A DNA stretch of 64,000 bases from IMG/VR virus record IMGVR_UViG_3300045988_126619, positions 64,001 through 128,000 of that record; one strand, 5' to 3'. How positions within the stretch are numbered: position 1 is the first letter of the stretch; each line of letters starts with the position of its first letter. The stretch is from a virus. Under the pieces are notes generated by a model. That model saw nothing but the letters and a program-made list of their open reading frames with translations, had not been told where the DNA came from and did not search any database. This document shows, piece by piece, positions 1 through 64,000 of the stretch. The translations under genes were made by a program, and so were the position numbers.

Positions 1-1
1 A

Positions 2-256
2 TATAATAAGAAGGGATTAAATCTAGTAGCATTAAGTGGCTGTAGTATGCCTAATGATGATATAGATGATTTAATAGACGAATTAAAGACAAGACAAGAA
101 GATGATGATGATTACGAAATAGAAGGTTTCAATATTTCAGATGATGAAGAAGATACAGTTGATACAAAACCTAAAAAACAAGAAAAAACAAATGTATTCA
201 TGGAAGAAGAAGATATTGATGCCATTTTAAGTGATGCAGATTTCTTTAAATTTTAG
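2..256 (+). CDS. 3' end of a gene entering from upstream of the window; Asp/Glu-rich C-terminal tail
   Basis: The frame of the 47..256 ORF stays open back to the window edge. Stop TAG at 254-256. Confidence 0.45.
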   Translation, partial: YNKKGLNLVALSGCSMPNDDIDDLIDELKTRQEDDDDYEIEGFNISDDEEDTVDTKPKKQEKTNVFMEEEDIDAILSDADFFKF

Positions 257-305
257 ATGATAAATTGTCAGCAAAAAATATTTTTAAATTTTTTAATATT
301 TTTTG

Positions 306-334
306 TTGACAAGATATTTAAACTATGTTATTAT
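306..334 (+). promoter_or_regulatory. sigma-A-type promoter
   Basis: -35 TTGACA 306-311, 17-nt spacer ending in TGt, -10 TATTAT 329-334. Confidence 0.6.
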
Positions 335-403
335 AATATTGTCGATAGGACATCGGCAAACAATAAAGAAATAAAATAAATGATAAGAATGGAGAGATGT
401 AAA

Positions 404-1072
404 ATGAAAAGTATTAAAAGAATGAAGATGTTAGATGATATAAGGGGAGCAATTTCAAATTATTTTGAGTTTAGAATTGATAATTTATCAGAAAGTGAAA
501 ACAAATTAAAATCAACTTATGTTAAAAGCTTAGATAAATTAGAAAACTCTAATGGAAACTTTTTTGAAACAATATCTGAATTAACATCAATATTATGTGA
601 GGTATGTTTAGAATTTAAACCAAAAAATTTAGAAGATGTAGATAAGTTGTTACCATACCAAAAAAGTATTTTAAGAGTAACAGGAGCATTAGTGGAAGCT
701 AGTTTCAGCTTAGATAAAGATATTAAAGGTTATAGTAAAAGTAGAAAAAATAAAAATGATAGAGAAGATAGAATGTTAAATGAATTAGAAAGTGTTATTG
801 AAAATTATATAATGAGTGTTCTTGCCACAGAAAGTGTTAAAAAATTAAGTGACATCTATAAATCAAAGATAAATAAAATCAGAGGAAACGATGACTTGGC
901 TGTTGTGTTAGCTGTTTTTGCTGAAATAGCTAAGTTAATGCAATCAATAGTTGATGAATTTGTTGTAGGAAAAACAACACGTAATGAATTAACTAAAGAA
1001 GAACAACAGTTTTTATCAATGAAAAATGCTATAGTAAGAACATTAAATGATATGAATAAAATGTTTAAATAA
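404..1072 (+). CDS. hypothetical protein, paralog family A (with 1572..2237)
   Basis: SD GGAGAG 391-396 and ATG 404; the track start at 380 lies inside the AAATAAATGATA box. Shares LCxVCLxF..YQK and C-terminal LTxEEQ..MxNAIV blocks with 1572..2237. Confidence 0.65.
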   Translation: MKSIKRMKMLDDIRGAISNYFEFRIDNLSESENKLKSTYVKSLDKLENSNGNFFETISELTSILCEVCLEFKPKNLEDVDKLLPYQKSILRVTGALVEASFSLDKDIKGYSKSRKNKNDREDRMLNELESVIENYIMSVLATESVKKLSDIYKSKINKIRGNDDLAVVLAVFAEIAKLMQSIVDEFVVGKTTRNELTKEEQQFLSMKNAIVRTLNDMNKMFK

Positions 1073-1109
1073 TATAAAATAAACAATAAATAGAAATGGA
1101 GGGTTCAAT

Positions 1110-1490
1110 ATGGATTTTAAAAAATGTGAAGAACAAGTAATAACTTTAATAAAAGAATTGAGAAGAGAAATAGTGGATGATTGTGAAAATGTTTGGGATT
1201 TATGTGATGAATGTAGATGGAATAAAGAAACACAAAATGGTATTAGCATTTGTGATAATAATACAGAACTATATCCGATTGAAGCTGTATGCAAAGATGA
1301 TTGTGACACAATAGAACAGATTATGTGTGCATTATACAAAGAAATGAGTAAAGATTGTGATGTAAATAAAGATGATTGTAGTAAGTGTCAATGGAATAGA
1401 GTTTCAAAAAACGGACAAACATTATGTGACTTACACAGCAAGATTATGGCATATATTATTATAGAAAAAAATGAAAGAACGCAGAAATGA
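1110..1490 (+). CDS. small Cys-rich protein with an internally duplicated CxxC-x8-10-G-x3-CD motif
   Basis: SD GGAGGG lies upstream. CDECRWNKETQNGISICD and CSKCQWNRVSKNGQTLCD are two copies of one motif. Confidence 0.6.
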   Translation: MDFKKCEEQVITLIKELRREIVDDCENVWDLCDECRWNKETQNGISICDNNTELYPIEAVCKDDCDTIEQIMCALYKEMSKDCDVNKDDCSKCQWNRVSKNGQTLCDLHSKIMAYIIIEKNERTQK

Positions 1491-1571
1491 TGAATAAATT
1501 CAAAAGTAATTGTAATTAATGTAAATAGGATGAATTTAAATAAATAATAAATAGAAATGGAGAGATTTAAT

Positions 1572-2237
1572 ATGATGATGGAAATGATGCAAAAAATATT
1601 TTTAGAAGAAACTGGAAATGTTATAGGAGGATATTTAAACAATGCTGACAAACCTTTAAGTGGTTCAGATAAGAAATTACAAGATAGTTATGAAGAATTT
1701 GTGCATGAAGCAACAAATCCAACTGGAAATACTATGACAAAATTAAAAAACTTAGCATTAGCTTTATGCACAGTATGTTTAAAATTTGACCATGAAACAG
1801 AGGAAGATATTGATAAATTAAATGAATATCAAAAGAATATAATTTTATTTACAGGAAAAGTTGTAGAAACACTTACTATTGTAGAAGAAATAACAGGTAA
1901 TGATATGGATGGCGAATTGCCTAATGAAGAATCACAAAAATCAGAAGATATAATTGATATGATAGGGAATATTATAAAAAAATATTTAGATTCTAAAGAT
2001 AATTTTAACAAAGATGAAATGATATTAGCTAATTCATATGAAAAAATTATTGATACTCTAAAGAAAAAAGATATTTCTGATGAAAACTTTAGAAAAACTT
2101 TAGCATTACTTGAAAATTTAATGTTGAAGGTAATCAATAATATTTTTGATATACCATCTGACCTAACAGAAGAAGAACAAGATATGATACGTATGAGAAA
2201 TGCTATTGTAGAATCATTACTATTGTATAATAAATAG
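1572..2237 (+). CDS. hypothetical protein, paralog family A
   Basis: SD GGAGAG 1559-1564, ATG 1572. Paralog of 404..1072. Confidence 0.65.
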   Translation: MMMEMMQKIFLEETGNVIGGYLNNADKPLSGSDKKLQDSYEEFVHEATNPTGNTMTKLKNLALALCTVCLKFDHETEEDIDKLNEYQKNIILFTGKVVETLTIVEEITGNDMDGELPNEESQKSEDIIDMIGNIIKKYLDSKDNFNKDEMILANSYEKIIDTLKKKDISDENFRKTLALLENLMLKVINNIFDIPSDLTEEEQDMIRMRNAIVESLLLYNK

Positions 2238-2252
2238 AATAAGAATTAAAAG

Positions 2253-2280
2253 AAATGGGGTTCGTCACTCCATTTTTTTT
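2253..2280 (+). terminator. intrinsic terminator
   Basis: 8-bp stem AAATGGGG/CTCCATTT (one G-U), 7-nt loop, T-run to 2280. Confidence 0.7.
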
Positions 2281-2371
2281 GCATAAAATAAACAATAATA
2301 TATAAATTAGAATTATGAGAAAAATATAGAATTATTTTAAATAATTTAAAGAAATTTTTAATTATTTATAG

Positions 2372-2400
2372 TTTACAATACATAAAATAAATGATATAAT
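2372..2400 (+). promoter_or_regulatory. sigma-A-type promoter with AAAATAAATGATA box in the spacer
   Basis: -35 TTTACA 2372-2377, 17-nt spacer, -10 TATAAT 2395-2400. Confidence 0.65.
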
Positions 2401-2431
2401 TAACTCATAGGTTGGATAATCTATGAGTTAA
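2400..2431 (+). promoter_or_regulatory. perfect 11-bp inverted repeat overlapping the predicted start site (operator-like)
   Basis: TTAACTCATAG-N10-CTATGAGTTAA begins at the last base of the -10 hexamer and is followed by ATTTTTAT. Confidence 0.45.
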
Positions 2432-2456
2432 ATTTTTATAAAGAGAGGTATAAATT

Positions 2457-3245
2457 ATGAACAGAAAGAAAATACACAACATTTTAACAAAACTCTATAA
2501 AACTCAATGGAAAACAGTATTTAATGAACTGGATAAACAATATACAGATAAGGTTATTGAAATTGCTAGTGATTATGAAATACGTAGACAAAAAGCATTT
2601 ACTCCAATATTGATAAATGGTTACAATTTAAATGATAAGTTAAATAAATATAAAAATACGATTGATGCAGAAACATTTTATGAATATGTTGATGAAAATA
2701 ATAGTTATATTAGAGAATATAACGTGCTTACAAAAAAAATGCACTCCGAATTATTAAATCAATGTGAAAAGATTAAAGATTTTTACGAAGAAATTCAAGA
2801 CATAGTTATTCCTTTTGCAAAGAAATTATCAGATGTAGATGAAATATTTGCTAGATTAGGTCATTTAAAAGGTAAATGGTTTAATATGTTAATAACATTT
2901 GATTGCAATAAAATAGGAGAAAGTCCAACAATATTTAATGAAAATGTTAATATACTTAATAAAAAAAGAAGTAAAATAATTGAAGATTTAGAAATTAAAA
3001 TGCAAAAAATGGAAAACCAAACCGAAGATAAACCCAATAAAGGACAAGAATATAAGAAAATATTTGACCATAAAGAAATGAATAGACTGGCAGAAATAAG
3101 TGGATATATATTTAATAGAACCACAGGAAGTCATAAAGTATATATTCATTCAAAAACGAATAAATTAGTAGTTATTCCCCAACACAAACTTGAATACGGT
3201 CTTATGTGTGGAATTCAAAAACAAATAAAGCAAAATTCTTTATAA
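2457..3245 (+). CDS. 262-aa protein with a C-terminal HicA-like (mRNA interferase toxin) domain
   Basis: SD AGAGAGG upstream. The C-terminus GYIFNRTTGSHKVYIHSKTNKLVVIPQHKLEYGLMCGIQKQI fits the HicA pattern G-x..GSH..Y..(V/I)P.H..l..G.l..I.KQ. Confidence 0.55.
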   Translation: MNRKKIHNILTKLYKTQWKTVFNELDKQYTDKVIEIASDYEIRRQKAFTPILINGYNLNDKLNKYKNTIDAETFYEYVDENNSYIREYNVLTKKMHSELLNQCEKIKDFYEEIQDIVIPFAKKLSDVDEIFARLGHLKGKWFNMLITFDCNKIGESPTIFNENVNILNKKRSKIIEDLEIKMQKMENQTEDKPNKGQEYKKIFDHKEMNRLAEISGYIFNRTTGSHKVYIHSKTNKLVVIPQHKLEYGLMCGIQKQIKQNSL

Positions 3246-3251
3246 ATTATG

Positions 3252-3280
3252 TTGACATTACATAAAATAAATGATATAAT
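3252..3280 (+). promoter_or_regulatory. sigma-A-type promoter with AAAATAAATGATA box
   Basis: -35 TTGACA 3252-3257, 17-nt spacer, -10 TATAAT 3275-3280. Confidence 0.75.
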
Positions 3281-3298
3281 TAAAAATGTAGATAGGAG

Positions 3299-3505
3299 AT
3301 GATGATTGTGAAAAATAAAAACAAATATGTGAGCATTAAAGAACTGTTAGATGAAGTAGAGGATGCTATGATACAAGAATGTGAATGTGTAGACGATTGT
3401 CACGATTGTAAGTATGGAAAAATTATTACAGGTAATAAATCTATATGTGATTTACATACAGATTTATATGCAGAATTGGTTACGGGGGCGATATGGAATG
3501 ATTAG
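3299..3505 (+). CDS. small Cys-rich protein (same CxxC..G..CDLH motif as 1110..1490)
   Basis: CHDCKYGKIITGNKSICDLHTDLY. SD TAGGAG is present, but the exact start is ambiguous (ATG 3299/3302, GTG 3308). Confidence 0.55.
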   Translation: MMIVKNKNKYVSIKELLDEVEDAMIQECECVDDCHDCKYGKIITGNKSICDLHTDLYAELVTGAIWND

Positions 3506-3884
3506 TAAAAATCAATATGATGATGGGATAAGATGTAAAGGAATGTGTGATTTTGGCGACAGCAATATGGAACAAGTATTTATTGGCGGAGGATGTGCTG
3601 AAAGAGGATTTTGTTATCAATACAAAATGCAAAACAAATCAGAAAATAACATATTGTGGAAAAAAATTACATTCAAGGAACGAGAATATATGTGCAAAGT
3701 AGATTTATACAATCTAAAATTATTTGTATATAACATGAATGGTAATGAACTATATTCAAATCCATTATATACAAATAATTTGGTAAAAGAATGTAAAGAT
3801 GCAGTATTACAAGCAAATGCTATAGTTGTAGAATCTCAAGTATATGAAGATTTTATGAGATGGGATGGAAATATGGATAAATAA
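3498..3884 (+). CDS. hypothetical Cys-containing protein
   Basis: ATG 3498 overlaps the previous stop, with a G-rich SD 7 nt upstream. The track start at 3414 would overlap the previous gene by 90 nt. Confidence 0.5.
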   Translation: MISKNQYDDGIRCKGMCDFGDSNMEQVFIGGGCAERGFCYQYKMQNKSENNILWKKITFKEREYMCKVDLYNLKLFVYNMNGNELYSNPLYTNNLVKECKDAVLQANAIVVESQVYEDFMRWDGNMDK

Positions 3885-3904
3885 TAAAGGGAGGGAGTAA
3901 TAAT

Positions 3905-4228
3905 ATGTGGACAGAATTTAAACAGGATAGTTGTTTATATAGAGTTCGTATAGAACATCATAAACCTACATGGATGCAAATATTATTCGATAGAGAAGTA
4001 TATAAAGAATATTGTATACACATACAAAAGGTAGATTCAAAAAGCACTTCTGTTATAAAATATAGATTTAGCGAGTATGAATTGTGTTTTTATTGTAACG
4101 ATATGGTCAACCAAACATTAAAAGACCTAATGAAAAATAGTGACGAAAAATATGAGAAATATTTAATAGCGACAGCTAAAGAATTGATACAAAATCAAAT
4201 ACAATCAAAGAGAATTACAGAGGTTTAG
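3905..4228 (+). CDS. hypothetical protein, tandem paralog family B
   Basis: SD GGGAGGGAG upstream. MWTEF..YRVRIEHHK..W and C-terminal RITEV match 4242..4607. Confidence 0.6.
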   Translation: MWTEFKQDSCLYRVRIEHHKPTWMQILFDREVYKEYCIHIQKVDSKSTSVIKYRFSEYELCFYCNDMVNQTLKDLMKNSDEKYEKYLIATAKELIQNQIQSKRITEV

Positions 4229-4241
4229 GAGGATTAATAAT

Positions 4242-4607
4242 ATGTGGGTGGAATTTGATTATTATGGAAATCACTATAGAATAAGAGTGGAACATAAAAA
4301 AGGTTGGAAAACATGGATTGGAAAGGTAATAAGTGATTTTTCTTATACGGAATATAAACCATATGCAATAAGAATTGAACAAAGAATCGATAAATACAAT
4401 ACGTATTCATATAGAAAAACATATAAGAAAATATACAAAAAAAATATGACAATCTATGATAATGTTTTTGTTACTGAAAATAATCATTTAATTTGTGTAA
4501 GAAATTTAAAACAACAAGATGATAAAATGTTTACTTCAATATTAATTCAAACAGGCATCACTACATTAGAAAAGATGAATAGAGATAGTAGAATAGCAGA
4601 GGTTTAA
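4242..4607 (+). CDS. hypothetical protein, tandem paralog family B
   Basis: SD AGGAGG upstream. MWVEF..YRIRVEHKK..W and C-terminal RIAEV. Confidence 0.6.
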   Translation: MWVEFDYYGNHYRIRVEHKKGWKTWIGKVISDFSYTEYKPYAIRIEQRIDKYNTYSYRKTYKKIYKKNMTIYDNVFVTENNHLICVRNLKQQDDKMFTSILIQTGITTLEKMNRDSRIAEV

Positions 4608-4651
4608 TTCTTTGCTATTTACACAAAATAAACAATAAGCGAGGTATAAAT

Positions 4652-4777
4652 ATGAAAAGAAATATTTTTTTTGAATATATTCAACAAAGAATTGAAATTG
4701 GTTATATCACACGTTTGTTTATTATTGGAATGATGATTATTTATATAATCAGCGAAGTATTATATCAAATTACTTAA
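4652..4777 (+). CDS. 41-aa hydrophobic peptide (below the track cutoff)
   Basis: SD GCGAGG 7 nt upstream. MKRNIFFEYIQQRIEIGYITRLFIIGMMIIYIISEVLYQIT. Confidence 0.4.
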   Translation: MKRNIFFEYIQQRIEIGYITRLFIIGMMIIYIISEVLYQIT

Positions 4778-4793
4778 TATATGGAGGGATAGT

Positions 4794-5081
4794 ATGAAAA
4801 GAATATTGTTAGGAACATTGACATTAATTTTTACATCTAGTTTATTATTAGGATGTAGTGAAACAATAAACTCTGGTTATACTTCATCAGATAAAGATGG
4901 AGTATTAATATCAATAGAAAATAATATAATGTGTGGGGCAAATCAAGATATTAAAGTGGTAACTTTTGGAGAAGAAAAATTAGAAAATTATTCAATAGAA
5001 AAGAATGATGATGGTACTAAAGATGTAATATTGCATTTATCAACTAATACAAATAAATACAGAAAAGAGGAGAATAAATAA
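4794..5081 (+). CDS. putative lipoprotein
   Basis: Signal peptide with lipobox: MKRILLGTLTLIFTSSLLLGC. SD GGAGGG upstream. Confidence 0.65.
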   Translation: MKRILLGTLTLIFTSSLLLGCSETINSGYTSSDKDGVLISIENNIMCGANQDIKVVTFGEEKLENYSIEKNDDGTKDVILHLSTNTNKYRKEENK

Positions 5082-5938
5082 TGATATTAAATTGTAAAGA
5101 AATAAGAGAAAAGGCTATTGATAAAATAAAACAAGAAGGGAATATAGAAAACTGTAAAGCAGTATTTGTTCAAGTTGGAGAAGACCAATCTTCTAATGTA
5201 TATGTTAGAAATAAAATAAAACTTTGTGAGGAAGTTGGAATTAATGTAGAGCATATGCAATTTGCAAGTAATGTTGAAGAAAATGAACTAATTAACTTTA
5301 TAAAAATAATGAATATGGATGAATATATACATGGGATAATGGTACAATTACCTTTACCAAAGCATATAAGTGAAGAAACAATCATTAATACAATAGACCC
5401 TAAAAAAGATATAGATGGTTTTACGCACAGCAATAAAGGTAAATTAATGGTAGGGGATAGTTCAGCTATGATTCCTTGTACACCTTTAGGAATTATGGAT
5501 ATATTAGATTACACAGCAACAGATGTTGAAGGTAAGAATGTGGTAATAGTTGGAAGAAGTAACATTGTGGGAAAACCTATCGCTCAATTATTGATAAATA
5601 AAGGTGCTACAGTTACTGTATGTAATAGTAAAACAAATAAACATTATTTGGGAGAACTTATATCAAGAGCAGATATATTTATAAGTGCAATTGGACAACC
5701 AAATTATTTTAACAAAGAGTTCTTTGATTCAGTTGATATTCCTACTACAAGATTAAAAAACATAGTAGCAATTGATGTGGGAATAAATAGAGATTCAGAT
5801 AATAAATTGTGTGGAGATATTTCAAGAGAATTATATGATGATTTTAACATAATCACACCTGTACCAAATGGAGTGGGAGTAATGACCGTATTAAACGTAA
5901 TAAAAAATATTATTAAATGCTATAAAAATCAAATTTAA
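5081..5938 (+). CDS. folD: bifunctional methylenetetrahydrofolate dehydrogenase/cyclohydrolase
   Basis: Hallmark blocks VQLPLP, DIDGF, PCTP, GRSNIVGKP, TVTVCNSKT. 285 aa. Start overlaps the previous stop (TAATG). Confidence 0.9.
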   Translation: MILNCKEIREKAIDKIKQEGNIENCKAVFVQVGEDQSSNVYVRNKIKLCEEVGINVEHMQFASNVEENELINFIKIMNMDEYIHGIMVQLPLPKHISEETIINTIDPKKDIDGFTHSNKGKLMVGDSSAMIPCTPLGIMDILDYTATDVEGKNVVIVGRSNIVGKPIAQLLINKGATVTVCNSKTNKHYLGELISRADIFISAIGQPNYFNKEFFDSVDIPTTRLKNIVAIDVGINRDSDNKLCGDISRELYDDFNIITPVPNGVGVMTVLNVIKNIIKCYKNQI

Positions 5939-5952
5939 ATAATTAAAATTGC

Positions 5953-5981
5953 TTGACATAAAATAAATGATATAGTATAAT
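5953..5981 (+). promoter_or_regulatory. consensus sigma-A promoter with AAAATAAATGATA box
   Basis: -35 TTGACA 5953-5958, 17-nt spacer, -10 TATAAT 5976-5981. Confidence 0.8.
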
Positions 5982-6139
5982 GAATTCATAGGAAGGAGCT
6001 GATACATTGTTAACTGATAGAGAAATACAAGAAATAAGAGAATTACTTGCTCGGTAATGAATTGACTGATGAAGAAAGATGGGAATTAGAGGAAATTCTG
6101 ATTAGACATTACAGACACGTATAAAAAGGGGGAATTTTA

Positions 6140-6853
6140 TTGGCAGAAGATAAAATTAAATACTTAGAAGAACTTAGAGATAAATTAGAAAAGTCTAATA
6201 TAAGAGAATTTAAAAATTGGACTAAGCTATGTGAACTATTTTCGTGGAAAATTACTAGAGGAACATATAAACTTGCTAGAGAAAAAGAATTATCAATAAT
6301 TTGTCAATGGGAAAAGATTGGGAATAAAATAAAAATAAAAAAAATAAATAACAATATACAAAAGTCAGATATAAAAGATGGAAGGAGCGATATGATATTT
6401 GGTGGATATAATAATGTTAAAATTGGTAAAAATGAATACGATAATATAGGTATATATATTATTATTGATAAAGACAATAACTGTTATATTGGTTCTACCA
6501 TACAAGGTTTTAAACAAAGGTTTTACGACCATTATAGAAAAAAACACAAATCCATGCAACATACGTATGATTTATTACATGATAATTATGCAGAATTTAG
6601 AATATTGCACGATATGACAGATATTGAAGATGTAGAACTTATTCGTATGGTAGAAGATGAATATATCCAATATTACAAATCTCTACCACAATATAATGTT
6701 ATAAATAGAGCAGAAAAAGCTTATTATAAAGGTTATTGTAAAAAACAAAAATATAAAAGTTTAAAAATAAAAGAAGAAGATTATATGTTAGCTATTAAAA
6801 TATTGCAAGATAATAATATTGAAATAAAAGGAGAGTTATTAGATTATGAGTAA
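6140..6853 (+). CDS. GIY-YIG homing-endonuclease-like protein
   Basis: GIYIIIDKDNNCYIGSTIQGFKQRFYDHY contains GIY..YIG..R..H. TTG start after SD AAAGGGGGA. Free-standing between folD and a helicase gene. Confidence 0.7.
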   Translation: MAEDKIKYLEELRDKLEKSNIREFKNWTKLCELFSWKITRGTYKLAREKELSIICQWEKIGNKIKIKKINNNIQKSDIKDGRSDMIFGGYNNVKIGKNEYDNIGIYIIIDKDNNCYIGSTIQGFKQRFYDHYRKKHKSMQHTYDLLHDNYAEFRILHDMTDIEDVELIRMVEDEYIQYYKSLPQYNVINRAEKAYYKGYCKKQKYKSLKIKEEDYMLAIKILQDNNIEIKGELLDYE

Positions 6854-7025
6854 ATATTTTGCAGTCAAAGATGTGAAAATAGCAGAAATAATGTCTAGTT
6901 TATTAAATAAAAATTATTATAAATTTTATGATGAAAAATTAGGTCAAGATATTTATACTTTTGAAAGAACTGAAAACATAAATAAAGTTTATGGTCATGC
7001 TATGAGAATATTAGCAAACCTATAA
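6846..7025 (+). CDS. 59-aa hypothetical protein (below the track cutoff)
   Basis: ATGA overlap with the stop of 6140..6853. The ORF exactly fills the gap to the next gene. Confidence 0.45.
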   Translation: MSKYFAVKDVKIAEIMSSLLNKNYYKFYDEKLGQDIYTFERTENINKVYGHAMRILANL

Positions 7026-7043
7026 TTGGGAAGGATTACGATT

Positions 7044-8516
7044 ATGATTAAGAAAAAATATATACAAGAAATAATAGGTGATGATTATAGAAGTTGGGAA
7101 AAAGGTGAAACAATATTAATTAAAGCAGGCACAGGAGCAGGAAAATCTAGTTTTGTAAAAAATATATTAAATATGTTTTGTTACTGTAGAAATGAAAAAA
7201 TATTATTTCTTAGCAATAGAACCAATTTAAAAAAACAAAATGAAAATGATATAGATAAATTAATTGATATAGGATATAACAGCATAATAATAAAAAATTA
7301 CCAAGAAGTAGAAGAAAATTCTGAATGTGGAAAATATGATTTAAGTAAATATGATGTTATTGTTATGGATGAAGCACATTATTTCTTTACTGATTCAGCA
7401 TTTAATAATAGAACAGATGTTTTCTTTAGACAAATATTAAAGAATGATAATGTAATCAAAATTTTTATGACAGCAACTCCAACTATTTTACAATTCTATT
7501 TCAAGCAAAATAATTTGAAGTTTGATTATGAATATGAATTAGATACAGATTATTCATATTTAGAAAATGTTATAGCCTATAATAATAAAGATTCTGCTTT
7601 ATCAATAATTAATGAAATACCTCAAGATGAACAAATAATTTATTTTGGTTCTGTAAAAAGAGCATTAGAGATATCACAAACTTTTGGTGGAGCATTTATA
7701 TGTAGTAGGTATAATAAAGATTATTACAATAAATACGTTATCGGAACAGAAAATGAAGAAGAATTAAATAGGATTATTACAAGTCAAAAATTCAATAATC
7801 ATATATTATGCACAACTATAGCACTAGATAATGGGATAAATTTATCATCAAAATCTAATATAAAACATATAATTATAGAAGTTTCAGATTTGGATACTTT
7901 TATACAATGTTTAGGAAGAAGAAGGGTTGTTGATGGTGAAAAAATTAATTTATACTTCTATGATTTTTCTAACAATCAAGAAATAGCAGGTTATAGAACT
8001 AAATTATTAAAACCATTGGCAGAAGCCGACTTTCTTATTGATAAAGGCGAACTAGAATATGTAAAAGCATATAATAAACAACACAAAACAGGAATAGTAG
8101 ATTTTACAATTGGAGAAGATGGTTATACTCACCCACAATTAAATGAATGTATGTATTATAAATATTATGTTAATAAAATAATATATGATTCTATATTAGA
8201 TAAAAATACATCAACTAGTTATAAAAGTATGGTTTCTGTAGCATTAGGTGTTGAAATTATAGATAAAGAAATGACAGAAATAAAATCATCAACAGAGATA
8301 TATTTAGATGGATTAATAGGAAAACCACTTTATAAAGAAGACCAAAAAGAGTTAATAGAAAGATTAAATATTAGAGATGATAGGCACAGATTGCAAAAAA
8401 AGATATCTACATTAAATGGATATTTAATAGATAACTATAATATGATGTTGATTAGTAAAAGAATAAGAGAAGAAGGTGATAGAACCACAATTTGGTTAAT
8501 AAATAATATAGAATAA
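7044..8516 (+). CDS. superfamily-2 DEAH-type helicase
   Basis: Walker A GTGAGKSS, DEAH (VMDEAHYF), TATP, QCLGRRRV. SD GGAAGGA 8 nt before ATG 7044. Confidence 0.75.
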   Translation: MIKKKYIQEIIGDDYRSWEKGETILIKAGTGAGKSSFVKNILNMFCYCRNEKILFLSNRTNLKKQNENDIDKLIDIGYNSIIIKNYQEVEENSECGKYDLSKYDVIVMDEAHYFFTDSAFNNRTDVFFRQILKNDNVIKIFMTATPTILQFYFKQNNLKFDYEYELDTDYSYLENVIAYNNKDSALSIINEIPQDEQIIYFGSVKRALEISQTFGGAFICSRYNKDYYNKYVIGTENEEELNRIITSQKFNNHILCTTIALDNGINLSSKSNIKHIIIEVSDLDTFIQCLGRRRVVDGEKINLYFYDFSNNQEIAGYRTKLLKPLAEADFLIDKGELEYVKAYNKQHKTGIVDFTIGEDGYTHPQLNECMYYKYYVNKIIYDSILDKNTSTSYKSMVSVALGVEIIDKEMTEIKSSTEIYLDGLIGKPLYKEDQKELIERLNIRDDRHRLQKKISTLNGYLIDNYNMMLISKRIREEGDRTTIWLINNIE

Positions 8517-8523
8517 ATAATAC

Positions 8524-8575
8524 TGACCATTTTTTTGGAGTAAGCTAAATATAGCTTTATCCAACTTTTTGGTCA
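8524..8575 (+). other. extended imperfect hairpin after the helicase gene
   Basis: Outer stem TGACCA/TGGTCA, inner stems GGA/TCC and AAGCTA/TAGCTT. Confidence 0.35.
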
Positions 8576-8611
8576 CAACATAAAATATGGTATTACAAAG
8601 GAGGAAAATAT

Positions 8612-8821
8612 ATGTTAATTGATTTAGAAAAACAAGATTTAATAAACTTAGTAAAAGGTATTGCTCCATCTTTTACCGCTATGAATGAACCTTATATTAA
8701 AGGTATGGGGTACTACGATGATTATAGGGGTTCTTGGAAATGGTATAATACCTCCCTAGAACAATTAGATGAAAATGACTTACTTCTTATTTATTACCTA
8801 TGTAAAAATAGTTGGAACTAG
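8612..8821 (+). CDS. hypothetical protein
   Basis: SD AAAGGAGGA 8 nt upstream. Confidence 0.6.
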   Translation: MLIDLEKQDLINLVKGIAPSFTAMNEPYIKGMGYYDDYRGSWKWYNTSLEQLDENDLLLIYYLCKNSWN

Positions 8822-8871
8822 ATTTGAAAATTATATGAATATAAAATAAAATAAACAATAGGAGTGATTAA

Positions 8872-9186
8872 ATGATTTTAAGAGATAAGGGTAAAAGTTT
8901 TTTTGATGAAAAATTAATTGTTGGAGCATCTGTTTATGAAGATTATTACGGAAACAACGATATTCGTAAAGGAATAAATATATTTACAAGAGATAAACAT
9001 TACAGATTTGAGTATGATGATATCAAACTGGCTCAAGAAGATATATTTGATATTCAACAATTATATGTAGAAAGAAATAAACCTAACCAAATGTTTGTTG
9101 ATAGTAGAGTTAATATAAGTACACAGATACAAGATGAACAAGGTGATTTGAGAAATTTTGCTGATAGAGTTAATGAATTAATATAA
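8872..9186 (+). CDS. hypothetical protein
   Basis: SD TAGGAGTG upstream, preceded by the AAAATAAACAATA box. Confidence 0.6.
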   Translation: MILRDKGKSFFDEKLIVGASVYEDYYGNNDIRKGINIFTRDKHYRFEYDDIKLAQEDIFDIQQLYVERNKPNQMFVDSRVNISTQIQDEQGDLRNFADRVNELI

Positions 9187-9224
9187 GCAAACCATATTAT
9201 ACAACAACATAGAACAGGGTAAAA

Positions 9225-9255
9225 GGGAAGATTGCTAACGCATCTTCTCCTTTTT
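9225..9255 (+). terminator. intrinsic terminator
   Basis: 8-bp stem GGGAAGAT/ATCTT(C)TCC with one bulge, 9-nt loop, TTTTT at 9251-9255. Confidence 0.65.
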
Positions 9256-9313
9256 AACTCATAAAACAAGTTTTATTCGTTATAGTTTGTTTTTTATTAT
9301 CTATACCTACAAC

Positions 9314-9516
9314 TATATACCCCCCCCATATATGAAGTATATCCGCCCATATAAGCTTCTTATACCCCTCCCCTTATAACTTTACTATTTATATTTGCAG
9401 GGTGCTTAGAACAGCTAATAGGGTTATTATTTTGTTATATGTTTACGACTGCAATATACCCCCTCCCTACCTATATATAATTATTGGCATTAATACGTTA
9501 AGTACCCGCCCTACTT
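9314..9516 (+). repeat. cluster of five short AT-stem hairpins with C-rich loops
   Basis: TATATA-C8-ATATAT (9314-9333); TATAT-CCGCCC-ATATA (9338-9353); TTATA-CCCCTCCCC-TTATAA (9360-9379); ATATA-CCCCCTCCCTACC-TATAT (9454-9476); AAGTA-CCCGCCC-TACTT (9500-9516). Confidence 0.6.
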
Positions 9517-9543
9517 GACAACAATTAAAAATAGTATTATAAT
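9515..9543 (+). promoter_or_regulatory. consensus sigma-A promoter firing into ORF-free DNA
   Basis: -35 TTGACA 9515-9520, 17-nt spacer, -10 TATAAT 9538-9543. No ORF of 60 aa or more lies downstream for 1.8 kb. Confidence 0.6.
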
Positions 9544-9757
9544 AGTAATAAAGAAGTAGGGTAGAATAATAGATATTTACTCTATGAAATGGCAATAAGT
9601 TCTTTGAAAAGTAAATAAAAAGGGTGTTTTTGAAAATGGATATATCCGATGATTTACATATGTTTATGAGTGATGTTATGAGAAAAGTGTTACTCGTCAA
9701 AAAATACAAAATGTGTGTAGATTAAGGAGAGGATGGCTTTGTTCACGAATTGAACAC

Positions 9758-9769
9758 AGTAAACGTTTA
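9758..9769. repeat. perfect 12-bp palindrome GTAAACGTTTAC (copy 1)
   Basis: An identical copy sits at 11294-11305. 11/12 copies are at 11237-11248 and 14176-14187. Confidence 0.7.
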
Positions 9770-9928
9770 CAAGTACCCCCTAGTATACGTTTTCATACGA
9801 TATATAACAGAGTATAAGTATACATTATACGTTGTTACCTATGTACTAGGCTTTACCAGTAATAAGGGAAAATATTTTCATAAATTGAACACTCATTAAT
9901 GTTATGTATATATTTGTTACGTACCTAT

Positions 9929-9944
9929 ACACACACACACACAC
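9929..9944. repeat. (AC)8 microsatellite
   Basis: Read directly from the sequence. Confidence 0.9.
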
Positions 9945-9966
9945 CAACATAACAAAATGTTAATAT

Positions 9967-9998
9967 CAAGTACAGTATTAGTAAACATAAAGTTTAAT
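9967..9998 (+). repeat. ~30-nt direct repeat, copy a
   Basis: CAAGTACAGTATTAGTAAACATAAAGTTTA versus CAAGTATAGTATTAGTAAACAAAAGTTTA at 11095-11125. Confidence 0.6.
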
Positions 9999-10192
9999 AT
10001 TAATGAACTATTACCACCATAAAGTTTTGTATTACTATACTTTGTGTTCACTATTACTATACTTGATTTATATATAAGATAAGATTTGAACGTTTGTTAT
10101 TTGTATAGTTGTTCAAGTTTCAATAGTTCAAATCTTATTTTCTCTTATATTTGATATCATGTTATATGGTATTATATACTACATTAACAAGT

Positions 10193-10405
10193 TTGACATA
10201 CAATGATAGAGTTGTTCTAGCAAAAGAGTTATCGAATACCACTTTAAGAGGTTTGACAAGTTATACATTATGTGTTCTAAGTTATATAGTAATGAATACT
10301 ACATAATAAGATTTGACAAACGCTATAACATTTGTTCTAAGATAAGAGTTATTGAATACCATATAAGAAGGCTTGACAAACTATGTTTGATTTGTTCTAA
10401 ATTTT
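10193..10405 (+). repeat. four tandem units in exact 60-bp phase
   Basis: TTGACA at 10193, 10253, 10313, 10373. GTTCTA at 10214, 10274, 10334, 10394. GAATAC at 10234, 10294, 10354. Confidence 0.8.
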
Positions 10406-10406
10406 T

Positions 10407-10650
10407 GGATACTATTTTGAGTGATTTGTCAAGAGTTAATTTATAAGAGGTATTTAATACTGCATTATAAGGTTTGACATAATAATAATTTTATATCTAG
10501 TTTTTTAGAACGACTGATTTTGTTTTGTCAAGTATAATTTTATATATGGTATTGGATACTGTTTAATAAGGTTTGACACATGATGATTTATATGCTCTAA
10601 GAATTTAGATACTATTTTTATAGTTTTGTCAATGGTTAATTTTAGGAGAT
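10407..10650. repeat. ~100-bp-phased composite units with alternating TTGACA orientation
   Basis: TGTCAA at 10427, 10526, 10627. TTGACA at 10474, 10573. (G/A)GATAC at 10407, 10554, 10607. Confidence 0.7.
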
Positions 10651-11094
10651 ATAGTGTATTTAATATGTATACATATGTATGTGTATGAAGTACACCAATC
10701 TATACACGTACAATATAACGACAATTTAGATTTGAACGTGAATTTAAGAACGAAAATAACCTTGTAATTAATCATTTATTTTGTGTTTGAATTTACATTT
10801 TTGTGAGAATTGAAGATAGCTGAAACGTAGTCATATCAATGGTTTGCAGGCTTACAAATATTCCTAATTAATGATAATATATATCATTTACATAAGAATA
10901 TAGTATAGTAAAGGTTTACAACGCATTTATTACGTTATTTTACGACTGTTTTATAACTGGTATTTTAAGAGATATTAAGAACACGAACGTTTAACGTATT
11001 GTGGTGTGAAACATTCAGATAACATATATTAGAACAAGTATTTTGATTTTGTCAAGTTTTTAGCGGAATAGAGTAGTATTGTACAATATATGAA

Positions 11095-11125
11095 CAAGTA
11101 TAGTATTAGTAAACAAAAGTTTATA
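11095..11125 (+). repeat. ~30-nt direct repeat, copy b
   Basis: Matches 9967-9998 with one mismatch and one indel. Confidence 0.6.
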
Positions 11126-11293
11126 AATAGTAAACAATTATCAGAATATTATGAGCGTGTATAATAACGATAATGGAACGATAGAACGGTTTTATTTTTC
11201 AAGGTATTAGTTTACCTGCGATTTTTGGGCGTGAATCTAAACGTTTACATGGGCATTAGAATTGATTGACCAGTCAACATATTGAGTAGTTTT

Positions 11294-11305
11294 GTAAACG
11301 TTTAC
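11294..11305. repeat. perfect 12-bp palindrome GTAAACGTTTAC (copy 2)
   Basis: Identical to 9758-9769. Confidence 0.7.
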
Positions 11306-11382
11306 AGAGTATGAGTGTTCAACAAGTGAACTATTGTTCTGAATAGTGTATAATTAAATAATATGCGAACCTTATCAAGTGC

Positions 11383-11415
11383 AAAAAAATAACTAGCGTA
11401 TAGAACGTTAGTTAT
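11383..11415 (-). terminator. intrinsic terminator of the leftward micro-operon
   Basis: On the - strand: stem ATAACTA/TAGTTAT, 13-nt loop, T7 run. It overlaps the stop of 11412..11621(-). Confidence 0.6.
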
Positions 11416-11621
11416 TGATATATAGATAAAGCTATTAATATTAATATACATAGAGTTGAAAACATTTGTAAGTTGCGTATAATACGTTGAATACTGTTTA
11501 ATGGTTTGAAATCAAGTGACACGTTATAAGAAGTTTTGTTATTATTAGTTATCTTTTTGCTGAATGTTAATGTAGTATTGAATACCATGTTAAAAGTTCT
11601 ATTATAAGTTGTTGTTATCAT
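11412..11621 (-). CDS. 69-aa protein with an Asn/Thr-rich N-terminus and a hydrophobic C-terminus
   Basis: SD AAGAGGTG 7 nt before the ATG. Bracketed by a - strand promoter and terminator. Its DNA overlaps copies of the GAATAC/TTTGA repeat words, so caution is needed. Confidence 0.4.
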   Translation of the reverse strand: MITTTYNRTFNMVFNTTLTFSKKITNNNKTSYNVSLDFKPLNSIQRIIRNLQMFSTLCILILIALSIYQ

Positions 11622-11651
11622 ATCTTTACACCTCTTATTATTTATTTTATG

Positions 11652-11768
11652 CTATATAAATTTATAAGTATAAACTTGTTCCTTAATATCTTTAATACCT
11701 AGAATGAATGATAGTTGTTTTTTGTCTACCACCTTTTGAGTTCCATCTTTAAAAAATATCTTACACAT
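11652..11768 (-). CDS. 38-aa peptide MCKIFFKDGTQKVVDKKQLSFILGIKDIKEQVYTYKFI (not in the track)
   Basis: Carries the AAAGGTGGTAATA SD signature used by + strand early genes, and is preceded by an AAGATAAATGATA box on the - strand. Confidence 0.45.
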   Translation of the reverse strand: MCKIFFKDGTQKVVDKKQLSFILGIKDIKEQVYTYKFI

Positions 11769-11818
11769 AATTTTATTACCACCTTTACATTTTTTGTTAT
11801 CATTTATCTTATGTACTC

Positions 11819-11847
11819 ATTATATAATAAATTTTGGATATAGTCAA
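11819..11847 (-). promoter_or_regulatory. consensus leftward promoter
   Basis: On the - strand: TTGACT (11842-11847), 17-nt spacer, TATAAT (11819-11824). Confidence 0.65.
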
Positions 11848-11935
11848 CATTTTAAGTAATATTTTTATTAATTATTTTATGTTATATATTATATATAATG
11901 TAGAGAAAATTTTAATAATATTTTTACTTAAAATG

Positions 11936-11964
11936 TTGACATAAGATAAACAATAATATATAAT
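11936..11964 (+). promoter_or_regulatory. consensus rightward promoter
   Basis: -35 TTGACA 11936-11941, 17-nt spacer (taagataaacaataata), -10 TATAAT 11959-11964. Confidence 0.75.
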
Positions 11965-12009
11965 AGTAGTTGTAAAGGACAATAGAATAAATTTAAAGAG
12001 GTGCTGTAA

Positions 12010-12336
12010 ATGAAACTTAATATTAAAAAATTAGATGGTTCAAAAGAACAAATTAAATGTGATAATTTTTCAATATTAACATATGAAAAAGATAAAAATA
12101 TTAAAGAATTATATAGTGGAAGTGAAATAGAAAGAATAACAGTAATGTCGGGTATTGTAGATAAAAACATGAGATTGCATGACTGTAAAATAAAATATTT
12201 AGCGTTAATATCACTATTAGACAAAAGCGATAAAGCTCAACCTTGGATGAAAATAGATTTAAACAATTCAAGTGTTGGTGACATTCAACAAAGAACAAGA
12301 GAAATAGAAGAATATATAATAGAATCTTTATGTTAA
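12010..12336 (+). CDS. hypothetical protein
   Basis: SD AAAGAGGTG upstream. Stop TAA 12334-12336 abuts the ribozyme. Confidence 0.6.
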   Translation: MKLNIKKLDGSKEQIKCDNFSILTYEKDKNIKELYSGSEIERITVMSGIVDKNMRLHDCKIKYLALISLLDKSDKAQPWMKIDLNNSSVGDIQQRTREIEEYIIESLC

Positions 12337-12407
12337 GCTTAAAAAGTGCTGACGAGTCTTTGAAAATTAAGACGAAACTAGGGGCAACCCTAGTCCACTT
12401 TAAAAGT
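12337..12407 (+). ncRNA. type I hammerhead self-cleaving ribozyme
   Basis: Stem I 12343-12348/12396-12401; core CUGACGA 12349-12355; stem II GUCUU/AAGAC 12356-12360/12369-12373; GAA 12374-12376; stem III ACUAGGG/CCCUAGU with GCAA loop 12377-12394; cleavage after C12395. Confidence 0.85.
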
Positions 12408-12437
12408 GAATTTTAATTAAATAAGGAGCGTTTAAAG

Positions 12438-12869
12438 ATGATTAAAATATTAAGAGTTGTTCAATTAAAACATATTAAAAAGGTTAAAATATTAGATGGA
12501 GATAATAAAATTACTATAGATTTTAGTAAGAATATTACGAAAATTAATAACAATCCTTTTGACACTTTTTCTAAAACTGTTATAAATGGAATACCAAACA
12601 AATATATTCACTTAGAAAAATTGTTTAACAATGAAGATAGAGAAAATATGTTAAACATTGTTTATGATATGATAGTAAAGGGTTGTTATAGCATAAGCAA
12701 TGATTATATCTATATAGATTATAATGGTAATGAATATAGAATTAATACACGTAATAAAGATAGTTTTATAATAGGAAGAATAGGAGATAATGAACTTGTT
12801 ACACGCTTTTATTATGAAGTAAATAATATAAAATCTAATACAGTATATGAAGTATTGTCTAATTGTTAA
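12438..12869 (+). CDS. hypothetical protein
   Basis: SD AAGGAGCG upstream. Confidence 0.6.
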   Translation: MIKILRVVQLKHIKKVKILDGDNKITIDFSKNITKINNNPFDTFSKTVINGIPNKYIHLEKLFNNEDRENMLNIVYDMIVKGCYSISNDYIYIDYNGNEYRINTRNKDSFIIGRIGDNELVTRFYYEVNNIKSNTVYEVLSNC

Positions 12870-12890
12870 TAATGTTTTTATTAAAAGTTG

Positions 12891-12919
12891 TTGACATTTA
12901 TAAAATTATCTATTATAAT
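12891..12919 (+). promoter_or_regulatory. sigma-A-type promoter
   Basis: -35 TTGACA 12891-12896, 17-nt spacer, -10 TATAAT 12914-12919. Upstream TTATTAAAAGTTG UP-like tract. Confidence 0.7.
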
Positions 12920-12965
12920 ATAGGCATAGTAAACGAACAAAATAAATGATAAGGAGCGATAAGAT

Positions 12966-13445
12966 ATGAAAAAATTTAACAAAGGTGATATAGTATTATG
13001 TAAGAATGTTATAGGAGCAAACTACATTTTATGTAAAGTAATTGATGGAAATTATTCAGATAGGGCAATAGAGGTGCAAGTATTAAAAAATAACGCTTAT
13101 ACAGTAGTTAGCTTGATTTACTGCAAAAAGGTTACACAAAACACTATCAAAAAAGAAATACAAAGGGAATTAATAGCAAATGGAGTGACTAAAGAAGATT
13201 TAGATAACAATGTTTTTGAAGATTTTATTTCATTAGAGTTATTATGTGCTATAAAAGCATTTGCGTTAAACTTTGTTAAGTTGACAATATCTGATTTAAA
13301 GGCTATTAAGTATTGTGACGAATACGACAACGCAGAGGACTTTAAGCAAACAATTATATTTTCATTTTTTGATTACTTATTGGATAATGATAATATAACA
13401 ATAACTCAATTTAAAAATACAATTGTAAAGAATTTAACAGTATAA
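12966..13445 (+). CDS. hypothetical protein
   Basis: SD AAGGAGCG upstream, preceded by the AAAATAAATGATA box 12939-12951. Confidence 0.6.
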   Translation: MKKFNKGDIVLCKNVIGANYILCKVIDGNYSDRAIEVQVLKNNAYTVVSLIYCKKVTQNTIKKEIQRELIANGVTKEDLDNNVFEDFISLELLCAIKAFALNFVKLTISDLKAIKYCDEYDNAEDFKQTIIFSFFDYLLDNDNITITQFKNTIVKNLTV

Positions 13446-13460
13446 GGAGCGTGTAAAGAT

Positions 13461-13661
13461 ATGATTAAGTGTGTAAAGGAAATTAAGCCAAATGACGTAT
13501 TGGATTTAGGTGGTAACATTTTTAACAATACAAGGTCGGTTTGTACATTAGTAAGTTATGGAATATGTGGCGACACATACGAACTCAATTTAAAGTCGGA
13601 ACAAACTGGAGAATATTTTACTCAAGAATTTAAAAATACTGATAATATTGTGGTGTGGTAA
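13461..13661 (+). CDS. hypothetical protein
   Basis: SD AAGGAGCG upstream. Confidence 0.55.
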   Translation: MIKCVKEIKPNDVLDLGGNIFNNTRSVCTLVSYGICGDTYELNLKSEQTGEYFTQEFKNTDNIVVW

Positions 13662-13674
13662 AGGAGCGTTAACA

Positions 13675-13860
13675 ATGAATAGAATTAATGATTTGATAGA
13701 AAAACAGTTTTTAACTTATGACGAACTTGCAGAACTAACACTCTCTAGTTATGTTGAAAGTGTTATTGACAATGGGAATAGTGGTTTACATTATGGATAT
13801 AAATGGTTTTCGGTTATAGTGAATGATTTTGACTTTGACATATACGTTAAATATGATTAA
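13675..13860 (+). CDS. hypothetical protein
   Basis: SD AAAGGAGCG 6 nt before ATG 13675. The track start at 13648 overlaps the previous gene. Confidence 0.55.
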   Translation: MNRINDLIEKQFLTYDELAELTLSSYVESVIDNGNSGLHYGYKWFSVIVNDFDFDIYVKYD

Positions 13861-13874
13861 GGAGTGTAGGCAAT

Positions 13875-14141
13875 ATGTGGAAAAAGATATTTGATATTAA
13901 TAATCAATTAAAACAAGTTACAAACGATATTAAGGCAAGCGACAAGCAAATACACGCTATAGAGGTTAATAAGCAAGGATTATTATATATTAATAGTGTA
14001 ATAGGTGTGGCTAATGACGTGGCAACTGGAAATTATTGTTTGATAGGTGTAGTTGATAGTGGTTTGAGTTCAAATGATGAACGACTAAAGTTATACTTAC
14101 AAAATATAATAAATGAATACAATGAATTAAGAAGTGTATAA
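13875..14141 (+). CDS. hypothetical protein
   Basis: SD AAGGAGTG upstream. Confidence 0.55.
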   Translation: MWKKIFDINNQLKQVTNDIKASDKQIHAIEVNKQGLLYINSVIGVANDVATGNYCLIGVVDSGLSSNDERLKLYLQNIINEYNELRSV

Positions 14142-14166
14142 GAGGTATTATTACCTCTTATTTTAT
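14140..14166 (+). terminator. intrinsic terminator
   Basis: 8-bp stem AAGAGGTA/TACCTCTT, loop TTAT, then ATTTTATTA. Confidence 0.65.
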
Positions 14167-14441
14167 TATATCAATGTAAACGTTTAATTTTAGTGTCATA
14201 TGTACAGAATGATAAATAATACATTATTAATACTGCAACGACTGTATGAAGCTGACAAGGGCAAAATATTTGATATTACGTTGTATTATATTGTTGTTAG
14301 AATACTATATAATACATTTATTAGCTAATATAAGCGTTTTTGTGAGTTCTAATGAATAATTTATCATCTAATATGTTAAACCACTAATGTAAACGATATT
14401 ATGAATAAATAAAAAAATAATAAAAAGTTATTAAAAAGTTG

Positions 14442-14470
14442 TTGACATAAAATAAATTATAATATATAAT
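14442..14470 (+). promoter_or_regulatory. consensus promoter (first of a tandem pair)
   Basis: -35 TTGACA 14442-14447, 17-nt spacer, -10 TATAAT 14465-14470. Confidence 0.75.
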
Positions 14471-14538
14471 AATACTTGTAAGGAACAACAGAAACGGAAC
14501 GCCTTGAAAATATCAAGCAAACAGTAACAAAATTGTTC

Positions 14539-14567
14539 TTGACAAAGCACAAAATAAATGATATGAT
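14539..14567 (+). promoter_or_regulatory. sigma-A-type promoter (second of a tandem pair)
   Basis: -35 TTGACA 14539-14544, 17-nt spacer with AAAATAAATGA, -10 TATGAT 14562-14567. Confidence 0.55.
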
Positions 14568-14758
14568 AATATCAAGGAAAACAGTTCTTTGAAAAATAAA
14601 TATATAGATATTAGATTTACTTTGAAAAAGTTTATAACTTTAAAGAGTGCATTACAAGAGTGAATTGCTTATCTTAATTATTTATTTAATTTAATATATA
14701 GTAATGTTGTATATTAAATTAAGTAAATAAAATATTAAATATAAGAGGTTGAAGTAGT

Positions 14759-15097
14759 ATGGAAAAAATGTATTATATCAAATCTAAAAATTATGAACTT
14801 GCTGAAAGACAACAAGACAAATTACGTTATTTGTATGAAGAGTTAAATTATAATTACATTGTTGAAAACAATCCACAAGAATTAACCAAGGAAGAGTACG
14901 AAAAACAATTATCTGACATTTTCAAGGCTCAAGAACAATTAGACAATGCTATGAATAATGTACATTTTGAAGGGTTTAAAGCTAAAGCATATTGGAAATA
15001 TGTAGAGGTTATTAATTACTGGGCAAATGTTAAAGCTACAGAAATGCAAATAGTTTGCGACAAGCTAAGAAGTCAAGGGTTTACGGCTTGTATATAA
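14759..15097 (+). CDS. hypothetical protein
   Basis: SD AAGAGGTTGAAG upstream. Confidence 0.55.
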   Translation: MEKMYYIKSKNYELAERQQDKLRYLYEELNYNYIVENNPQELTKEEYEKQLSDIFKAQEQLDNAMNNVHFEGFKAKAYWKYVEVINYWANVKATEMQIVCDKLRSQGFTACI

Positions 15098-15131
15098 ATT
15101 AGTAAAAATATTATGAAAAGGTGGTAATATT

Positions 15132-15620
15132 ATGAAAACAAAATTAGTAGTAAATGGATTAACTTTAAATATCGAACTAAAAACAAAGGTTTGCAGAGAT
15201 TATTCAGATTTCCAAGAAAAGGAAATGATTTGTTTGTCAATAAGTGGAAGCAAAAAAGGATATGGAAGAGGTCAATGTTTGGGCTATATTAAACAAAGAA
15301 TTTTAATGGGTTCATTTAATCCAAGACTTAAAAAGGCTCAAACTAATGAAGTATTAAATATTATAAACATATGGGAAAAGTATCATTTGAACGATATGAA
15401 AGCGGGAACTATAAACCAAGAAAAGTTCATCAAAGAAAACTATAAAGGTGCTTATGATTATAACAAAGTTTGTGAATTATTAAAAGAAAACAATCTTTTA
15501 GAAGATGTTTACATGAATTGTCAAAATTACAAATATGGTACATCTTGGTTATGTGAAGAAATACCAACAAGCGTTATAGATAGCTTAATGAACTCTATAG
15601 AGAATTTACAAAACATGTAA
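15132..15620 (+). CDS. hypothetical protein, paralog family C (with 17667..18350)
   Basis: SD AAAGGTGGTAATA upstream. Shared block GQCL..VLNIIxIWExYHL. Confidence 0.6.
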   Translation: MKTKLVVNGLTLNIELKTKVCRDYSDFQEKEMICLSISGSKKGYGRGQCLGYIKQRILMGSFNPRLKKAQTNEVLNIINIWEKYHLNDMKAGTINQEKFIKENYKGAYDYNKVCELLKENNLLEDVYMNCQNYKYGTSWLCEEIPTSVIDSLMNSIENLQNM

Positions 15621-15666
15621 TAATAAGTTGTCAGTATTTTTTTAGTAAAAACTTTATTAAAAAGTA

Positions 15667-15695
15667 TTGACAACACACAAAATAAATGATAATAT
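15667..15695 (+). promoter_or_regulatory. sigma-A-type promoter with UP-like tract and box
   Basis: AAAACTTTATTAAAAAGTA upstream. -35 TTGACA 15667-15672, 17-nt spacer, -10 TAATAT 15690-15695. Confidence 0.6.
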
Positions 15696-15743
15696 ATTAG
15701 TATAGTAAATAAAGAAAATAAATATAAAAGGTGGTAATAAATT

Positions 15744-16130
15744 ATGATGAAAATATCTAAAATAACAATGTATTTATGTAAATCTGAAAGAAGAAATAGC
15801 AAATGTATATCTAAAAGCTTGGATATAGTTAAGACTAGTACGCCAACAAAGCTAAAATCACAATTCAATAAAGAGGATATAATAGACTTTATAGACAAGG
15901 TCGTTTGTTGTAGAGAAGATTATCCAGTAATTAGATTTACAGTATTTGACGGAAATTTCTGTTTATCTAATTGGAATACGAGAAAAATACACGGAAATAT
16001 TGAAGAGGTAATAAACTGTATTTATAAATATATGCAGTATTTGAATGGTAAAGAGTTCGATTTTACCTTGGAAGAACTTCATAGCGATAAGCGTGTAAGA
16101 TATCATATAAATAAATATTATCATGGTTAA
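15744..16130 (+). CDS. hypothetical protein
   Basis: SD AAAGGTGGTAATA upstream. Confidence 0.6.
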   Translation: MMKISKITMYLCKSERRNSKCISKSLDIVKTSTPTKLKSQFNKEDIIDFIDKVVCCREDYPVIRFTVFDGNFCLSNWNTRKIHGNIEEVINCIYKYMQYLNGKEFDFTLEELHSDKRVRYHINKYYHG

Positions 16131-16174
16131 TTAATAAGTGGTCAACATTTTTAGTAAAAACTTTATTAAAAGTG

Positions 16175-16203
16175 TTGACACAACATAAAATAAATGATAT
16201 AAT
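16175..16203 (+). promoter_or_regulatory. consensus promoter with UP-like tract and box
   Basis: -35 TTGACA 16175-16180, 17-nt spacer, -10 TATAAT 16198-16203. Confidence 0.8.
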
Positions 16204-16252
16204 AAGTACATAAACTAAATCAAATAAATAATATGAAAAGGTGGTAATAAGT

Positions 16253-16852
16253 ATGATAAATGAAAAGGTAGTAGCATTATTAAATGAAGTATTTGCAGGT
16301 GAAAGCATTGATAGTATTGAATTTTGGGATGATAACACAATAGTGGTTGATGGACAAACATTTCTTGTGTTAGATGATAGCGAAGCTGATGAATATTACA
16401 ATGATTATCAAAAGGAATTAATTGATGAAGTAGGTCTTGAAGGTTTTAGCGGTAGTTTCCAAGATTGGATAATTGACAATTGTATTGACGAACAACATTT
16501 CTTTGACATTATGAATGAAAGTAATGAATGTTACTTGGATGATATCGAAGTAGAATGTTCAAATACTGGAGAATATGACAATAGACTAGAAGAAGAAATA
16601 GCCGAAAATGGTTGTGCAGATAGGGAGGAATACTTAAATTTCCTTAATAGTAATTATGATAACGCCATAGAATGGTATAGATTTAATTTTGGCAATGAAC
16701 AATTCAAAGACTACATTAAAGATAATGACTATGTTATTGATTGGGATTCAGTAATTGAAGAGTGCAAAAGCGTTGACGGTAGAGGAACATTATCAAGCTA
16801 TGACGGTGAAGAAATAGAGTTGGAAAATGGATTTTTTGCATATAGATGTTAA
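16253..16852 (+). CDS. strongly acidic hypothetical protein
   Basis: ATG 16253 follows SD AAAGGTGGTAATA; the track start at 16241 is inside the SD. Very Asp/Glu-rich, so a DNA-mimic or anti-restriction role is only a guess. Confidence 0.55.
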   Translation: MINEKVVALLNEVFAGESIDSIEFWDDNTIVVDGQTFLVLDDSEADEYYNDYQKELIDEVGLEGFSGSFQDWIIDNCIDEQHFFDIMNESNECYLDDIEVECSNTGEYDNRLEEEIAENGCADREEYLNFLNSNYDNAIEWYRFNFGNEQFKDYIKDNDYVIDWDSVIEECKSVDGRGTLSSYDGEEIELENGFFAYRC

Positions 16853-16864
16853 TTGAATATAGTT

Positions 16865-16892
16865 AAGAGGAATATAAACAAATATTCCTCTT
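16865..16892 (+). terminator. terminator-like hairpin (no T-run)
   Basis: Perfect 11-bp stem AAGAGGAATAT/ATATTCCTCTT, 6-nt loop. Confidence 0.45.
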
Positions 16893-16949
16893 ATAGTGTA
16901 GTCAATTAAGGCAAACACAAAATAAATAATTAAAGGTGGTAATAAGATT

Positions 16950-17540
16950 ATGTTAAGTTTAAAGTATCAAATCTTAAAAGAAGGTATCAAGTTAATAAGC
17001 GATGAAATGGTGGAAAATTTAGGAAAACAAGAAAATTTAAAATTATATGATATTGCATTTAATGCAAATGACAATGATTATGAATCATATTTTTATGATT
17101 TTTGTGTTGACAATTACGAACAATTCAAAGAGGTAGAAGAGTCGTTCTATACTAAAAGAGAATATATAGGGCGTACAAGTTCTTTTTATATAGTTTCTAA
17201 TGGTGGTTTTATAGGTAGTTGCTACAATGGGAAGGATTATTCAAATCTAAGCAATTTAGATAAAAAAATAATGGTTATAGATGAATATTTAACAAGTCGA
17301 ATATCTGGAATGATTAACATATATGACGATATGAGCGTATTTGATGCTGACATAAGATATATAAGTGAATATGATGAAGACAGTCAAATAATAGAGGAAA
17401 TAATTGAAGATATGAAACAATACTTATTATCTAACTTGGAAGAAATCAACAACACTTATAAATATATTGCAAACTTTAAAGAGAACCAAGTTAAATATTG
17501 GGATGAATATATAGAATGTTTGAAATCAGAAGAGTTTTAA
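16950..17540 (+). CDS. hypothetical protein
   Basis: SD AAAGGTGGTAATA upstream, preceded by the box at 16919-16931. Confidence 0.6.
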   Translation: MLSLKYQILKEGIKLISDEMVENLGKQENLKLYDIAFNANDNDYESYFYDFCVDNYEQFKEVEESFYTKREYIGRTSSFYIVSNGGFIGSCYNGKDYSNLSNLDKKIMVIDEYLTSRISGMINIYDDMSVFDADIRYISEYDEDSQIIEEIIEDMKQYLLSNLEEINNTYKYIANFKENQVKYWDEYIECLKSEEF

Positions 17541-17567
17541 AAATTAATAAAAACTTTATTAAAAGTG

Positions 17568-17596
17568 TTGACATAAAATAAATTATACTGTATAAT
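17568..17596 (+). promoter_or_regulatory. consensus promoter with UP-like tract
   Basis: -35 TTGACA 17568-17573, 17-nt spacer, -10 TATAAT 17591-17596. Confidence 0.8.
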
Positions 17597-17666
17597 GTAA
17601 GTATAGTAAATGATTAAAGCAAATCAAATAAAAAATAAAATAAATGATATGGAAAGAGGTAATAAT

Positions 17667-18350
17667 ATGAAAACTGTATTAAACTTAAAAACTATAACTT
17701 TAGAGGTGGAAATTAGAAACTGGAACGTAGAAAATGAATTGTCAATATGTGCGGAGTATAATGGTTCATGTGGTCAATGTTTAGATAGCATTAAAAGAGA
17801 TATTGACAAACTTAATTTTACAGACGTTGAAAAAGCAGAAGTTTTAAATATCATTAGCATATGGGAGGAATATCACTTAAAATCTATTCCAAGTGATACA
17901 ATGGTAAACTTACAAAACTCTATTGATAAACTACAAGGAATTATTGAAGAATATGCACAAAAGGATATAGACGATATTAAGGAGGAAATTAAAGAATATT
18001 TAAAAGACAATATTGAAGAAACTATAACAATTGTAGGTGAGATAAATAGCTGGAATGGTTGTTTAGAAGATTATGCTTTAAATGTAAATGATGAATATTT
18101 CTTTGAATCATACTTTGAAGGTAATCCATATGGAGTTGTTGAAGCACTTCACAACAATGATTATTATAGTATTAATGATGATTATGTTACATTTGATATG
18201 TATGGACATTTAGTATCATATAGTGAGTATGAATACCATGAATTACTAGAAGATAACATAGAGGAAATTACAGACGAACTTATTGACAATTTATCTCATG
18301 TATGTTTATCTGATGATTTACAAGAAATAGTTAACAAAATGTATGAATAA
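17667..18350 (+). CDS. hypothetical protein, paralog family C
   Basis: SD AAAGAGGTAATA before ATG 17667. MKTVLNLKTITLEVE aligns with MKTKLVVNGLTLNIE of 15132..15620. Confidence 0.6.
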   Translation: MKTVLNLKTITLEVEIRNWNVENELSICAEYNGSCGQCLDSIKRDIDKLNFTDVEKAEVLNIISIWEEYHLKSIPSDTMVNLQNSIDKLQGIIEEYAQKDIDDIKEEIKEYLKDNIEETITIVGEINSWNGCLEDYALNVNDEYFFESYFEGNPYGVVEALHNNDYYSINDDYVTFDMYGHLVSYSEYEYHELLEDNIEEITDELIDNLSHVCLSDDLQEIVNKMYE

Positions 18351-18441
18351 TTGAATATAAATAATAGATATCTAAAAGGTATCTATTAATATGTATTCAA
18401 TATACATAAATAAAATATATTATAAAGGTGGTAATAAGATT

Positions 18442-18723
18442 ATGGATTATAAAAACATTTTTAAAGCAATTAAGAAACAACTTAAAGACACACACAATTA
18501 TGATTGTATTTCAATAGATAGCAGAAAGAAGACTATATTTTTAGACAATCTAAAAGGATATAACAGTATGACTAATTTCTTCAAAGGTCTTGATTATAGT
18601 CCAACAAATCATATTGTAATAAATGATATAGACTTTATTATAGTAGGTTTTGCTTACTGTGACGGAGTATTTTCAAAGGTTTTTATCAAAGAATATAACC
18701 AGTTTTTAAAAGATGGTAGATAA
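18442..18723 (+). CDS. hypothetical protein
   Basis: SD AAAGGTGGTAATA before ATG 18442. Confidence 0.55.
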   Translation: MDYKNIFKAIKKQLKDTHNYDCISIDSRKKTIFLDNLKGYNSMTNFFKGLDYSPTNHIVINDIDFIIVGFAYCDGVFSKVFIKEYNQFLKDGR

Positions 18724-18748
18724 TATATGAAAAGGTGGTAATATAAAA

Positions 18749-18889
18749 ATGTATAAGTTAAGAATTGAAGAGTTAAGAAGTAAGCAAGTATTAAATAAGG
18801 CTGAATACAGAGAATTAAAACGTCTAAAGGATATAACAGTCGTTGTTATTATAATCACGCTATATGGGGCAATTATCGCTATTCTGTAA
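18749..18889 (+). CDS. 46-aa peptide with a C-terminal transmembrane (TM) segment (below the track cutoff)
   Basis: SD AAAAGGTGGTAATA upstream. MYKLRIEELRSKQVLNKAEYRELKRLKDITVVVIIITLYGAIIAIL. Confidence 0.45.
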   Translation: MYKLRIEELRSKQVLNKAEYRELKRLKDITVVVIIITLYGAIIAIL

Positions 18890-18969
18890 AGTTTATATAT
18901 ATTCAGCATACTAATTAATAGTATGTTGAAATATGTATAAAACATTAATAAAAACTTTATTAAAAAGTG

Positions 18970-18998
18970 TTGACGTAAAATAAAATAAATGATATTAT
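18970..18998 (+). promoter_or_regulatory. sigma-A-type promoter with UP-like tract and box
   Basis: -35 TTGACG 18970-18975, 17-nt spacer, -10 TATTAT 18993-18998. Confidence 0.55.
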
Positions 18999-19046
18999 AT
19001 ATACATAAGGTAACACAAAATAAATTAACGAAAAGGTGGTAATAGT

Positions 19047-19931
19047 ATGATAAAAGAATTAAAGGGCATTAAAATTTTAGAGGTTGTTGGAAGTGAACAA
19101 AATATAATTGAAGAAATCAATTTTGTTGATACAACTAATACTAAAGTTATTAGAGTTGAATTTATTGAAGATATGATAACAACTGTTGTAATTAAAGATG
19201 GAAGAACAAAACATTATAATAGACTATTAAAGAAGTATGAAAGAGTTGTTGATTATGTTTCTAAGCATTTAGCAGATATGAGAAACAAAGTCGCAGAAAT
19301 AGTTAACAAAGATTCAGAGGAAATTGAAGCAGGAGCAACATTTAGTAGCTTTTTACACAATAGAATATCAACTATGAAAAAAGATAATATTAAGATTCAT
19401 AAATATTGTTATTCTGATGATATTGTAGTAATGATTGACGATAAATTTACTTATGAATGTAGATTTGAACAAGATAGTGAATTTTATAGTAACTTAAATA
19501 AAATATTCAAGAAAACAGTTTGTATTACAATTGATGATGAAAATAATATTGTGGAAATTAAAATTGATTATGAAAATATCGAATTAAAACACGATGAAAG
19601 TGGACTTTATACACCCAATAAAAAATATGAAAATATTGTTAATGGAATTGTAAGAAGAAAAAACAAACTTTTAAATCAAGCAAGTGAAATAATTAAAATA
19701 GATAAAGTATGCGAACACAATTACGATAAAGACTATGCAATGTTATATATGAACGATATTGTTAAAAATGTTAATGTAGGGATAGAAAATGGTATATTAA
19801 TCAGTTATTCAAAAGGGCAATATAAAATATCTATTGGATTATCTGACTATTGTGAATTGAACGTAAATCTAAATCCTAATAGTAAACTATATCAGATGAT
19901 AAAAGACAAATACAAAGGATTATTTGAATAG
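19047..19931 (+). CDS. hypothetical protein
   Basis: SD AAAAGGTGGTAATA upstream. Confidence 0.6.
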   Translation: MIKELKGIKILEVVGSEQNIIEEINFVDTTNTKVIRVEFIEDMITTVVIKDGRTKHYNRLLKKYERVVDYVSKHLADMRNKVAEIVNKDSEEIEAGATFSSFLHNRISTMKKDNIKIHKYCYSDDIVVMIDDKFTYECRFEQDSEFYSNLNKIFKKTVCITIDDENNIVEIKIDYENIELKHDESGLYTPNKKYENIVNGIVRRKNKLLNQASEIIKIDKVCEHNYDKDYAMLYMNDIVKNVNVGIENGILISYSKGQYKISIGLSDYCELNVNLNPNSKLYQMIKDKYKGLFE

Positions 19932-19945
19932 TGGAGGTGAGTAAA

Positions 19946-20338
19946 ATGAAGAAAATTGACAACGAAAATGATTTACAAAGATATTTATATAAAGATGGAT
20001 TAACAAAAGCTTATGGCTTAAATGATATATACGTGTCAAAAAGTGGTGCGGTTGTTAGCATTAAATTATTTAATAAAGGATATAGAATAAAGGATGTCAA
20101 TGTTAGTAAAGGCACAAAAGGACTATTAAAATTCAATTATTGCGAAAATGGAAAAGTCACAAGTATATTATTACACAAAATAATTTACGATACCTTTAGT
20201 ACAGATAAAAGTAGTCACGGAGAAATATGCTTTATAGATGGCGATAGTAATAATTGTAGTTTTAACAACTTAATAACTGTTAGTGAGTTGTTAGACTACT
20301 ACAAACAACACAATAATGTTAATAAATTAGTGGGATAA
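19946..20338 (+). CDS. HNH_3-like homing endonuclease homolog, probably degenerate
   Basis: LLHKIIYDTF..GEICFIDGDSNNCSFNNL resembles hrlv..v.HidGdk.NN...NL, but Phe replaces the first His. SD GGAGGTGAG upstream. Confidence 0.4.
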   Translation: MKKIDNENDLQRYLYKDGLTKAYGLNDIYVSKSGAVVSIKLFNKGYRIKDVNVSKGTKGLLKFNYCENGKVTSILLHKIIYDTFSTDKSSHGEICFIDGDSNNCSFNNLITVSELLDYYKQHNNVNKLVG

Positions 20339-20354
20339 ATAGGAGGACTGAAAA

Positions 20355-20534
20355 ATGTTAAATATATTAAATAATGTTACTTTAATTCTAGGATACTCAT
20401 GTTATGTTGTAATTGCTTATATAGCGTTTGTATTAGCTTGTATAAGAATTGAAAAGGCAATTAAAAGGAAGAGAAAAACAAAAGCGTTAAAGGAGCGTAA
20501 AAAAAGATTTATGGAGGTTTTAAAATCAGCATAA
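20355..20534 (+). CDS. 59-aa membrane peptide with a basic tail (below the track cutoff)
   Basis: SD TAGGAGGA upstream. A hydrophobic core is followed by KRKRKTKALKERKKR. Confidence 0.5.
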   Translation: MLNILNNVTLILGYSCYVVIAYIAFVLACIRIEKAIKRKRKTKALKERKKRFMEVLKSA

Positions 20535-20563
20535 AATAATCAATAAAGTTTTTACTAAAAGTA

Positions 20564-20592
20564 TTGACAATAAATAAAATAAATGATAATAT
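20564..20592 (+). promoter_or_regulatory. sigma-A-type promoter with box
   Basis: -35 TTGACA 20564-20569, 17-nt spacer, -10 TAATAT 20587-20592. Confidence 0.55.
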
Positions 20593-20637
20593 ATAATCAA
20601 GGAAAACAAATAAATTAAAAAAGGTGGTAATAAGATT

Positions 20638-20982
20638 ATGTTAATGAATAAAATGAAAGAATTATATTTAAAAAATAAGTTTAAAAATGTTACACTTGAA
20701 AATTTTGATGATTTTGAAGATGAAATTTTTTACTACTTAAACATAGAAGATATCGAACAAAAATATATAAATCAAGCCAAAAAATTCGATGGTGAAAACT
20801 ATATGTTAAGTTGTTTTAGATATCTTATAGTTTACGATACAGAAAAACAAAAGTATACTGCGGGTATTTTAGAATACATTACGGAAAATGATGGAATACA
20901 AGAAATGGATTATTTAAAAGAAATGGAAATACGTATTCTAGGGGGAATAATAGAAAAAGAAAGAAAGAGTAAAGGGTGGTAA
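20638..20982 (+). CDS. hypothetical protein
   Basis: SD AAAAGGTGGTAATA upstream. Confidence 0.6.
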   Translation: MLMNKMKELYLKNKFKNVTLENFDDFEDEIFYYLNIEDIEQKYINQAKKFDGENYMLSCFRYLIVYDTEKQKYTAGILEYITENDGIQEMDYLKEMEIRILGGIIEKERKSKGW

Positions 20983-20986
20983 TAAT

Positions 20987-21205
20987 ATGAAAAATGTTTA
21001 TGGTGTAAAATTAACAAAAAAGGATATTGAAAATACAATATCAATAGCAATGGATTTACAAATGTATGGATATAATTTTGAATACTTTCATTCAGAATAT
21101 ACAGATAAGTTAAGTGAAGAAAACGCACTAAAATTATGGGATAAAGCAAAAGCGTTAAATAAAACAGTTACTAGGAAATCAATTGCAGAAATATATTTTT
21201 CTTAA
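20987..21205 (+). CDS. hypothetical protein
   Basis: SD AAAGGGTGGTAATA upstream. Confidence 0.55.
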   Translation: MKNVYGVKLTKKDIENTISIAMDLQMYGYNFEYFHSEYTDKLSEENALKLWDKAKALNKTVTRKSIAEIYFS

Positions 21206-21254
21206 AATAAAAAAAAGATTATTAAATTATTAAATTAAAAGGTGGTAATATAAA

Positions 21255-21632
21255 ATGAAAAACATGAAAAACTTATTTATAAAGGCTCATAGATTAACAA
21301 AGGAAATTAAATCAGAGTTCAAAGGGGTTGACTATAAAGCACAATTTGGAATATGTATAAAGTTTTTTAGAACAAAATCAAATGGTATGAGTGCATTTGT
21401 CGGAGCAATTGGACAACTATTTCAAAATGTAAAAATGAATGTTGAAAAAGTTATAACTTTTGCAAATGGTTCATACGGATATACTTTAAAAGATGAACAA
21501 GGGAACTTGTATAAGTGGTTAAGCAAGTTTGAAATAAAAGGGGTAGACGTATTCTTTAAAAGGTTCATTATTAAAAGGCACGTAACACAAAATGGAATAT
21601 GTTATAATTCTATTGGAAGGTGTTTAATTTAA
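21255..21632 (+). CDS. hypothetical protein
   Basis: SD AAAAGGTGGTAATA upstream. Confidence 0.55.
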   Translation: MKNMKNLFIKAHRLTKEIKSEFKGVDYKAQFGICIKFFRTKSNGMSAFVGAIGQLFQNVKMNVEKVITFANGSYGYTLKDEQGNLYKWLSKFEIKGVDVFFKRFIIKRHVTQNGICYNSIGRCLI

Positions 21633-21681
21633 AGGTGTTATTGACACAAAATACACTATAAATAAAAAGGAGATAACAAAA

Positions 21682-22113
21682 ATGTTGACAAATTTTAAGA
21701 TAATTGAAGAAAAGTTAATTGATAATATGGAACTTATAAAAAATAGTTCGGATATTAATAATATAGGAATTATTGAAGAAAAAACCATGATTAAATGTTA
21801 TAATAATAATACATTAATTTCTTGGTGTGTAATTTCTAAAACAACTGAAAAATTAATGAAAGACTTTTTTAAATATGATGTTAATTATTTAGAAGAAGAA
21901 GAAAAAGAACAATATACAAAAGATTTTATGAATTGTATTTATATAGATTTAATTAAAAGTGAAGTACCAAAACAAGGTGGAGCAACCGCAATAATTAGTT
22001 ATTTAAAAAATAAGTATAATAAAATATGGTTATATTCAACGTTTGAAGCTATGGATTTTTATGATAAAATGAATTTTAACAATTATGATGGTGAATATAT
22101 TTACTATATTTAA
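21682..22113 (+). CDS. possible GNAT-family acetyltransferase
   Basis: KQGGATAII (motif A-like Q-x-x-G-x-A) and C-terminal FYDKMNF. SD AAAAGGAG upstream. Confidence 0.4.
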   Translation: MLTNFKIIEEKLIDNMELIKNSSDINNIGIIEEKTMIKCYNNNTLISWCVISKTTEKLMKDFFKYDVNYLEEEEKEQYTKDFMNCIYIDLIKSEVPKQGGATAIISYLKNKYNKIWLYSTFEAMDFYDKMNFNNYDGEYIYYI

Positions 22114-22128
22114 AAGGAGTGTAAAAAC

Positions 22129-22344
22129 ATGGAATTAATAGTCGAAGCAAAAGATTTAAAATCAGATGATATATTATTAGATAGGGGAAATTTACAAGTG
22201 CAAACCGTAAAAACTAATTTTGCAGATAATAGAATAAGATATGACGATATTACAACAATTACTTTTAATGATGATTTTCCTAGTAACTTATATACAAGTC
22301 CAGACACAATGTTTAGAATTTTTAGAAGAGATATGGAGGAATAA
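22129..22344 (+). CDS. hypothetical protein
   Basis: SD AAAAGGAGTG upstream. Confidence 0.55.
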   Translation: MELIVEAKDLKSDDILLDRGNLQVQTVKTNFADNRIRYDDITTITFNDDFPSNLYTSPDTMFRIFRRDMEE

Positions 22345-22346
22345 AA

Positions 22347-23054
22347 ATGCAAACAAATTTTATAAATAATTATGATATTAAAAACTTTGAGTTAATGAAT
22401 ATGAATAAAATTGACACGGTTTATGATGGCAAAAGAATAAAAGTTTATGCAGTTGAATTAAAAGCAACAACAAAAGATAAAATAAAATTTATAGATATAA
22501 TGAAGAATGGAATTGCAACATATTTTATTAATCTATTTACATTATGGGTAGATGAAAAGAATAGTTTACCTAAACAAAAAGGGCGTATGAATACTATTAA
22601 TACAAATAGTAAAATAGCTTGGATTAAAAGAAATGATACACAACAACAAATAGGAACGTCATACGGTGTAGGCATGATAAGAGATAATAAATCTTATATT
22701 AGAATGTTAAATGATAATATGATTTTTGATGATAAAGACAAAGAACTATTTGTAAACTTTTATTTTCATCAATTACTTATAGAACTTGAAATAGCTGAAA
22801 GGAAATATTTTAAAGAAACAGATGTCAGAATGATTAAATTAAGACAACTAACAGAATATATAAATAAATACGGTCAACTGAATAACAATATTAAAGTTAA
22901 TGACATTCTTTGGAACGGTGACGACAATATTGAAGAAAACGACATTGACTATTTGATAGAAAAATACAAAGAAATAGAAAAGGTATTTACTAAAGTATCA
23001 AATGAAGTCCTTGAAAAATATCCACAATGGAAATATGAAGATGAAGAAAAATAA
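22347..23054 (+). CDS. hypothetical protein
   Basis: SD TGGAGGA upstream. Confidence 0.6.
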   Translation: MQTNFINNYDIKNFELMNMNKIDTVYDGKRIKVYAVELKATTKDKIKFIDIMKNGIATYFINLFTLWVDEKNSLPKQKGRMNTINTNSKIAWIKRNDTQQQIGTSYGVGMIRDNKSYIRMLNDNMIFDDKDKELFVNFYFHQLLIELEIAERKYFKETDVRMIKLRQLTEYINKYGQLNNNIKVNDILWNGDDNIEENDIDYLIEKYKEIEKVFTKVSNEVLEKYPQWKYEDEEK

Positions 23055-23214
23055 AAAAGCAGGAATACATTATACTATCTCTTTTATATTGCGGTTATTA
23101 GCTTCATATAGAGGTTTTATAAATGTTCGTGATAAATTATTTAACTAAAAATAAAAGGCTTGTATAAAGCTAATAAGAGTATTAGAAATAAAATAAATGA
23201 TATTGTAAAATATG

Positions 23215-23243
23215 TTGACAAATATTTATAAGTCATATATAAT
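23215..23243 (+). promoter_or_regulatory. consensus promoter (first of a tandem pair)
   Basis: -35 TTGACA 23215-23220, 17-nt spacer, -10 TATAAT 23238-23243. Confidence 0.7.
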
Positions 23244-23296
23244 AATACTTGTAAGGAACGAACTTACAATAAATAAAATAAATACTAAAAAAGGTG

Positions 23297-23325
23297 TTGA
23301 CAATACACAAGATAAATGATACAAT
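23297..23325 (+). promoter_or_regulatory. sigma-A-type promoter (second of a tandem pair)
   Basis: -35 TTGACA 23297-23302, 17-nt spacer (atacacaagataaatga), -10 TACAAT 23320-23325. Confidence 0.65.
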
Positions 23326-23360
23326 AATAGTGTAGTAAAGAGGAAGCGAGGTAATAAAGT

Positions 23361-24335
23361 ATGAAAAAATACCTATACGAACAATATTTCAACGAACTAA
23401 ATGAAGATTTAAAAGTTGGTAAGGTTAGGGAAAACACTTACAAATCAAAGAAAAGTGATTTGAACACGCTTTACAATTATATGGCAGAACTTGGCTATAC
23501 AACAGAAAAAGATTTTTTTGAAAATGTTAGGCAATCAGATATAGACCAGTTTGCAGAACAATTAAAAACACAATATAAACCTTCCACATATAACAGAAAA
23601 ATAGCAACATTTAAAAAGTTTTTTAACTATCTAATTGACAATTCTTATATAGTTAATGTAAACTATTTTAACAATATTAAACAAATATCTAATGATATAG
23701 TGGAGGAAAAGACAAAAGAAAAAGATATTATTTCTATTGATAAAGTAAAAATGTTGTTAAATGCAACAGAAGAAAAAGACCAAGAAAAACAAAGTACATT
23801 TGAGTTTAATGCAAAAAGAAATAAAGCAATAATTACTATTTTAACTTGTTATGGTAGTAGAATTGAAGAAATTTTATCAACAAAGTTTTCAGACATAAAG
23901 GAAACAGAGAATAAAATTCAATATATAGATATTCCAAAAACTAGAGTTAAAAATCGCTTGCATAAAAGAATATTTATTGCAAATGCTATAAAAGAAAGCT
24001 TGGAGGAATATTTAAAAATCAGAAATGAAGTTCTACCATACAATGAAGATGATTATATATTCAGTAGTGTAAATGGTAAAAAATTGACTAGCAATAACAT
24101 AAATGAAGCATTAAGCAACTTATGTAAAAAAGCAAATATAAATAAACATATCACGTGTCATTGTTTTAGACATATTTGCACGTTAGCATTACAAGAAAAA
24201 TCAATACCAGAATACGACATTGATTATATTATAGGTTGGAAAAAGGGGGATTCTATGCAACAGAGATATTCAAAACATATGCCAATAGAAAAGATTAATA
24301 AAATTATATCCGCCACGGATTTACTGCAAAAATAG
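23361..24335 (+). CDS. tyrosine recombinase / phage integrase family
   Basis: GSRIEEIL (Arg), HCFRHICT (H-x-x-R), GWKKG..QQRYSKH (catalytic Tyr region), and an N-terminal SAM-like core-binding domain. Confidence 0.8.
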   Translation: MKKYLYEQYFNELNEDLKVGKVRENTYKSKKSDLNTLYNYMAELGYTTEKDFFENVRQSDIDQFAEQLKTQYKPSTYNRKIATFKKFFNYLIDNSYIVNVNYFNNIKQISNDIVEEKTKEKDIISIDKVKMLLNATEEKDQEKQSTFEFNAKRNKAIITILTCYGSRIEEILSTKFSDIKETENKIQYIDIPKTRVKNRLHKRIFIANAIKESLEEYLKIRNEVLPYNEDDYIFSSVNGKKLTSNNINEALSNLCKKANINKHITCHCFRHICTLALQEKSIPEYDIDYIIGWKKGDSMQQRYSKHMPIEKINKIISATDLLQK

Positions 24336-24364
24336 AATATGTCATACGGAGGAAGAATGTTTTT

Positions 24365-24607
24365 ATGGGGTTAATGGAAAAAGAAGATGTAAGATTATTA
24401 TTAGCGAAAACGGAAATTGAGGAAAAAATCGTTTCACTAACAAATTTAAAAGAGAATACTATCAAGTTATTTGTACAAATAGACATTGGGAAAGTTTATG
24501 ATATAATAAATGATGGTAAAAATTTTGAGTTAATATTTATAAGTGGAAATAAAACAAAAATTACATTTTTAGATAAACATAATAATAAAATGTTATTAGA
24601 AATGTAG
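24365..24607 (+). CDS. hypothetical protein
   Basis: SD CGGAGGAAG upstream. Confidence 0.5.
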   Translation: MGLMEKEDVRLLLAKTEIEEKIVSLTNLKENTIKLFVQIDIGKVYDIINDGKNFELIFISGNKTKITFLDKHNNKMLLEM

Positions 24608-24612
24608 ATATA

Positions 24613-24640
24613 TTGACAATTGGGATATATCCACTATAAT
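24613..24640 (+). promoter_or_regulatory. sigma-A-type promoter with a GGATATATCC palindrome in the spacer
   Basis: -35 TTGACA 24613-24618, 16-nt spacer, -10 TATAAT 24635-24640. Confidence 0.6.
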
Positions 24641-24689
24641 TATTAACAAATACGAAAATAAATGATAAAAAAAAGGAGATGTATTCCAA

Positions 24690-25991
24690 TTGGAAAAATT
24701 AAGAATGTTAATAAATGAAATCATAGTAGAATATAGAAAGGACATGAAATTTATTCAAGAAGTAAGAAGAAGTTTCGCACAAAAAGGACTAGACACAAAT
24801 ATTCCTGCTATGTTATTCAAAAATCAAATGGAGGTCGAAGACCTTGAAGTAAATGAATTAATATGTTTGACAGAATTTTTATATACAGAACTTAATCAAG
24901 AAAGATTTAGTTTAAAAAAATATTTTTCAGATATGGAAATCAGCAATTATAAAGTTTATCAACAACCCAATAAAGAAACACAAACAAATAATATTGTTCA
25001 TATCGAAGAGGTAAGAATGATTACTGATATCGAGTACGTTGTTCCAATGACTGCAAAACAATTAACAGAATTAAGACAAAATAGACAATATGCTTACTTT
25101 AAAGATATTCAAAGATGTACTAAAAAGGAAAAATTACCTAATGGGGACATCATAGAAAAAATTAATGTTAATAAACAAGGAATTGAAAGCTTAAAATCAA
25201 GATTTAAAGACAAAGAACGATATATTGTGCCAACCGAAATAAGTTTTACTATTTTAGACATTGAAAATAAAAATCCACAATATCAATTTATACCACAATA
25301 TAAAAATACTGGAGATTTAAATATAAAGATTAATTTTGATATAGATAGTGACGAATATACACCACTAATAATAAACGATGGCTACCATAGATTAACTGCA
25401 ATAACTGATGCTTATTTAGAAGATAACAGTATTGCAGATAAACAACTAGTAGTCGGTATTCATGTTTTAACAGAAGTTCAAGCAAAAGATTTGACTGCCG
25501 ATACTTTCAAACAAAATGCAACAGATAAACAATGGATTGATAGTTTGAAATTCACAAAAGAAAATCAAATAATAGATATGTTAATACAAAAATCAGTATT
25601 TTTAAGTGAAAACAATATTGTAAATAGTAAAAGAGATTTTGTGAGAGATACAAAAGCAATTACTTATAGAGTTTTATTAAAACAAGGTATAAAATTATTA
25701 AATTTAACATTTAATAATGATATAACTATGACAAGAAATGTAACTAAAATTGCTAAAAACTTAGATATATTACTCAATTATTTAAAAGATGAATATAGAG
25801 AACTATTTCATAGAGATTGTTTATTATTTGAAAAAGCATTTATTATGTTTCTTGCAATAGCGAGTGATTTAAATAATGACATTATATCTATTGGTCAATT
25901 AGGGGATAAAATTGTAAATTTAAATTTTGAAGAGTTAAAACAAAAATCAGAGCAAGAATTGTACGAAATAGTGCAAAACATTAATTTTTAA
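24690..25991 (+). CDS. DGQHR-motif (DndB/ParB-nuclease-like superfamily) protein
   Basis: PLIINDGYHRLTAI matches the DGQHR-type motif. TTG start 11 nt after GGAG; ATG 24705 is an alternative. Confidence 0.5.
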   Translation: MEKLRMLINEIIVEYRKDMKFIQEVRRSFAQKGLDTNIPAMLFKNQMEVEDLEVNELICLTEFLYTELNQERFSLKKYFSDMEISNYKVYQQPNKETQTNNIVHIEEVRMITDIEYVVPMTAKQLTELRQNRQYAYFKDIQRCTKKEKLPNGDIIEKINVNKQGIESLKSRFKDKERYIVPTEISFTILDIENKNPQYQFIPQYKNTGDLNIKINFDIDSDEYTPLIINDGYHRLTAITDAYLEDNSIADKQLVVGIHVLTEVQAKDLTADTFKQNATDKQWIDSLKFTKENQIIDMLIQKSVFLSENNIVNSKRDFVRDTKAITYRVLLKQGIKLLNLTFNNDITMTRNVTKIAKNLDILLNYLKDEYRELFHRDCLLFEKAFIMFLAIASDLNNDIISIGQLGDKIVNLNFEELKQKSEQELYEIVQNINF

Positions 25992-26005
25992 TAAAAAGGA
26001 AGTGT

Positions 26006-26983
26006 ATGAAAATGGAAAAATTTAAACAATATATAGAAGAAACAACAAACGAAGGGCAATTAAATAAGTATCAAAAAAATAAATTACAATGGCTTTATGA
26101 TAGTAAATATTCATATAATTCAAAATTGAATTTTTGGAAATTATTTAAAAGAAATGTTGATTTTGTAGAGTTGGAAAAGAATAAAGATGTTTATGATTTT
26201 GATAGACAAGAAATAATTGATTTAATTAAAAACACACCTACGACAAAAGTTTCAACAAAGTTAACAATATTTAGTATGATAAGTAGGTATATTGATTGGG
26301 CGGTTCAAAGAGGATTTAATTACATGGGTAATCCTTGCGATACTATCAATGTACACAAGATTTTAGATATTGATACAGAGGTAACAAAGGAACAATATAA
26401 ATCTCTACATGACTTTTATGATTGGTTAGGACAATTAAAAAGAGCAACACCAGTTGATAAAATGATTTTATTAATGTTGAGATATGGTATAGATGTCAAA
26501 AATATTGGAGAAATAAAAATGCAAGATATGGATATAGAAAAGAATATTTTACATTGTAAAAATGGTGATATAGAAGTATCCTTACCTATTGATGAAGAAT
26601 TTATTCAGATGGCAATAAAATCTAATGAATGTATAGAATCAGATGATGTAAGTTATATTGTTTCAGACTATATTGCAAAAGTACAAACAAATATGCAAGT
26701 TCCGACTTTAGATAAAACAGTAATTTATAACAGGATTAATGTTATTTTTAAAAGAGCAGAAGAAAAAAGAATATCTATTCCTTTATTAAATTTAAGTAGA
26801 AGATATGACATCTTATATAACAAATATCTTCTTAACGGAGAAGTTACAATTGATGATGTAAAGGAAACATTAAAGATATTTAATGGTAAATTTACACCAA
26901 ATCAAGCGTTAACATTAAAAAGGAATTTTGAATTGGCGATGGGTGGAGAAATTAAAGTCAATACATTTAGAACAAGAAAATAA
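26006..26983 (+). CDS. integrase-fold protein without an obvious catalytic RHRY set; possible MrpR/YopR-like DNA-binding regulator
   Basis: N-terminal SAM-like region (..TIFSMISRYIDWAVQRGF..NPCD). I could not find an H-x-x-R..Y signature. 325 aa. Confidence 0.4.
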   Translation: MKMEKFKQYIEETTNEGQLNKYQKNKLQWLYDSKYSYNSKLNFWKLFKRNVDFVELEKNKDVYDFDRQEIIDLIKNTPTTKVSTKLTIFSMISRYIDWAVQRGFNYMGNPCDTINVHKILDIDTEVTKEQYKSLHDFYDWLGQLKRATPVDKMILLMLRYGIDVKNIGEIKMQDMDIEKNILHCKNGDIEVSLPIDEEFIQMAIKSNECIESDDVSYIVSDYIAKVQTNMQVPTLDKTVIYNRINVIFKRAEEKRISIPLLNLSRRYDILYNKYLLNGEVTIDDVKETLKIFNGKFTPNQALTLKRNFELAMGGEIKVNTFRTRK

Positions 26984-27023
26984 AAAAGGTGTAGGCGTAC
27001 GAATAACGAATTAAAGTTATTTT

Positions 27024-27050
27024 GGGGATACTCATTTAGTTCTCCCCTTT
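27024..27050 (+). terminator. weak terminator-like hairpin
   Basis: Stem GGGGA/TCCCC, 14-nt loop, TTT. Confidence 0.35.
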
Positions 27051-27074
27051 GTAGCTTTTTTAGAGGTTGAAGTT

Positions 27075-27281
27075 ATGGATAAGGATGTATTACGGGTGGT
27101 TGACTTGGTTTTGAAATCAGACAATAGCATTATATTAATATGGAATTACTTATTACCTAGACTAGAGGACGTTGAAATTTTAAAAATGCTTACAAAAAGA
27201 AGTGGGAAAGAAATAAGAATAGTTCCATTAGTGGAAATTGTGAGGAATATTAATAATAAAAATGTGACAATTATCCAATAA
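27075..27281 (+). CDS. hypothetical protein
   Basis: SD AGAGGTTGAAG upstream. Confidence 0.5.
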   Translation: MDKDVLRVVDLVLKSDNSIILIWNYLLPRLEDVEILKMLTKRSGKEIRIVPLVEIVRNINNKNVTIIQ

Positions 27282-27287
27282 AAAGTA

Positions 27288-27316
27288 TTTACACAAGATA
27301 ACTGATAGTGTATAAT
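27288..27316 (+). promoter_or_regulatory. sigma-A-type promoter
   Basis: -35 TTTACA 27288-27293, 17-nt spacer (caagataactgatagtg), -10 TATAAT 27311-27316. Confidence 0.65.
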
Positions 27317-27360
27317 ATAAGTATAATAAATTATTTGAACATAAAGTGAGGTAATAAATT

Positions 27361-27966
27361 ATGCAAAAGAAAACATTAAAAATCTTAGTAGCAACATTAG
27401 GGATTGTTGTAGTATTAGGAGGAGTAATTGGAACAGATATTTATTTTACTGGTAAGACAGTTGGCAATATGAAAGAAAATACACCAATTGAAAGTCTTAA
27501 CTTGAATCAAAAAACTATAGCAAATATATTGGGTTATGAATTAAAAACAGAACAACAGTTACAAGATGAATATTTAATTTTAACAGAAGAACAAAAAATA
27601 TTGTTAGAATTAAAAGATATCATTGATAATTCAGACGATAGTCTTAAATGGGAAGAAAATCTGGATAGATTAATGGAAATAGAAGAGAATACTATATTAA
27701 AAAATCGTAGAATTAAAAATGGATTAAGTTTGGCAATTCAAATATTTGAACAAAAAATCAAATTAGGTGATGCAGAATATAAGTTGCTAACTGGTGATTT
27801 TGATTTTTTAATGTATGATATGGCAAATAATATCTTATCTGATAAAGTACAGACAAACATAAAAGAGTTTATGAATATATTTACACAATTACATGGGGAT
27901 GAAATGAAAAAAGCTCAAGAAAATATAAAGACATTTCAAGAAAAGAAATCAGAACAATCTATATAA
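27361..27966 (+). CDS. N-terminally membrane-anchored protein
   Basis: TM segment LKILVATLGIVVVLGGVIGTDIYF. SD GTGAGGTAATA upstream. Confidence 0.6.
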   Translation: MQKKTLKILVATLGIVVVLGGVIGTDIYFTGKTVGNMKENTPIESLNLNQKTIANILGYELKTEQQLQDEYLILTEEQKILLELKDIIDNSDDSLKWEENLDRLMEIEENTILKNRRIKNGLSLAIQIFEQKIKLGDAEYKLLTGDFDFLMYDMANNILSDKVQTNIKEFMNIFTQLHGDEMKKAQENIKTFQEKKSEQSI

Positions 27967-27984
27967 TAAAGAGAGGTAATAAAC

Positions 27985-28335
27985 ATGAGTATAATATCAA
28001 AAATAGAAAGAGCAATAAAGACAGTTAATCAAGGACAATCAGTAATGTATATGGAAACTGAAATCTCACCACGAGATTTTGGCAAAAAAGAGCCACAAAA
28101 TAAACAACAACCACAATCTTTTGAAGATGTATTAAATAGCGTTAGACAACTGAATTTAAATACCAAAACTTATAAATCAGTAAGTAAATTGCCAAAAACA
28201 AAAGGTTCAAATGCTAATATTACTTACAACAATGCTAGAGAATTAAATAGAATATTAAGTCAATGTAAAGATAAGTATGAAACTTGTAATGTATTTGACC
28301 ACATGGGAGTAGTTTCACTAGTAAACAGAAAATAA
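27985..28335 (+). CDS. hypothetical protein
   Basis: SD AGAGAGGTAATA upstream. Confidence 0.55.
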   Translation: MSIISKIERAIKTVNQGQSVMYMETEISPRDFGKKEPQNKQQPQSFEDVLNSVRQLNLNTKTYKSVSKLPKTKGSNANITYNNARELNRILSQCKDKYETCNVFDHMGVVSLVNRK

Positions 28336-28360
28336 ATAAAATAAATTATAGGTGATTAAA

Positions 28361-29707
28361 ATGAAACTCAGAGATTATCAGCAAGAATGTGTAGATAAAA
28401 TGATTAATATGGATAAAAACATAAAAGGTATTGCGTGTATCCCAACAGGTGGAGGAAAGACAATTTTAATGTCAGAAATCGCAAGAAACACAAATGGTAG
28501 AATATTAATAGTAGTGATGAATACAGAGTTAAGAGAACAAACAATTGATAAATTAAAAATGGTTTGTGGAAGTTCTGTAGATGTTGGGAGTGTTCAAGGT
28601 AGCTTAAAAGAGTATGATAATAAAATAATAGTAGCAACTAGACAAACATTAACTAGTAAGAGTTTTAATGCTTTTAGATTATTAGATAAAGGTAATTTTG
28701 ATTTAATAATGTTTGATGAATGTCACGTGGCTATAGAGCAACAACAATTAATATGCTTAATGTTAGCAACAGAAAACACAAAAGTAATAGGATTTACTGC
28801 AACGCCTTATAATTTAGACATGAAATATCTCTATGATGAAATCATTTATAAAAGAGAATTAATAGATATGATTAATGAAGGTTATTTAGTTAAACCAGTT
28901 TGTATGCAAGTAAAATCAGATACAAATTTAGATGATATAAAAATCAGATTTGGGGACTTTAATAAAAGGCAATTAGGGGAAAAAGTCAATAATGAAGTAA
29001 GAAATAAATTGATTCTACAATCATATGTTGATATGTGTCAAGATAGAAATAAAACACTTATATTTACAACAAATGTAAAGCATAGTCAAGCAATTGCAGA
29101 ATGTTTTGTGCAAAATGGAATATCAGCAAAATCAATTGATGGAAGTTGTTCAAAAACTGAACGAAAGCAAATATTTAATGATTTTGAAACTGGAAAAATA
29201 AAAGTATTAGTAAATGTGGATATATGTACAATAGGGTTAGATATCCCAAGTATAGACTGTGTCATATTTGCTAGACCAACAAAAAGTAAAGGTTTGTATA
29301 TACAAATGCTAGGGCGTGGGTTAAGACTATCGCCACAAACAGGAAAAACTGATTGTTTAGTAATTGATATAGTTGATGTAACAACAAAACACAATTTAAT
29401 TAATGGAAAAACTGTATTTGATGTAGATGTTGAAGAAAAACAAAATAAAAAGAAGAAAGTGACAAAAAAAGAAATACTTGAAGCAATAGAAGAAGAATAC
29501 GAGGAACAAAAACAACAAGAATATATAGAGGATATACAACTAGACATTAATATCTCACCAAGCTATGAAGATACTAATATTTTAGTTGAAATGTCAGAAA
29601 AATTAAATCCTTTTGTAAAATCAGCTAAAAAGAAAGTTGAATCCTTAAAGAAAAATTATACCAAAATGAAACAATTAACTAAAAAGATATTTAATATATT
29701 TAAATAA
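28361..29707 (+). CDS. superfamily-2 DEAD/DEAH helicase (type III restriction Res-like core)
   Basis: LRDYQQECV, PTGGGKT, FDECH, GFTATP, QMLGRGLR. ATG 28361 follows SD AGGTGA. Confidence 0.75.
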   Translation: MKLRDYQQECVDKMINMDKNIKGIACIPTGGGKTILMSEIARNTNGRILIVVMNTELREQTIDKLKMVCGSSVDVGSVQGSLKEYDNKIIVATRQTLTSKSFNAFRLLDKGNFDLIMFDECHVAIEQQQLICLMLATENTKVIGFTATPYNLDMKYLYDEIIYKRELIDMINEGYLVKPVCMQVKSDTNLDDIKIRFGDFNKRQLGEKVNNEVRNKLILQSYVDMCQDRNKTLIFTTNVKHSQAIAECFVQNGISAKSIDGSCSKTERKQIFNDFETGKIKVLVNVDICTIGLDIPSIDCVIFARPTKSKGLYIQMLGRGLRLSPQTGKTDCLVIDIVDVTTKHNLINGKTVFDVDVEEKQNKKKKVTKKEILEAIEEEYEEQKQQEYIEDIQLDINISPSYEDTNILVEMSEKLNPFVKSAKKKVESLKKNYTKMKQLTKKIFNIFK

Positions 29708-29721
29708 GAGAGGTGTTTAAT

Positions 29722-30000
29722 ATGAGAAAAACTATTATAGGGATGTTATTAATATATACACTTGGATTAATGGGTTGTGGAACTCCTAATAACGTTATAA
29801 AAGGAACTATAATTGATGTTGAATGTAGTATGAATAAAAATTATCTTATCATAGAAACAAATAGTGGTAATTCGATTAAGTTAAGAGCCAGTTTGGAAAA
29901 AACTATTATGTATCAAAAGGGGACAAAAATTCAATTCACTTATGATAGATATGATGGATATATAAAATACTTATATTTAGATGAAGGGCAGAACAGTTAA
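29722..30000 (+). CDS. putative lipoprotein
   Basis: MRKTIIGMLLIYTLGLMGC lipobox. SD AGAGGTG 7 nt upstream. Confidence 0.6.
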   Translation: MRKTIIGMLLIYTLGLMGCGTPNNVIKGTIIDVECSMNKNYLIIETNSGNSIKLRASLEKTIMYQKGTKIQFTYDRYDGYIKYLYLDEGQNS

Positions 30001-30139
30001 ATAAAACTTGTAAAAGAATTAATAGAAGAAGGTGATAAAAATGATATGGGGCAAGTTATTCCTCCAAAAACCAATATGTTAACTTATTATTAAAAACGAT
30101 TTACACAAAAAATAAATAACAAAAAGAGAGGGATTAAAT

Positions 30140-30592
30140 ATGAAAAATACTTATTGGAATAAACATGGAAAATATCAAAAAGAATATAATAAATTATATG
30201 AAAAATTCGTGCCAACTATGGGATATACAGATAATAAATATATAAATTTATTAATAGCTACTGGAAAAAGATATTCTGATTTATATAATAATGGATTGGG
30301 AAATGAAGATACTCTATATGACTATTGCATAAAAAAAATAGAATCAGTATTAACAGAATTAAAATGTAGTGATGAAATCAAATGTTGCTTCACGAAAAAC
30401 AGATTCAGTATAGAGATATATGAAGAACCAGTTTATATATGGGATGAAGACAATAATCGTGAAACCGATGAAATAGATTATTATGAAGATAAAGAAGAAG
30501 AAATTATTGAAAGTTTAACACAACAAGAATATAAACATTTTGAATTATTTGTTGATTCAGTTATAGAATTATGTATTGAAAAATTACAATAA
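30140..30592 (+). CDS. hypothetical protein
   Basis: SD AGAGAGGGA upstream. Confidence 0.55.
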   Translation: MKNTYWNKHGKYQKEYNKLYEKFVPTMGYTDNKYINLLIATGKRYSDLYNNGLGNEDTLYDYCIKKIESVLTELKCSDEIKCCFTKNRFSIEIYEEPVYIWDEDNNRETDEIDYYEDKEEEIIESLTQQEYKHFELFVDSVIELCIEKLQ

Positions 30593-30693
30593 TAAAACAT
30601 TACAAAAAAGCTTTGAATCAAGAACCGAGGACATTGATTAAAATTGATGTTCTTTTTTTAATTTAAAAATAATATGAAATTTAGTATAAAATA

Positions 30694-30722
30694 TTGACCG
30701 AAATTTATACCTATGATATAAT
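30694..30722 (+). promoter_or_regulatory. sigma-A-type promoter
   Basis: -35 TTGACC 30694-30699, 17-nt spacer, -10 TATAAT 30717-30722. Confidence 0.65.
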
Positions 30723-30751
30723 GTATATATAGTAAATAAGAGGTGATAATT

Positions 30752-31435
30752 ATGGAAAATAAATTGATAGAAAGAATACAAAAATTATTAGCACTTACAG
30801 AAAGTAGTAATGAAAATGAATCAAAATTAGCAATGTTAAAAGTTCAAGAATTATTGGTAAAAAATAAATTGTCATTAAAAGATGTTGAAAGCTATAAGAA
30901 AGTAAATATTAGTATTAAAGAACATATAAGTGATATTTCTTTTAGACAAGGAAAATGGAAAGCACAACTAGGACAATTAATTGCTGAAAATTTTGGATGT
31001 TATCAATATTTCAGAGGTGTTAGAAGTAAATATATAGTTTTTTTTGGGAAAGAAGAAGATGTTATTGTTTGTAATATAGTTTTAGAATATGCTATTGATT
31101 GTATTCAAAGTGCAGTTAAAAAATTGAGATATCAATATTCAAGAAGAGGACTTAGTACAAAAGGGTTAGAAAATGATTATGCGTTAGGATTTATAGTTGG
31201 GTTAAAAAAATCTTTTGACAAACAAAAGGAACAAAATAAAGGTTGGGGTCTTGTATTAGCAAAGGATGTTCAAGTTGTAGAAGCTTATGAAAATATCGAA
31301 TTTTCTAGTGGAATCAATACAAGTGCTAAATTTACTGGACATGAAGAAGCCTTACGAAAAGGAAAACAAGATGGAGAAGAATTTAGCATAAGTGATAAAA
31401 TAGCAAGAAAAGAAGAAGAAACGCCATTAATATAA
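30752..31435 (+). CDS. DUF2786-like protein
   Basis: N-terminal IERIQKLLALTESSNENESKLAMLKVQELL matches the family as I remember it (unverified). Confidence 0.45.
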   Translation: MENKLIERIQKLLALTESSNENESKLAMLKVQELLVKNKLSLKDVESYKKVNISIKEHISDISFRQGKWKAQLGQLIAENFGCYQYFRGVRSKYIVFFGKEEDVIVCNIVLEYAIDCIQSAVKKLRYQYSRRGLSTKGLENDYALGFIVGLKKSFDKQKEQNKGWGLVLAKDVQVVEAYENIEFSSGINTSAKFTGHEEALRKGKQDGEEFSISDKIARKEEETPLI

Positions 31436-31463
31436 TAAACGTAGTTTAAGGAGTTGATAGATA

Positions 31464-31850
31464 ATGAAAAATTTAAAAGATTTAATGATTAGCATTTCAG
31501 AGTTTAAAGTTCAAATGTCTGAAATTATCAAGAACAAAGTAACAAAAGTTATAGTTAAAAATAACGAGCCAGTTGCTGTTATTATGCCGTATGCTGAATA
31601 CATAGAAAGGGCAAAAGATTCGGAGAGAATAGAACAAATAGGGCAAGATATAACTTTACAAAATGGGGTTCAAATGATGGTGACTGTTTCAAAAGAAAAA
31701 GATGACTCACTATGTATCAAAACATATGTAAAGATGAAGACAACAGGGGATTACAAACTTCATTTTACACACCATATAGGGATGCCAACAATTGAATCGA
31801 CTATGACTACAAAAGAAATAATAGAGTTTTATGAAAGGAATGATAATTAG
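31464..31850 (+). CDS. Phd/YefM-like antitoxin domain protein with a C-terminal extension
   Basis: ISISEFKVQMSEIIKNKVTKVIVKNNEPVAVIMPYAEYIE fits the Phd/YefM N-terminal pattern. SD AAGGAG upstream. Confidence 0.5.
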   Translation: MKNLKDLMISISEFKVQMSEIIKNKVTKVIVKNNEPVAVIMPYAEYIERAKDSERIEQIGQDITLQNGVQMMVTVSKEKDDSLCIKTYVKMKTTGDYKLHFTHHIGMPTIESTMTTKEIIEFYERNDN

Positions 31851-31851
31851 T

Positions 31852-32523
31852 ATGTTGACAAATGAACAAATATTTTTACTAAAAAAACATAATATAAATC
31901 CTTCTAATGTTTTAAAAAACGATAATTTTTTATATAAATACACATATGTTGATATGGGTGGGTTATTGATATTAGATTTAATTGATATTGACGAACAATA
32001 TTTTGAAATGATGAAGATAGAAAAAAATATAAAACAAAGAAAATTATATATAGAAAAAGCTTTAAAAATGGAAGATTTTTCTAAAATATTATTTTTAATG
32101 GATAAACCATATCGATTAGAAGTTTATAAACAGATATTTGAAGAGATTCCGAACGAGGATAAATATAAAATCTTTATTGATTTATATGTAAATGCAGAAT
32201 ATGGCTTTAGCAATATTTCTGAGAGTTTTTTAAATGAAATTTTAAAATATAAACCAAAAATAGATTTAAGTGATTTAGATGATGAAATAATAATTTATAG
32301 AGGAGAAGGACTTAAATCTAATAAAAAAGAAAAGGCTTTGTCTTGGACTACAGATATAAAAGTTGCTAGATTTTTTGCTAATAGATTTAATAACAATGGC
32401 AGAGTTTATAAGGGAAAAGTTAAAAAAGAAAATATAATCGATTTTTTAAGAGATAGGAGTGAAAGTGAGATTTTAGTACAATATAAATATATATATGATG
32501 TGAGAAGAATAGATAATAAATAA
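31852..32523 (+). CDS. putative R-S-E class ADP-ribosyltransferase
   Basis: IIYRGEG (Arg), LSWTTDIKVARFFA (S-x-T then A..F), SESEILV (E-x-E), arranged as in C3-like toxins. ATG 31852 is 1 nt after the previous stop. Confidence 0.45.
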   Translation: MLTNEQIFLLKKHNINPSNVLKNDNFLYKYTYVDMGGLLILDLIDIDEQYFEMMKIEKNIKQRKLYIEKALKMEDFSKILFLMDKPYRLEVYKQIFEEIPNEDKYKIFIDLYVNAEYGFSNISESFLNEILKYKPKIDLSDLDDEIIIYRGEGLKSNKKEKALSWTTDIKVARFFANRFNNNGRVYKGKVKKENIIDFLRDRSESEILVQYKYIYDVRRIDNK

Positions 32524-32635
32524 GTTAGACATCAGAGAGAATGATTATGTTTACAAAAATTGAAAAATAATTTAAAGGAAAACTCAAATCAAATATAGAA
32601 TGATTAATTATGAATAAAAGAAAGAGGGTATTGAG

Positions 32636-33133
32636 GTGTTTAATCAAACAATAATTAATGTGTTAGAATCTTTAATAAAAGAAGGGTATTATTTAAATTT
32701 AGATGCAACCGATAGATGTATTACAGTAAATGCTACCAACAACTGGAACAAAAAGACATATAAATTAGTTTTTAATATGAGTGTTACAGTAGAGGGGGGC
32801 AATATTTTAAATGAAAACATAGCAGTTGTTAGTAAATTTGTACCTATTACAGACAAAGAAAAGATAGCAGAAAATTGGTGGATAACACATTGTGCTTCAT
32901 TGAAAGAAAATAGAGATTTATATAATTTTGAATATGATTATGAATGGGATTTAGATAATTGTAGTTTAATTCTAAAATATTTAGTTCATGAATGGAGAGA
33001 TATGGATGATGAAAAATTTTTTGATGACGAAGATGATATAATTTATAGAGATAGTGAAACAATCAATGTTAAAGAAATATTGTATATATTAAAAAATAAT
33101 TTTGGTATAAAACAATTACAATTTATTAAATAA
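32636..33133 (+). CDS. hypothetical protein
   Basis: GTG start 8 nt after SD AGAGGG. Confidence 0.5.
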   Translation: MFNQTIINVLESLIKEGYYLNLDATDRCITVNATNNWNKKTYKLVFNMSVTVEGGNILNENIAVVSKFVPITDKEKIAENWWITHCASLKENRDLYNFEYDYEWDLDNCSLILKYLVHEWRDMDDEKFFDDEDDIIYRDSETINVKEILYILKNNFGIKQLQFIK

Positions 33134-33168
33134 ACAAAGATTCAATAAATGATATATGGAGGTTTATT

Positions 33169-33981
33169 ATGAAACAATATTTTAAAACATTAGAAGAATT
33201 AAAAAGCTTTACAAGTATAGATTTGTCTTCTAAATCATCACAAGACATTGTGGAGTATGTAAGCAACTATAAAGAAAATAATGAAGATTTAGGGATAGAA
33301 TTTCCAATAAAGGAAGGATTCTTGATTAGAAAAGTATCTAATGATGATGATGATATAAAAGATGACATTTTTCAAAATCTTTTGGAATATTATTATTTTA
33401 AAATAGAAAAGAATGATGACAGTATTGTTTTTCATATTGAAACTTATTATGATGTTACAATGATGGGGAAAAAAGTTTTTGTTGGAGAAAGTGCTACTAA
33501 ATTTATAATAGGAGAAAATACAGATATATCAAATAATTCCATTATACCTTTAGATTATATTGATAGAAGTGAAGGAAAATTTAATGCAGTATTACAGGCT
33601 TTTAGAAACAATAAAATAGACAAAAAAACGAGAATAAATAACATAGGATATGTCATAACTGGTTTATTGTATATAAATTGTATAAGAAAAAATAGAGATA
33701 CTATATATAAAAAAACAAAAGGTATGCGTTTTAAATCGTCTAATAATAAATCAAAGACTTCACAAACAGAAAAAGTAGAAATATTAAATAATGACAAAGT
33801 TATGTATGTAATCAATGGAGAGAAGAAGAAAATCGACAGTTTTAGAACTTATGAGAGAAAAACTGATAGTTGGAATGTTATGGGTCATTTTAGACATTAT
33901 AAAAGTGGTTTAATAAAATGGATTGAAGGCTATAAAAAAGGGATAGGAAAAAGTAAAGCCAAACATTATAAAGTTAAATAA
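33169..33981 (+). CDS. hypothetical protein with a basic C-terminus
   Basis: SD TGGAGG upstream. Confidence 0.6.
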   Translation: MKQYFKTLEELKSFTSIDLSSKSSQDIVEYVSNYKENNEDLGIEFPIKEGFLIRKVSNDDDDIKDDIFQNLLEYYYFKIEKNDDSIVFHIETYYDVTMMGKKVFVGESATKFIIGENTDISNNSIIPLDYIDRSEGKFNAVLQAFRNNKIDKKTRINNIGYVITGLLYINCIRKNRDTIYKKTKGMRFKSSNNKSKTSQTEKVEILNNDKVMYVINGEKKKIDSFRTYERKTDSWNVMGHFRHYKSGLIKWIEGYKKGIGKSKAKHYKVK

Positions 33982-34118
33982 CAGAATAAATAAAAATGTA
34001 AGTTTAAAAGGAAAAATGCAGAAATTATAAATATATAAAAAATTACTTCGGTTGAATTTAGTCAAGATTAATATTAGTATAAATTTAACCTTTTAAATGA
34101 ATAGGAGTGTGTAAAAAT

Positions 34119-34301
34119 ATGGCAAAAAAGAAAAGATATACATTAAAAGAGGTTTATAAACTAATGGAAGAAAAATTAGGAGAAACAATTTATATATGTG
34201 AAACAAACAATTATTCTGAACCAATGATGAGATATAGAGTTGATGGAATGTATCATCAAACTTTAGTTGAAATTGTTGATAGATTTCATTTAGACGATTA
34301 A
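34119..34301 (+). CDS. hypothetical protein
   Basis: SD TAGGAGTG before ATG 34119. Confidence 0.5.
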   Translation: MAKKKRYTLKEVYKLMEEKLGETIYICETNNYSEPMMRYRVDGMYHQTLVEIVDRFHLDD

Positions 34302-34416
34302 AATAATATATATATATATATTAATAACCTCCAAAATTTTAATAGGTATGTGCATCTTATAACCAAATAAAAACAATATTTAATAAGTAAATAAGTTGCA
34401 GAAAGGGTAAAGTTAA

Positions 34417-34551
34417 ATGGATAGAATAGAAATTCAAAATAAAATTAGTGAATTAATTGATGAAGCAGTAAATTCGCTAAATAATGACGAAATGAAATTA
34501 TTCGTAAACAGAATGGAAGAAATGATTAAGGATATTGATTATTACGATTAG
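34417..34551 (+). CDS. 44-aa acidic peptide (below the track cutoff)
   Basis: SD AAAGGG upstream. MDRIEIQNKISELIDEAVNSLNNDEMKLFVNRMEEMIKDIDYYD. Confidence 0.35.
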   Translation: MDRIEIQNKISELIDEAVNSLNNDEMKLFVNRMEEMIKDIDYYD

Positions 34552-34743
34552 TTCGTAACACTTTAAGATTGTGGAACAAGACTTAGAAAATTGGGATAAC
34601 AAACCTATTCAATGGAATTATAGATATAAAATAACGATTTTAAAGGAGAAATAAAAGTATGAAAGATTGTAAATTTAATAGTTTATTTGAAAATGGAATA
34701 GAAAAAGAATTTATAACAGTATAAACACGGGGGATTTTAGATT

Positions 34744-35121
34744 ATGAAATATGGAATAATATTTAATATAGAAAAAAATAACTATTCACTAATAAATATT
34801 CATACTAATGAAGTAATAGCAACTGTAGGAGATATCTACAAAGACTTATTCAACACAGAAAGAAAAAGAGAAATGGGAGATATACAGAGAATATTAAAAA
34901 AATTAGAGTGTGAAGATTTTGTTAAAAAATGTATAGAAAGAAAAACTGTTTTTAAATTTAAATATAATAACTACAGATTTGTAATAGGGGGTATTGCTTG
35001 TAGTGGGCAATGGTACACTACGTGTTTAGATTACGTTAATCATTCCGTAGCAGTTTGTACACAATATCATGAAATAACAAAAAATCCTTTAGAAATTGGG
35101 GATATATTAATAGATAATTAG
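34744..35121 (+). CDS. hypothetical protein
   Basis: SD GGGGGA upstream. Confidence 0.55.
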   Translation: MKYGIIFNIEKNNYSLINIHTNEVIATVGDIYKDLFNTERKREMGDIQRILKKLECEDFVKKCIERKTVFKFKYNNYRFVIGGIACSGQWYTTCLDYVNHSVAVCTQYHEITKNPLEIGDILIDN

Positions 35122-35204
35122 ATATTAATTAATAGGGGAACTGGCTATTTTGGCATTAAAAATGCTAGAGTAAATTAATTTTATTTAAGGAGTTATAGTT
35201 ATAT

Positions 35205-35705
35205 ATGAATAAAACACAGATAATAAAAATTGCTCCAAAAGGCAATATAACTTTAGATTTAATACAGGTTGATAACATCCAATATGATTTGAATTGCGAA
35301 GACGAAGATGGTGATATATTTACATTAGGTGTAATTAAAGTATATAAAGATAAATTAAGCAAAGATAGTTTTTCATCTCAATCAGATTTGGATATATTTG
35401 AAACATTCAGAAAAACTAAAGGTAAAAAGAGAATTTTTTTAGATATAATAAAGGTGTCAAGCGTTTTTAAAAATCAAGGTTTGGGAACTTATATGATTGA
35501 AGAGATGTGTAGTAGAATGAAGAATAATGGCTATGAATCCATATGTCTGAAAGCCCATCCTTTAGTAATATGGAAATATGGTATTTCGTCAAATAAAAAT
35601 AAAAGTGAAATAAGAAAAGAAAAAGAATTAATACAAAGATTTTATTTAAAAAATGGTTTTAATTTTTGTAAAAAAGGTGTAGATTATATGTATAAAGACT
35701 TATAA
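35205..35705 (+). CDS. GNAT-family N-acetyltransferase
   Basis: VFKNQGLGTYMIEEM (Q-x-x-G-x-G motif A) and C-terminal RFYLKNGF. Confidence 0.6.
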   Translation: MNKTQIIKIAPKGNITLDLIQVDNIQYDLNCEDEDGDIFTLGVIKVYKDKLSKDSFSSQSDLDIFETFRKTKGKKRIFLDIIKVSSVFKNQGLGTYMIEEMCSRMKNNGYESICLKAHPLVIWKYGISSNKNKSEIRKEKELIQRFYLKNGFNFCKKGVDYMYKDL

Positions 35706-35832
35706 AAAGGATGGAATTAAATATGGAAATTAAAGATATTGGTACGATATTTCTTGATGTAACAAAAAATCAACAGGGTTTTATAAATTTAATAACAAGT
35801 TTTCATAACAGATTAACATAAAAGGGGGAACT

Positions 35833-36057
35833 ATGAATATTAATGAATTTATAGAGAAAATAGTACAATACGAAAAGGAATATGAAATAATTATAACAAC
35901 GAATGAAAGTACCTATTTTATTACCTATAATGACGAGAATTATAAATGTAATGATTTAGGGAATATAACATATATGGATTTAGATATGTTAGCATTTGAT
36001 TTATTTAAAAAAATAGCTAATCGTAATGAAATTATAATTGAAATATTAAATGAGTGA
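35833..36057 (+). CDS. hypothetical protein
   Basis: SD AAGGGGGA upstream. Confidence 0.55.
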   Translation: MNINEFIEKIVQYEKEYEIIITTNESTYFITYNDENYKCNDLGNITYMDLDMLAFDLFKKIANRNEIIIEILNE

Positions 36058-36072
36058 TACGAGGATATATAT

Positions 36073-36390
36073 ATGACACAATTTAAATCTCAAGAAGATT
36101 ATATTAAAGAAATAGCCGAAAAGATTAATAACGGAAAAAGATACGAAATTGAAAATCCAACACTAGAAGATATATTAAAATTAAATGATTATGATTATAT
36201 AATCACAGAAGGGTTTTATTTTCCTTTAATGATAAGAAAAAGATACAAGATAGATACAGTATTGAACATTCCAACTGTATTTTGGTATGATGGATATGAA
36301 ATAGGTGATACTATTATGGGAATGATACCTCATACCTTTACAGCAGAAGAAATATTGGGAGAAATTAAAGGATTTAAGGGAACAGAGTGA
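36073..36390 (+). CDS. hypothetical protein
   Basis: SD CGAGGA upstream. Confidence 0.55.
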   Translation: MTQFKSQEDYIKEIAEKINNGKRYEIENPTLEDILKLNDYDYIITEGFYFPLMIRKRYKIDTVLNIPTVFWYDGYEIGDTIMGMIPHTFTAEEILGEIKGFKGTE

Positions 36391-36487
36391 AATAAGTTAT
36401 GTTTATGTTAGTTGAGCATTGCATAAGACAAACAATTGTGATAATGTATAATCAATACTATAAAATATTTAAATAAGGAAGAAATGG

Positions 36488-36748
36488 GTGATTTTATTGA
36501 AATGGAACGAGGTTAGAAAAACTTATCCTAATAAATTTATAGTCTTTCAAAGCTTGAATCAACATGAAAAACATAACATTTTAACGGTAACTGATGTAGC
36601 AGTAATAGAAGTCTTTGATAACCTTGAAGAATCATTTAAGTATTATTCTAAACTTCACCAAGCAGACAAGAAGAAACCGTTAAATATAGGTGATACCAAA
36701 AAGGAAAAATTGACATACAATGTTAAAAGGCTTGGTGTACTTAGATGA
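36488..36748 (+). CDS. hypothetical protein, translationally coupled to the protease gene
   Basis: GTG start after SD AAGGAAG. Its stop overlaps the next ATG (ATGA). Confidence 0.5.
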   Translation: MILLKWNEVRKTYPNKFIVFQSLNQHEKHNILTVTDVAVIEVFDNLEESFKYYSKLHQADKKKPLNIGDTKKEKLTYNVKRLGVLR

Positions 36749-37122
36749 TAAAATTAAGACAAAAAAATAAATTATTACTTTGTGAATTAGAATTGACAAT
36801 TAATGAACAAATCTTAACTCTTAAAAATGTATTAGTCGATACTGGTTCAGCAACTACTTTAATTAATAGTGATTATGTAAAAGTTGATGGTACAGAAATG
36901 ATTGATACAATATATGGAGTAGGTGGTTACGAAACTATATTAACTAAACGTGTAGACATATTGAAAATAAATGAATATATAATTGAAAATTTTCAAATAG
37001 ATTTAGGTAAAATGGATTTTGGTATAGAACTAGATGGGATATTAGGACTAGACGTTTTAACTATTTTAGGAGCAAATATTAATATTAAAGATTCTATTTT
37101 GAGTTTTGATTGTCAAAAGTAG
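36745..37122 (+). CDS. retropepsin-like (clan AA) aspartic protease
   Basis: VLVDTGSATTLI (D-T-G-S active site) and ILGLDVL flap-region-like block. 125 aa. Confidence 0.6.
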   Translation: MIKLRQKNKLLLCELELTINEQILTLKNVLVDTGSATTLINSDYVKVDGTEMIDTIYGVGGYETILTKRVDILKINEYIIENFQIDLGKMDFGIELDGILGLDVLTILGANINIKDSILSFDCQK

Positions 37123-37137
37123 AAGTAATATAATGAC

Positions 37138-37178
37138 AATTAAACAGTAGTAAAATAATTTATTGCTGTTTAATTTTT
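37138..37178 (+). terminator. intrinsic terminator
   Basis: Perfect 10-bp stem AATTAAACAG/CTGTTTAATT, 18-nt loop, T5. Confidence 0.7.
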
Positions 37179-37186
37179 AAAAACTA

Positions 37187-37215
37187 TTGACATAAAATAA
37201 ACAATAGTATATAAT
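37187..37215 (+). promoter_or_regulatory. consensus promoter with box
   Basis: -35 TTGACA 37187-37192, 17-nt spacer, -10 TATAAT 37210-37215. Confidence 0.8.
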
Positions 37216-37247
37216 TAATATATAGTTAAAGTTAAGGGGGAATATAA

Positions 37248-37490
37248 ATGAAAAAATATGAATGTGTTAAAGCATTTTTAGTTCCATTATGTGATGATGA
37301 TGGTTTCATTATAGAGAATGAAGACAAATATATAGAAGAAGGTTCTATATGGAGTACACCAAAAGATGAAAATTATAGATTGATAGGAGCAGAAGTTAGA
37401 CTTGAAAAAAGTGATTGTGAACGGTTAGAATGGTTAGAAATAACTCAAGAAGATTTAGAAGACAAATTTAGATTGATAGAAGGTGTGTAA
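37248..37490 (+). CDS. hypothetical protein
   Basis: SD AAGGGGGA upstream. Confidence 0.55.
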   Translation: MKKYECVKAFLVPLCDDDGFIIENEDKYIEEGSIWSTPKDENYRLIGAEVRLEKSDCERLEWLEITQEDLEDKFRLIEGV

Positions 37491-37491
37491 A

Positions 37492-38925
37492 ATGATAGAT
37501 AAAGAATTAAATAAAAATATGGAAGTATTAAATATGTTGAGAAAAAGGATTATTATTTTGCCAGAAGTAAGGCTTATATTAGATAAACTTCACATAAATA
37601 ATCATAAGGCTTATATTGTGGGAGGTTATGTTAGAGATTCATTGTTAAAGAATCGTATGCCACATGATTGTGATATATGCACGTCTGCTACACCACAAGA
37701 AATTATGGATATATTTAAAAATTATAAAATAATTCCTACAGGTTTACAACATGGGACAGTAACTATTTGTATGAAATGGGGCGATTATGAAGTAACTACA
37801 TTTAGAAAAGATGGGGAATATTTAGATGGTAGACACCCACAAACAATTGATTTTGTTAATGATTTAAAAGAAGATTTGAGCAGAAGGGATTTTACGATTA
37901 ATGCGTTAGCTTATAATGAAGAAGAAGGATTAATTGATTATTTTGGAGGAAAGGAAGACCTTGAGAATAAAATCATAAGATGTGTAGGAGATGCTGAAAA
38001 AAGATTTAAAGAAGATGGATTGAGAATATTAAGAGCATACAGATTCTCTGCACAATTAGGATTTACTATAGAATATAATACAAGTAGTATATTAGCATAT
38101 AAAGGTGTAAAAACAAATATAGATAACGTATCAAGAGAAAGAATAAGAGAAGAATTAAACAAAATTATATTATCTGATAATTCAAGAGAAGTATTGCTTA
38201 ATATGGTTGATGATGGAATATGTAAAAGTATATTTGGGGATTTTACATTTGAAGATATGATGTTTTTTAATCAGAATAATCCTTATCACAATAGAACATT
38301 ACTCAATCATACACTAACTGCCATGACTATTGCTCCACCAATTTTAGAAGTTAGATTGGCATTATTATTTCATGATATAGGTAAATTACAAACACAAGCA
38401 ACTGATGATAAAGGCATTTCTCACTATTATAATCATTCAAAAGTATCAGCAGAATTAGCTTTAAAGTATTTAAAAGGATTAAAATATGATAATAAAACAA
38501 TAGATATGGTTGTTACATTGATTGCAAACCATGATTTTACATTTGATAATTATGATTATATAATTAAGAAACAATTGAAGAAGCTTCTTAATAAACATGG
38601 GGAAGAAATTGTTAAGAATTTAATAATAATTAGAAAATGTGATATATTAGCACAATCAGAAAAGTATTATTATGACCGATTAGAAAAAATTTATAAAGTT
38701 GAACGTTTACTAAATGATGTTTTAGAAGACCAAGAATGTTTTCAAATTAAAGATTTGGCTATAAACGGAAATGATTTAATTACAATAGGTTATGAGCAAG
38801 GTGTAGAACTTGGGAAAACTTTAAAATATATTGTAGACCTTGTTATAGAAGAACATTTGAATAATGACAAAGAAGAATTATTAGAATATGCAAAATTTTT
38901 ATTAAAAACACTTGACACAAAATAA
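37492..38925 (+). CDS. cca: CCA-adding tRNA nucleotidyltransferase with HD domain
   Basis: GGYVRDSLL, DCDICT, RRDFTINA, ERIREEL, then LLFHDIGK (HD). ATG 37492 follows SD GAAGGTG. Confidence 0.85.
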   Translation: MIDKELNKNMEVLNMLRKRIIILPEVRLILDKLHINNHKAYIVGGYVRDSLLKNRMPHDCDICTSATPQEIMDIFKNYKIIPTGLQHGTVTICMKWGDYEVTTFRKDGEYLDGRHPQTIDFVNDLKEDLSRRDFTINALAYNEEEGLIDYFGGKEDLENKIIRCVGDAEKRFKEDGLRILRAYRFSAQLGFTIEYNTSSILAYKGVKTNIDNVSRERIREELNKIILSDNSREVLLNMVDDGICKSIFGDFTFEDMMFFNQNNPYHNRTLLNHTLTAMTIAPPILEVRLALLFHDIGKLQTQATDDKGISHYYNHSKVSAELALKYLKGLKYDNKTIDMVVTLIANHDFTFDNYDYIIKKQLKKLLNKHGEEIVKNLIIIRKCDILAQSEKYYYDRLEKIYKVERLLNDVLEDQECFQIKDLAINGNDLITIGYEQGVELGKTLKYIVDLVIEEHLNNDKEELLEYAKFLLKTLDTK

Positions 38926-38940
38926 ATGATAGTATATACT
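38912..38940 (+). promoter_or_regulatory. sigma-A-type promoter inside the 3' end of cca
   Basis: -35 TTGACA 38912-38917, 17-nt spacer with box, -10 TATACT 38935-38940. Confidence 0.6.
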
Positions 38941-38974
38941 ATTAGTATAGTAAACAAAAGAAAGGATTGATTGA

Positions 38975-39511
38975 ATGAAAGAAAGACAAATATTATATTT
39001 TATTGTAAGTAAGAGTGGGACAGGAAAAGATTATATTACTGATAAATTATGTAAGGAATTTGGAAAGAGTAAAGTAATATCTGCAACAACTAGAAGTCCA
39101 AGAAAAGGAGAAAAAGATACTCATAGATTTGTTTCTAATGAAGTAGCCGACAGAGAATTTGATAAAGCATTAGGAAAAACAGTATTTAATGGAAACAGAT
39201 ATTATACAACATTAGATGACGTAAAAGATAAAGATTTTTATATCATTGACCAAAAAGGTGTAGAAACTTTTGACTATAGTAAATTAAGGGAAGAATTAAA
39301 TACAGAGGTTCATGTGATTTATGTGAAATCTAAATGGTATGTAAGGGCGTATCATATGTTAAAACGTGGAGATAGTATTAAATCAATTATAAACAGATTG
39401 AGAAATGATAAACAATGTTTTGACGATAAATATTTAGAAAATATTGCTACAGTAACATTAAATGGTAGTGATGAATTATATCAATATTTTAAAGATAAGT
39501 ACACAAAATAA
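38975..39511 (+). CDS. guanylate-kinase-like nucleotide kinase
   Basis: P-loop SKSGTGKD and ATTRSPRKGEKD..HRFVS (TTRxPRxGE signature). Confidence 0.6.
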   Translation: MKERQILYFIVSKSGTGKDYITDKLCKEFGKSKVISATTRSPRKGEKDTHRFVSNEVADREFDKALGKTVFNGNRYYTTLDDVKDKDFYIIDQKGVETFDYSKLREELNTEVHVIYVKSKWYVRAYHMLKRGDSIKSIINRLRNDKQCFDDKYLENIATVTLNGSDELYQYFKDKYTK

Positions 39512-39536
39512 TAAATATATCATGGAGGAGTTTATT

Positions 39537-39809
39537 ATGAATTTAAAGGGGATTAAAGAACAGTCTATAGAAATAATAAATACAGAAGTTACTGCGTATA
39601 TAAAAACAGATAATAAAGAAGGGTTTTTATCTATAATGTTTGCACTAGGAGAAACAATTATATTATTACACGACAATATTAGTCAAGCTGGTATGTGTGG
39701 TTCAAAGGAACAAATATTAGAACTGCTTAATGAAGAAAATTTTAAATATAATGAAATAACTTTTATTGCAAAAACAACAAAGTCTATTTCAGAATATACG
39801 GTAATATAA
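39537..39809 (+). CDS. hypothetical protein
   Basis: SD GGAGGAG before ATG 39537. The track start at 39462 overlaps the kinase gene. Confidence 0.55.
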   Translation: MNLKGIKEQSIEIINTEVTAYIKTDNKEGFLSIMFALGETIILLHDNISQAGMCGSKEQILELLNEENFKYNEITFIAKTTKSISEYTVI

Positions 39810-39823
39810 AGGGGGAGTAAATT

Positions 39824-40255
39824 ATGAAAGACATAAAGGTAAAAGAATTTTATACTCAAGATGATTTTGATGGATTTGTAAGGATTGCACAAGCAGGAAA
39901 TCTTAATTGTATGAATGAAGAACAATTTGAAAAATTAAGAGAAAACTATAATCCAAGCTATGATTTTGATAAAGATATGGATGGATTTAAGAAATCATCA
40001 TTTGTATTTGTAGAAAAACGAACATCTTTACATTTAATGATTTTTAATATAGTTTTAGTTTTTATTACATCTTTATTAAGTGGATATATGGCGGGAGAAA
40101 TATATAGAGCAGGTATTTATTTATTATTACCATTTGTTATATGTGGAGTGTTATTTGTAATTCACCTATTAAAAGAGTTTGAAACATTTTATTATATGTA
40201 TTTTTGTGCTAAAGAAATTGAAAAAGTAATAAAAGAAATTAAGGGGAAAGAATAA
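39824..40255 (+). CDS. membrane protein (two predicted TM segments in the C-terminal half)
   Basis: SD AGGGGGAG upstream. LHLMIFNIVLVFITSLLSGYM and YLLLPFVICGVLFVIHLL. Confidence 0.6.
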   Translation: MKDIKVKEFYTQDDFDGFVRIAQAGNLNCMNEEQFEKLRENYNPSYDFDKDMDGFKKSSFVFVEKRTSLHLMIFNIVLVFITSLLSGYMAGEIYRAGIYLLLPFVICGVLFVIHLLKEFETFYYMYFCAKEIEKVIKEIKGKE

Positions 40256-40257
40256 TT

Positions 40258-40917
40258 ATGGCAAAATATGTAATGAGTGATATACATGGAATGTACGACA
40301 AATATATTGAAATGCTTAAAAAGATTGGTTTTTCTAGTGATGATACTTTATATATATTAGGGGATATTATCGACAGAGGTGCTGATTCTATGGAGATATA
40401 TAAGCACATAATATCTAACGATAATATAACATTATTAAAGGGAAATCATGAATGGTTGTTTGAAGATTTTTGTAACGATAGTGTTGATTTTGCTTATTCT
40501 AACTGGAGATTCAATGGTGGGAGTGCCACTAAGAAAAGTATGTATAAAAATAAAGTTATGTATAAAGAGTTTTTACAATTTGTAAAAAAACTACCTACAA
40601 TAATGGTGGTAGATGGGTTTATATTAGCACACGCAAGTATATATACAAACCCACCTTATACAGACCATATGGACTTAGATATGTTATTAGAAATACAAAA
40701 CGAAGAACAATTATTATGGGATAGAAATGATATTGGTGAAGCAGAATATAAGGATTATCAATTTATATTTGGGCATACACCGACCGAAACCATAGAAAAA
40801 GATAGAAATACTATTCTACACATTAATAATTCTTATTATATTGATTGTGGAGCGTGTTTTCAAGGTGGACAATTAGCTTGTCTTAGACTGGATGATTTAA
40901 AAGAATTTTATGTATAA
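40258..40917 (+). CDS. PPP-family metallophosphatase (lambda phosphatase/PrpE-like)
   Basis: SDIHG, GDIIDRG, GNHE, GHTP motifs in canonical order. Confidence 0.75.
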   Translation: MAKYVMSDIHGMYDKYIEMLKKIGFSSDDTLYILGDIIDRGADSMEIYKHIISNDNITLLKGNHEWLFEDFCNDSVDFAYSNWRFNGGSATKKSMYKNKVMYKEFLQFVKKLPTIMVVDGFILAHASIYTNPPYTDHMDLDMLLEIQNEEQLLWDRNDIGEAEYKDYQFIFGHTPTETIEKDRNTILHINNSYYIDCGACFQGGQLACLRLDDLKEFYV

Positions 40918-40964
40918 AAATTATTAAAACATATTGACATAAAATAAATGATAAGCAAAAAGAC

Positions 40965-40993
40965 TTGACTTTTATGGTTAAGTCTTTTATAAT
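40965..40993 (+). promoter_or_regulatory. sigma-A-type promoter
   Basis: -35 TTGACT 40965-40970, 17-nt spacer, -10 TATAAT 40988-40993. An upstream TTGACA+box at 40934-40953 lacks a -10. Confidence 0.6.
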
Positions 40994-41028
40994 ATAATTG
41001 TAAAATAAATGAAAGAGAGTGATAAAAT

Positions 41029-41337
41029 ATGTTAAAAGTAGTTATTAAAGAACCAAGCAAGAAACCTTATGTAAAGGAGATAGAAGATGAATTGAGTGTC
41101 TACCAAGAGATTGTAGGAGGATATATAGAAGTATTTCCATTTAGTGATTGTTTGGCGATTTGCAATGAAGAAGGAAAGTTTAAGGATTTAGCACCTAATT
41201 TCCCTTTATATTCTGCTAGAACAGGGGAAATGGTTGACATGGTAGTTGGTACTGTAATCTTTATTAATGAAGGTAAAGATGGTGATTTTGCTAGTCTGAA
41301 TGATGAACAGGTAGAAAGAATATTAAAGAGTTTATAG
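41029..41337 (+). CDS. DUF3846-like protein
   Basis: KVVIKEPSKKPYVKEIED..YQEIVGGYIE..ICNEEGK..GTVIFI..SL recalled as the DUF3846 pattern (unverified). Confidence 0.45.
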   Translation: MLKVVIKEPSKKPYVKEIEDELSVYQEIVGGYIEVFPFSDCLAICNEEGKFKDLAPNFPLYSARTGEMVDMVVGTVIFINEGKDGDFASLNDEQVERILKSL

Positions 41338-41348
41338 TAAAAATTTAT

Positions 41349-41378
41349 GTGTGGCTAGGTGTAAAAACTTGGCTACAC
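41349..41378 (+). terminator. terminator-like hairpin
   Basis: 11-bp stem GTGTGGCTAGG/CTTGGCTACAC (three G-U pairs), 8-nt loop, weak T tract. Confidence 0.4.
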
Positions 41379-41436
41379 TATTTAAACAAAATAAATAATA
41401 GCCTTGAAAAATATAATTGTAGAGAGGTATATAAAA

Positions 41437-41700
41437 ATGAATAAACAAGAATTAATTAAAACATTAACAAAAAGATACAAAGAATCCGAGGAATGTATAA
41501 ATAAAATTTTAGATTATGAAATTAAATATTTAACTGATATAGGATATGGAGAAAATAAAAGAGAAGAAAGTTTTATATTAAATTATAAAGATATTAAGAC
41601 AGAAATAACAAGAATACAATATTATGTTGTTGGACATATAAAAGAATGTTGGTATATTAAAACTATAAGGAAAAATAGTAAATTATATAAATCTATTTAA
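41437..41700 (+). CDS. hypothetical protein
   Basis: SD AGAGAGG before ATG 41437. Confidence 0.5.
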   Translation: MNKQELIKTLTKRYKESEECINKILDYEIKYLTDIGYGENKREESFILNYKDIKTEITRIQYYVVGHIKECWYIKTIRKNSKLYKSI

Positions 41701-41727
41701 ACAAAATAAATAATAGAGGTGAAAAAT

Positions 41728-41982
41728 ATGAGTTTTGAATGGAAATGTAAATGTGAAAAAACAATAATTATACCTTTTGCGGATATTCCAACACTAATGA
41801 GTGGTTTTGCTTATTGCGTATGTGAAGACTGTTATAAGGAGTTATTGAAAGAAGAAAGAAGTTATTATGCAACAGAAGAAGAATTTAAAGAGTGGACAAG
41901 GGAATTTAAGCAAAATAATGGATTACCTTACTTTATAACTCCAGATGGAGCGACATATGCTTGTGAAGTAAAGAAAGATTAA
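41728..41982 (+). CDS. small Cys-rich protein
   Basis: SD AGAGGTG upstream. CKCEK..CVCEDC. Confidence 0.5.
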   Translation: MSFEWKCKCEKTIIIPFADIPTLMSGFAYCVCEDCYKELLKEERSYYATEEEFKEWTREFKQNNGLPYFITPDGATYACEVKKD

Positions 41983-42019
41983 TTTAGCATGAAAAAGAAA
42001 ATATTAGATGTTTATTAGA

Positions 42020-42052
42020 ATAAGTCAAGCAAATAGCTTGGCTTATTTTTTA
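42020..42052 (+). terminator. intrinsic terminator
   Basis: 11-bp stem ATAAGTCAAGC/GCTTGGCTTAT (one G-U), 5-nt loop, T6. Confidence 0.8.
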
Positions 42053-42161
42053 TTTCTAGGCATCAGAGCCTTTGTGTAAGAGGTTTTAATTGTGCTAAGG
42101 ATAAATTAGTCTATGATTAATAATAACGTCTTATAATTGACGTATGGAGCAAATAAAACTA

Positions 42162-42190
42162 TTGACACAAAATAAATGATATGATAAAAT
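42162..42190 (+). promoter_or_regulatory. sigma-A-type promoter driving an ORF-free transcript
   Basis: -35 TTGACA 42162-42167, 17-nt spacer with box, -10 TAAAAT 42185-42190. Confidence 0.6.
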
Positions 42191-42196
42191 AAATCT

Positions 42197-42620
42197 TGTA
42201 AAAGTTAATTAAGAAGATATGAGAACAAACTATCTTTAAAGACAATCCGTGGAAGCTGACACCACGTATAAACAAGGCTGAACTGTAGGCAACGCAAGAA
42301 AAATACAGTAGGACAGATACATTACTCTATTTATGTTAATCTGCCCTTTAAGTGGGTACATATGTCCACTATATAAATTATATGGGTGTTTCTAGGGAAC
42401 TGGCAGAAATGCGGGATATAAGTCACATACAAACCTTTGTCGGGTAACAGTTGGCAATTGTAGACTTATATACAAATAGAGATAGCATGAGCGATACAAT
42501 TCAGTATACTCAACTATGTTTTTCTTTTTACTCTCAATTTTGAGGGTAAAACATAAACACTTCGCAACGTTTCCACAGTTCCTCAACTATACTTTTCTTA
42601 ATTCAAAAGTCAAGTGTTTT
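42197..42620 (+). ncRNA. candidate ~420-nt structured non-coding RNA of unknown class
   Basis: It has its own promoter and no SD-led ORF. Local G+C is ~38% over 42241-42480 (counted by hand) against a ~28% background. Many stems, e.g. 42248-52/42262-66, 42311-22/42333-45, 42351-55/42366-70, 42417-24/42463-70. ACTTTT/AAAAGT hairpin plus T5 at the 3' end. Confidence 0.5.
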
Positions 42621-42643
42621 TACATAAAATAAATAATAAAGTG

Positions 42644-42672
42644 TTGACAATATTTAAAATGTATTATATAAT
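42644..42672 (+). promoter_or_regulatory. consensus promoter
   Basis: -35 TTGACA 42644-42649, 17-nt spacer, -10 TATAAT 42667-42672. Confidence 0.75.
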
Positions 42673-42714
42673 AATAGTATAGTAAATAAGATAAATGATA
42701 AGGAGAGAGGTAAC

Positions 42715-43338
42715 ATGACAAAATTAGAAAAAGATATTATAAAAGAAAAACTTAAAGGATTAGAAGAAGGAACAAAGATATATGTAAAAGATGGTGATGG
42801 AATAGTACAAGAAGCAAAGTTTGAGAAAATGAATAGAACAAGATTTGTAGCCAAGTATAAGAATGGAACTTATTCATTCCCACTAAGCTTTTTTATAGGA
42901 ACTTGTGATGATAGTATAAAGGCTAAAGAAATCATAAATGAACAAAAGAATAAATATAAGAAATTTAACTTTATTAAAAAGAATCTTAATATTAAGGGAC
43001 TTAATACAACAGATTGTGCTGTTAGAGGTGTGGCAGAATTATTAAATATATCATGGGAAGATGCTATGATTAGATTAGCACAAACGTCTTGTATTACTGG
43101 TGAAATGCCTAACGATATAAGAACAACTGATATGTTATTAGAAAAAGAAGGGTTCAAACATATTAAAATTAAAAAGATGAAAGTTATTGATTTTGTAGAG
43201 AATATAGCAGAGAAGGATAAAAAATATGCAATTCATGCTAGTGGACACTTTACAGTAGTTAAAGGATATGACTTAATAGATTCATGGGATTGTAGAAATA
43301 ATATGATAAAGTCAGTATTAGAAATGGAGGATAAATAA
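42715..43338 (+). CDS. hypothetical protein; C-terminal half may be a papain-fold Cys-His-Asp peptidase
   Basis: NTTDCAVRGVAELLNISWEDA .. IHASGHFTVV .. IDSWD. The assignment is weak. Confidence 0.3.
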   Translation: MTKLEKDIIKEKLKGLEEGTKIYVKDGDGIVQEAKFEKMNRTRFVAKYKNGTYSFPLSFFIGTCDDSIKAKEIINEQKNKYKKFNFIKKNLNIKGLNTTDCAVRGVAELLNISWEDAMIRLAQTSCITGEMPNDIRTTDMLLEKEGFKHIKIKKMKVIDFVENIAEKDKKYAIHASGHFTVVKGYDLIDSWDCRNNMIKSVLEMEDK

Positions 43339-43339
43339 G

Positions 43340-43768
43340 ATGAAGAAAGAAACTAGGATAGAAATAAGAGAAATACCATATAATGTTTATGTTGCAGAAG
43401 ATGGTACAGAATTTGATTATGAACAAGCATGTAAAGAGTATGAATTAAAGTTAAAAGGAGTTAAATTTAAAAATTTATCAGATTTCCAAAGTATTAATAA
43501 TTTAAATTTTTTAGATTGTTATAAATGGTATTATGTGGAAGATAAAGATGATTTAGAATTATTCACGCAAGCATTAAAAAAACAATATTATAATTGTAGT
43601 ATATATATGGAGTACGATGATGAATACTATTGTAACACATGGGTATCATTTAGAAAAACAGAAGATGATTATGGAACAGATGTAGAAATAATACCATATA
43701 AGATTATTGAAGAACAATTTAATAATGTTAAAAATGTTTTAAGTCAAAATAATATTGACAAAAAATAA
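43340..43768 (+). CDS. hypothetical protein
   Basis: SD TGGAGGA upstream. Confidence 0.55.
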   Translation: MKKETRIEIREIPYNVYVAEDGTEFDYEQACKEYELKLKGVKFKNLSDFQSINNLNFLDCYKWYYVEDKDDLELFTQALKKQYYNCSIYMEYDDEYYCNTWVSFRKTEDDYGTDVEIIPYKIIEEQFNNVKNVLSQNNIDKK

Positions 43769-43783
43769 AATATATTATATAAT
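43755..43783 (+). promoter_or_regulatory. consensus promoter overlapping the previous gene end
   Basis: -35 TTGACA 43755-43760, 17-nt spacer, -10 TATAAT 43778-43783. Confidence 0.7.
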
Positions 43784-43827
43784 ATTAAATATAGAAAACA
43801 TAAAATAAACAATAAAGGAGAAGTGTT

Positions 43828-44433
43828 ATGGCAAAATATTATGCGATTAAATCAATTGATGGAGAATTAGTAAATAAGATTTATACAAGTTGGGATGAAT
43901 GTAAAGAAAAGGTTAGTGGACATAACTCAATTTATAAATCATTTAAAACACAAGAACAGGCAGAAGAATATTTAGGAAACGCACAAGAAGAAATTAAAGA
44001 GCATGAAATAAATGATAATAATGTAATATATTATGTTGATGGTTCTTATATGAATGATGTAATAGGTTGGGGTTGGGTAAAAGTAAAGAATGGTAAACAG
44101 ATAGGTTCTGATTGTGGAGGTATTAAACCAACACAAGAAAATAGTCGTAATATAACAGGAGAATTACAAGCAACTATGTTTGCAGTAAAGAACGCAATAT
44201 TAACTGGTGTGAAAGATATTTACATTGGACATGATTATCAAGGAATAAGTTGTTATGTAAGAAAAGAATGGAAACCAAAAAGTAAAGAATCAGTAGCTTA
44301 TACTAAATGGATGTTAGATGCTATAAAAAAATATAATTTAAATATTCAATTTTTTAAGATAAAAGGGCATACTGGTAATGAATGGAATGAAGTAGTAGAT
44401 AAAGTTGCTAAATTAGGGACAGAGGTGATTTAA
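43828..44433 (+). CDS. rnhA: ribonuclease HI with N-terminal hybrid-binding (Cauli_VI-like) domain
   Basis: N-terminus YYAIKS..IYTSWDECKEKVSGHNSIYKSFKTQEQAEEYL. Catalytic YVDGS, TGELQA, GHDYQG, NEVVDKVAK. Confidence 0.8.
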   Translation: MAKYYAIKSIDGELVNKIYTSWDECKEKVSGHNSIYKSFKTQEQAEEYLGNAQEEIKEHEINDNNVIYYVDGSYMNDVIGWGWVKVKNGKQIGSDCGGIKPTQENSRNITGELQATMFAVKNAILTGVKDIYIGHDYQGISCYVRKEWKPKSKESVAYTKWMLDAIKKYNLNIQFFKIKGHTGNEWNEVVDKVAKLGTEVI

Positions 44434-44723
44434 TGTATAATTTAATTTCTATATCAATATCTATTGCATTAGTAATATATATCATATGTTGTGTAGTATT
44501 GTGTTTTTATTTTTCAGAATTACTGGATAAACATAAGTTAAATATAAAAGATGCAATAAAAGATTTAACAATATTTGATATAATATTAGCGATTGTGTTT
44601 TGGGTTACTACAGTAGCTACTATTATAGTATTTATTATAGCAAAAATAATAGATAAAATTACAAAAGTTAAACTTTGGAATATGTTAAAGAAGAAGCCAT
44701 TTAAAAATATTGGTGATAAATAA
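44433..44723 (+). CDS. small two-TM membrane protein
   Basis: ISISIALVIYIICCVVLCFYF and ILAIVFWVTTVATIIVFIIA. Confidence 0.55.
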   Translation: MYNLISISISIALVIYIICCVVLCFYFSELLDKHKLNIKDAIKDLTIFDIILAIVFWVTTVATIIVFIIAKIIDKITKVKLWNMLKKKPFKNIGDK

Positions 44724-44745
44724 ATTATATTACAGAGGTGATTTA

Positions 44746-45090
44746 ATGAAAAAGGTAAGAATTAAGGAAAGAAAAATTTGTACAGAAGGTCATGAAAATA
44801 TTTTAAAATTTATTAATGAAATGTATTATATACGAGAAATTAATAAAGAGAATCCAGATATGTTTGAATTTATACTTGATAATTGTAGAGCATTTTATAA
44901 AGACATTACAAATAGTTTTAGAGAACATTTAGGAATTAACAATATTATATCATTAGGTATAGCAACACATAAAAAGACTGGAAAAGAAGTATTGTGTATT
45001 AATATTTGGGATTGTGATATTGATAAAGAAGATACAACACGTTGGTATACAATAGAAGAAGATGAAGAAGGTGTGTATATTAATGTGTAA
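44746..45090 (+). CDS. hypothetical protein
   Basis: SD AGAGGTGA before ATG 44746. Confidence 0.55.
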   Translation: MKKVRIKERKICTEGHENILKFINEMYYIREINKENPDMFEFILDNCRAFYKDITNSFREHLGINNIISLGIATHKKTGKEVLCINIWDCDIDKEDTTRWYTIEEDEEGVYINV

Positions 45091-45147
45091 AAAATAATAT
45101 CTTAGAAATATAAAAAAATATAAATTGAATATTAGGAGGAATTTATA

Positions 45148-45321
45148 ATGAAAGAACAAGAATATTTTGAAAAGTACAAACAATTAAACACTCTTAGAAT
45201 GAAAGCAGAAAAAGAAGAACCAAACAAATATATAGCGTATGGGTTTGAACAAGCTTTAATTAAATTACAGAAAGATTATCAAGAATCATTAGTAGAAGTT
45301 GGTGAGGATAATGTTGAATAG
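45148..45321 (+). CDS. 57-aa hypothetical protein (below the track cutoff)
   Basis: SD TAGGAGGA 7 nt upstream. Confidence 0.5.
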   Translation: MKEQEYFEKYKQLNTLRMKAEKEEPNKYIAYGFEQALIKLQKDYQESLVEVGEDNVE

Positions 45322-45583
45322 TTTATTAAATGTTGGGGTATCTATAGTGTTTGTGTTCTTATATATACTTTTAATAAGAGTGTTTATCAGAATATATACA
45401 ATATATGATGATACAGCACCAAAACTGGATAAGAATAAATTTTTCTATGGACTTGGTTTTGATGATTTAATAACTTATATTGGTGCATTTACAATGGGTA
45501 TATTAATTATTGCATTGTTATTTACTGTATCTGATATGTTTGGAGGATTTTTATTAAATATGATTAAAGGGGTGATTAAATAA
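45311..45583 (+). CDS. two-TM membrane protein, tandem paralog family D
   Basis: ATG 45311 follows GGTGAGG. The ..YD.T..KLD.NKFF.GL.. block is shared with 45583..45843. Confidence 0.55.
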   Translation: MLNSLLNVGVSIVFVFLYILLIRVFIRIYTIYDDTAPKLDKNKFFYGLGFDDLITYIGAFTMGILIIALLFTVSDMFGGFLLNMIKGVIK

Positions 45584-45843
45584 TGTATAATTATGTGTTT
45601 ACTCCAATGGTAGGGTTAATAACACTTGGAATATTATTTTTAATATTTAGACAAATATGTTTTATAATTGCAAAATATGATAAAACTGTTCATAAATTAG
45701 ATGATAATAAATTTTTTAAAGGGTTAGATGCAGAATATATATTTGGATGCCTTATTGTAACTGTTGTTGGAATAGCTGTGTTATTATTAATTTATGTAAT
45801 ATTAGTTGTTATAGGAAATGTTGTTATTAACACATTATTTTAA
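45583..45843 (+). CDS. two-TM membrane protein, tandem paralog family D
   Basis: SD AAGGGGTGA upstream. Start overlaps the previous stop. Confidence 0.55.
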   Translation: MYNYVFTPMVGLITLGILFLIFRQICFIIAKYDKTVHKLDDNKFFKGLDAEYIFGCLIVTVVGIAVLLLIYVILVVIGNVVINTLF

Positions 45844-45852
45844 AAAAATATA

Positions 45853-45881
45853 TTGACAAGACATAAAATAAATGATATACT
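45853..45881 (+). promoter_or_regulatory. sigma-A-type promoter with box
   Basis: -35 TTGACA 45853-45858, 17-nt spacer, -10 TATACT 45876-45881. Confidence 0.6.
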
Positions 45882-45926
45882 TAGTATATAGTAAATACTA
45901 AGTATATTTTTTTAGGAGGAATGTTT

Positions 45927-46268
45927 ATGAATAAAAATGTATTAACAGAGAGAGATTTGATGCTTATTAAAGAATGGTATTTTAATTATGTTCATGATGG
46001 AAAAGATACAGAAGAATCGGAAGCACTATACTACAAGATAGATTCAATGTTAGATAATAAGTTTAAGGATGGAACTAACTTACAAGTATTTTGGTATGAT
46101 GGTGATATTACAAACTATGTTTATAATAAAAATACACAAATGTTTGTAAATGCTGAAACAGGAAGTGTTTTTACTAGTGTAATAATTGATTGTAAATATG
46201 ATTTAGAAAAATTTGTACAACAGGCTGACTTGATTAAAGATATAAAAATTATTGATGGAGGAATGTAA
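45927..46268 (+). CDS. hypothetical protein, paralog family E
   Basis: SD AGGAGGA 7 nt before ATG 45927. The VFWYDGD..Y.Y block resembles VVWFDDT..YNY of 46271..46519. Confidence 0.55.
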   Translation: MNKNVLTERDLMLIKEWYFNYVHDGKDTEESEALYYKIDSMLDNKFKDGTNLQVFWYDGDITNYVYNKNTQMFVNAETGSVFTSVIIDCKYDLEKFVQQADLIKDIKIIDGGM

Positions 46269-46270
46269 AA

Positions 46271-46519
46271 ATGGATATTAAACATGGAGCAGTTTTAAAA
46301 GTTGTTTGGTTCGATGATACTACATCAGAATATAATTATGATTCAAATAAACAATTATTTATTAAGACAGGTGTAGATAGGGCAATTTATTTTACTAAAA
46401 CTAAAATATTCACAATAGAAGAACTAGAGGATTTTATAGAGCGTATTGATGATGATGAAATTAAAAATATTAGAGGTTATGTTCCAACAGTAATCAGTCA
46501 TATAATTTTAAATGATTAG
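46271..46519 (+). CDS. hypothetical protein, paralog family E
   Basis: SD TGGAGGA upstream. Confidence 0.55.
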   Translation: MDIKHGAVLKVVWFDDTTSEYNYDSNKQLFIKTGVDRAIYFTKTKIFTIEELEDFIERIDDDEIKNIRGYVPTVISHIILND

Positions 46520-46530
46520 GAGTGTGAAAT

Positions 46531-46941
46531 ATGAATATATATAGAACAATTAATACACAAGCAGAAAGATTATACAGTCAATATAAGGAACATGGTAATA
46601 TAATTATAGCATATGATTTTGATGATACAGTTTATGGACACAATGGAAATAATTGTGATGATGTAATAAGAGTTCTTAGATGTTGTAAGCAAGCAAATAT
46701 AGGTAGATTTATTTGTTATACTGCAAGTAAAGAAGAACGATATCCGTTTATAGAGCAGTATTGTAAAGATATGAATTTACCATTGGATAAAATAAATGAT
46801 GGTTTTGATGATGTTAACCACGTTAACGGTGGAAAGATTTATTATAATATATTTTTAGATGATAAAGCAGGTTTAGGACAAGCACTTGAAACATTACAGA
46901 TTGTATTAAATAGGATTATAGATAATACAGATGCTTTTTAA
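46531..46941 (+). CDS. small HAD-superfamily phosphatase-like protein
   Basis: IIAYDFDDTV (DxDxT/V motif I) and C-terminal IFLDDKAG (motif IV-like). Confidence 0.45.
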   Translation: MNIYRTINTQAERLYSQYKEHGNIIIAYDFDDTVYGHNGNNCDDVIRVLRCCKQANIGRFICYTASKEERYPFIEQYCKDMNLPLDKINDGFDDVNHVNGGKIYYNIFLDDKAGLGQALETLQIVLNRIIDNTDAF

Positions 46942-46954
46942 GGAGATGATAAAC

Positions 46955-47329
46955 ATGATAGAGATGGAAGAAATTAATAATATATCATATGAAACTTGTT
47001 TGTGTATATTGCGTAATCCAAACATAAGTAAAGACGTTAAGTTATATCAAGTATTAGATATGGTTGAACAGGGGATGGTGTCAGTAAGAACAGCTTTGTT
47101 GTTGTTATATAAGTATAAAGTAATAACACAAACTTATGCAGAAATAGAATCAGAGCATAACAAGAATTATTTGAAATATTATCAAATGTTAAATAAGACT
47201 TCAAGAACGTGTCAGAAATGTGGAGAAACAAAGTCATATACATTAGATATTGAAAGAAGGGATGTACCATACAATATATTATGTGAAGAATGTTGGGTTG
47301 AGTATATGAACGATAATGATTTAGCATAA
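46955..47329 (+). CDS. hypothetical protein with C-terminal CxxC..CxxC zinc-ribbon-like motif
   Basis: SD AAGGAG 9 nt before ATG 46955. CQKCGE..x19..CEECW. Confidence 0.5.
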   Translation: MIEMEEINNISYETCLCILRNPNISKDVKLYQVLDMVEQGMVSVRTALLLLYKYKVITQTYAEIESEHNKNYLKYYQMLNKTSRTCQKCGETKSYTLDIERRDVPYNILCEECWVEYMNDNDLA

Positions 47330-47354
47330 AATAAATGATAGGAGAGGTAAAGAT

Positions 47355-49538
47355 ATGAGAACATTAGTTTTACTTAGAGGAAGTGCAGGATGTGGCAAAT
47401 CAACATTTATTAAGGAGCATAAGTTAGAGGACTATACGTTGTCCTCTGACAGTTTTAGATTATTATATAGTTCACCTATATTAATGAATGATGGAACACA
47501 ATCAATTAGTGGAAAACATGAGAAAAAGACATGGGAAACATTATTTAATATCCTAGAATATAGAATGGAACAAGGGTTATTTACAGTAATAGATGCTACT
47601 AATAGTAAGGTTTCTGAAATTAACAAATATAAAAAACTTGCTGAATTTTATAGATATAATATTATTGTAGTAGATTTTACAGATTTGCCAAGAGAAGAAT
47701 GTAAGATTAGAAATGCAAATAGAGAACCTAGTTATAAAATAGTTCCAAATGTTGTAATAGATAAATTCTATGATAGATTTGATAAAAAGGAAAAGTTAAG
47801 TGGAGTAACAGTTATTAAACCACATGAATTTGAACAAGCTATAAGGATTACACCTATTAATGTATCTAACTATAATGATATTCAAATCATAGGAGATATT
47901 CATGGTTGTTATGATGCACTAATGACAATGTTAGAAGGTGGACAATTAAAAGAAGATAGATTATATATATTCACAGGAGATTTTTGTGATAGAGGTATCC
48001 AAAATGCAGAAGTGTTAGAATATTTATTCACTATTATGAACAATGATAATGTAATTTTATTAGAAGGAAACCATGAAAGAGCCTTATGGAGATATGCAAA
48101 TGATTTATATAGTCAACGAAGACAATTTGAAAAATATACAAAAGAAGAATTAATTAATAAAAATGTTTCTAAATCAAAAATTAGACATTTATATAGAAGA
48201 TTAAGGCAAATGGCTTTATTAAAGTTTGATGAAAAGACATTATTTATTTGTCATGGTGGTATTACTAATTTATCACAAGATTTACATTTGATTTCAGCAG
48301 AACAATTAATTTATGGTGTAGGTAATTATGAAGAAGTTGAAATTATTGATAATATATTTGAATTAAACACAAGTTCTACAACTTATCAGATACATGGACA
48401 TAGAAATGTTAATAGTAAACCTATTAATATAACACCAAGATGTTTCTGTTTAGAAGATAGAGTAGAATTTGGTGGGAATTTAAGAAGTGTAATATTTACA
48501 CACTCTATAATTAAAACTGTATCAGTAAAGAATGATACATATAAAGATTCAGAATACACAGAGGATAAAGATATTGTTATAGAGCCAAACATATTAGATA
48601 GATTAAGAAGTAGTGAATTAATTAGAGAAGTTAAGTTTGGTAATATTTCATCATTCAATTTTACAAGAAAAGCTTTTAATAATAAAGAATGGAATAATGA
48701 AACAATCAAAGCGAGAGGTTTATATGTAAATACTAATACAAAAGATATAGTTATAAGAAGTTATGATAAATTCTTTAATGTTAATGAAAGAGAAGAAACA
48801 CAATTACAGAACCTTTGTAAATCACTTTCTTATCCTGCTACAGCGTATGTTAAGTACAATGGATATCTTGGTCTAGTTGGTTATGATAACGAATCTGACA
48901 AGCTGTTAGTGGCTTCTAAATCACGATTGGATGGAGATTATGCAGACTGGATAAGAGAGATAATAAATACATGGGAAGATGATAAAATTCAATTCATGCA
49001 AGATTATGTTAAAAAGAACAAATGTACGCTAGTATTTGAAGTTATTGTTCCAGAACATGATACTCATATGATTAAGTATGATAAGTCTGAATTAGTGCTT
49101 TTATCCATTGTCAGAAATAATATTGAATTTGAACAGCTACCATATGAAGAAGTAATCGAACTTGGACACCGTTTAAATTTAAATTTTAAAGAGAAAGCAA
49201 TTGTTTTAAATAATAAGGAAGAGTTTTTGTCATGGTATAGAGAAGTTACACAAGAAGACTATATGTATAATGGTGAAGATATTGAAGGCTTTGTAATAGA
49301 GGATTCTAAAGGATTTATGACAAAAATTAAGTGTAGTTATTATACATTTTGGAAACATATGCGAGCATTAGTGGGAAGATATAAAAAACAAGGATATTAT
49401 ATGGATACTTCCAATTTAAATGATAGAGCATTATTATTCTTAGAATTTTTAAAGACATTACCAAAAGAACAATTGGAATATGATATCATTACATTAAGAG
49501 ATATGTTTTACAATTATGTTATTAATAAATTTTTTTAA
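47355..49538 (+). CDS. trifunctional polynucleotide kinase / metallophosphatase / RNA-ligase-like repair enzyme (bacterial Pnkp architecture)
   Basis: P-loop GSAGCGKST; GDIHGC, GDFCDRG, GNHE, HGH; ligase motifs KYNGYLG (I), EGFVIE (IV), TKIK (V). 727 aa. Confidence 0.75.
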   Translation: MRTLVLLRGSAGCGKSTFIKEHKLEDYTLSSDSFRLLYSSPILMNDGTQSISGKHEKKTWETLFNILEYRMEQGLFTVIDATNSKVSEINKYKKLAEFYRYNIIVVDFTDLPREECKIRNANREPSYKIVPNVVIDKFYDRFDKKEKLSGVTVIKPHEFEQAIRITPINVSNYNDIQIIGDIHGCYDALMTMLEGGQLKEDRLYIFTGDFCDRGIQNAEVLEYLFTIMNNDNVILLEGNHERALWRYANDLYSQRRQFEKYTKEELINKNVSKSKIRHLYRRLRQMALLKFDEKTLFICHGGITNLSQDLHLISAEQLIYGVGNYEEVEIIDNIFELNTSSTTYQIHGHRNVNSKPINITPRCFCLEDRVEFGGNLRSVIFTHSIIKTVSVKNDTYKDSEYTEDKDIVIEPNILDRLRSSELIREVKFGNISSFNFTRKAFNNKEWNNETIKARGLYVNTNTKDIVIRSYDKFFNVNEREETQLQNLCKSLSYPATAYVKYNGYLGLVGYDNESDKLLVASKSRLDGDYADWIREIINTWEDDKIQFMQDYVKKNKCTLVFEVIVPEHDTHMIKYDKSELVLLSIVRNNIEFEQLPYEEVIELGHRLNLNFKEKAIVLNNKEEFLSWYREVTQEDYMYNGEDIEGFVIEDSKGFMTKIKCSYYTFWKHMRALVGRYKKQGYYMDTSNLNDRALLFLEFLKTLPKEQLEYDIITLRDMFYNYVINKFF

Positions 49539-49546
49539 AAAAGGTA

Positions 49547-49575
49547 TTGACATAAAATAAATGATAGTATATAAT
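49547..49575 (+). promoter_or_regulatory. consensus promoter with box (head of the PspA/TerD module)
   Basis: -35 TTGACA 49547-49552, 17-nt spacer, -10 TATAAT 49570-49575. Confidence 0.8.
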
Positions 49576-49599
49576 AGAATCATAAGGAAGGTGTTAAAT

Positions 49600-49779
49600 A
49601 TGATGAAAAAATTTAAAAAAGATAAGATTGTTTTAGAAGGTGGTTACGTTCCCACAAGATTTACAAATGTAGAAGGAAGTCTTCAAGAAATTAATAGGGG
49701 TTGTGGTATTCACAAATCTAAAAAAGCTTATAAAAGAAATCTAAAACACAGAAAGAAGGAATTAGAATATGATTTTTAA
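49600..49779 (+). CDS. 59-aa basic protein
   Basis: SD AAGGAAGG 8 nt before ATG 49600. The track start at 49561 lies inside the promoter box. Confidence 0.5.
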   Translation: MMKKFKKDKIVLEGGYVPTRFTNVEGSLQEINRGCGIHKSKKAYKRNLKHRKKELEYDF

Positions 49780-50431
49780 GAAAATTTGGCAAACAATTAA
49801 AAAGGTCTTATCATTCTTATCTCATAGAGTAGATAAATCAATTCCAGTAGAAGACCAATTAGAAATTATGAAAAAAGACCTACTACAAAAGAAACATGAT
49901 ATTGAAAATAATTCTAATCTTATGCAAATAAGAGGGATGAAACAACAATATGAGCAGGAACTCAAAGACCTAAGAAGAGAATTTGCAAATGCAAACTTTG
50001 ATAAAACTATTAAATTTTTAAAAGATAATAATGATACAGAACACGCATTAGAAACACTAAAGAAAAAGAAAAGACTAGAATCAAAAATAGAAGCAACTAA
50101 GGATAGACTTAAACAAGCAAAAGAAGCTGATAGAAATATCGTTAAGAAATTAAATCTATTAGATGCTAAGATTCAAGCTACAACAGATAAGATTGAAGAA
50201 TTAAAAGAAAGAAATCAATATGCAGAACAAACAAATGCTATTGCTGATTTAATGAACCAATTAAACGATATTGATACTGGTGTAGATGTTGATGGAATTT
50301 CAGATAGAATTAAATCTATTGAAAGAGAATCTAATGGAAGACTTGATGAATTTAATAGAAGAAGTTCTGGAGAAATTGCTAGACAAGAATCTTTAGATAA
50401 TGCTTTACTAGAAGAATTAAATAATTATTAA
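49769..50431 (+). CDS. PspA/IM30-family coiled-coil membrane-stress protein
   Basis: N-terminal amphipathic IWQTIKKVLSFL, then PVEDQLEIMKKDL, then a long heptad-rich region. 220 aa, the typical PspA size. Confidence 0.6.
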   Translation: MIFKKIWQTIKKVLSFLSHRVDKSIPVEDQLEIMKKDLLQKKHDIENNSNLMQIRGMKQQYEQELKDLRREFANANFDKTIKFLKDNNDTEHALETLKKKKRLESKIEATKDRLKQAKEADRNIVKKLNLLDAKIQATTDKIEELKERNQYAEQTNAIADLMNQLNDIDTGVDVDGISDRIKSIERESNGRLDEFNRRSSGEIARQESLDNALLEELNNY

Positions 50432-50456
50432 TTAAATAATATACGAAAAAATAATT

Positions 50457-50480
50457 GAGGTGTAAATCATTATACACCTC
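50457..50480 (+). other. perfect 8-bp hairpin after the pspA-like gene
   Basis: GAGGTGTA-N8-TACACCTC, with no T-run. It directly precedes the box at 50487-50499. Confidence 0.4.
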
Positions 50481-50517
50481 ACACATAAAATAAATGATAA
50501 AAAGGAGAATGAAAAGT

Positions 50518-50934
50518 ATGAGATATGAAGTAGATATGAAATTAAGTGGAAAAATAGATGGAAGTGAAATAGAACAATTATTAACAACAACTGTTGTTAG
50601 AACATTAGTTGGAGGTATGCTATTATTAAAAGATGAAGAATATATTGAAGAAAGAGGTCTAACAAAAAAAGATTTAGCTGAAATAAAAGACAAAATGGAA
50701 ACTGCTAAAAAAGATTACTTAGAATTATTAGGAAATTTAGATGGAGTTACACCAGTAGGTGATAAACAAGCTAGATTTATTAGTGTAAATATGACTAATC
50801 CAACAGATATTAATTCGGTGGCACTTGTAGTTTTAAAAGGAATTACTGTATCAAATGAAGAAGAATTATTAAAGTTTGCAGGAGCAAAGTTAATAGAAGA
50901 AGATGATATAATTTATGCTGAAACAGTATTATAG
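50518..50934 (+). CDS. acidic 138-aa protein, TerD-partner paralog 1
   Basis: MRYEVDMKLSG.. and ..EEELLKFAGAKLIEEDD align with MKYKVDERLSG.. and ..DEELLKFVSAKIMIDNED of 53038..53460. Confidence 0.6.
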   Translation: MRYEVDMKLSGKIDGSEIEQLLTTTVVRTLVGGMLLLKDEEYIEERGLTKKDLAEIKDKMETAKKDYLELLGNLDGVTPVGDKQARFISVNMTNPTDINSVALVVLKGITVSNEEELLKFAGAKLIEEDDIIYAETVL

Positions 50935-50946
50935 GGGGTAGTTTAT

Positions 50947-51501
50947 ATGGCAGTAACATTACAAAAAAGACAGGGAATATCATTATCAAAAGGTTTCTCT
51001 AAATTAAGATTTACAGTAAATTGGGAGTATAAAGATGCAGATGTAGACATTGAAGCAATTGTTGTAGATGATGGTATTGCTTTAATTGATGAAGACCTAG
51101 TTTTTTATGGCAATTTAAGACATCCAAGTAAATCAGTTAGACATTTAGGAGATATAAGAAATGGTGGTGGTTCTGATGGTGGAACTGAAACTATATCAAT
51201 AGATTTAACTAAACTACCTAATGATAGAAATGAAATTATTCTAACAGCTTCAATAGATGGAGCAGAATCAAACGGAAATAATTTTGGTAATATAGGTAAA
51301 GTTAGATGTGAATTAATTGATGATACAAATAGTAAATTATTAGCAACATATGATGTTGATGTTGATTTAGATATGGAAATTGCAGGAGTGTTATGTAGAA
51401 TATATAGAAAAGAAGATAATCAATTTGGATATGAAACAGTTGGGCAAGCTTATCCAAGCTTAGAAAGTATGGTAACACATTACGGAATAGTGGTGGCATA
51501 A
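50947..51501 (+). CDS. terD: TerD-domain stress protein
   Basis: MAVTLQKRQGISL.., DVDIEAIVV, DLVFYGN, HLGDIRNGGGSDGGTETISIDL (Ca-binding GD..G..D/E loop). 184 aa. Confidence 0.8.
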   Translation: MAVTLQKRQGISLSKGFSKLRFTVNWEYKDADVDIEAIVVDDGIALIDEDLVFYGNLRHPSKSVRHLGDIRNGGGSDGGTETISIDLTKLPNDRNEIILTASIDGAESNGNNFGNIGKVRCELIDDTNSKLLATYDVDVDLDMEIAGVLCRIYRKEDNQFGYETVGQAYPSLESMVTHYGIVVA

Positions 51502-51509
51502 AATAAACG

Positions 51510-51545
51510 ACAGCAGGACTTATTATATAGGTTCTGCTGTATTTA
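51510..51545 (+). terminator. terminator-like hairpin
   Basis: 10-bp stem ACAGCAGGAC/GTTCTGCTGT (one G-U), 11-nt loop, ATTT. Confidence 0.45.
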
Positions 51546-51564
51546 AAAACGAGGAGAGAGAACT

Positions 51565-51900
51565 ATGAAGAATAAAGAAATTATTAAATTAGATGAAAAT
51601 AGATGGGTATTATGGTCATATACAGAAGGAGTTATTTTGACTTGTGATTCAGAAGGAGATTTATTAGAGTATTTAGAAGATTGTAAATGTGTAGATTTAG
51701 ATGTAAAGGAATTTTTAGTTAATAGTAAAATATATGGAGCAAAATTAGAATGTATTGAAGAACTTATGACATATTCTGATAATGAAGATGATTGGGATAT
51801 ATTCTATAATTGGAAGAAAGAAGTGTTATGTTCTGTAGAAGATTTTGATGATTATTGCAGAGCAATAGACAATAAATTAAATGAATTATTAGAGAGGTAA
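51565..51900 (+). CDS. acidic hypothetical protein
   Basis: SD GAGGAGAG upstream. Confidence 0.55.
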   Translation: MKNKEIIKLDENRWVLWSYTEGVILTCDSEGDLLEYLEDCKCVDLDVKEFLVNSKIYGAKLECIEELMTYSDNEDDWDIFYNWKKEVLCSVEDFDDYCRAIDNKLNELLER

Positions 51901-51904
51901 TTAA

Positions 51905-52324
51905 ATGAGTTATGAAGTAACTGTAAGAGAAAGCACAATAAAAATTAAAAAAGAACTTGTTAAACAAGCTTTGGAAGATATTTGCAATCACCAAAAACAA
52001 CATGGAACATTTCAATATTGCTATTTTTTTAATATTGAAGATATAAATTTTAATAATTATGGAATAGATGATAATACATGGAGTGCAATAGATATATTTC
52101 ATGATTGTCTAGGGTTGGTCTGTAAATATGAAGATGATTGTTTATTTATAAAAAGATTAAGATATGACGGTTTAGCAGAAGAATTAGATATATTTAATGT
52201 CATAGCACCATATTGTTATGATGGGGGATATATGGAGTTTTGTGGAGAAGACGGAGAACTATTTAGATACACAATAAAAGATGAATCATGTATAGAACAA
52301 AGTCCTAAAATAGTTTGGGAATAA
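51905..52324 (+). CDS. hypothetical protein
   Basis: SD AGAGAGG upstream. Confidence 0.55.
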   Translation: MSYEVTVRESTIKIKKELVKQALEDICNHQKQHGTFQYCYFFNIEDINFNNYGIDDNTWSAIDIFHDCLGLVCKYEDDCLFIKRLRYDGLAEELDIFNVIAPYCYDGGYMEFCGEDGELFRYTIKDESCIEQSPKIVWE

Positions 52325-52348
52325 ATAAAAAAATATTTTAAAAAAGTA

Positions 52349-52377
52349 TTGACATAAAATAAATGATATGATATACT
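52349..52377 (+). promoter_or_regulatory. sigma-A-type promoter with box
   Basis: -35 TTGACA 52349-52354, 17-nt spacer, -10 TATACT 52372-52377. The leader has a TTGTAGT/ACTACAA hairpin. Confidence 0.6.
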
Positions 52378-52430
52378 AATATTGTAGTCAAGGGAACTAC
52401 AAAATAATAAATAGAAAGAGGGATAAATAA

Positions 52431-52985
52431 ATGGCAATTCAATTATCAAAGAACAAAGGAATTAATTTAAAGAAAGGCTTGGACAAAGTAAGATTTGTTG
52501 TAAGATGGGATTCTAAAGAAGATGTAGATATCCAAGCATTAGTTTTAAAAGACGGACAATCAAGTGCTGATGAAGATTTAGTATTCTACAATCAACCAAC
52601 ACATCCTACAGGAGCAGTAAAACATTCTGGAGATGTAAGAGATGGTTCAAAAGTAGATGGTGATGATGAATATATTGATATTACATTATCTGCTTTACAT
52701 CCACAAAAGAATCAAGTATTATTAACTGCTTCAATAGATAATGCAGTAGAAAAAGGTGTTGATTTTGGAAGTATTGGAAAAGTTACTTGTGAACTTATAA
52801 ATGCTAGTAACAATGAAGTTTTAGCAACATATCAAGTTGATAAAGACTTAGACATGGAAGCTTGTGGAGTTCTTTGTGAATTAAAGAAGAGTGATAATGG
52901 AAGTTGGGATTATAAAGCTGTAGGTCAAGCTTATATGGACTTAGGAGATATGTTAACATCATATGGATTCAATATAGCAGATTAA
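52431..52985 (+). CDS. terD: TerD-domain stress protein
   Basis: MAIQLSKNKGINL.., DVDIQALVL, DLVFYNQ, HSGDVRDGSKVDGDDEYIDITL. 184 aa. Clear paralog of 50947..51501. Confidence 0.8.
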   Translation: MAIQLSKNKGINLKKGLDKVRFVVRWDSKEDVDIQALVLKDGQSSADEDLVFYNQPTHPTGAVKHSGDVRDGSKVDGDDEYIDITLSALHPQKNQVLLTASIDNAVEKGVDFGSIGKVTCELINASNNEVLATYQVDKDLDMEACGVLCELKKSDNGSWDYKAVGQAYMDLGDMLTSYGFNIAD

Positions 52986-53037
52986 TATTAATAAAACATA
53001 AAATAAATGATAATAAATAAAAAGGAGAGATTTGAAT

Positions 53038-53460
53038 ATGAAATATAAAGTAGATGAAAGATTAAGTGGAACAGTAAGATTAGAAATTGGAGAAAGAATG
53101 TTTGTAGAAGATGTTTGTAAAACAATTATTGGTGGAAAAGCATTATTGGAAGATGAAGATTATATTAAAGAGCATAATGTATCAGAAGAAGATTTAAATG
53201 ATGTAGCACAACAAATAGCAGAAGCTGAAAAAGCTTATTTAGCATTATTAAATGATGTAGCAGGAACAACTGATGAAAATGAAGAAGATGCTAAAGAAGT
53301 ACAAAGTATGATTAGAATGTTAGCTTTTGATTCAGAAGGAGAATTAGGACTTTTAGTATTAGAAGGAACTAGAGCAACTAATGATGAAGAATTATTAAAA
53401 TTTGTAAGTGCAAAAATAATGATAGATAATGAAGATATGTATGTTGAAATTGATGAATAA
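53038..53460 (+). CDS. acidic 140-aa protein, TerD-partner paralog 2
   Basis: SD AAAGGAGAG 8 nt before ATG 53038. Paralog of 50518..50934. Confidence 0.6.
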   Translation: MKYKVDERLSGTVRLEIGERMFVEDVCKTIIGGKALLEDEDYIKEHNVSEEDLNDVAQQIAEAEKAYLALLNDVAGTTDENEEDAKEVQSMIRMLAFDSEGELGLLVLEGTRATNDEELLKFVSAKIMIDNEDMYVEIDE

Positions 53461-53476
53461 AAGGAGAGATTGAATA

Positions 53477-54133
53477 ATGGCAGTATCATTACAAAAAAGA
53501 CAAGGAATATCATTAAAGAAAGATAACGGAACAAAATTAACAAAAATCACATTAGGTTTATCTTGGTGTGAAAAGAAGAAAGGAAGGACTGTAACAGAAA
53601 CAGTTCCAAAGAAGGGATTCTTTAATAGATTAATTGGAGCAGTTGAAGAAGTTACAAGAACAATTCCAGTAAATACTAAAGATGTTGATTTAGATACAGC
53701 AGTTCTTGCATATAAAAGAAATGATTATAAAGGTATATGTTACTTTGGTGATAAAGATATGTATATAAGAAATAATCATATTATACACCACTATGGGGAT
53801 GCACTTAGTAGCAATACAAAGTTTACAGAAAAAGATAACGAACAAATAGATATATACTTAGATAAGATTGACACAAACATAATGGATACATTCTATCTTG
53901 TAATGAATATATTCACAAGTGGTATTGACTTTGGAGATATTGAAAATGCTAGAGTTACAGTTTATGATGAAAAAGGTAATAGCATAGCAACATATAATCC
54001 AGTAGATGATTACAGAGGTAATAATGGAATTATAGTTGGTAAAGTTTATCACAATGGTTCTGAATGGAAATTTGAAGCGATTGGTGATGGAAAGAATGTA
54101 TCAAGATTAATCGATTTTAAAAGATATTTATAA
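53477..54133 (+). CDS. divergent TerD-fold protein with an inserted segment
   Basis: MAVSLQKRQGISL.. N-terminus as in the other two. DVDLDTAVL, YGDALSSNTKFTEKDNEQIDIYL. ~35-aa insertion after the first strand. Confidence 0.6.
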   Translation: MAVSLQKRQGISLKKDNGTKLTKITLGLSWCEKKKGRTVTETVPKKGFFNRLIGAVEEVTRTIPVNTKDVDLDTAVLAYKRNDYKGICYFGDKDMYIRNNHIIHHYGDALSSNTKFTEKDNEQIDIYLDKIDTNIMDTFYLVMNIFTSGIDFGDIENARVTVYDEKGNSIATYNPVDDYRGNNGIIVGKVYHNGSEWKFEAIGDGKNVSRLIDFKRYL

Positions 54134-54149
54134 TAATAACATAAAATAA

Positions 54150-54180
54150 ATGATAAGGGATAATAACAATCCTTTATCAT
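54150..54180 (+). other. 12-bp hairpin that sequesters the ATGATA end of a box copy
   Basis: ATGATAAGGGAT-N7-ATCCTTTATCAT (one G-U). Confidence 0.45.
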
Positions 54181-54214
54181 TTAAATAAATTAATTATAAG
54201 GAGAGATAAATAAT

Positions 54215-56833
54215 ATGAAAATTAATAAAGAAGGTTTAAGTAACCAAGAAGTAGAACAAAGTAGAGAAAAATATGGAGCGAATAGACTTCCCGAAAAAGT
54301 ATATCCTACAATATGGGAAAGAATAACAAATGTTTTTAAAGAAGATGGAATAATGACAATGTTATTTGTTTTAGCAATATTGGAAGGAATTGAAGCACTA
54401 GTATGTAGAGAGATACCTTGGGAATGTATAGGAATCATGACTACAGTTAGTGTAGTAACATTTTTTACTATTAATTCAGATTTGAAACAAGAAAAATCAT
54501 TTAAAGATTTGAAAGCATCTATACAAGAGCCTACAGTTACTGTAATAAGAGAAGGAAGAAAACAGATAATTAAACAATCAGACTTAGTAGTTGGTGATAT
54601 TTGTTTACTTAATAATGGAGAAAAAGCTTATGCTGATGGATTGATAATTGAACAAACCGATTTTAAAATTTCAAATGCAGAACTTAATGGTGAATCAGAT
54701 GAAGTAGAAGTTGATACATTTAATTATGTGGAAAATTCAGAAGTTGAATTTACAGATGATGTTTCAAAACAAGAAGGATTTATTAATAGTGGAGCATTAA
54801 TTGTTAATGGTAAAGCTACTATGGGAGTTGTAAGAGTTGGAGAAAACACAGAAAGTGGTAAAGCTTTAGTAAATGTTACTGAAATGAAAACGCCTTTGCT
54901 TGAAAAACTTGATACTTTAACAGAACAAATCACAAGATATGGTGCAGTTGGTGCAACATTAATGTTCGCTATCAATTTTGGAGTGATTGTTTTATTAAAA
55001 GGTGGATTATCATACTTCACAAGTACAGCAGTTCTTAGTATAGGATTAGATATAGTTGCTTGTTTAATGGTTGCATTATCAATATTTAGTGCATCTGCCC
55101 CAGAAGGTCTTCCATTTGTTATTAACTTAGTTCTTTCAGCAAATGTTAACAAGATGAAAAAACACAACGTTTTATTAAAAAATGTTAAAAAAGGTGAAAC
55201 AAGTGGTTCTTTATCAATCTTATTTAGTGACAAAACAGGAACAATGACAAAGAATATAATGTCAATAGTTGAATTTACAGATGGAACAGGAAAAACACTT
55301 AATCGTGGCGAAATTGAAAATTCAAAATACAAAGAATTAATAGATAGAAGTATTGTAATGAGTTCAGATTCATATTATGACGAGAATGGAGATTTAATTG
55401 GTGGTAATGGTACTGATAGAGCATTTAGTAAGTTTGTTGGAGCAGATTTATTTAAACAATATTCAAATAGTACAGTAATTAAATCACAACCATTCAATTC
55501 TAAGAATAAGTATAACGCAGTTCAATTAGATGGATACACTATATATAAAGGTGCAGGAGAAATATTAGTAAACAATTCTAAAAACTTAATAAATACTGAT
55601 TGTTGGGTAAGAGGAATTGAAGAAGAAGATAGAGAAAATCTACAATCTACAATGGATAGAATGATGAATAAGGCTGAAAGAGTTTTAGCTATCGCAATTT
55701 CTAAACAACCATTAGTTGACAATGAACTTCCAAGCGACTTAACATTATTAGCGGTATTTGGTATTAGAGATGAAATAAGAGAAAGTACACCAACAGCTAT
55801 TGAAAATTTAAATAATGCAGGTGTTCAAGTTGTAATGGTAACAGGAGATAATATTAAAACTGCTGATGCTATTGCAAAAGAAATCGGATTATTAAAAGAT
55901 GGAGATTTAAGTTTTACAAATGATATATTAATGGATATGACCGATGAAGAAATCGCTTCAATATTACCTAAATTAAAAGTAGTTGGTAGAGCGAAACCAG
56001 ATACTAAACGTAGATTAAATCATATCGCTCAAAATAACGGTTATGTTACAGGAATGTGCGGAGATGGAGTTAATGATGCTCCTGCCTTAATGCAAGCTGA
56101 TATTGGATTTGCTATGGGTTCTGGAACAGATGTTGCAAAAGATGCAGGTGACGTAGTTATCTTAGATAATAACTTAGCATCAATTGAATATGGTGTTAAG
56201 AGTGGTAGACAAATATTTAAGAATATTCAAAAGTTCTTAAAGTATCAATTAGCAATTAATGTTGGTATTGTTATAACTCCTATTTTAGCTTCATTATGTG
56301 GTGTAACTAAATCATTAGCAGTAACAAGTATTCTATGGATTAATGCAATAATGGATACATTAGCATCACTTGCATTTAGTGGTGAACCTTGTGAAGATAG
56401 TGTGATGAAAGAAAAACCTATCTCAAGAACAGCTAACATAATTAATAAAGACATGATGATTCAAATAGCAACAACTGGTTTATACTTTATAGGAACTGGA
56501 TTATTTATGCTAACAAGTGATGTAATGGGTAATTTATTTGGTGAAAAACAAACAACAGCTTATTTCTCATTATTTGTAATGATAGCGATATTCAATGGTT
56601 TTAATGTAAGAACAGCATCAATTAATTGTTTAAAAGACATTAAAAAGAATCCAAGATTTATTAAGATTATGGCTTTAATTACAGTATTACAAGTGTTATT
56701 AGTAAGTTTTGGTGGTAAAATATTTGATGTTATGCCAATGAACCTTATGGAATGGTTAATTGTAACAGGTATTGCAGTATTAATTATCCCAATAGATTTA
56801 ATTAGAAAAATGATTATGAATAAAACAAAATAA
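54215..56833 (+). CDS. P2-type cation-transporting ATPase, Ca2+-pump-like
   Basis: NGESDEV (TGES variant), APEGLP in TM4, DKTGTMT, KGAGE, MVTGDN, GDGVNDAPAL. 872 aa with ~10 TM segments. Confidence 0.8.
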   Translation: MKINKEGLSNQEVEQSREKYGANRLPEKVYPTIWERITNVFKEDGIMTMLFVLAILEGIEALVCREIPWECIGIMTTVSVVTFFTINSDLKQEKSFKDLKASIQEPTVTVIREGRKQIIKQSDLVVGDICLLNNGEKAYADGLIIEQTDFKISNAELNGESDEVEVDTFNYVENSEVEFTDDVSKQEGFINSGALIVNGKATMGVVRVGENTESGKALVNVTEMKTPLLEKLDTLTEQITRYGAVGATLMFAINFGVIVLLKGGLSYFTSTAVLSIGLDIVACLMVALSIFSASAPEGLPFVINLVLSANVNKMKKHNVLLKNVKKGETSGSLSILFSDKTGTMTKNIMSIVEFTDGTGKTLNRGEIENSKYKELIDRSIVMSSDSYYDENGDLIGGNGTDRAFSKFVGADLFKQYSNSTVIKSQPFNSKNKYNAVQLDGYTIYKGAGEILVNNSKNLINTDCWVRGIEEEDRENLQSTMDRMMNKAERVLAIAISKQPLVDNELPSDLTLLAVFGIRDEIRESTPTAIENLNNAGVQVVMVTGDNIKTADAIAKEIGLLKDGDLSFTNDILMDMTDEEIASILPKLKVVGRAKPDTKRRLNHIAQNNGYVTGMCGDGVNDAPALMQADIGFAMGSGTDVAKDAGDVVILDNNLASIEYGVKSGRQIFKNIQKFLKYQLAINVGIVITPILASLCGVTKSLAVTSILWINAIMDTLASLAFSGEPCEDSVMKEKPISRTANIINKDMMIQIATTGLYFIGTGLFMLTSDVMGNLFGEKQTTAYFSLFVMIAIFNGFNVRTASINCLKDIKKNPRFIKIMALITVLQVLLVSFGGKIFDVMPMNLMEWLIVTGIAVLIIPIDLIRKMIMNKTK

Positions 56834-56840
56834 TAAATTG

Positions 56841-56874
56841 TAAGAGTGGTAGAAATATCACTCTTATTTTTTTT
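56841..56874 (+). terminator. strong intrinsic terminator
   Basis: 8-bp stem TAAGAGTG/CACTCTTA, 10-nt loop, T8. Confidence 0.85.
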
Positions 56875-56882
56875 AAAAACTA

Positions 56883-56911
56883 TTGACATAAAATAAATTA
56901 TAATATATAAT
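56883..56911 (+). promoter_or_regulatory. consensus promoter with box
   Basis: -35 TTGACA 56883-56888, 17-nt spacer, -10 TATAAT 56906-56911. Confidence 0.8.
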
Positions 56912-56944
56912 AAATATATCAAATAAAAGAAAAGAGGTATAAAA

Positions 56945-57346
56945 ATGGAAACAATTAGATTAGAGGATTTAACCAAATCAGAAGTATGTTTTGTATATTC
57001 TACAATTGGATATATAAAGGGACAATTATGTAGCAAATATGTAGGTGAGATAAATAATTATCAAACTAAAATGAGCATATGCAATGATGTAAACGACTTG
57101 TTGTGTCAACTTACATCACAAGATTATTTAGTATCAGACAATAATATGTTATCATATGCAGAATTAAGTTTAGATAAAACAATTGAATATTTAGATAGAA
57201 AAAACGTAAAGATGGATGATTTAACAGACAAAATGATTCTTAGTATGGGTACAGAATATCATGTATTTGTAACATTTTATTTATATATGGTAGGCAAAGA
57301 TGAATATGTAAAAGTAGAAACAGATTTTTTTGAAATAATTAATTAA
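56945..57346 (+). CDS. hypothetical protein
   Basis: SD AAGAGG upstream. Confidence 0.55.
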   Translation: METIRLEDLTKSEVCFVYSTIGYIKGQLCSKYVGEINNYQTKMSICNDVNDLLCQLTSQDYLVSDNNMLSYAELSLDKTIEYLDRKNVKMDDLTDKMILSMGTEYHVFVTFYLYMVGKDEYVKVETDFFEIIN

Positions 57347-57352
57347 AAGCTA

Positions 57353-57381
57353 TTGACATAAAATAAATGATAATGTATAAT
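57353..57381 (+). promoter_or_regulatory. consensus promoter with box
   Basis: -35 TTGACA 57353-57358, 17-nt spacer, -10 TATAAT 57376-57381. Confidence 0.8.
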
Positions 57382-57414
57382 AAATATATAATCAATTGAA
57401 GGAGAGATGTAAAT

Positions 57415-57843
57415 ATGAGAGCAAAATTTAGTTTAAATGGAAATACTATTGAAAATGAACAAATAGAAAATGTTTCATTATTAATAATATTGGGTTCAAA
57501 ATTTAAAGATGAATATTGTTACGATAATGAAGAATATGTTATAGATTTATTAAAACAAAAATGCAAAATATTTAATGTAGATAGTTTTGAAGTAGAATGT
57601 CCTTGTGAAGATTTGATTTATTTATCTAATGAATCATTTACTGGAGAGGGTGAAGAAGGTGTTTATCCAAATAACAAAAAAGAATTACAAATATTAATAG
57701 ATTCATATAATGAAGCAAAAAAAGTATTTGGTTCAGATAAAGTTAGAATATCAGTATATAGTAATTATTTATATGAAAATGTAAATGAGGACGATTTCTC
57801 ATTAGAAGAATTTTTAAGTAATTTTGAATTAATAGAAGATTAA
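57415..57843 (+). CDS. acidic hypothetical protein
   Basis: SD AAGGAGAG upstream. Confidence 0.55.
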   Translation: MRAKFSLNGNTIENEQIENVSLLIILGSKFKDEYCYDNEEYVIDLLKQKCKIFNVDSFEVECPCEDLIYLSNESFTGEGEEGVYPNNKKELQILIDSYNEAKKVFGSDKVRISVYSNYLYENVNEDDFSLEEFLSNFELIED

Positions 57844-57866
57844 TAAATAGAAGGGGCGATAAAAAT

Positions 57867-58412
57867 ATGAAAAAAATATTAGTAGTAATTGATATGCAAA
57901 ATGATTTTATAACAGGAAGTTTAGGAACAAAGGAAGCACAAGAAATTGTTCCAAAAGTAATTGATAAGATTAAAGAATATGATAAATATGAAAACAGTCT
58001 TATATATGCAACACAAGATACTCATTATATAGGTTATTTAAAAACTCTTGAAGGATTAAAATTACCAATAGAACATTGTATAAAAGATACAGAAGGATGG
58101 GAAATACAAAAAGATATATTAAAAGAATTAAAAGAAAGAAAAGCTTGTATATCAGAGAAAATAACATTTGGAGATATAAATTTAGCAGAGAATTTTTCTG
58201 GATTAAATTGTGTTAATCATGATGTTGAAATAGAATTAATTGGGTTATGCACAGATATATGTGTTATATCTAACGCATTAACAATTAAAGCTTACGTTCC
58301 AGAAGTAAAAATTATAGTAGATGCAAGTTGTTGTGCAGGTGTAACACCACAAAGTCATAAAAATGCACTAGAAGCTATGAAGATGTGTCAAGTAGAAATT
58401 ATTAATGAATAG
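57867..58412 (+). CDS. pncA: nicotinamidase / isochorismatase-family hydrolase
   Basis: ILVVIDMQNDFITGSLG, catalytic-Cys block LIGLCTDICV. 181 aa. Confidence 0.7.
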   Translation: MKKILVVIDMQNDFITGSLGTKEAQEIVPKVIDKIKEYDKYENSLIYATQDTHYIGYLKTLEGLKLPIEHCIKDTEGWEIQKDILKELKERKACISEKITFGDINLAENFSGLNCVNHDVEIELIGLCTDICVISNALTIKAYVPEVKIIVDASCCAGVTPQSHKNALEAMKMCQVEIINE

Positions 58413-58426
58413 GAGATGTATAGATT

Positions 58427-59251
58427 ATGGTAAAAGTAAATGGAGAAGAACACAATTATTATTTATTCCCTAATAATGAATTAAAGGTATCACCTATTAG
58501 ATATGGTAATTATGTTGAAATTAAAGATGGCGATGATATAGAAGTAGAATTAATATATGAAAATTCAATAGACCTTGTTCACCTTATATTTGTAAAGAAA
58601 TTTTTAGATGAAGCCTATCCACATAGTTGTGTAGATTTAGTTATGAAATATATTCCATACTCAAGAATGGACAGGGAAACACCTTTTCAAATGTTTACTT
58701 GTAAATATTTATGTCAATTAATAAATGATTTATGTTTTAGTTCTGTAACAGTATTAGACCCTCATTCAAATGTATGTGTGGGAGCATTAGAACGTGTTAA
58801 GCAAATAGATTTATCATATTATGTTAAACAAGTATTAGACTACGAAAGAGTGAAAGAAGGAACTTATATAGATGCTATATTCCTTCCAGACGTAGGTGCA
58901 TATAAAAAGTATACAGAAGTATTGGATAATGTAAAGTTACCTAAATTTTGGGGGAATAAACATCGTGACTTAAACAATGGAGCAATAACTGATTATGATA
59001 TAATTGGAGATATTGATGTTAATGGTAAAAATATACTTATAGTTGATGATATATGCGTTAAGGGATTTACCACATTATTTGCCTCAAAGAAATTAAAAGA
59101 ACTAGGAGCAAATAAAGTCATTTTCTATTGTTCTCATTGTGAAGATGCTATTCATAGTGGACAATTATTAAAAACAGATTATGTAGATAGAATATATACA
59201 ACTGATAGCATGAAATTTGATGAACATAATAAAATAATTAAATTATATTAG
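58427..59251 (+). CDS. ribose-phosphate pyrophosphokinase (Prs) homolog; candidate ADPR-pyrophosphate synthetase (Adps-like)
   Basis: YIPYSRMDR (YxRQDR-like), VLDPHS (DLH-like), ILIVDDICVKGFT (PRPP loop). 274 aa, shorter than housekeeping Prs. Confidence 0.6.
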   Translation: MVKVNGEEHNYYLFPNNELKVSPIRYGNYVEIKDGDDIEVELIYENSIDLVHLIFVKKFLDEAYPHSCVDLVMKYIPYSRMDRETPFQMFTCKYLCQLINDLCFSSVTVLDPHSNVCVGALERVKQIDLSYYVKQVLDYERVKEGTYIDAIFLPDVGAYKKYTEVLDNVKLPKFWGNKHRDLNNGAITDYDIIGDIDVNGKNILIVDDICVKGFTTLFASKKLKELGANKVIFYCSHCEDAIHSGQLLKTDYVDRIYTTDSMKFDEHNKIIKLY

Positions 59252-59275
59252 GAGAAAGTATTATATCAAAATATG

Positions 59276-59304
59276 TTGACATAAAATAAATGATAGTATA
59301 TAAT
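59276..59304 (+). promoter_or_regulatory. consensus promoter with box
   Basis: -35 TTGACA 59276-59281, 17-nt spacer, -10 TATAAT 59299-59304. The leader has a hairpin GTAGAGAGCAG..CTGCTCCTAC. Confidence 0.8.
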
Positions 59305-59370
59305 AAATAATGTAGAGAGCAGTTAGTAAATCTGCTCCTACAATATAAATAAATGAAAGAGAGTGATTAT

Positions 59371-60843
59371 ATGAAAACAAACCCAATGTTATTGATTGAT
59401 TTTTATAAGGCTTGTCATAGTGATATGTTACCAAAAGGAATAACTAAATCAGTCAGTTATTTTACACCTAGAATGAAAAGAGTTGAAAGATGGGACAATG
59501 TAGTTATGTTCGGTCTACAAGGATTTATTAAAACTTATTTAATTGATTATTTTAACGAAAATTTCTTTAATCAAACAACAGAAAAGGCAGTATTTGAATA
59601 TGAAAGAGTTCTTAAATATTCTTTAGGGGAAGATTCTTTTAGTAGTGAAAAAGTAAGAAAACTTCATAAATTAGGTTATTTACCAATTGAAATTTTAGCA
59701 ATTAAAGAAGGAACAAAAGTACCTATAAAGATACCTATGTTTGCAATAACAAATACTCATGATGATTTTGCATGGCTACCACAAGCCTTAGAATCACTTA
59801 TATCTGCTGAAATGTGGCATCCTATGATATCAGCTACAGTTGGAGCAACTTATAGAGATATAGTAAATAAATATTATGATATTTCATGTGATGATGATAT
59901 TCCAAGAGCAAAAGCATTAGGAGATTTTAGCTTTAGAGGACAAGAATGTTTACAATCAGCAATTAAGAGTTCAGCAGGTTGGTCACTATCATTCTTAAAT
60001 TCAGCTACAGTTCCTGCTATACCATATTTAGAAGATAATTATAATTGTAATTGCATAACAGAACCAGTTTTATTTGGGGCAGTTTCTACAGAACATTCTG
60101 TGATGTGTTCTAATTATTCTGTAGATGGGGATGAAGAAACATTAATCAGAAGATTATTAACTGAATTATATCCAAATGCTTCATTTAGTGCTGTTTTAGA
60201 TTCTTATGATTATTGGAGAATTGTTAAAGAAGTTCTTCCTAAATTAAAAGAAGAAATACTTAACCACAATGGATGTTTCTTAATAAGGGGAGATAGTGGG
60301 GATTGTGTAGAAGTTGTTACACAAACTGTATTTGAGTTATGGAAGACATTTGGAGGAACTGTTAATAGTAAAGGCTATAAAGTATTAGACCCACACGTAA
60401 AAGCTATTTATGGTGATTCTATAACAGTTCAAAGATGTGAAGAAATATATAAGATACTTATAGAAAATGGATTTGCTTGTTCAAATGTAGCACTTGGTGT
60501 TGGCTCATTCTCAATGCAAGCAATTGAAGAAGATGGAATACTTAAACCATTTACTAGAGATACTTATGGAATGGCTATTAAAGCTACTTACATGGAAATA
60601 AATGGTGAATCATATCCAATATTTAAGAATCCAAAGGATGGAGGATTTAAGAAATCGCAAAAAGGCTGTTGTAGTGTATTCTTTGATGAAGATGGGGAAA
60701 TGGTTTATGCAGATGGATTAACTTGGGAAGAAGCTTGTGGTGATGAAGAAAACTTATTACAACCAGTATTTAAAGATGGTCAGTTAGTTAGGGAACAATC
60801 ATTACAAGAAATAAGAAATATATTACATGAAGGAGGATTTTAA
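59371..60843 (+). CDS. nicotinamide phosphoribosyltransferase (NAMPT/NadV) family; candidate Namat-like enzyme
   Basis: NPMLLIDFYKACH N-terminus typical of NAMPT. 490 aa. ATG 59371 follows SD AGAGAGTG. Confidence 0.7.
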   Translation: MKTNPMLLIDFYKACHSDMLPKGITKSVSYFTPRMKRVERWDNVVMFGLQGFIKTYLIDYFNENFFNQTTEKAVFEYERVLKYSLGEDSFSSEKVRKLHKLGYLPIEILAIKEGTKVPIKIPMFAITNTHDDFAWLPQALESLISAEMWHPMISATVGATYRDIVNKYYDISCDDDIPRAKALGDFSFRGQECLQSAIKSSAGWSLSFLNSATVPAIPYLEDNYNCNCITEPVLFGAVSTEHSVMCSNYSVDGDEETLIRRLLTELYPNASFSAVLDSYDYWRIVKEVLPKLKEEILNHNGCFLIRGDSGDCVEVVTQTVFELWKTFGGTVNSKGYKVLDPHVKAIYGDSITVQRCEEIYKILIENGFACSNVALGVGSFSMQAIEEDGILKPFTRDTYGMAIKATYMEINGESYPIFKNPKDGGFKKSQKGCCSVFFDEDGEMVYADGLTWEEACGDEENLLQPVFKDGQLVREQSLQEIRNILHEGGF

Positions 60844-60846
60844 AAT

Positions 60847-61149
60847 ATGAAATTAGGTCTTATTTATGATTATTTTGGAACTGTTAAGTTTGGTTCTATT
60901 GAAGTAGAAGAAAAACCAAAGACATATAAAACAATAGGTGGGGAATCAGTACCTAGAGTATATAGAAGTGTTATAAATAAAGATATGATTAATAAAGTGT
61001 ATGATGATGTTGTTCTTATATATGATTGTTCTAAAGAAGAAGCTATTAAAATATGGAATGAACATTTTGATAGAAAAATTAATACTAAAAAAGAATATTT
61101 TGAGAAAGAAGTAGAACGTTTAGAAGGTTTAATTATAAAGGAGGAATAA
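60847..61149 (+). CDS. hypothetical protein embedded in the NAD module
   Basis: SD AAGGAGGA upstream. Confidence 0.55.
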   Translation: MKLGLIYDYFGTVKFGSIEVEEKPKTYKTIGGESVPRVYRSVINKDMINKVYDDVVLIYDCSKEEAIKIWNEHFDRKINTKKEYFEKEVERLEGLIIKEE

Positions 61150-61150
61150 T

Positions 61151-61888
61151 ATGTATAAATTTGATGCAAAGGAAACAGCAAGACAATTAATAGAATGGAT
61201 AAAAGAATATTTTGAAAATAATGGGGATAAAAATACTAAAGCTATCATTGGTATTTCTGGTGGAAAAGATAGTTCTATAGTAGCAGGATTATGTGTTGAA
61301 GCACTAGGTAAGGATAGAGTAATTGGTGTAAAGATGCCACAAGGAGAACAAGAAGATATAGAATATGCAGAGGATATTATTGATTTCTTAGGCATAAAAT
61401 CATATGAAATAAATATTGAGGATTCAGTTTTTGGAGTATATAGAGAATTAGATTTTGAGAAAATACCTAGAAACTCAATAGTAAATTCCAATACACCTGC
61501 AAGAATAAGAATGACTGTATTATATGCAGTTAGTGGAGCATTGGGTGGTAGAGTAGCAAATACATGTAATCTATCAGAAGATTATGTCGGTTATGCTACA
61601 AAGTTTGGTGATGGAGCAGGAGATTTTTCACCATTATCTAATTTAACTGTAACAGAGGTTAAAGCTATTGGAAGAGAAATAGGTATTCCAGATTATTTAA
61701 TAGATAAGACACCTATAGATGGACTTTGTGGACTATCAGATGAAGATAATTTAGGTTTTTCTTATGATACTTTAGATAAGTATATTAGAACTGGTATATG
61801 TGAAGATGAAGAAACTAAGAGAAGAATAGATGCTATGCACAAAAATAATTTGCATAAGTTATTACCTATGCCATCATTTAAATTATAA
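61151..61888 (+). CDS. nadE: NH3-dependent NAD+ synthetase
   Basis: PP-loop GISGGKDSS, and C-terminal DEDNLGFSYDTLD typical of NadE. 245 aa. Confidence 0.8.
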   Translation: MYKFDAKETARQLIEWIKEYFENNGDKNTKAIIGISGGKDSSIVAGLCVEALGKDRVIGVKMPQGEQEDIEYAEDIIDFLGIKSYEINIEDSVFGVYRELDFEKIPRNSIVNSNTPARIRMTVLYAVSGALGGRVANTCNLSEDYVGYATKFGDGAGDFSPLSNLTVTEVKAIGREIGIPDYLIDKTPIDGLCGLSDEDNLGFSYDTLDKYIRTGICEDEETKRRIDAMHKNNLHKLLPMPSFKL

Positions 61889-61903
61889 GGAGGATTCTGT
61901 CTA

Positions 61904-62176
61904 ATGATAAATAAATATAGAAAGAAACCAATAACAATAGAAGCAATACAATTTACTAGAGATAATATAGATGAAATATATGATTTTAGCAGAGGAAAAG
62001 TATTTAATTTCGTAATTCCAAAAACTTTTGATAGAACAGCTACCTGTTGTATTGAAACATTAGAAGGAATAATGAAAGCACAAGAAGGAGATTATATAAT
62101 AAAAGGGGTAGAAGATGAAATATATTCTTGTGAAAAAAATATTTTTGAAAAAACATATGAAAAGGTATTGACATAA
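61904..62176 (+). CDS. small conserved phage protein (KKP-I-x-A-x-Q .. EG .. GDYII-G .. Y-C type)
   Basis: YRKKPITIEAIQF .. TLEGIMKAQEGDYIIKGVEDEIYSCEKNIFEKTYE. The family is recalled from other phages and its function is unknown. Confidence 0.5.
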   Translation: MINKYRKKPITIEAIQFTRDNIDEIYDFSRGKVFNFVIPKTFDRTATCCIETLEGIMKAQEGDYIIKGVEDEIYSCEKNIFEKTYEKVLT

Positions 62177-62196
62177 AATAAACGATATGATATACT
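62168..62196 (+). promoter_or_regulatory. sigma-A-type promoter overlapping a gene end
   Basis: -35 TTGACA 62168-62173, 17-nt spacer (taaaataaacgatatga), -10 TATACT 62191-62196. Confidence 0.6.
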
Positions 62197-62228
62197 ATAT
62201 GTATAGTAAGGAAAGGAGTTAATAAAAA

Positions 62229-62471
62229 GTGGGTATAATAAAAATGCTTCAAGAACAAGTAGACAAAAAAATGAAAGAAAAAAGAGAAAAACAATTATCA
62301 GAAATTCTTAAATTAGTTGATGAAGCTAAAGAACAAAAATTTACTTATTGTTATTATGCTACAGAATCATTTATAACATTAAAAGAATTAAATAATTTAG
62401 GATTTAAGGTAGCATTAGCAAATAATTCAACTGATGAAATTAGAATATTAAAAATATCATGGGAGGAATAA
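62229..62471 (+). CDS. hypothetical protein
   Basis: GTG start 11 nt after GGAG. ATG 62245 is an alternative. Confidence 0.5.
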   Translation: MGIIKMLQEQVDKKMKEKREKQLSEILKLVDEAKEQKFTYCYYATESFITLKELNNLGFKVALANNSTDEIRILKISWEE

Positions 62472-62472
62472 T

Positions 62473-62664
62473 ATGAGTGTATTATTAAATGTTGTAGGAT
62501 TTTTAGTAGTAGCTTTGATATTACAATTATTTGGTGGTTTATCTAAGCTAAATAACTTCTTAGAAAAACATTTTCAAAAAGTATTATCAGCTAAAAATTA
62601 TTACTTGGCAACAGTTATAATTGCTATAGTAATTCAAGTATTATGTATGTTGAGAAGAATCTAA
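62473..62664 (+). CDS. small two-TM membrane protein
   Basis: SD GGGAGGA upstream. LLNVVGFLVVALILQLFGG and YLATVIIAIVIQVLCML. Confidence 0.55.
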   Translation: MSVLLNVVGFLVVALILQLFGGLSKLNNFLEKHFQKVLSAKNYYLATVIIAIVIQVLCMLRRI

Positions 62665-62694
62665 AAATATTTTAAAAAATATTAAAAAAAATAC

Positions 62695-62723
62695 TTGACA
62701 TAAAATAAATAATATGATATAAT
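62695..62723 (+). promoter_or_regulatory. consensus promoter with box
   Basis: -35 TTGACA 62695-62700, 17-nt spacer, -10 TATAAT 62718-62723. Confidence 0.8.
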
Positions 62724-62765
62724 AAATATGTAATCAAGATTAACCGAAAGAAAGGAAGATGCAAT

Positions 62766-62948
62766 ATGGCAGTAAAAACAGTATCAAAGAAAAGAAATAA
62801 GAAGGAAATGGTTATTGACAACACATTCAAGTTTGAGGAAATTATTTCTCAAGAAGAAAGAGCAGTAATGTATGGAGTAGCAAATGGACAAGAGTTCAAT
62901 GTGAAAGACATTAATGAACAATTAAGAGTTGCAAGAGATTTAAAATAA
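62766..62948 (+). CDS. hypothetical protein
   Basis: SD AAAGGAAG upstream. Confidence 0.5.
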   Translation: MAVKTVSKKRNKKEMVIDNTFKFEEIISQEERAVMYGVANGQEFNVKDINEQLRVARDLK

Positions 62949-63034
62949 TCTCTTGTACACACAAAATAAATGATAGCAAATAATTAATAACAAAAAGATA
63001 AAAATATTTAAAGAGAAAAAGGAGAATTAACATT

Positions 63035-64000
63035 ATGGCAAATAACATTTTTAAGGAAGCAACATTTAACTTTATAGGACACATCAACTTTGGGAAAGAA
63101 CCAGTATCAATCAAAAATGCAAGAAAAGATGGTACAGGTAATCTTTATAGAAAGAAACTTGGAGTAGGAATAAAACATAGCACTTCTTGTCCATTCTTAT
63201 CAATGGAAGTATTACAAGATGGTATGAATCCAGAAAAATTTAAAGTTCTTGGATTAGATAATAAACTTGTTGAAGTTCCATATGGAATAACAACTAATCC
63301 AGATGTAATGGCTAAAATAGCTGACTACACTAAGATAACTATTGACTTAGAAACTGATTTTGAAAAGAAGAAAGAATATGTTTCATTAATTTACAAAGTT
63401 AGAAGTCATGAGTTTAAATTAGGTGAATTAGAAAAGAAGAAAGAAAGCGAAGGTCTTACTACAGAAGAAGAAACAGCAATTGAAGAACATAAAGCTAAGA
63501 TTGAAGAATATAACGCTGAAATAGCTGAAAAAGCTACTAATAGACACACATTTATTATGAAAGATGCTATTGATTTTATTAATGCTAATCTTCCAGAAAT
63601 GAAGAAACATAAAGTTAGAGTTACTGGTAATGCAGTTAGTAACTATTACAATGATGTTAATAAACTACAATATGTTCCAAAGACTATTGAGTATGTTCCA
63701 GACGATACACCAACTTGCTTAAAAGTTGAAGCAACAGTATTCTTTGAAAAGAAAGCCATGATTGATGATGAAAAGAATAAAAAAGTTATGGTTAACGGTT
63801 ATCTTCCAGAAACAAGAAAGAAAGTAACTAAACTTTATCCAACAATGTTTGTTATAGATTACAATAAGTTAGACTTATCACAAGAATCTCACCAAACTGC
63901 TTTAGACTTCATGAAATCAACATTTGAAGGTAAAGATAAGAAATCAGTTTACAGAGTATTAGTTGATATTGATGTTATAGATGGAGCAGAAGTTAAAGAG
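63035..64000 (+). CDS. 5' part of a gene running out of the window (not in the track)
   Basis: SD AAAGGAGAA 8 nt before ATG 63035. The frame is open for all 322 codons to the window edge. MANNIFKEATFNFIGHINFGKEP... Confidence 0.6.
   Translation, partial: MANNIFKEATFNFIGHINFGKEPVSIKNARKDGTGNLYRKKLGVGIKHSTSCPFLSMEVLQDGMNPEKFKVLGLDNKLVEVPYGITTNPDVMAKIADYTKITIDLETDFEKKKEYVSLIYKVRSHEFKLGELEKKKESEGLTTEEETAIEEHKAKIEEYNAEIAEKATNRHTFIMKDAIDFINANLPEMKKHKVRVTGNAVSNYYNDVNKLQYVPKTIEYVPDDTPTCLKVEATVFFEKKAMIDDEKNKKVMVNGYLPETRKKVTKLYPTMFVIDYNKLDLSQESHQTALDFMKSTFEGKDKKSVYRVLVDIDVIDGAEVKE

Follow-up and report, generated by a model that had tools for sequence, protein, structure and literature searches.

The window analyzed here, a stretch of 64 kb, carries a set of four NAD+ enzymes—a nicotinamidase (PncA), an Adps-like enzyme, a Namat-like transferase, and an NAD+ synthetase (NadE)—that we lean, by a little, toward reading as a deamidated variant of the phage pathway NARP1, with all four enzymes on one linear route feeding both products of NADase defense back into NAD+. 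In this route, PncA would convert nicotinamide to nicotinate and NH3, Adps would pyrophosphorylate ADP-ribose to ADPR-PP, the variant Namat would join nicotinate and ADPR-PP to give NaAD, and the NH3-dependent NadE would amidate NaAD to NAD+. The family memberships of the proteins, their active-site residues, a two-state switch in the pyridine pocket of the transferase, and the near-perfect association of this switch with PncA and NadE can be read directly from the sequences; the substrates and products of the second and third steps, and a function against NAD+ depletion in a phage that infects gut Clostridia, are predictions built on them. Canonical NARP1 consists of Adps and Namat, and is known from phages SpβL1, Bas63, FADO, and ICP1 (Osterman et al., bioRxiv 10.1101/2024.02.11.579819).

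Layout of the locus

Five open reading frames (ORFs) lie head to tail on the + strand at positions 57867-61888: pncA (57867..58412, 181 aa), the adps-like gene (58427..59251, 274 aa), the namat-like gene (59371..60843, 490 aa), orf100 (60847..61149, 100 aa), and nadE (61151..61888, 245 aa). All five are present where an earlier note had placed its four-enzyme set and 100-aa ORF, and the source is a probable large phage of gut Clostridia. From its first ATG (59353) the namat-like ORF is 496 aa long; the ATG at 59371 is the likely start, and the protein would then have 490 aa, like the 98%-identical relative P0001.

Genes of the flanks fall outside the conserved module. Upstream, a promoter-like site with 12/12 consensus matches (TTGACA-17-TATAAT; 57353..57381, + strand) precedes orf142, pncA, and adps; orf142 (57415..57843, + strand) has no family match and no assigned function, probably opens the upstream transcription unit, and has a homolog among the related loci only in the 98% relative L238. 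Downstream, orf90 (61904..62176, + strand; PHROG 419, function unassigned) shares ~69% DNA identity with hypothetical genes of Clostridium perfringens phages and is probably the last gene of the transcription unit; a near-consensus promoter follows at 62168-62196.

The earlier note described a consensus promoter and a hairpin between the Prs-like and NAMPT-like genes, and both are there: a sigma-70-type promoter-like site (59276..59304, + strand; TTGACA-17-TATAAT, 12/12) and a stem-loop where the namat transcript is predicted to begin (59311..59342, + strand; -15.5 kcal/mol, z = -4.2, with 0/200 shuffles folding as stably). The hairpin matched no Rfam family and has no U tail on the + strand; it is a possible 5' stabilizer of the namat transcript. 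Because the density of promoter-like sites across the region is not above chance, this promoter and the one upstream of orf142 are putative. In about 130 of 190 related loci, the Adps and Namat genes abut or overlap without an intergenic promoter; with no gap there in most relatives, the split is peculiar to the lineage of the window, and the suggestion that an internal promoter times two competing branches apart is not supported. The 100-aa ORF is likewise real, but does not belong to the conserved module. It has no family match, and no similarity to the ORF in the same slot of Phass-1; in other lineages, a Macro, Tpt1/KptA, NADAR, or His-phosphatase gene occupies the slot, or it is empty. 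Both orf100 and the internal promoter are lineage-specific, and the slot before nadE, with its Macro, Tpt1/KptA, NADAR, or phosphatase occupants, may fit the module to different ADPR-derived breakdown products.

The two flanking enzymes

PncA belongs to the Isochorismatase family (PF00857, E 1.4e-19), and its best solved relative is the P. horikoshii nicotinamidase 1ILW; in the alignment of the two, the catalytic triad (D9/K98/C131) and the metal site (D51/H53/H70) are kept in full. Its score of 39 against the E. coli-type equivalog NF008623 is below the cut-off of 174. We classify it as a nicotinamidase type, predicted to convert nicotinamide to nicotinate and NH3. NadE matches PF02540 (NAD_synthase) at 1.1e-53 and TIGR00552 with 179.8 bits (cut-off, 63.65); it is a single domain without a glutaminase, and is predicted to be an NH3-dependent NAD+ synthetase (NaAD + ATP + NH3 -> NAD+).

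The Adps-like enzyme

NARP1 Adps enzymes are PRPS-like proteins of ~270-285 aa without the C-terminal regulatory helices of canonical PRPS, and the window protein is of this kind: its alignment with SpβL1 Adps (272 aa) covers the full length, the median length in related loci being 279-282 aa, and matches PHROG 619 at 6e-62. It scores 130 bits against SpβL1 Adps (33% identity) and 75 bits against ICP1 Adps, but just 43 bits against the best PRPS in the PDB, and it falls below all curated NCBIfam Prs cut-offs, scores that point to Adps rather than to housekeeping Prs. Its divergence from the two experimentally verified Adps enzymes is within their own mutual divergence. Seven of the seven residues compared with ICP1 Adps are kept (F18, R87, H121, D161, K185, D212, and D213); F92 is variable across the family. 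For the PP loop, the window has DDICVKGFTT, ICP1 has DDICDGAASF, and SpβL1 has DDLSSFGGTF. A further NARP1 criterion is a Namat homolog close by, as seen for 97% of the Adps clade; in the window, the namat ORF lies 100 nt downstream of adps. The enzyme is predicted to catalyze ADPR + ATP -> ADPR-PP + AMP.

The Namat-like enzyme and its pyridine pocket

The transferase, with NAMPT_N and NAPRTase domains, shares 46% identity with SpβL1 Namat, and its score against the structure of that enzyme, 9w5w, is 414 bits, compared with 165 bits against a true Nampt from Xcc and 148 bits against human NAMPT; together with the scores of its partner, this bears out the earlier assignment of the pair to the NARP1 Adps/Namat families. 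The catalytic core is intact (H245, R306, D308, F189, R192, D13, and Y15). Namat enzymes are marked by an Arg, Lys, or Tyr at the third position of the clamp loop, and here the stacking Arg (R40 in SpβL1) is kept in a loop of equal length (PRMKRVERWD). The T398-R399-D400 end of the clamp is also kept; the adenine-clamp helix, GSFSMQA-IEEDGILKP-FTRD, has Phe at position 3, a 9-residue insertion, and no aromatic at position 7. Several lineages with the same pocket state as the window retain the canonical clamp (GSYTYQYVTRD) and R40, and owing to the insertion and the missing aromatic, a preference for ADPR-PP is less certain in the window than in those lineages.

In SpβL1 Namat, D215 hydrogen-bonds the amide of nicotinamide, and the mutant D215A makes 8.1-fold less NAD+ (PMC12774641); at the equivalent D219 of human NAMPT, replacement by Ser (D219S) switches the substrate affinity and replacement by Ala (D219A) abolishes activity (PMC4919578 Table 2; PMC7096376). 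Numbered from 59353, the window has Ala218 in place of D215 and Ser245 in place of A242, and its pocket also has G190 and N216. We surveyed this pair in 150 representatives of 50%-identity clusters, plus ~240 related loci. Among the representatives, 91 have D/A (D-type) and 51 have A, S, or V with S (A/S-type); only a handful are mixed, mostly long insertion-bearing sequences in which the alignment at the site looks unreliable. The A/S state is conserved throughout its class. The columns that separate the classes next best are H187, G213, S239, and I240, of which the first three likewise line the pyridine pocket; by our mapping, H187, G213, D215, and A242 correspond to H191, G217, D219, and A244 of the nicotinamide/FK866 pocket of human NAMPT. 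Adps sequences show no change specific to either class, as would be expected if only the base changed.

Genomic context of the two pocket classes

The pocket state tracks the neighboring genes. PncA, Adps, and NadE lie within 8 kb in 105 of the 112 viral A/S-type loci; PncA or NadE occurs in 0/38 viral D-type loci, so the extension of NARP1 by these two genes is as unusual as the earlier note held. All genome loci (80/80) are A/S-type, and 65/80 have the full set. At 70% clustering, the association with PncA/NadE is 10/10 for A/S against 0/21 for D-type; the Fisher p values carry no correction for phylogeny, and because all A/S sequences fall on a single side of the tree, as few as one or two ancient events may underlie the association.

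The same gene content extends to distant members of the class. Of the seven distant A/S representatives inspected, four (P0144, P0142, P0251, and P0210) have PncA, Adps, and NadE beside the namat gene, P0247 has them in yet another gene order, and P0177, on a short contig, has NadE and Adps without PncA. The seventh, the bacterial locus P0249, has a NadD-like (CTP_transf_like) gene near Adps-Namat on a contig that ends just past the namat gene; no NadD is among the listed genes and Pfam matches of the other six. The boundary D-types P0220 and P0152 have only the Prs-like and Namat genes. Whether in phages or in gut Clostridia chromosomes, the four genes remain neighbors across at least five different arrangements; in a Pseudoruminococcus massiliensis operon, the last gene is an NrtR-type NAD regulator. 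A few A/S loci lack NadE, or NadE and PncA, in their flanks (L024, L203, and R. albus).

Since replacement of the amide-binding Asp goes with PncA and NadE across the family, the earlier view that the NAMPT-like enzyme uses nicotinamide is not upheld, and the pattern points to a single linear pathway via nicotinate. Such a pathway would resolve, without two branches, the paradox of PncA competing with the transferase for nicotinamide. The absences recorded in the earlier note are confirmed for the ORFs scanned in the window, namely all of at least 150 aa and some shorter, from 64 kb of a larger genome: they contain neither a CTP_transf_like (NMNAT/NadD) domain nor a second NAPRTase-family protein (PncB). 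Replacement of both Preiss-Handler enzymes by Adps and the variant transferase would explain why PncB and NadD are missing.

Alternative explanations

Some considerations count against the deamidated reading. NadE is a housekeeping gene in bacteria, and its clustering there could simply be a grouping of NAD genes; deamidation followed by re-amidation also costs one extra ATP. An unlikely alternative is a PRPP-run look-alike of the Preiss-Handler pathway, in which the Prs-like enzyme makes PRPP, PncA supplies nicotinate, the pocket-switched transferase makes NaMN as a nicotinate phosphoribosyltransferase, host NadD converts it to NaAD, and the phage NadE finishes, with ADP-ribose not directly recycled. 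The gene content is indeed Preiss-Handler minus NadD, Namat retains PRPP activity in vitro (PMC12774641), the clamp helix of the window is altered as described above, and a NadD-like gene adjoins Adps-Namat at the one bacterial A/S locus P0249. However, the Prs-like protein falls short of all curated Prs cut-offs, carries Adps residues and an Adps-type PP loop, and differs from the two verified Adps enzymes no more than those differ among themselves; it also stays beside the transferase in essentially all A/S loci, despite the Prs of the host. That several A/S lineages keep the canonical clamp and R40, and that no NadD is among the window ORFs scanned or, with that one exception, among the listed genes of the distant A/S loci, also argues against a PRPP-run route.

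We regard as improbable an ordinary NARP1 accompanied by a separate booster, with Adps and Namat using ADPR and nicotinamide while PncA and NadE speed the first and last steps of the host Preiss-Handler pathway, which corresponds to the two branches of the earlier note. The pair does belong to the NARP1 families, hosts of this clade generally have PncB and NadD, and the internal promoter parts the two halves in this window; that split, however, is missing from most relatives, and the nicotinamide-binding Asp is replaced by a change that cripples nicotinamide use in both SpβL1 Namat and human NAMPT. Replacement of this Asp, along with changes at three to four further positions of the pocket, accompanies the presence of PncA and NadE, and PncA would starve a nicotinamide-dependent Namat. 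Very improbable, in our view, is a route in which the transferase makes NaMN, or NaAD is not what NadE uses; NadE would then be an NMN synthetase (NaMN -> NMN), with the last step to NAD+ left to an NMN adenylyltransferase of the host. It draws on the second-best solved relative of NadE, the Francisella enzyme 3FIU (3e-31), which is an NMN synthetase (PMC3376133)—a match that also counts against the deamidated reading. The best PDB match, though, is 2E18 (4e-38), of the archaeal short NadE type, and within that subfamily the M. jannaschii enzyme is a genuine NAD synthetase that lacks NMN synthetase activity (PMC3376133). Moreover, no NMNAT was found in the window or in related modules, and Adps would be left without a role.

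Comparison with known systems

The window shares with NARP1 an adjacent pair of PRPS-like and NAMPT-like genes from the same two protein families, the catalytic and acceptor residues of Adps, and the catalytic core of Namat; the predicted first step (ADPR -> ADPR-PP) and overall purpose are shared as well. It differs in the pocket (D215 to Ala, A242 to Ser, with H187 and G213 also altered), in the insertion in the clamp helix, in its class being almost always found with PncA and NadE, which never occur in canonical NARP1 loci, and in a transferase product predicted to be NaAD instead of NAD+. Like the Preiss-Handler pathway (PncA, PncB, NadD, and NadE), the module has a nicotinamidase first, an NH3-dependent NAD synthetase last, deamidated intermediates as predicted, and, in a bacterial copy, a link to an NrtR regulator; unlike it, PncB and NadD are absent, with Adps and a nicotinate ADPR-transferase as their predicted replacement, and the ADP-ribose moiety would be reused instead of PRPP and ATP.

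A chromosomal Adps-Namat module that is active has been described in a bacterium, Paenibacillus foliorum (pfAdps/pfNamat); its Namat is 72% identical to that of SpβL1 and was assayed with nicotinamide (PMC12774641). The chromosomal copies in gut Clostridia, by contrast, are pocket-switched and accompanied by PncA, with or without NadE. NARP2 (Nampt and Nmnat, KVP40) and NARP3 (PnuC and a NadR-like protein, Bas30) likewise serve phages to restore NAD+ under NADase defense, but the window yielded no Nmnat, PnuC, or NadR, and its transferase, accompanied by Adps, groups with Namat rather than with the Nampt of NARP2. Our search of the literature found no description of NAD+ rebuilding through nicotinate by Adps and Namat.

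Implications

It is an even call whether this 'deamido-NARP1' is a fourth NAD+ reconstitution pathway and the pocket-switched Namat a nicotinate ADP-ribose transferase (nicotinate + ADPR-PP -> NaAD + PPi). If so, the reaction would be one that has so far gone undescribed, and the pathway would be widespread among large gut and rumen phages; in Lachnospiraceae and Ruminococcus, a chromosomal, NrtR-linked operon would recycle ADP-ribose while bypassing PncB and NadD.

The NAD module and its genomic setting

All five open reading frames that the earlier note placed at 57867-61888 are present, on the + strand. PncA has the isochorismatase fold, with the P. horikoshii nicotinamidase as its best solved relative, and its Asp-Lys-Cys triad and Asp-His-His metal site are both intact. 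It is accompanied by a Prs-like protein of 274 aa, a NAMPT-like protein of 490 aa (counted from its likely start at 59371), a 100-aa product, orf100, for which Pfam, NCBIfam and PHROG gave no family, and a single-domain NadE scoring above the curated cut-off. The stretch separating the Prs-like and NAMPT-like genes holds a sigma-70 promoter (59276-59304, 12/12 match) and, at 59311-59342, a hairpin that folds stably (z = -4.2); a second perfect promoter is found at 57353-57381. An Rfam search of the window and the module leaders returned no family and no NAD+ riboswitch.

The window has a G+C content of 25%, with nearly every long open reading frame on the + strand. It is probably part of a large phage, since it carries phage-type genes—Pnkp/RNA-ligase, CCA-adding enzyme, helicases, integrase-like genes, and a GIY-YIG nuclease—and the contigs most closely related to it are viral ones from IMG/VR, 115-245 kb in length. 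The likeness of orf90 to C. perfringens phage genes makes a Clostridium-like gut bacterium of low G+C the probable host.

Several other features of the window deserve mention. Directly 5' of the NAD module, at 49769-56833, a PspA/IM30-like gene, three TerD-domain genes, and a gene for an 872-aa P-type cation (Ca2+-type) ATPase form a membrane-stress and ion-handling cluster that is unusual for a phage; the order of these genes is identical in a 98% relative (L238). A tRNA-repair tool kit is encoded at 37483-38925 and 47355-49538 (the CCA-adding enzyme and a 727-aa Pnkp-type kinase/phosphatase/RNA-ligase), yet ARAGORN found no tRNA genes in the 64-kb window. Tyrosine-integrase-like frames at 23361-24335 and 26006-26983 lie on either side of a 433-aa DndB-like frame (24690-25991) within the phage-like region. 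Finally, about 3 kb at ~9200-12000 lacks any open reading frame of at least 110 aa and shows a local reversal of AT skew; tandem units of ~60 and 120 nt, each with a TTGACA-like box, occupy 10161-10400 with more copies to ~10640, and this region may be a promoter array or other non-coding control region.

A probable NARP1-family pair with a remodelled pyridine pocket

Judged by sequence, the NAMPT-like protein belongs, and the Prs-like protein probably belongs, to the families of NARP1, the phage NAD+ rebuilding pathway in which Adps makes ADPR-pyrophosphate (ADPR-PP) and Namat joins it to nicotinamide. Against Namat of phage SpβL1 the NAMPT-like protein shows 46% identity. The crystal-structure sequence of Namat (9w5w/9w5x) matches it at 414 bits, whereas Xanthomonas Nampt and human NAMPT reach 165 and 148 bits. 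The Prs-like protein falls below every curated Prs model and is 33% identical to SpβL1 Adps over its full length, at 130 bits—the verified Adps enzymes of SpβL1 and ICP1 score just 96 bits against each other. Its PP loop is of the Adps type, and it retains all the acceptor and catalytic residues reported for ICP1 Adps: F18, R87, H121, D161, K185, D212, and D213 (PMC13586617).

The NAMPT-like protein differs from ordinary Namat in the pyridine pocket. In SpβL1 Namat structures nicotinamide is hydrogen-bonded by Asp215, with Ala242 in the same pocket, and the D215A mutation lowers NAD+ output 8.1-fold (PMC12774641); the window protein instead has Ala at position 215 and Ser at 242. Asp219, the human NAMPT counterpart of Asp215, determines substrate specificity; mutation to Ser (D219S) switches the substrate affinity, and mutation to Ala (D219A) abolishes activity (PMC7096376; PMC4919578 Table 2). 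The adenine-stacking clamp helix retains Phe at motif position 3 and its TRD end, but it carries a conserved 9-residue insertion and position 7 is without an aromatic residue; the clamp-loop Arg40 is retained. Namat of phage Phass-1 is only 33-36% identical to that of the window and is without the clamp insertion; its pocket and the order of the five genes match those of the window. A profile comparison with E. coli PncB, made for the NAPRTase residue at D215, aligned only residues 245-394 at 7% probability, and a single-sequence AlphaFold2 model of the Namat-like protein was unusable (mean pLDDT 32.8).

Pocket type and the company of PncA and NadE

The loci collected, 148 viral and 80 from genomes together with a number of metagenome contigs, were searched with HMMs derived from homologs of the module proteins and classed by the residues at SpβL1 positions 215 and 242. 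PncA or NadE lies within 8 kb in none of the 37 D/A-type viral loci or the single E/A locus, 36 of which have Adps; in contrast, PncA, Adps, and NadE all occur in 105 of the 112 viral loci of A/S or S/S type, the remainder being partial and mostly on short contigs. The genome loci are all A/S-type, and 65 have the full set. Among clusters at 70% identity with at least 3 kb on each side, PncA and NadE both occur in 10/10 A/S clusters and 0/21 D clusters (Fisher 2e-8, uncorrected for phylogeny). There are exceptions: one locus (L203) has neither PncA nor NadE, and another (L024) and the Ruminococcus albus loci have no NadE nearby. Four human-faecal phage contigs (MT835946, MT836475, MT836279, and MT835800) were rejected as further examples, having NadE with no Namat near it.

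An exhaustive HMMER search over 1.8 billion cluster representatives yielded 150 diverse relatives, with D/A in 91 and A, S or V paired with S in 51; the handful of mixed states are mostly long sequences with insertions, where the local alignment looks unreliable. Seven distant A/S representatives were looked up, most of them with a canonical 11-residue clamp helix. In four (P0144, P0142, P0251, and P0210) the gene is adjoined by PncA, Adps, and NadE, and a fifth (P0247) has the three in a further gene order; the short contig of P0177 holds NadE and Adps and lacks PncA, and for P0249 the contig ends directly after the gene. P0220 and P0152, the D-types that come closest to the A/S class, carry just the Prs-like gene and Namat. 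Many Namat/Nampt homologs reach 800-1100 aa, with matches to the query in 2-4 separate stretches (e.g. P0124, P0145, P0181); the breaks often fall around query residues 240-260 and 323, a sign that the family may contain inteins or other large insertions.

After 215 and 242, the two classes differ most clearly at H187, I240, S239, and G213: H187 is His in 99% of D-types and Ser, Gly or Cys in A/S-types, S239 is Ser in D-types and Gly in A/S-types, and G213 is Gly in 99% of D-types and Lys or Asn in A/S-types. By offset, SpβL1 H187, G213, D215, and A242 would correspond to human H191, G217, D219, and A244. These four human residues belong to the nicotinamide/FK866 pocket (PMC4919578). Adps shows no change specific to either class.

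With the defining columns left out, a neighbour-joining tree groups the D-types in one clade and places the A/S-types opposite as one large and several small groups, so the pocket switch probably reflects one or two ancient events; the PncA/NadE association would therefore be a deep-clade property rather than many independent events. The association nonetheless argues for function, because the set is kept down to ~36% identity, survives gene-order shuffling (at least five orders), and occurs in phages and bacteria.

Chromosomal copies and mosaic parts

A phage-only system can be rejected, given clear chromosomal contexts in R. albus 8, where the module lies among sugar-metabolism and housekeeping genes, and in Pseudoruminococcus massiliensis, where PncA-Adps-Namat is followed by a 656-aa glutamine-dependent NadE and an NrtR-type (Nudix and winged-helix) regulator (L162:11422-12312). 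In a metagenome contig an NrtR-like gene lies upstream (L231:128-958) and a chemoreceptor gene downstream. Thus gut Clostridia also carry the module in their chromosomes, as an NAD-salvage operon, and the flanking NrtR-type regulators suggest regulation by an NAD-related metabolite. Phage and bacterial Namat proteins share 73-76% identity.

Parts of the module are mosaic, and Adps evolves faster than Namat. Between L238 and the window, PncA is 67% identical and the other three module proteins 96-98%, which indicates recent replacement of that one gene. Among the related loci orf100 recurs only in L238; with no family and no similarity to the Phass-1 frame in the corresponding slot, it was rejected as a conserved module part. 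Across related loci Namat abuts NadE, or other genes and unknown frames lie between—a Macro domain in 53, a Tpt1/KptA RNA 2'-phosphotransferase in 7, NADAR in 5, and a histidine phosphatase in 1 (examples at L051:9476-9988, L136:9933-10469, L233:9675-10499, L213:2965-3528, and L002:6367-6990). ADP-ribose derivatives serve as substrates for several of the families in this accessory-gene hotspot, and the slot genes may feed other such derivatives into the pathway.

A proposed route through NaAD

On balance we favour reading the module as a deamidated NARP1, one linear route via NaAD in which gene identities and residues are established from the sequence and the substrates of the second and third steps are inferred. 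Nicotinamide freed by NADases would be converted to nicotinate by PncA; Adps would convert ADP-ribose to ADPR-PP; the pocket-switched transferase would join nicotinate to ADPR-PP, giving NaAD; and NadE would amidate NaAD to NAD+, possibly with NH3 from PncA. Such a route makes PncB and NadD unnecessary. It also removes a paradox raised by the earlier note, that PncA would consume the nicotinamide needed by the NAMPT-like enzyme; temporal separation of two branches by the internal promoter fails as a general explanation, as the Adps-Namat promoter gap is lineage-specific and missing in most relatives. Hosts that deamidate nicotinamide fast, or NaAD being a poorer NADase substrate, are possible reasons for a deamidated route.

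Three other readings can be set beside this. The same enzymes might work through PRPP and NaMN and depend on host NadD, which we find doubtful: the Prs-like protein fails the Prs models and retains the residues reported for Adps. A NadD-like gene does adjoin Adps-Namat at one exceptional locus (L232). NMNAT, NadD, PncB, PnuC, and NadR domains were all absent from the scanned frames of the 64-kb window. A route by NMN synthetase is very improbable. That the module is an ordinary NARP1 with an independent booster is unlikely too, although family membership is shared with ordinary NARP1: PncA and NadE keep company with the altered pocket, not with Asp215.

Novelty and significance

NAD+ depletion is among the commonest antiphage strategies, and to our knowledge the viral answers to it are NARP1-3. 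Full-text literature searches combining NARP1, Namat or ADPR-PP with NadE, nicotinamidase, nicotinic acid or deamido-NAD found no such arrangement described, and the original NARP1, Namat and Adps structure, NARP3, and Phass-1 genome papers do not mention it; the PncA-Adps-Namat-NadE arrangement is thus undescribed within the literature searched.

If true, a deamidated NARP1 would add a new enzyme activity, and would explain why PncA and NadE almost always accompany a large, diverse 'NAMPT-like' class of gut phages and gut Clostridia, the A/S class, to which about one in three of the 150 nearest representative clusters belong. It would give an annotation rule from sequence (D/A versus A/S-S at SpβL1 215 and 242) and correct the current labelling of every Adps-Namat pair as nicotinamide-using NARP1. 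It would also mean that abundant gut bacteria salvage ADP-ribose by a route so far overlooked, with a bearing on gut niacin and nicotinamide metabolism.
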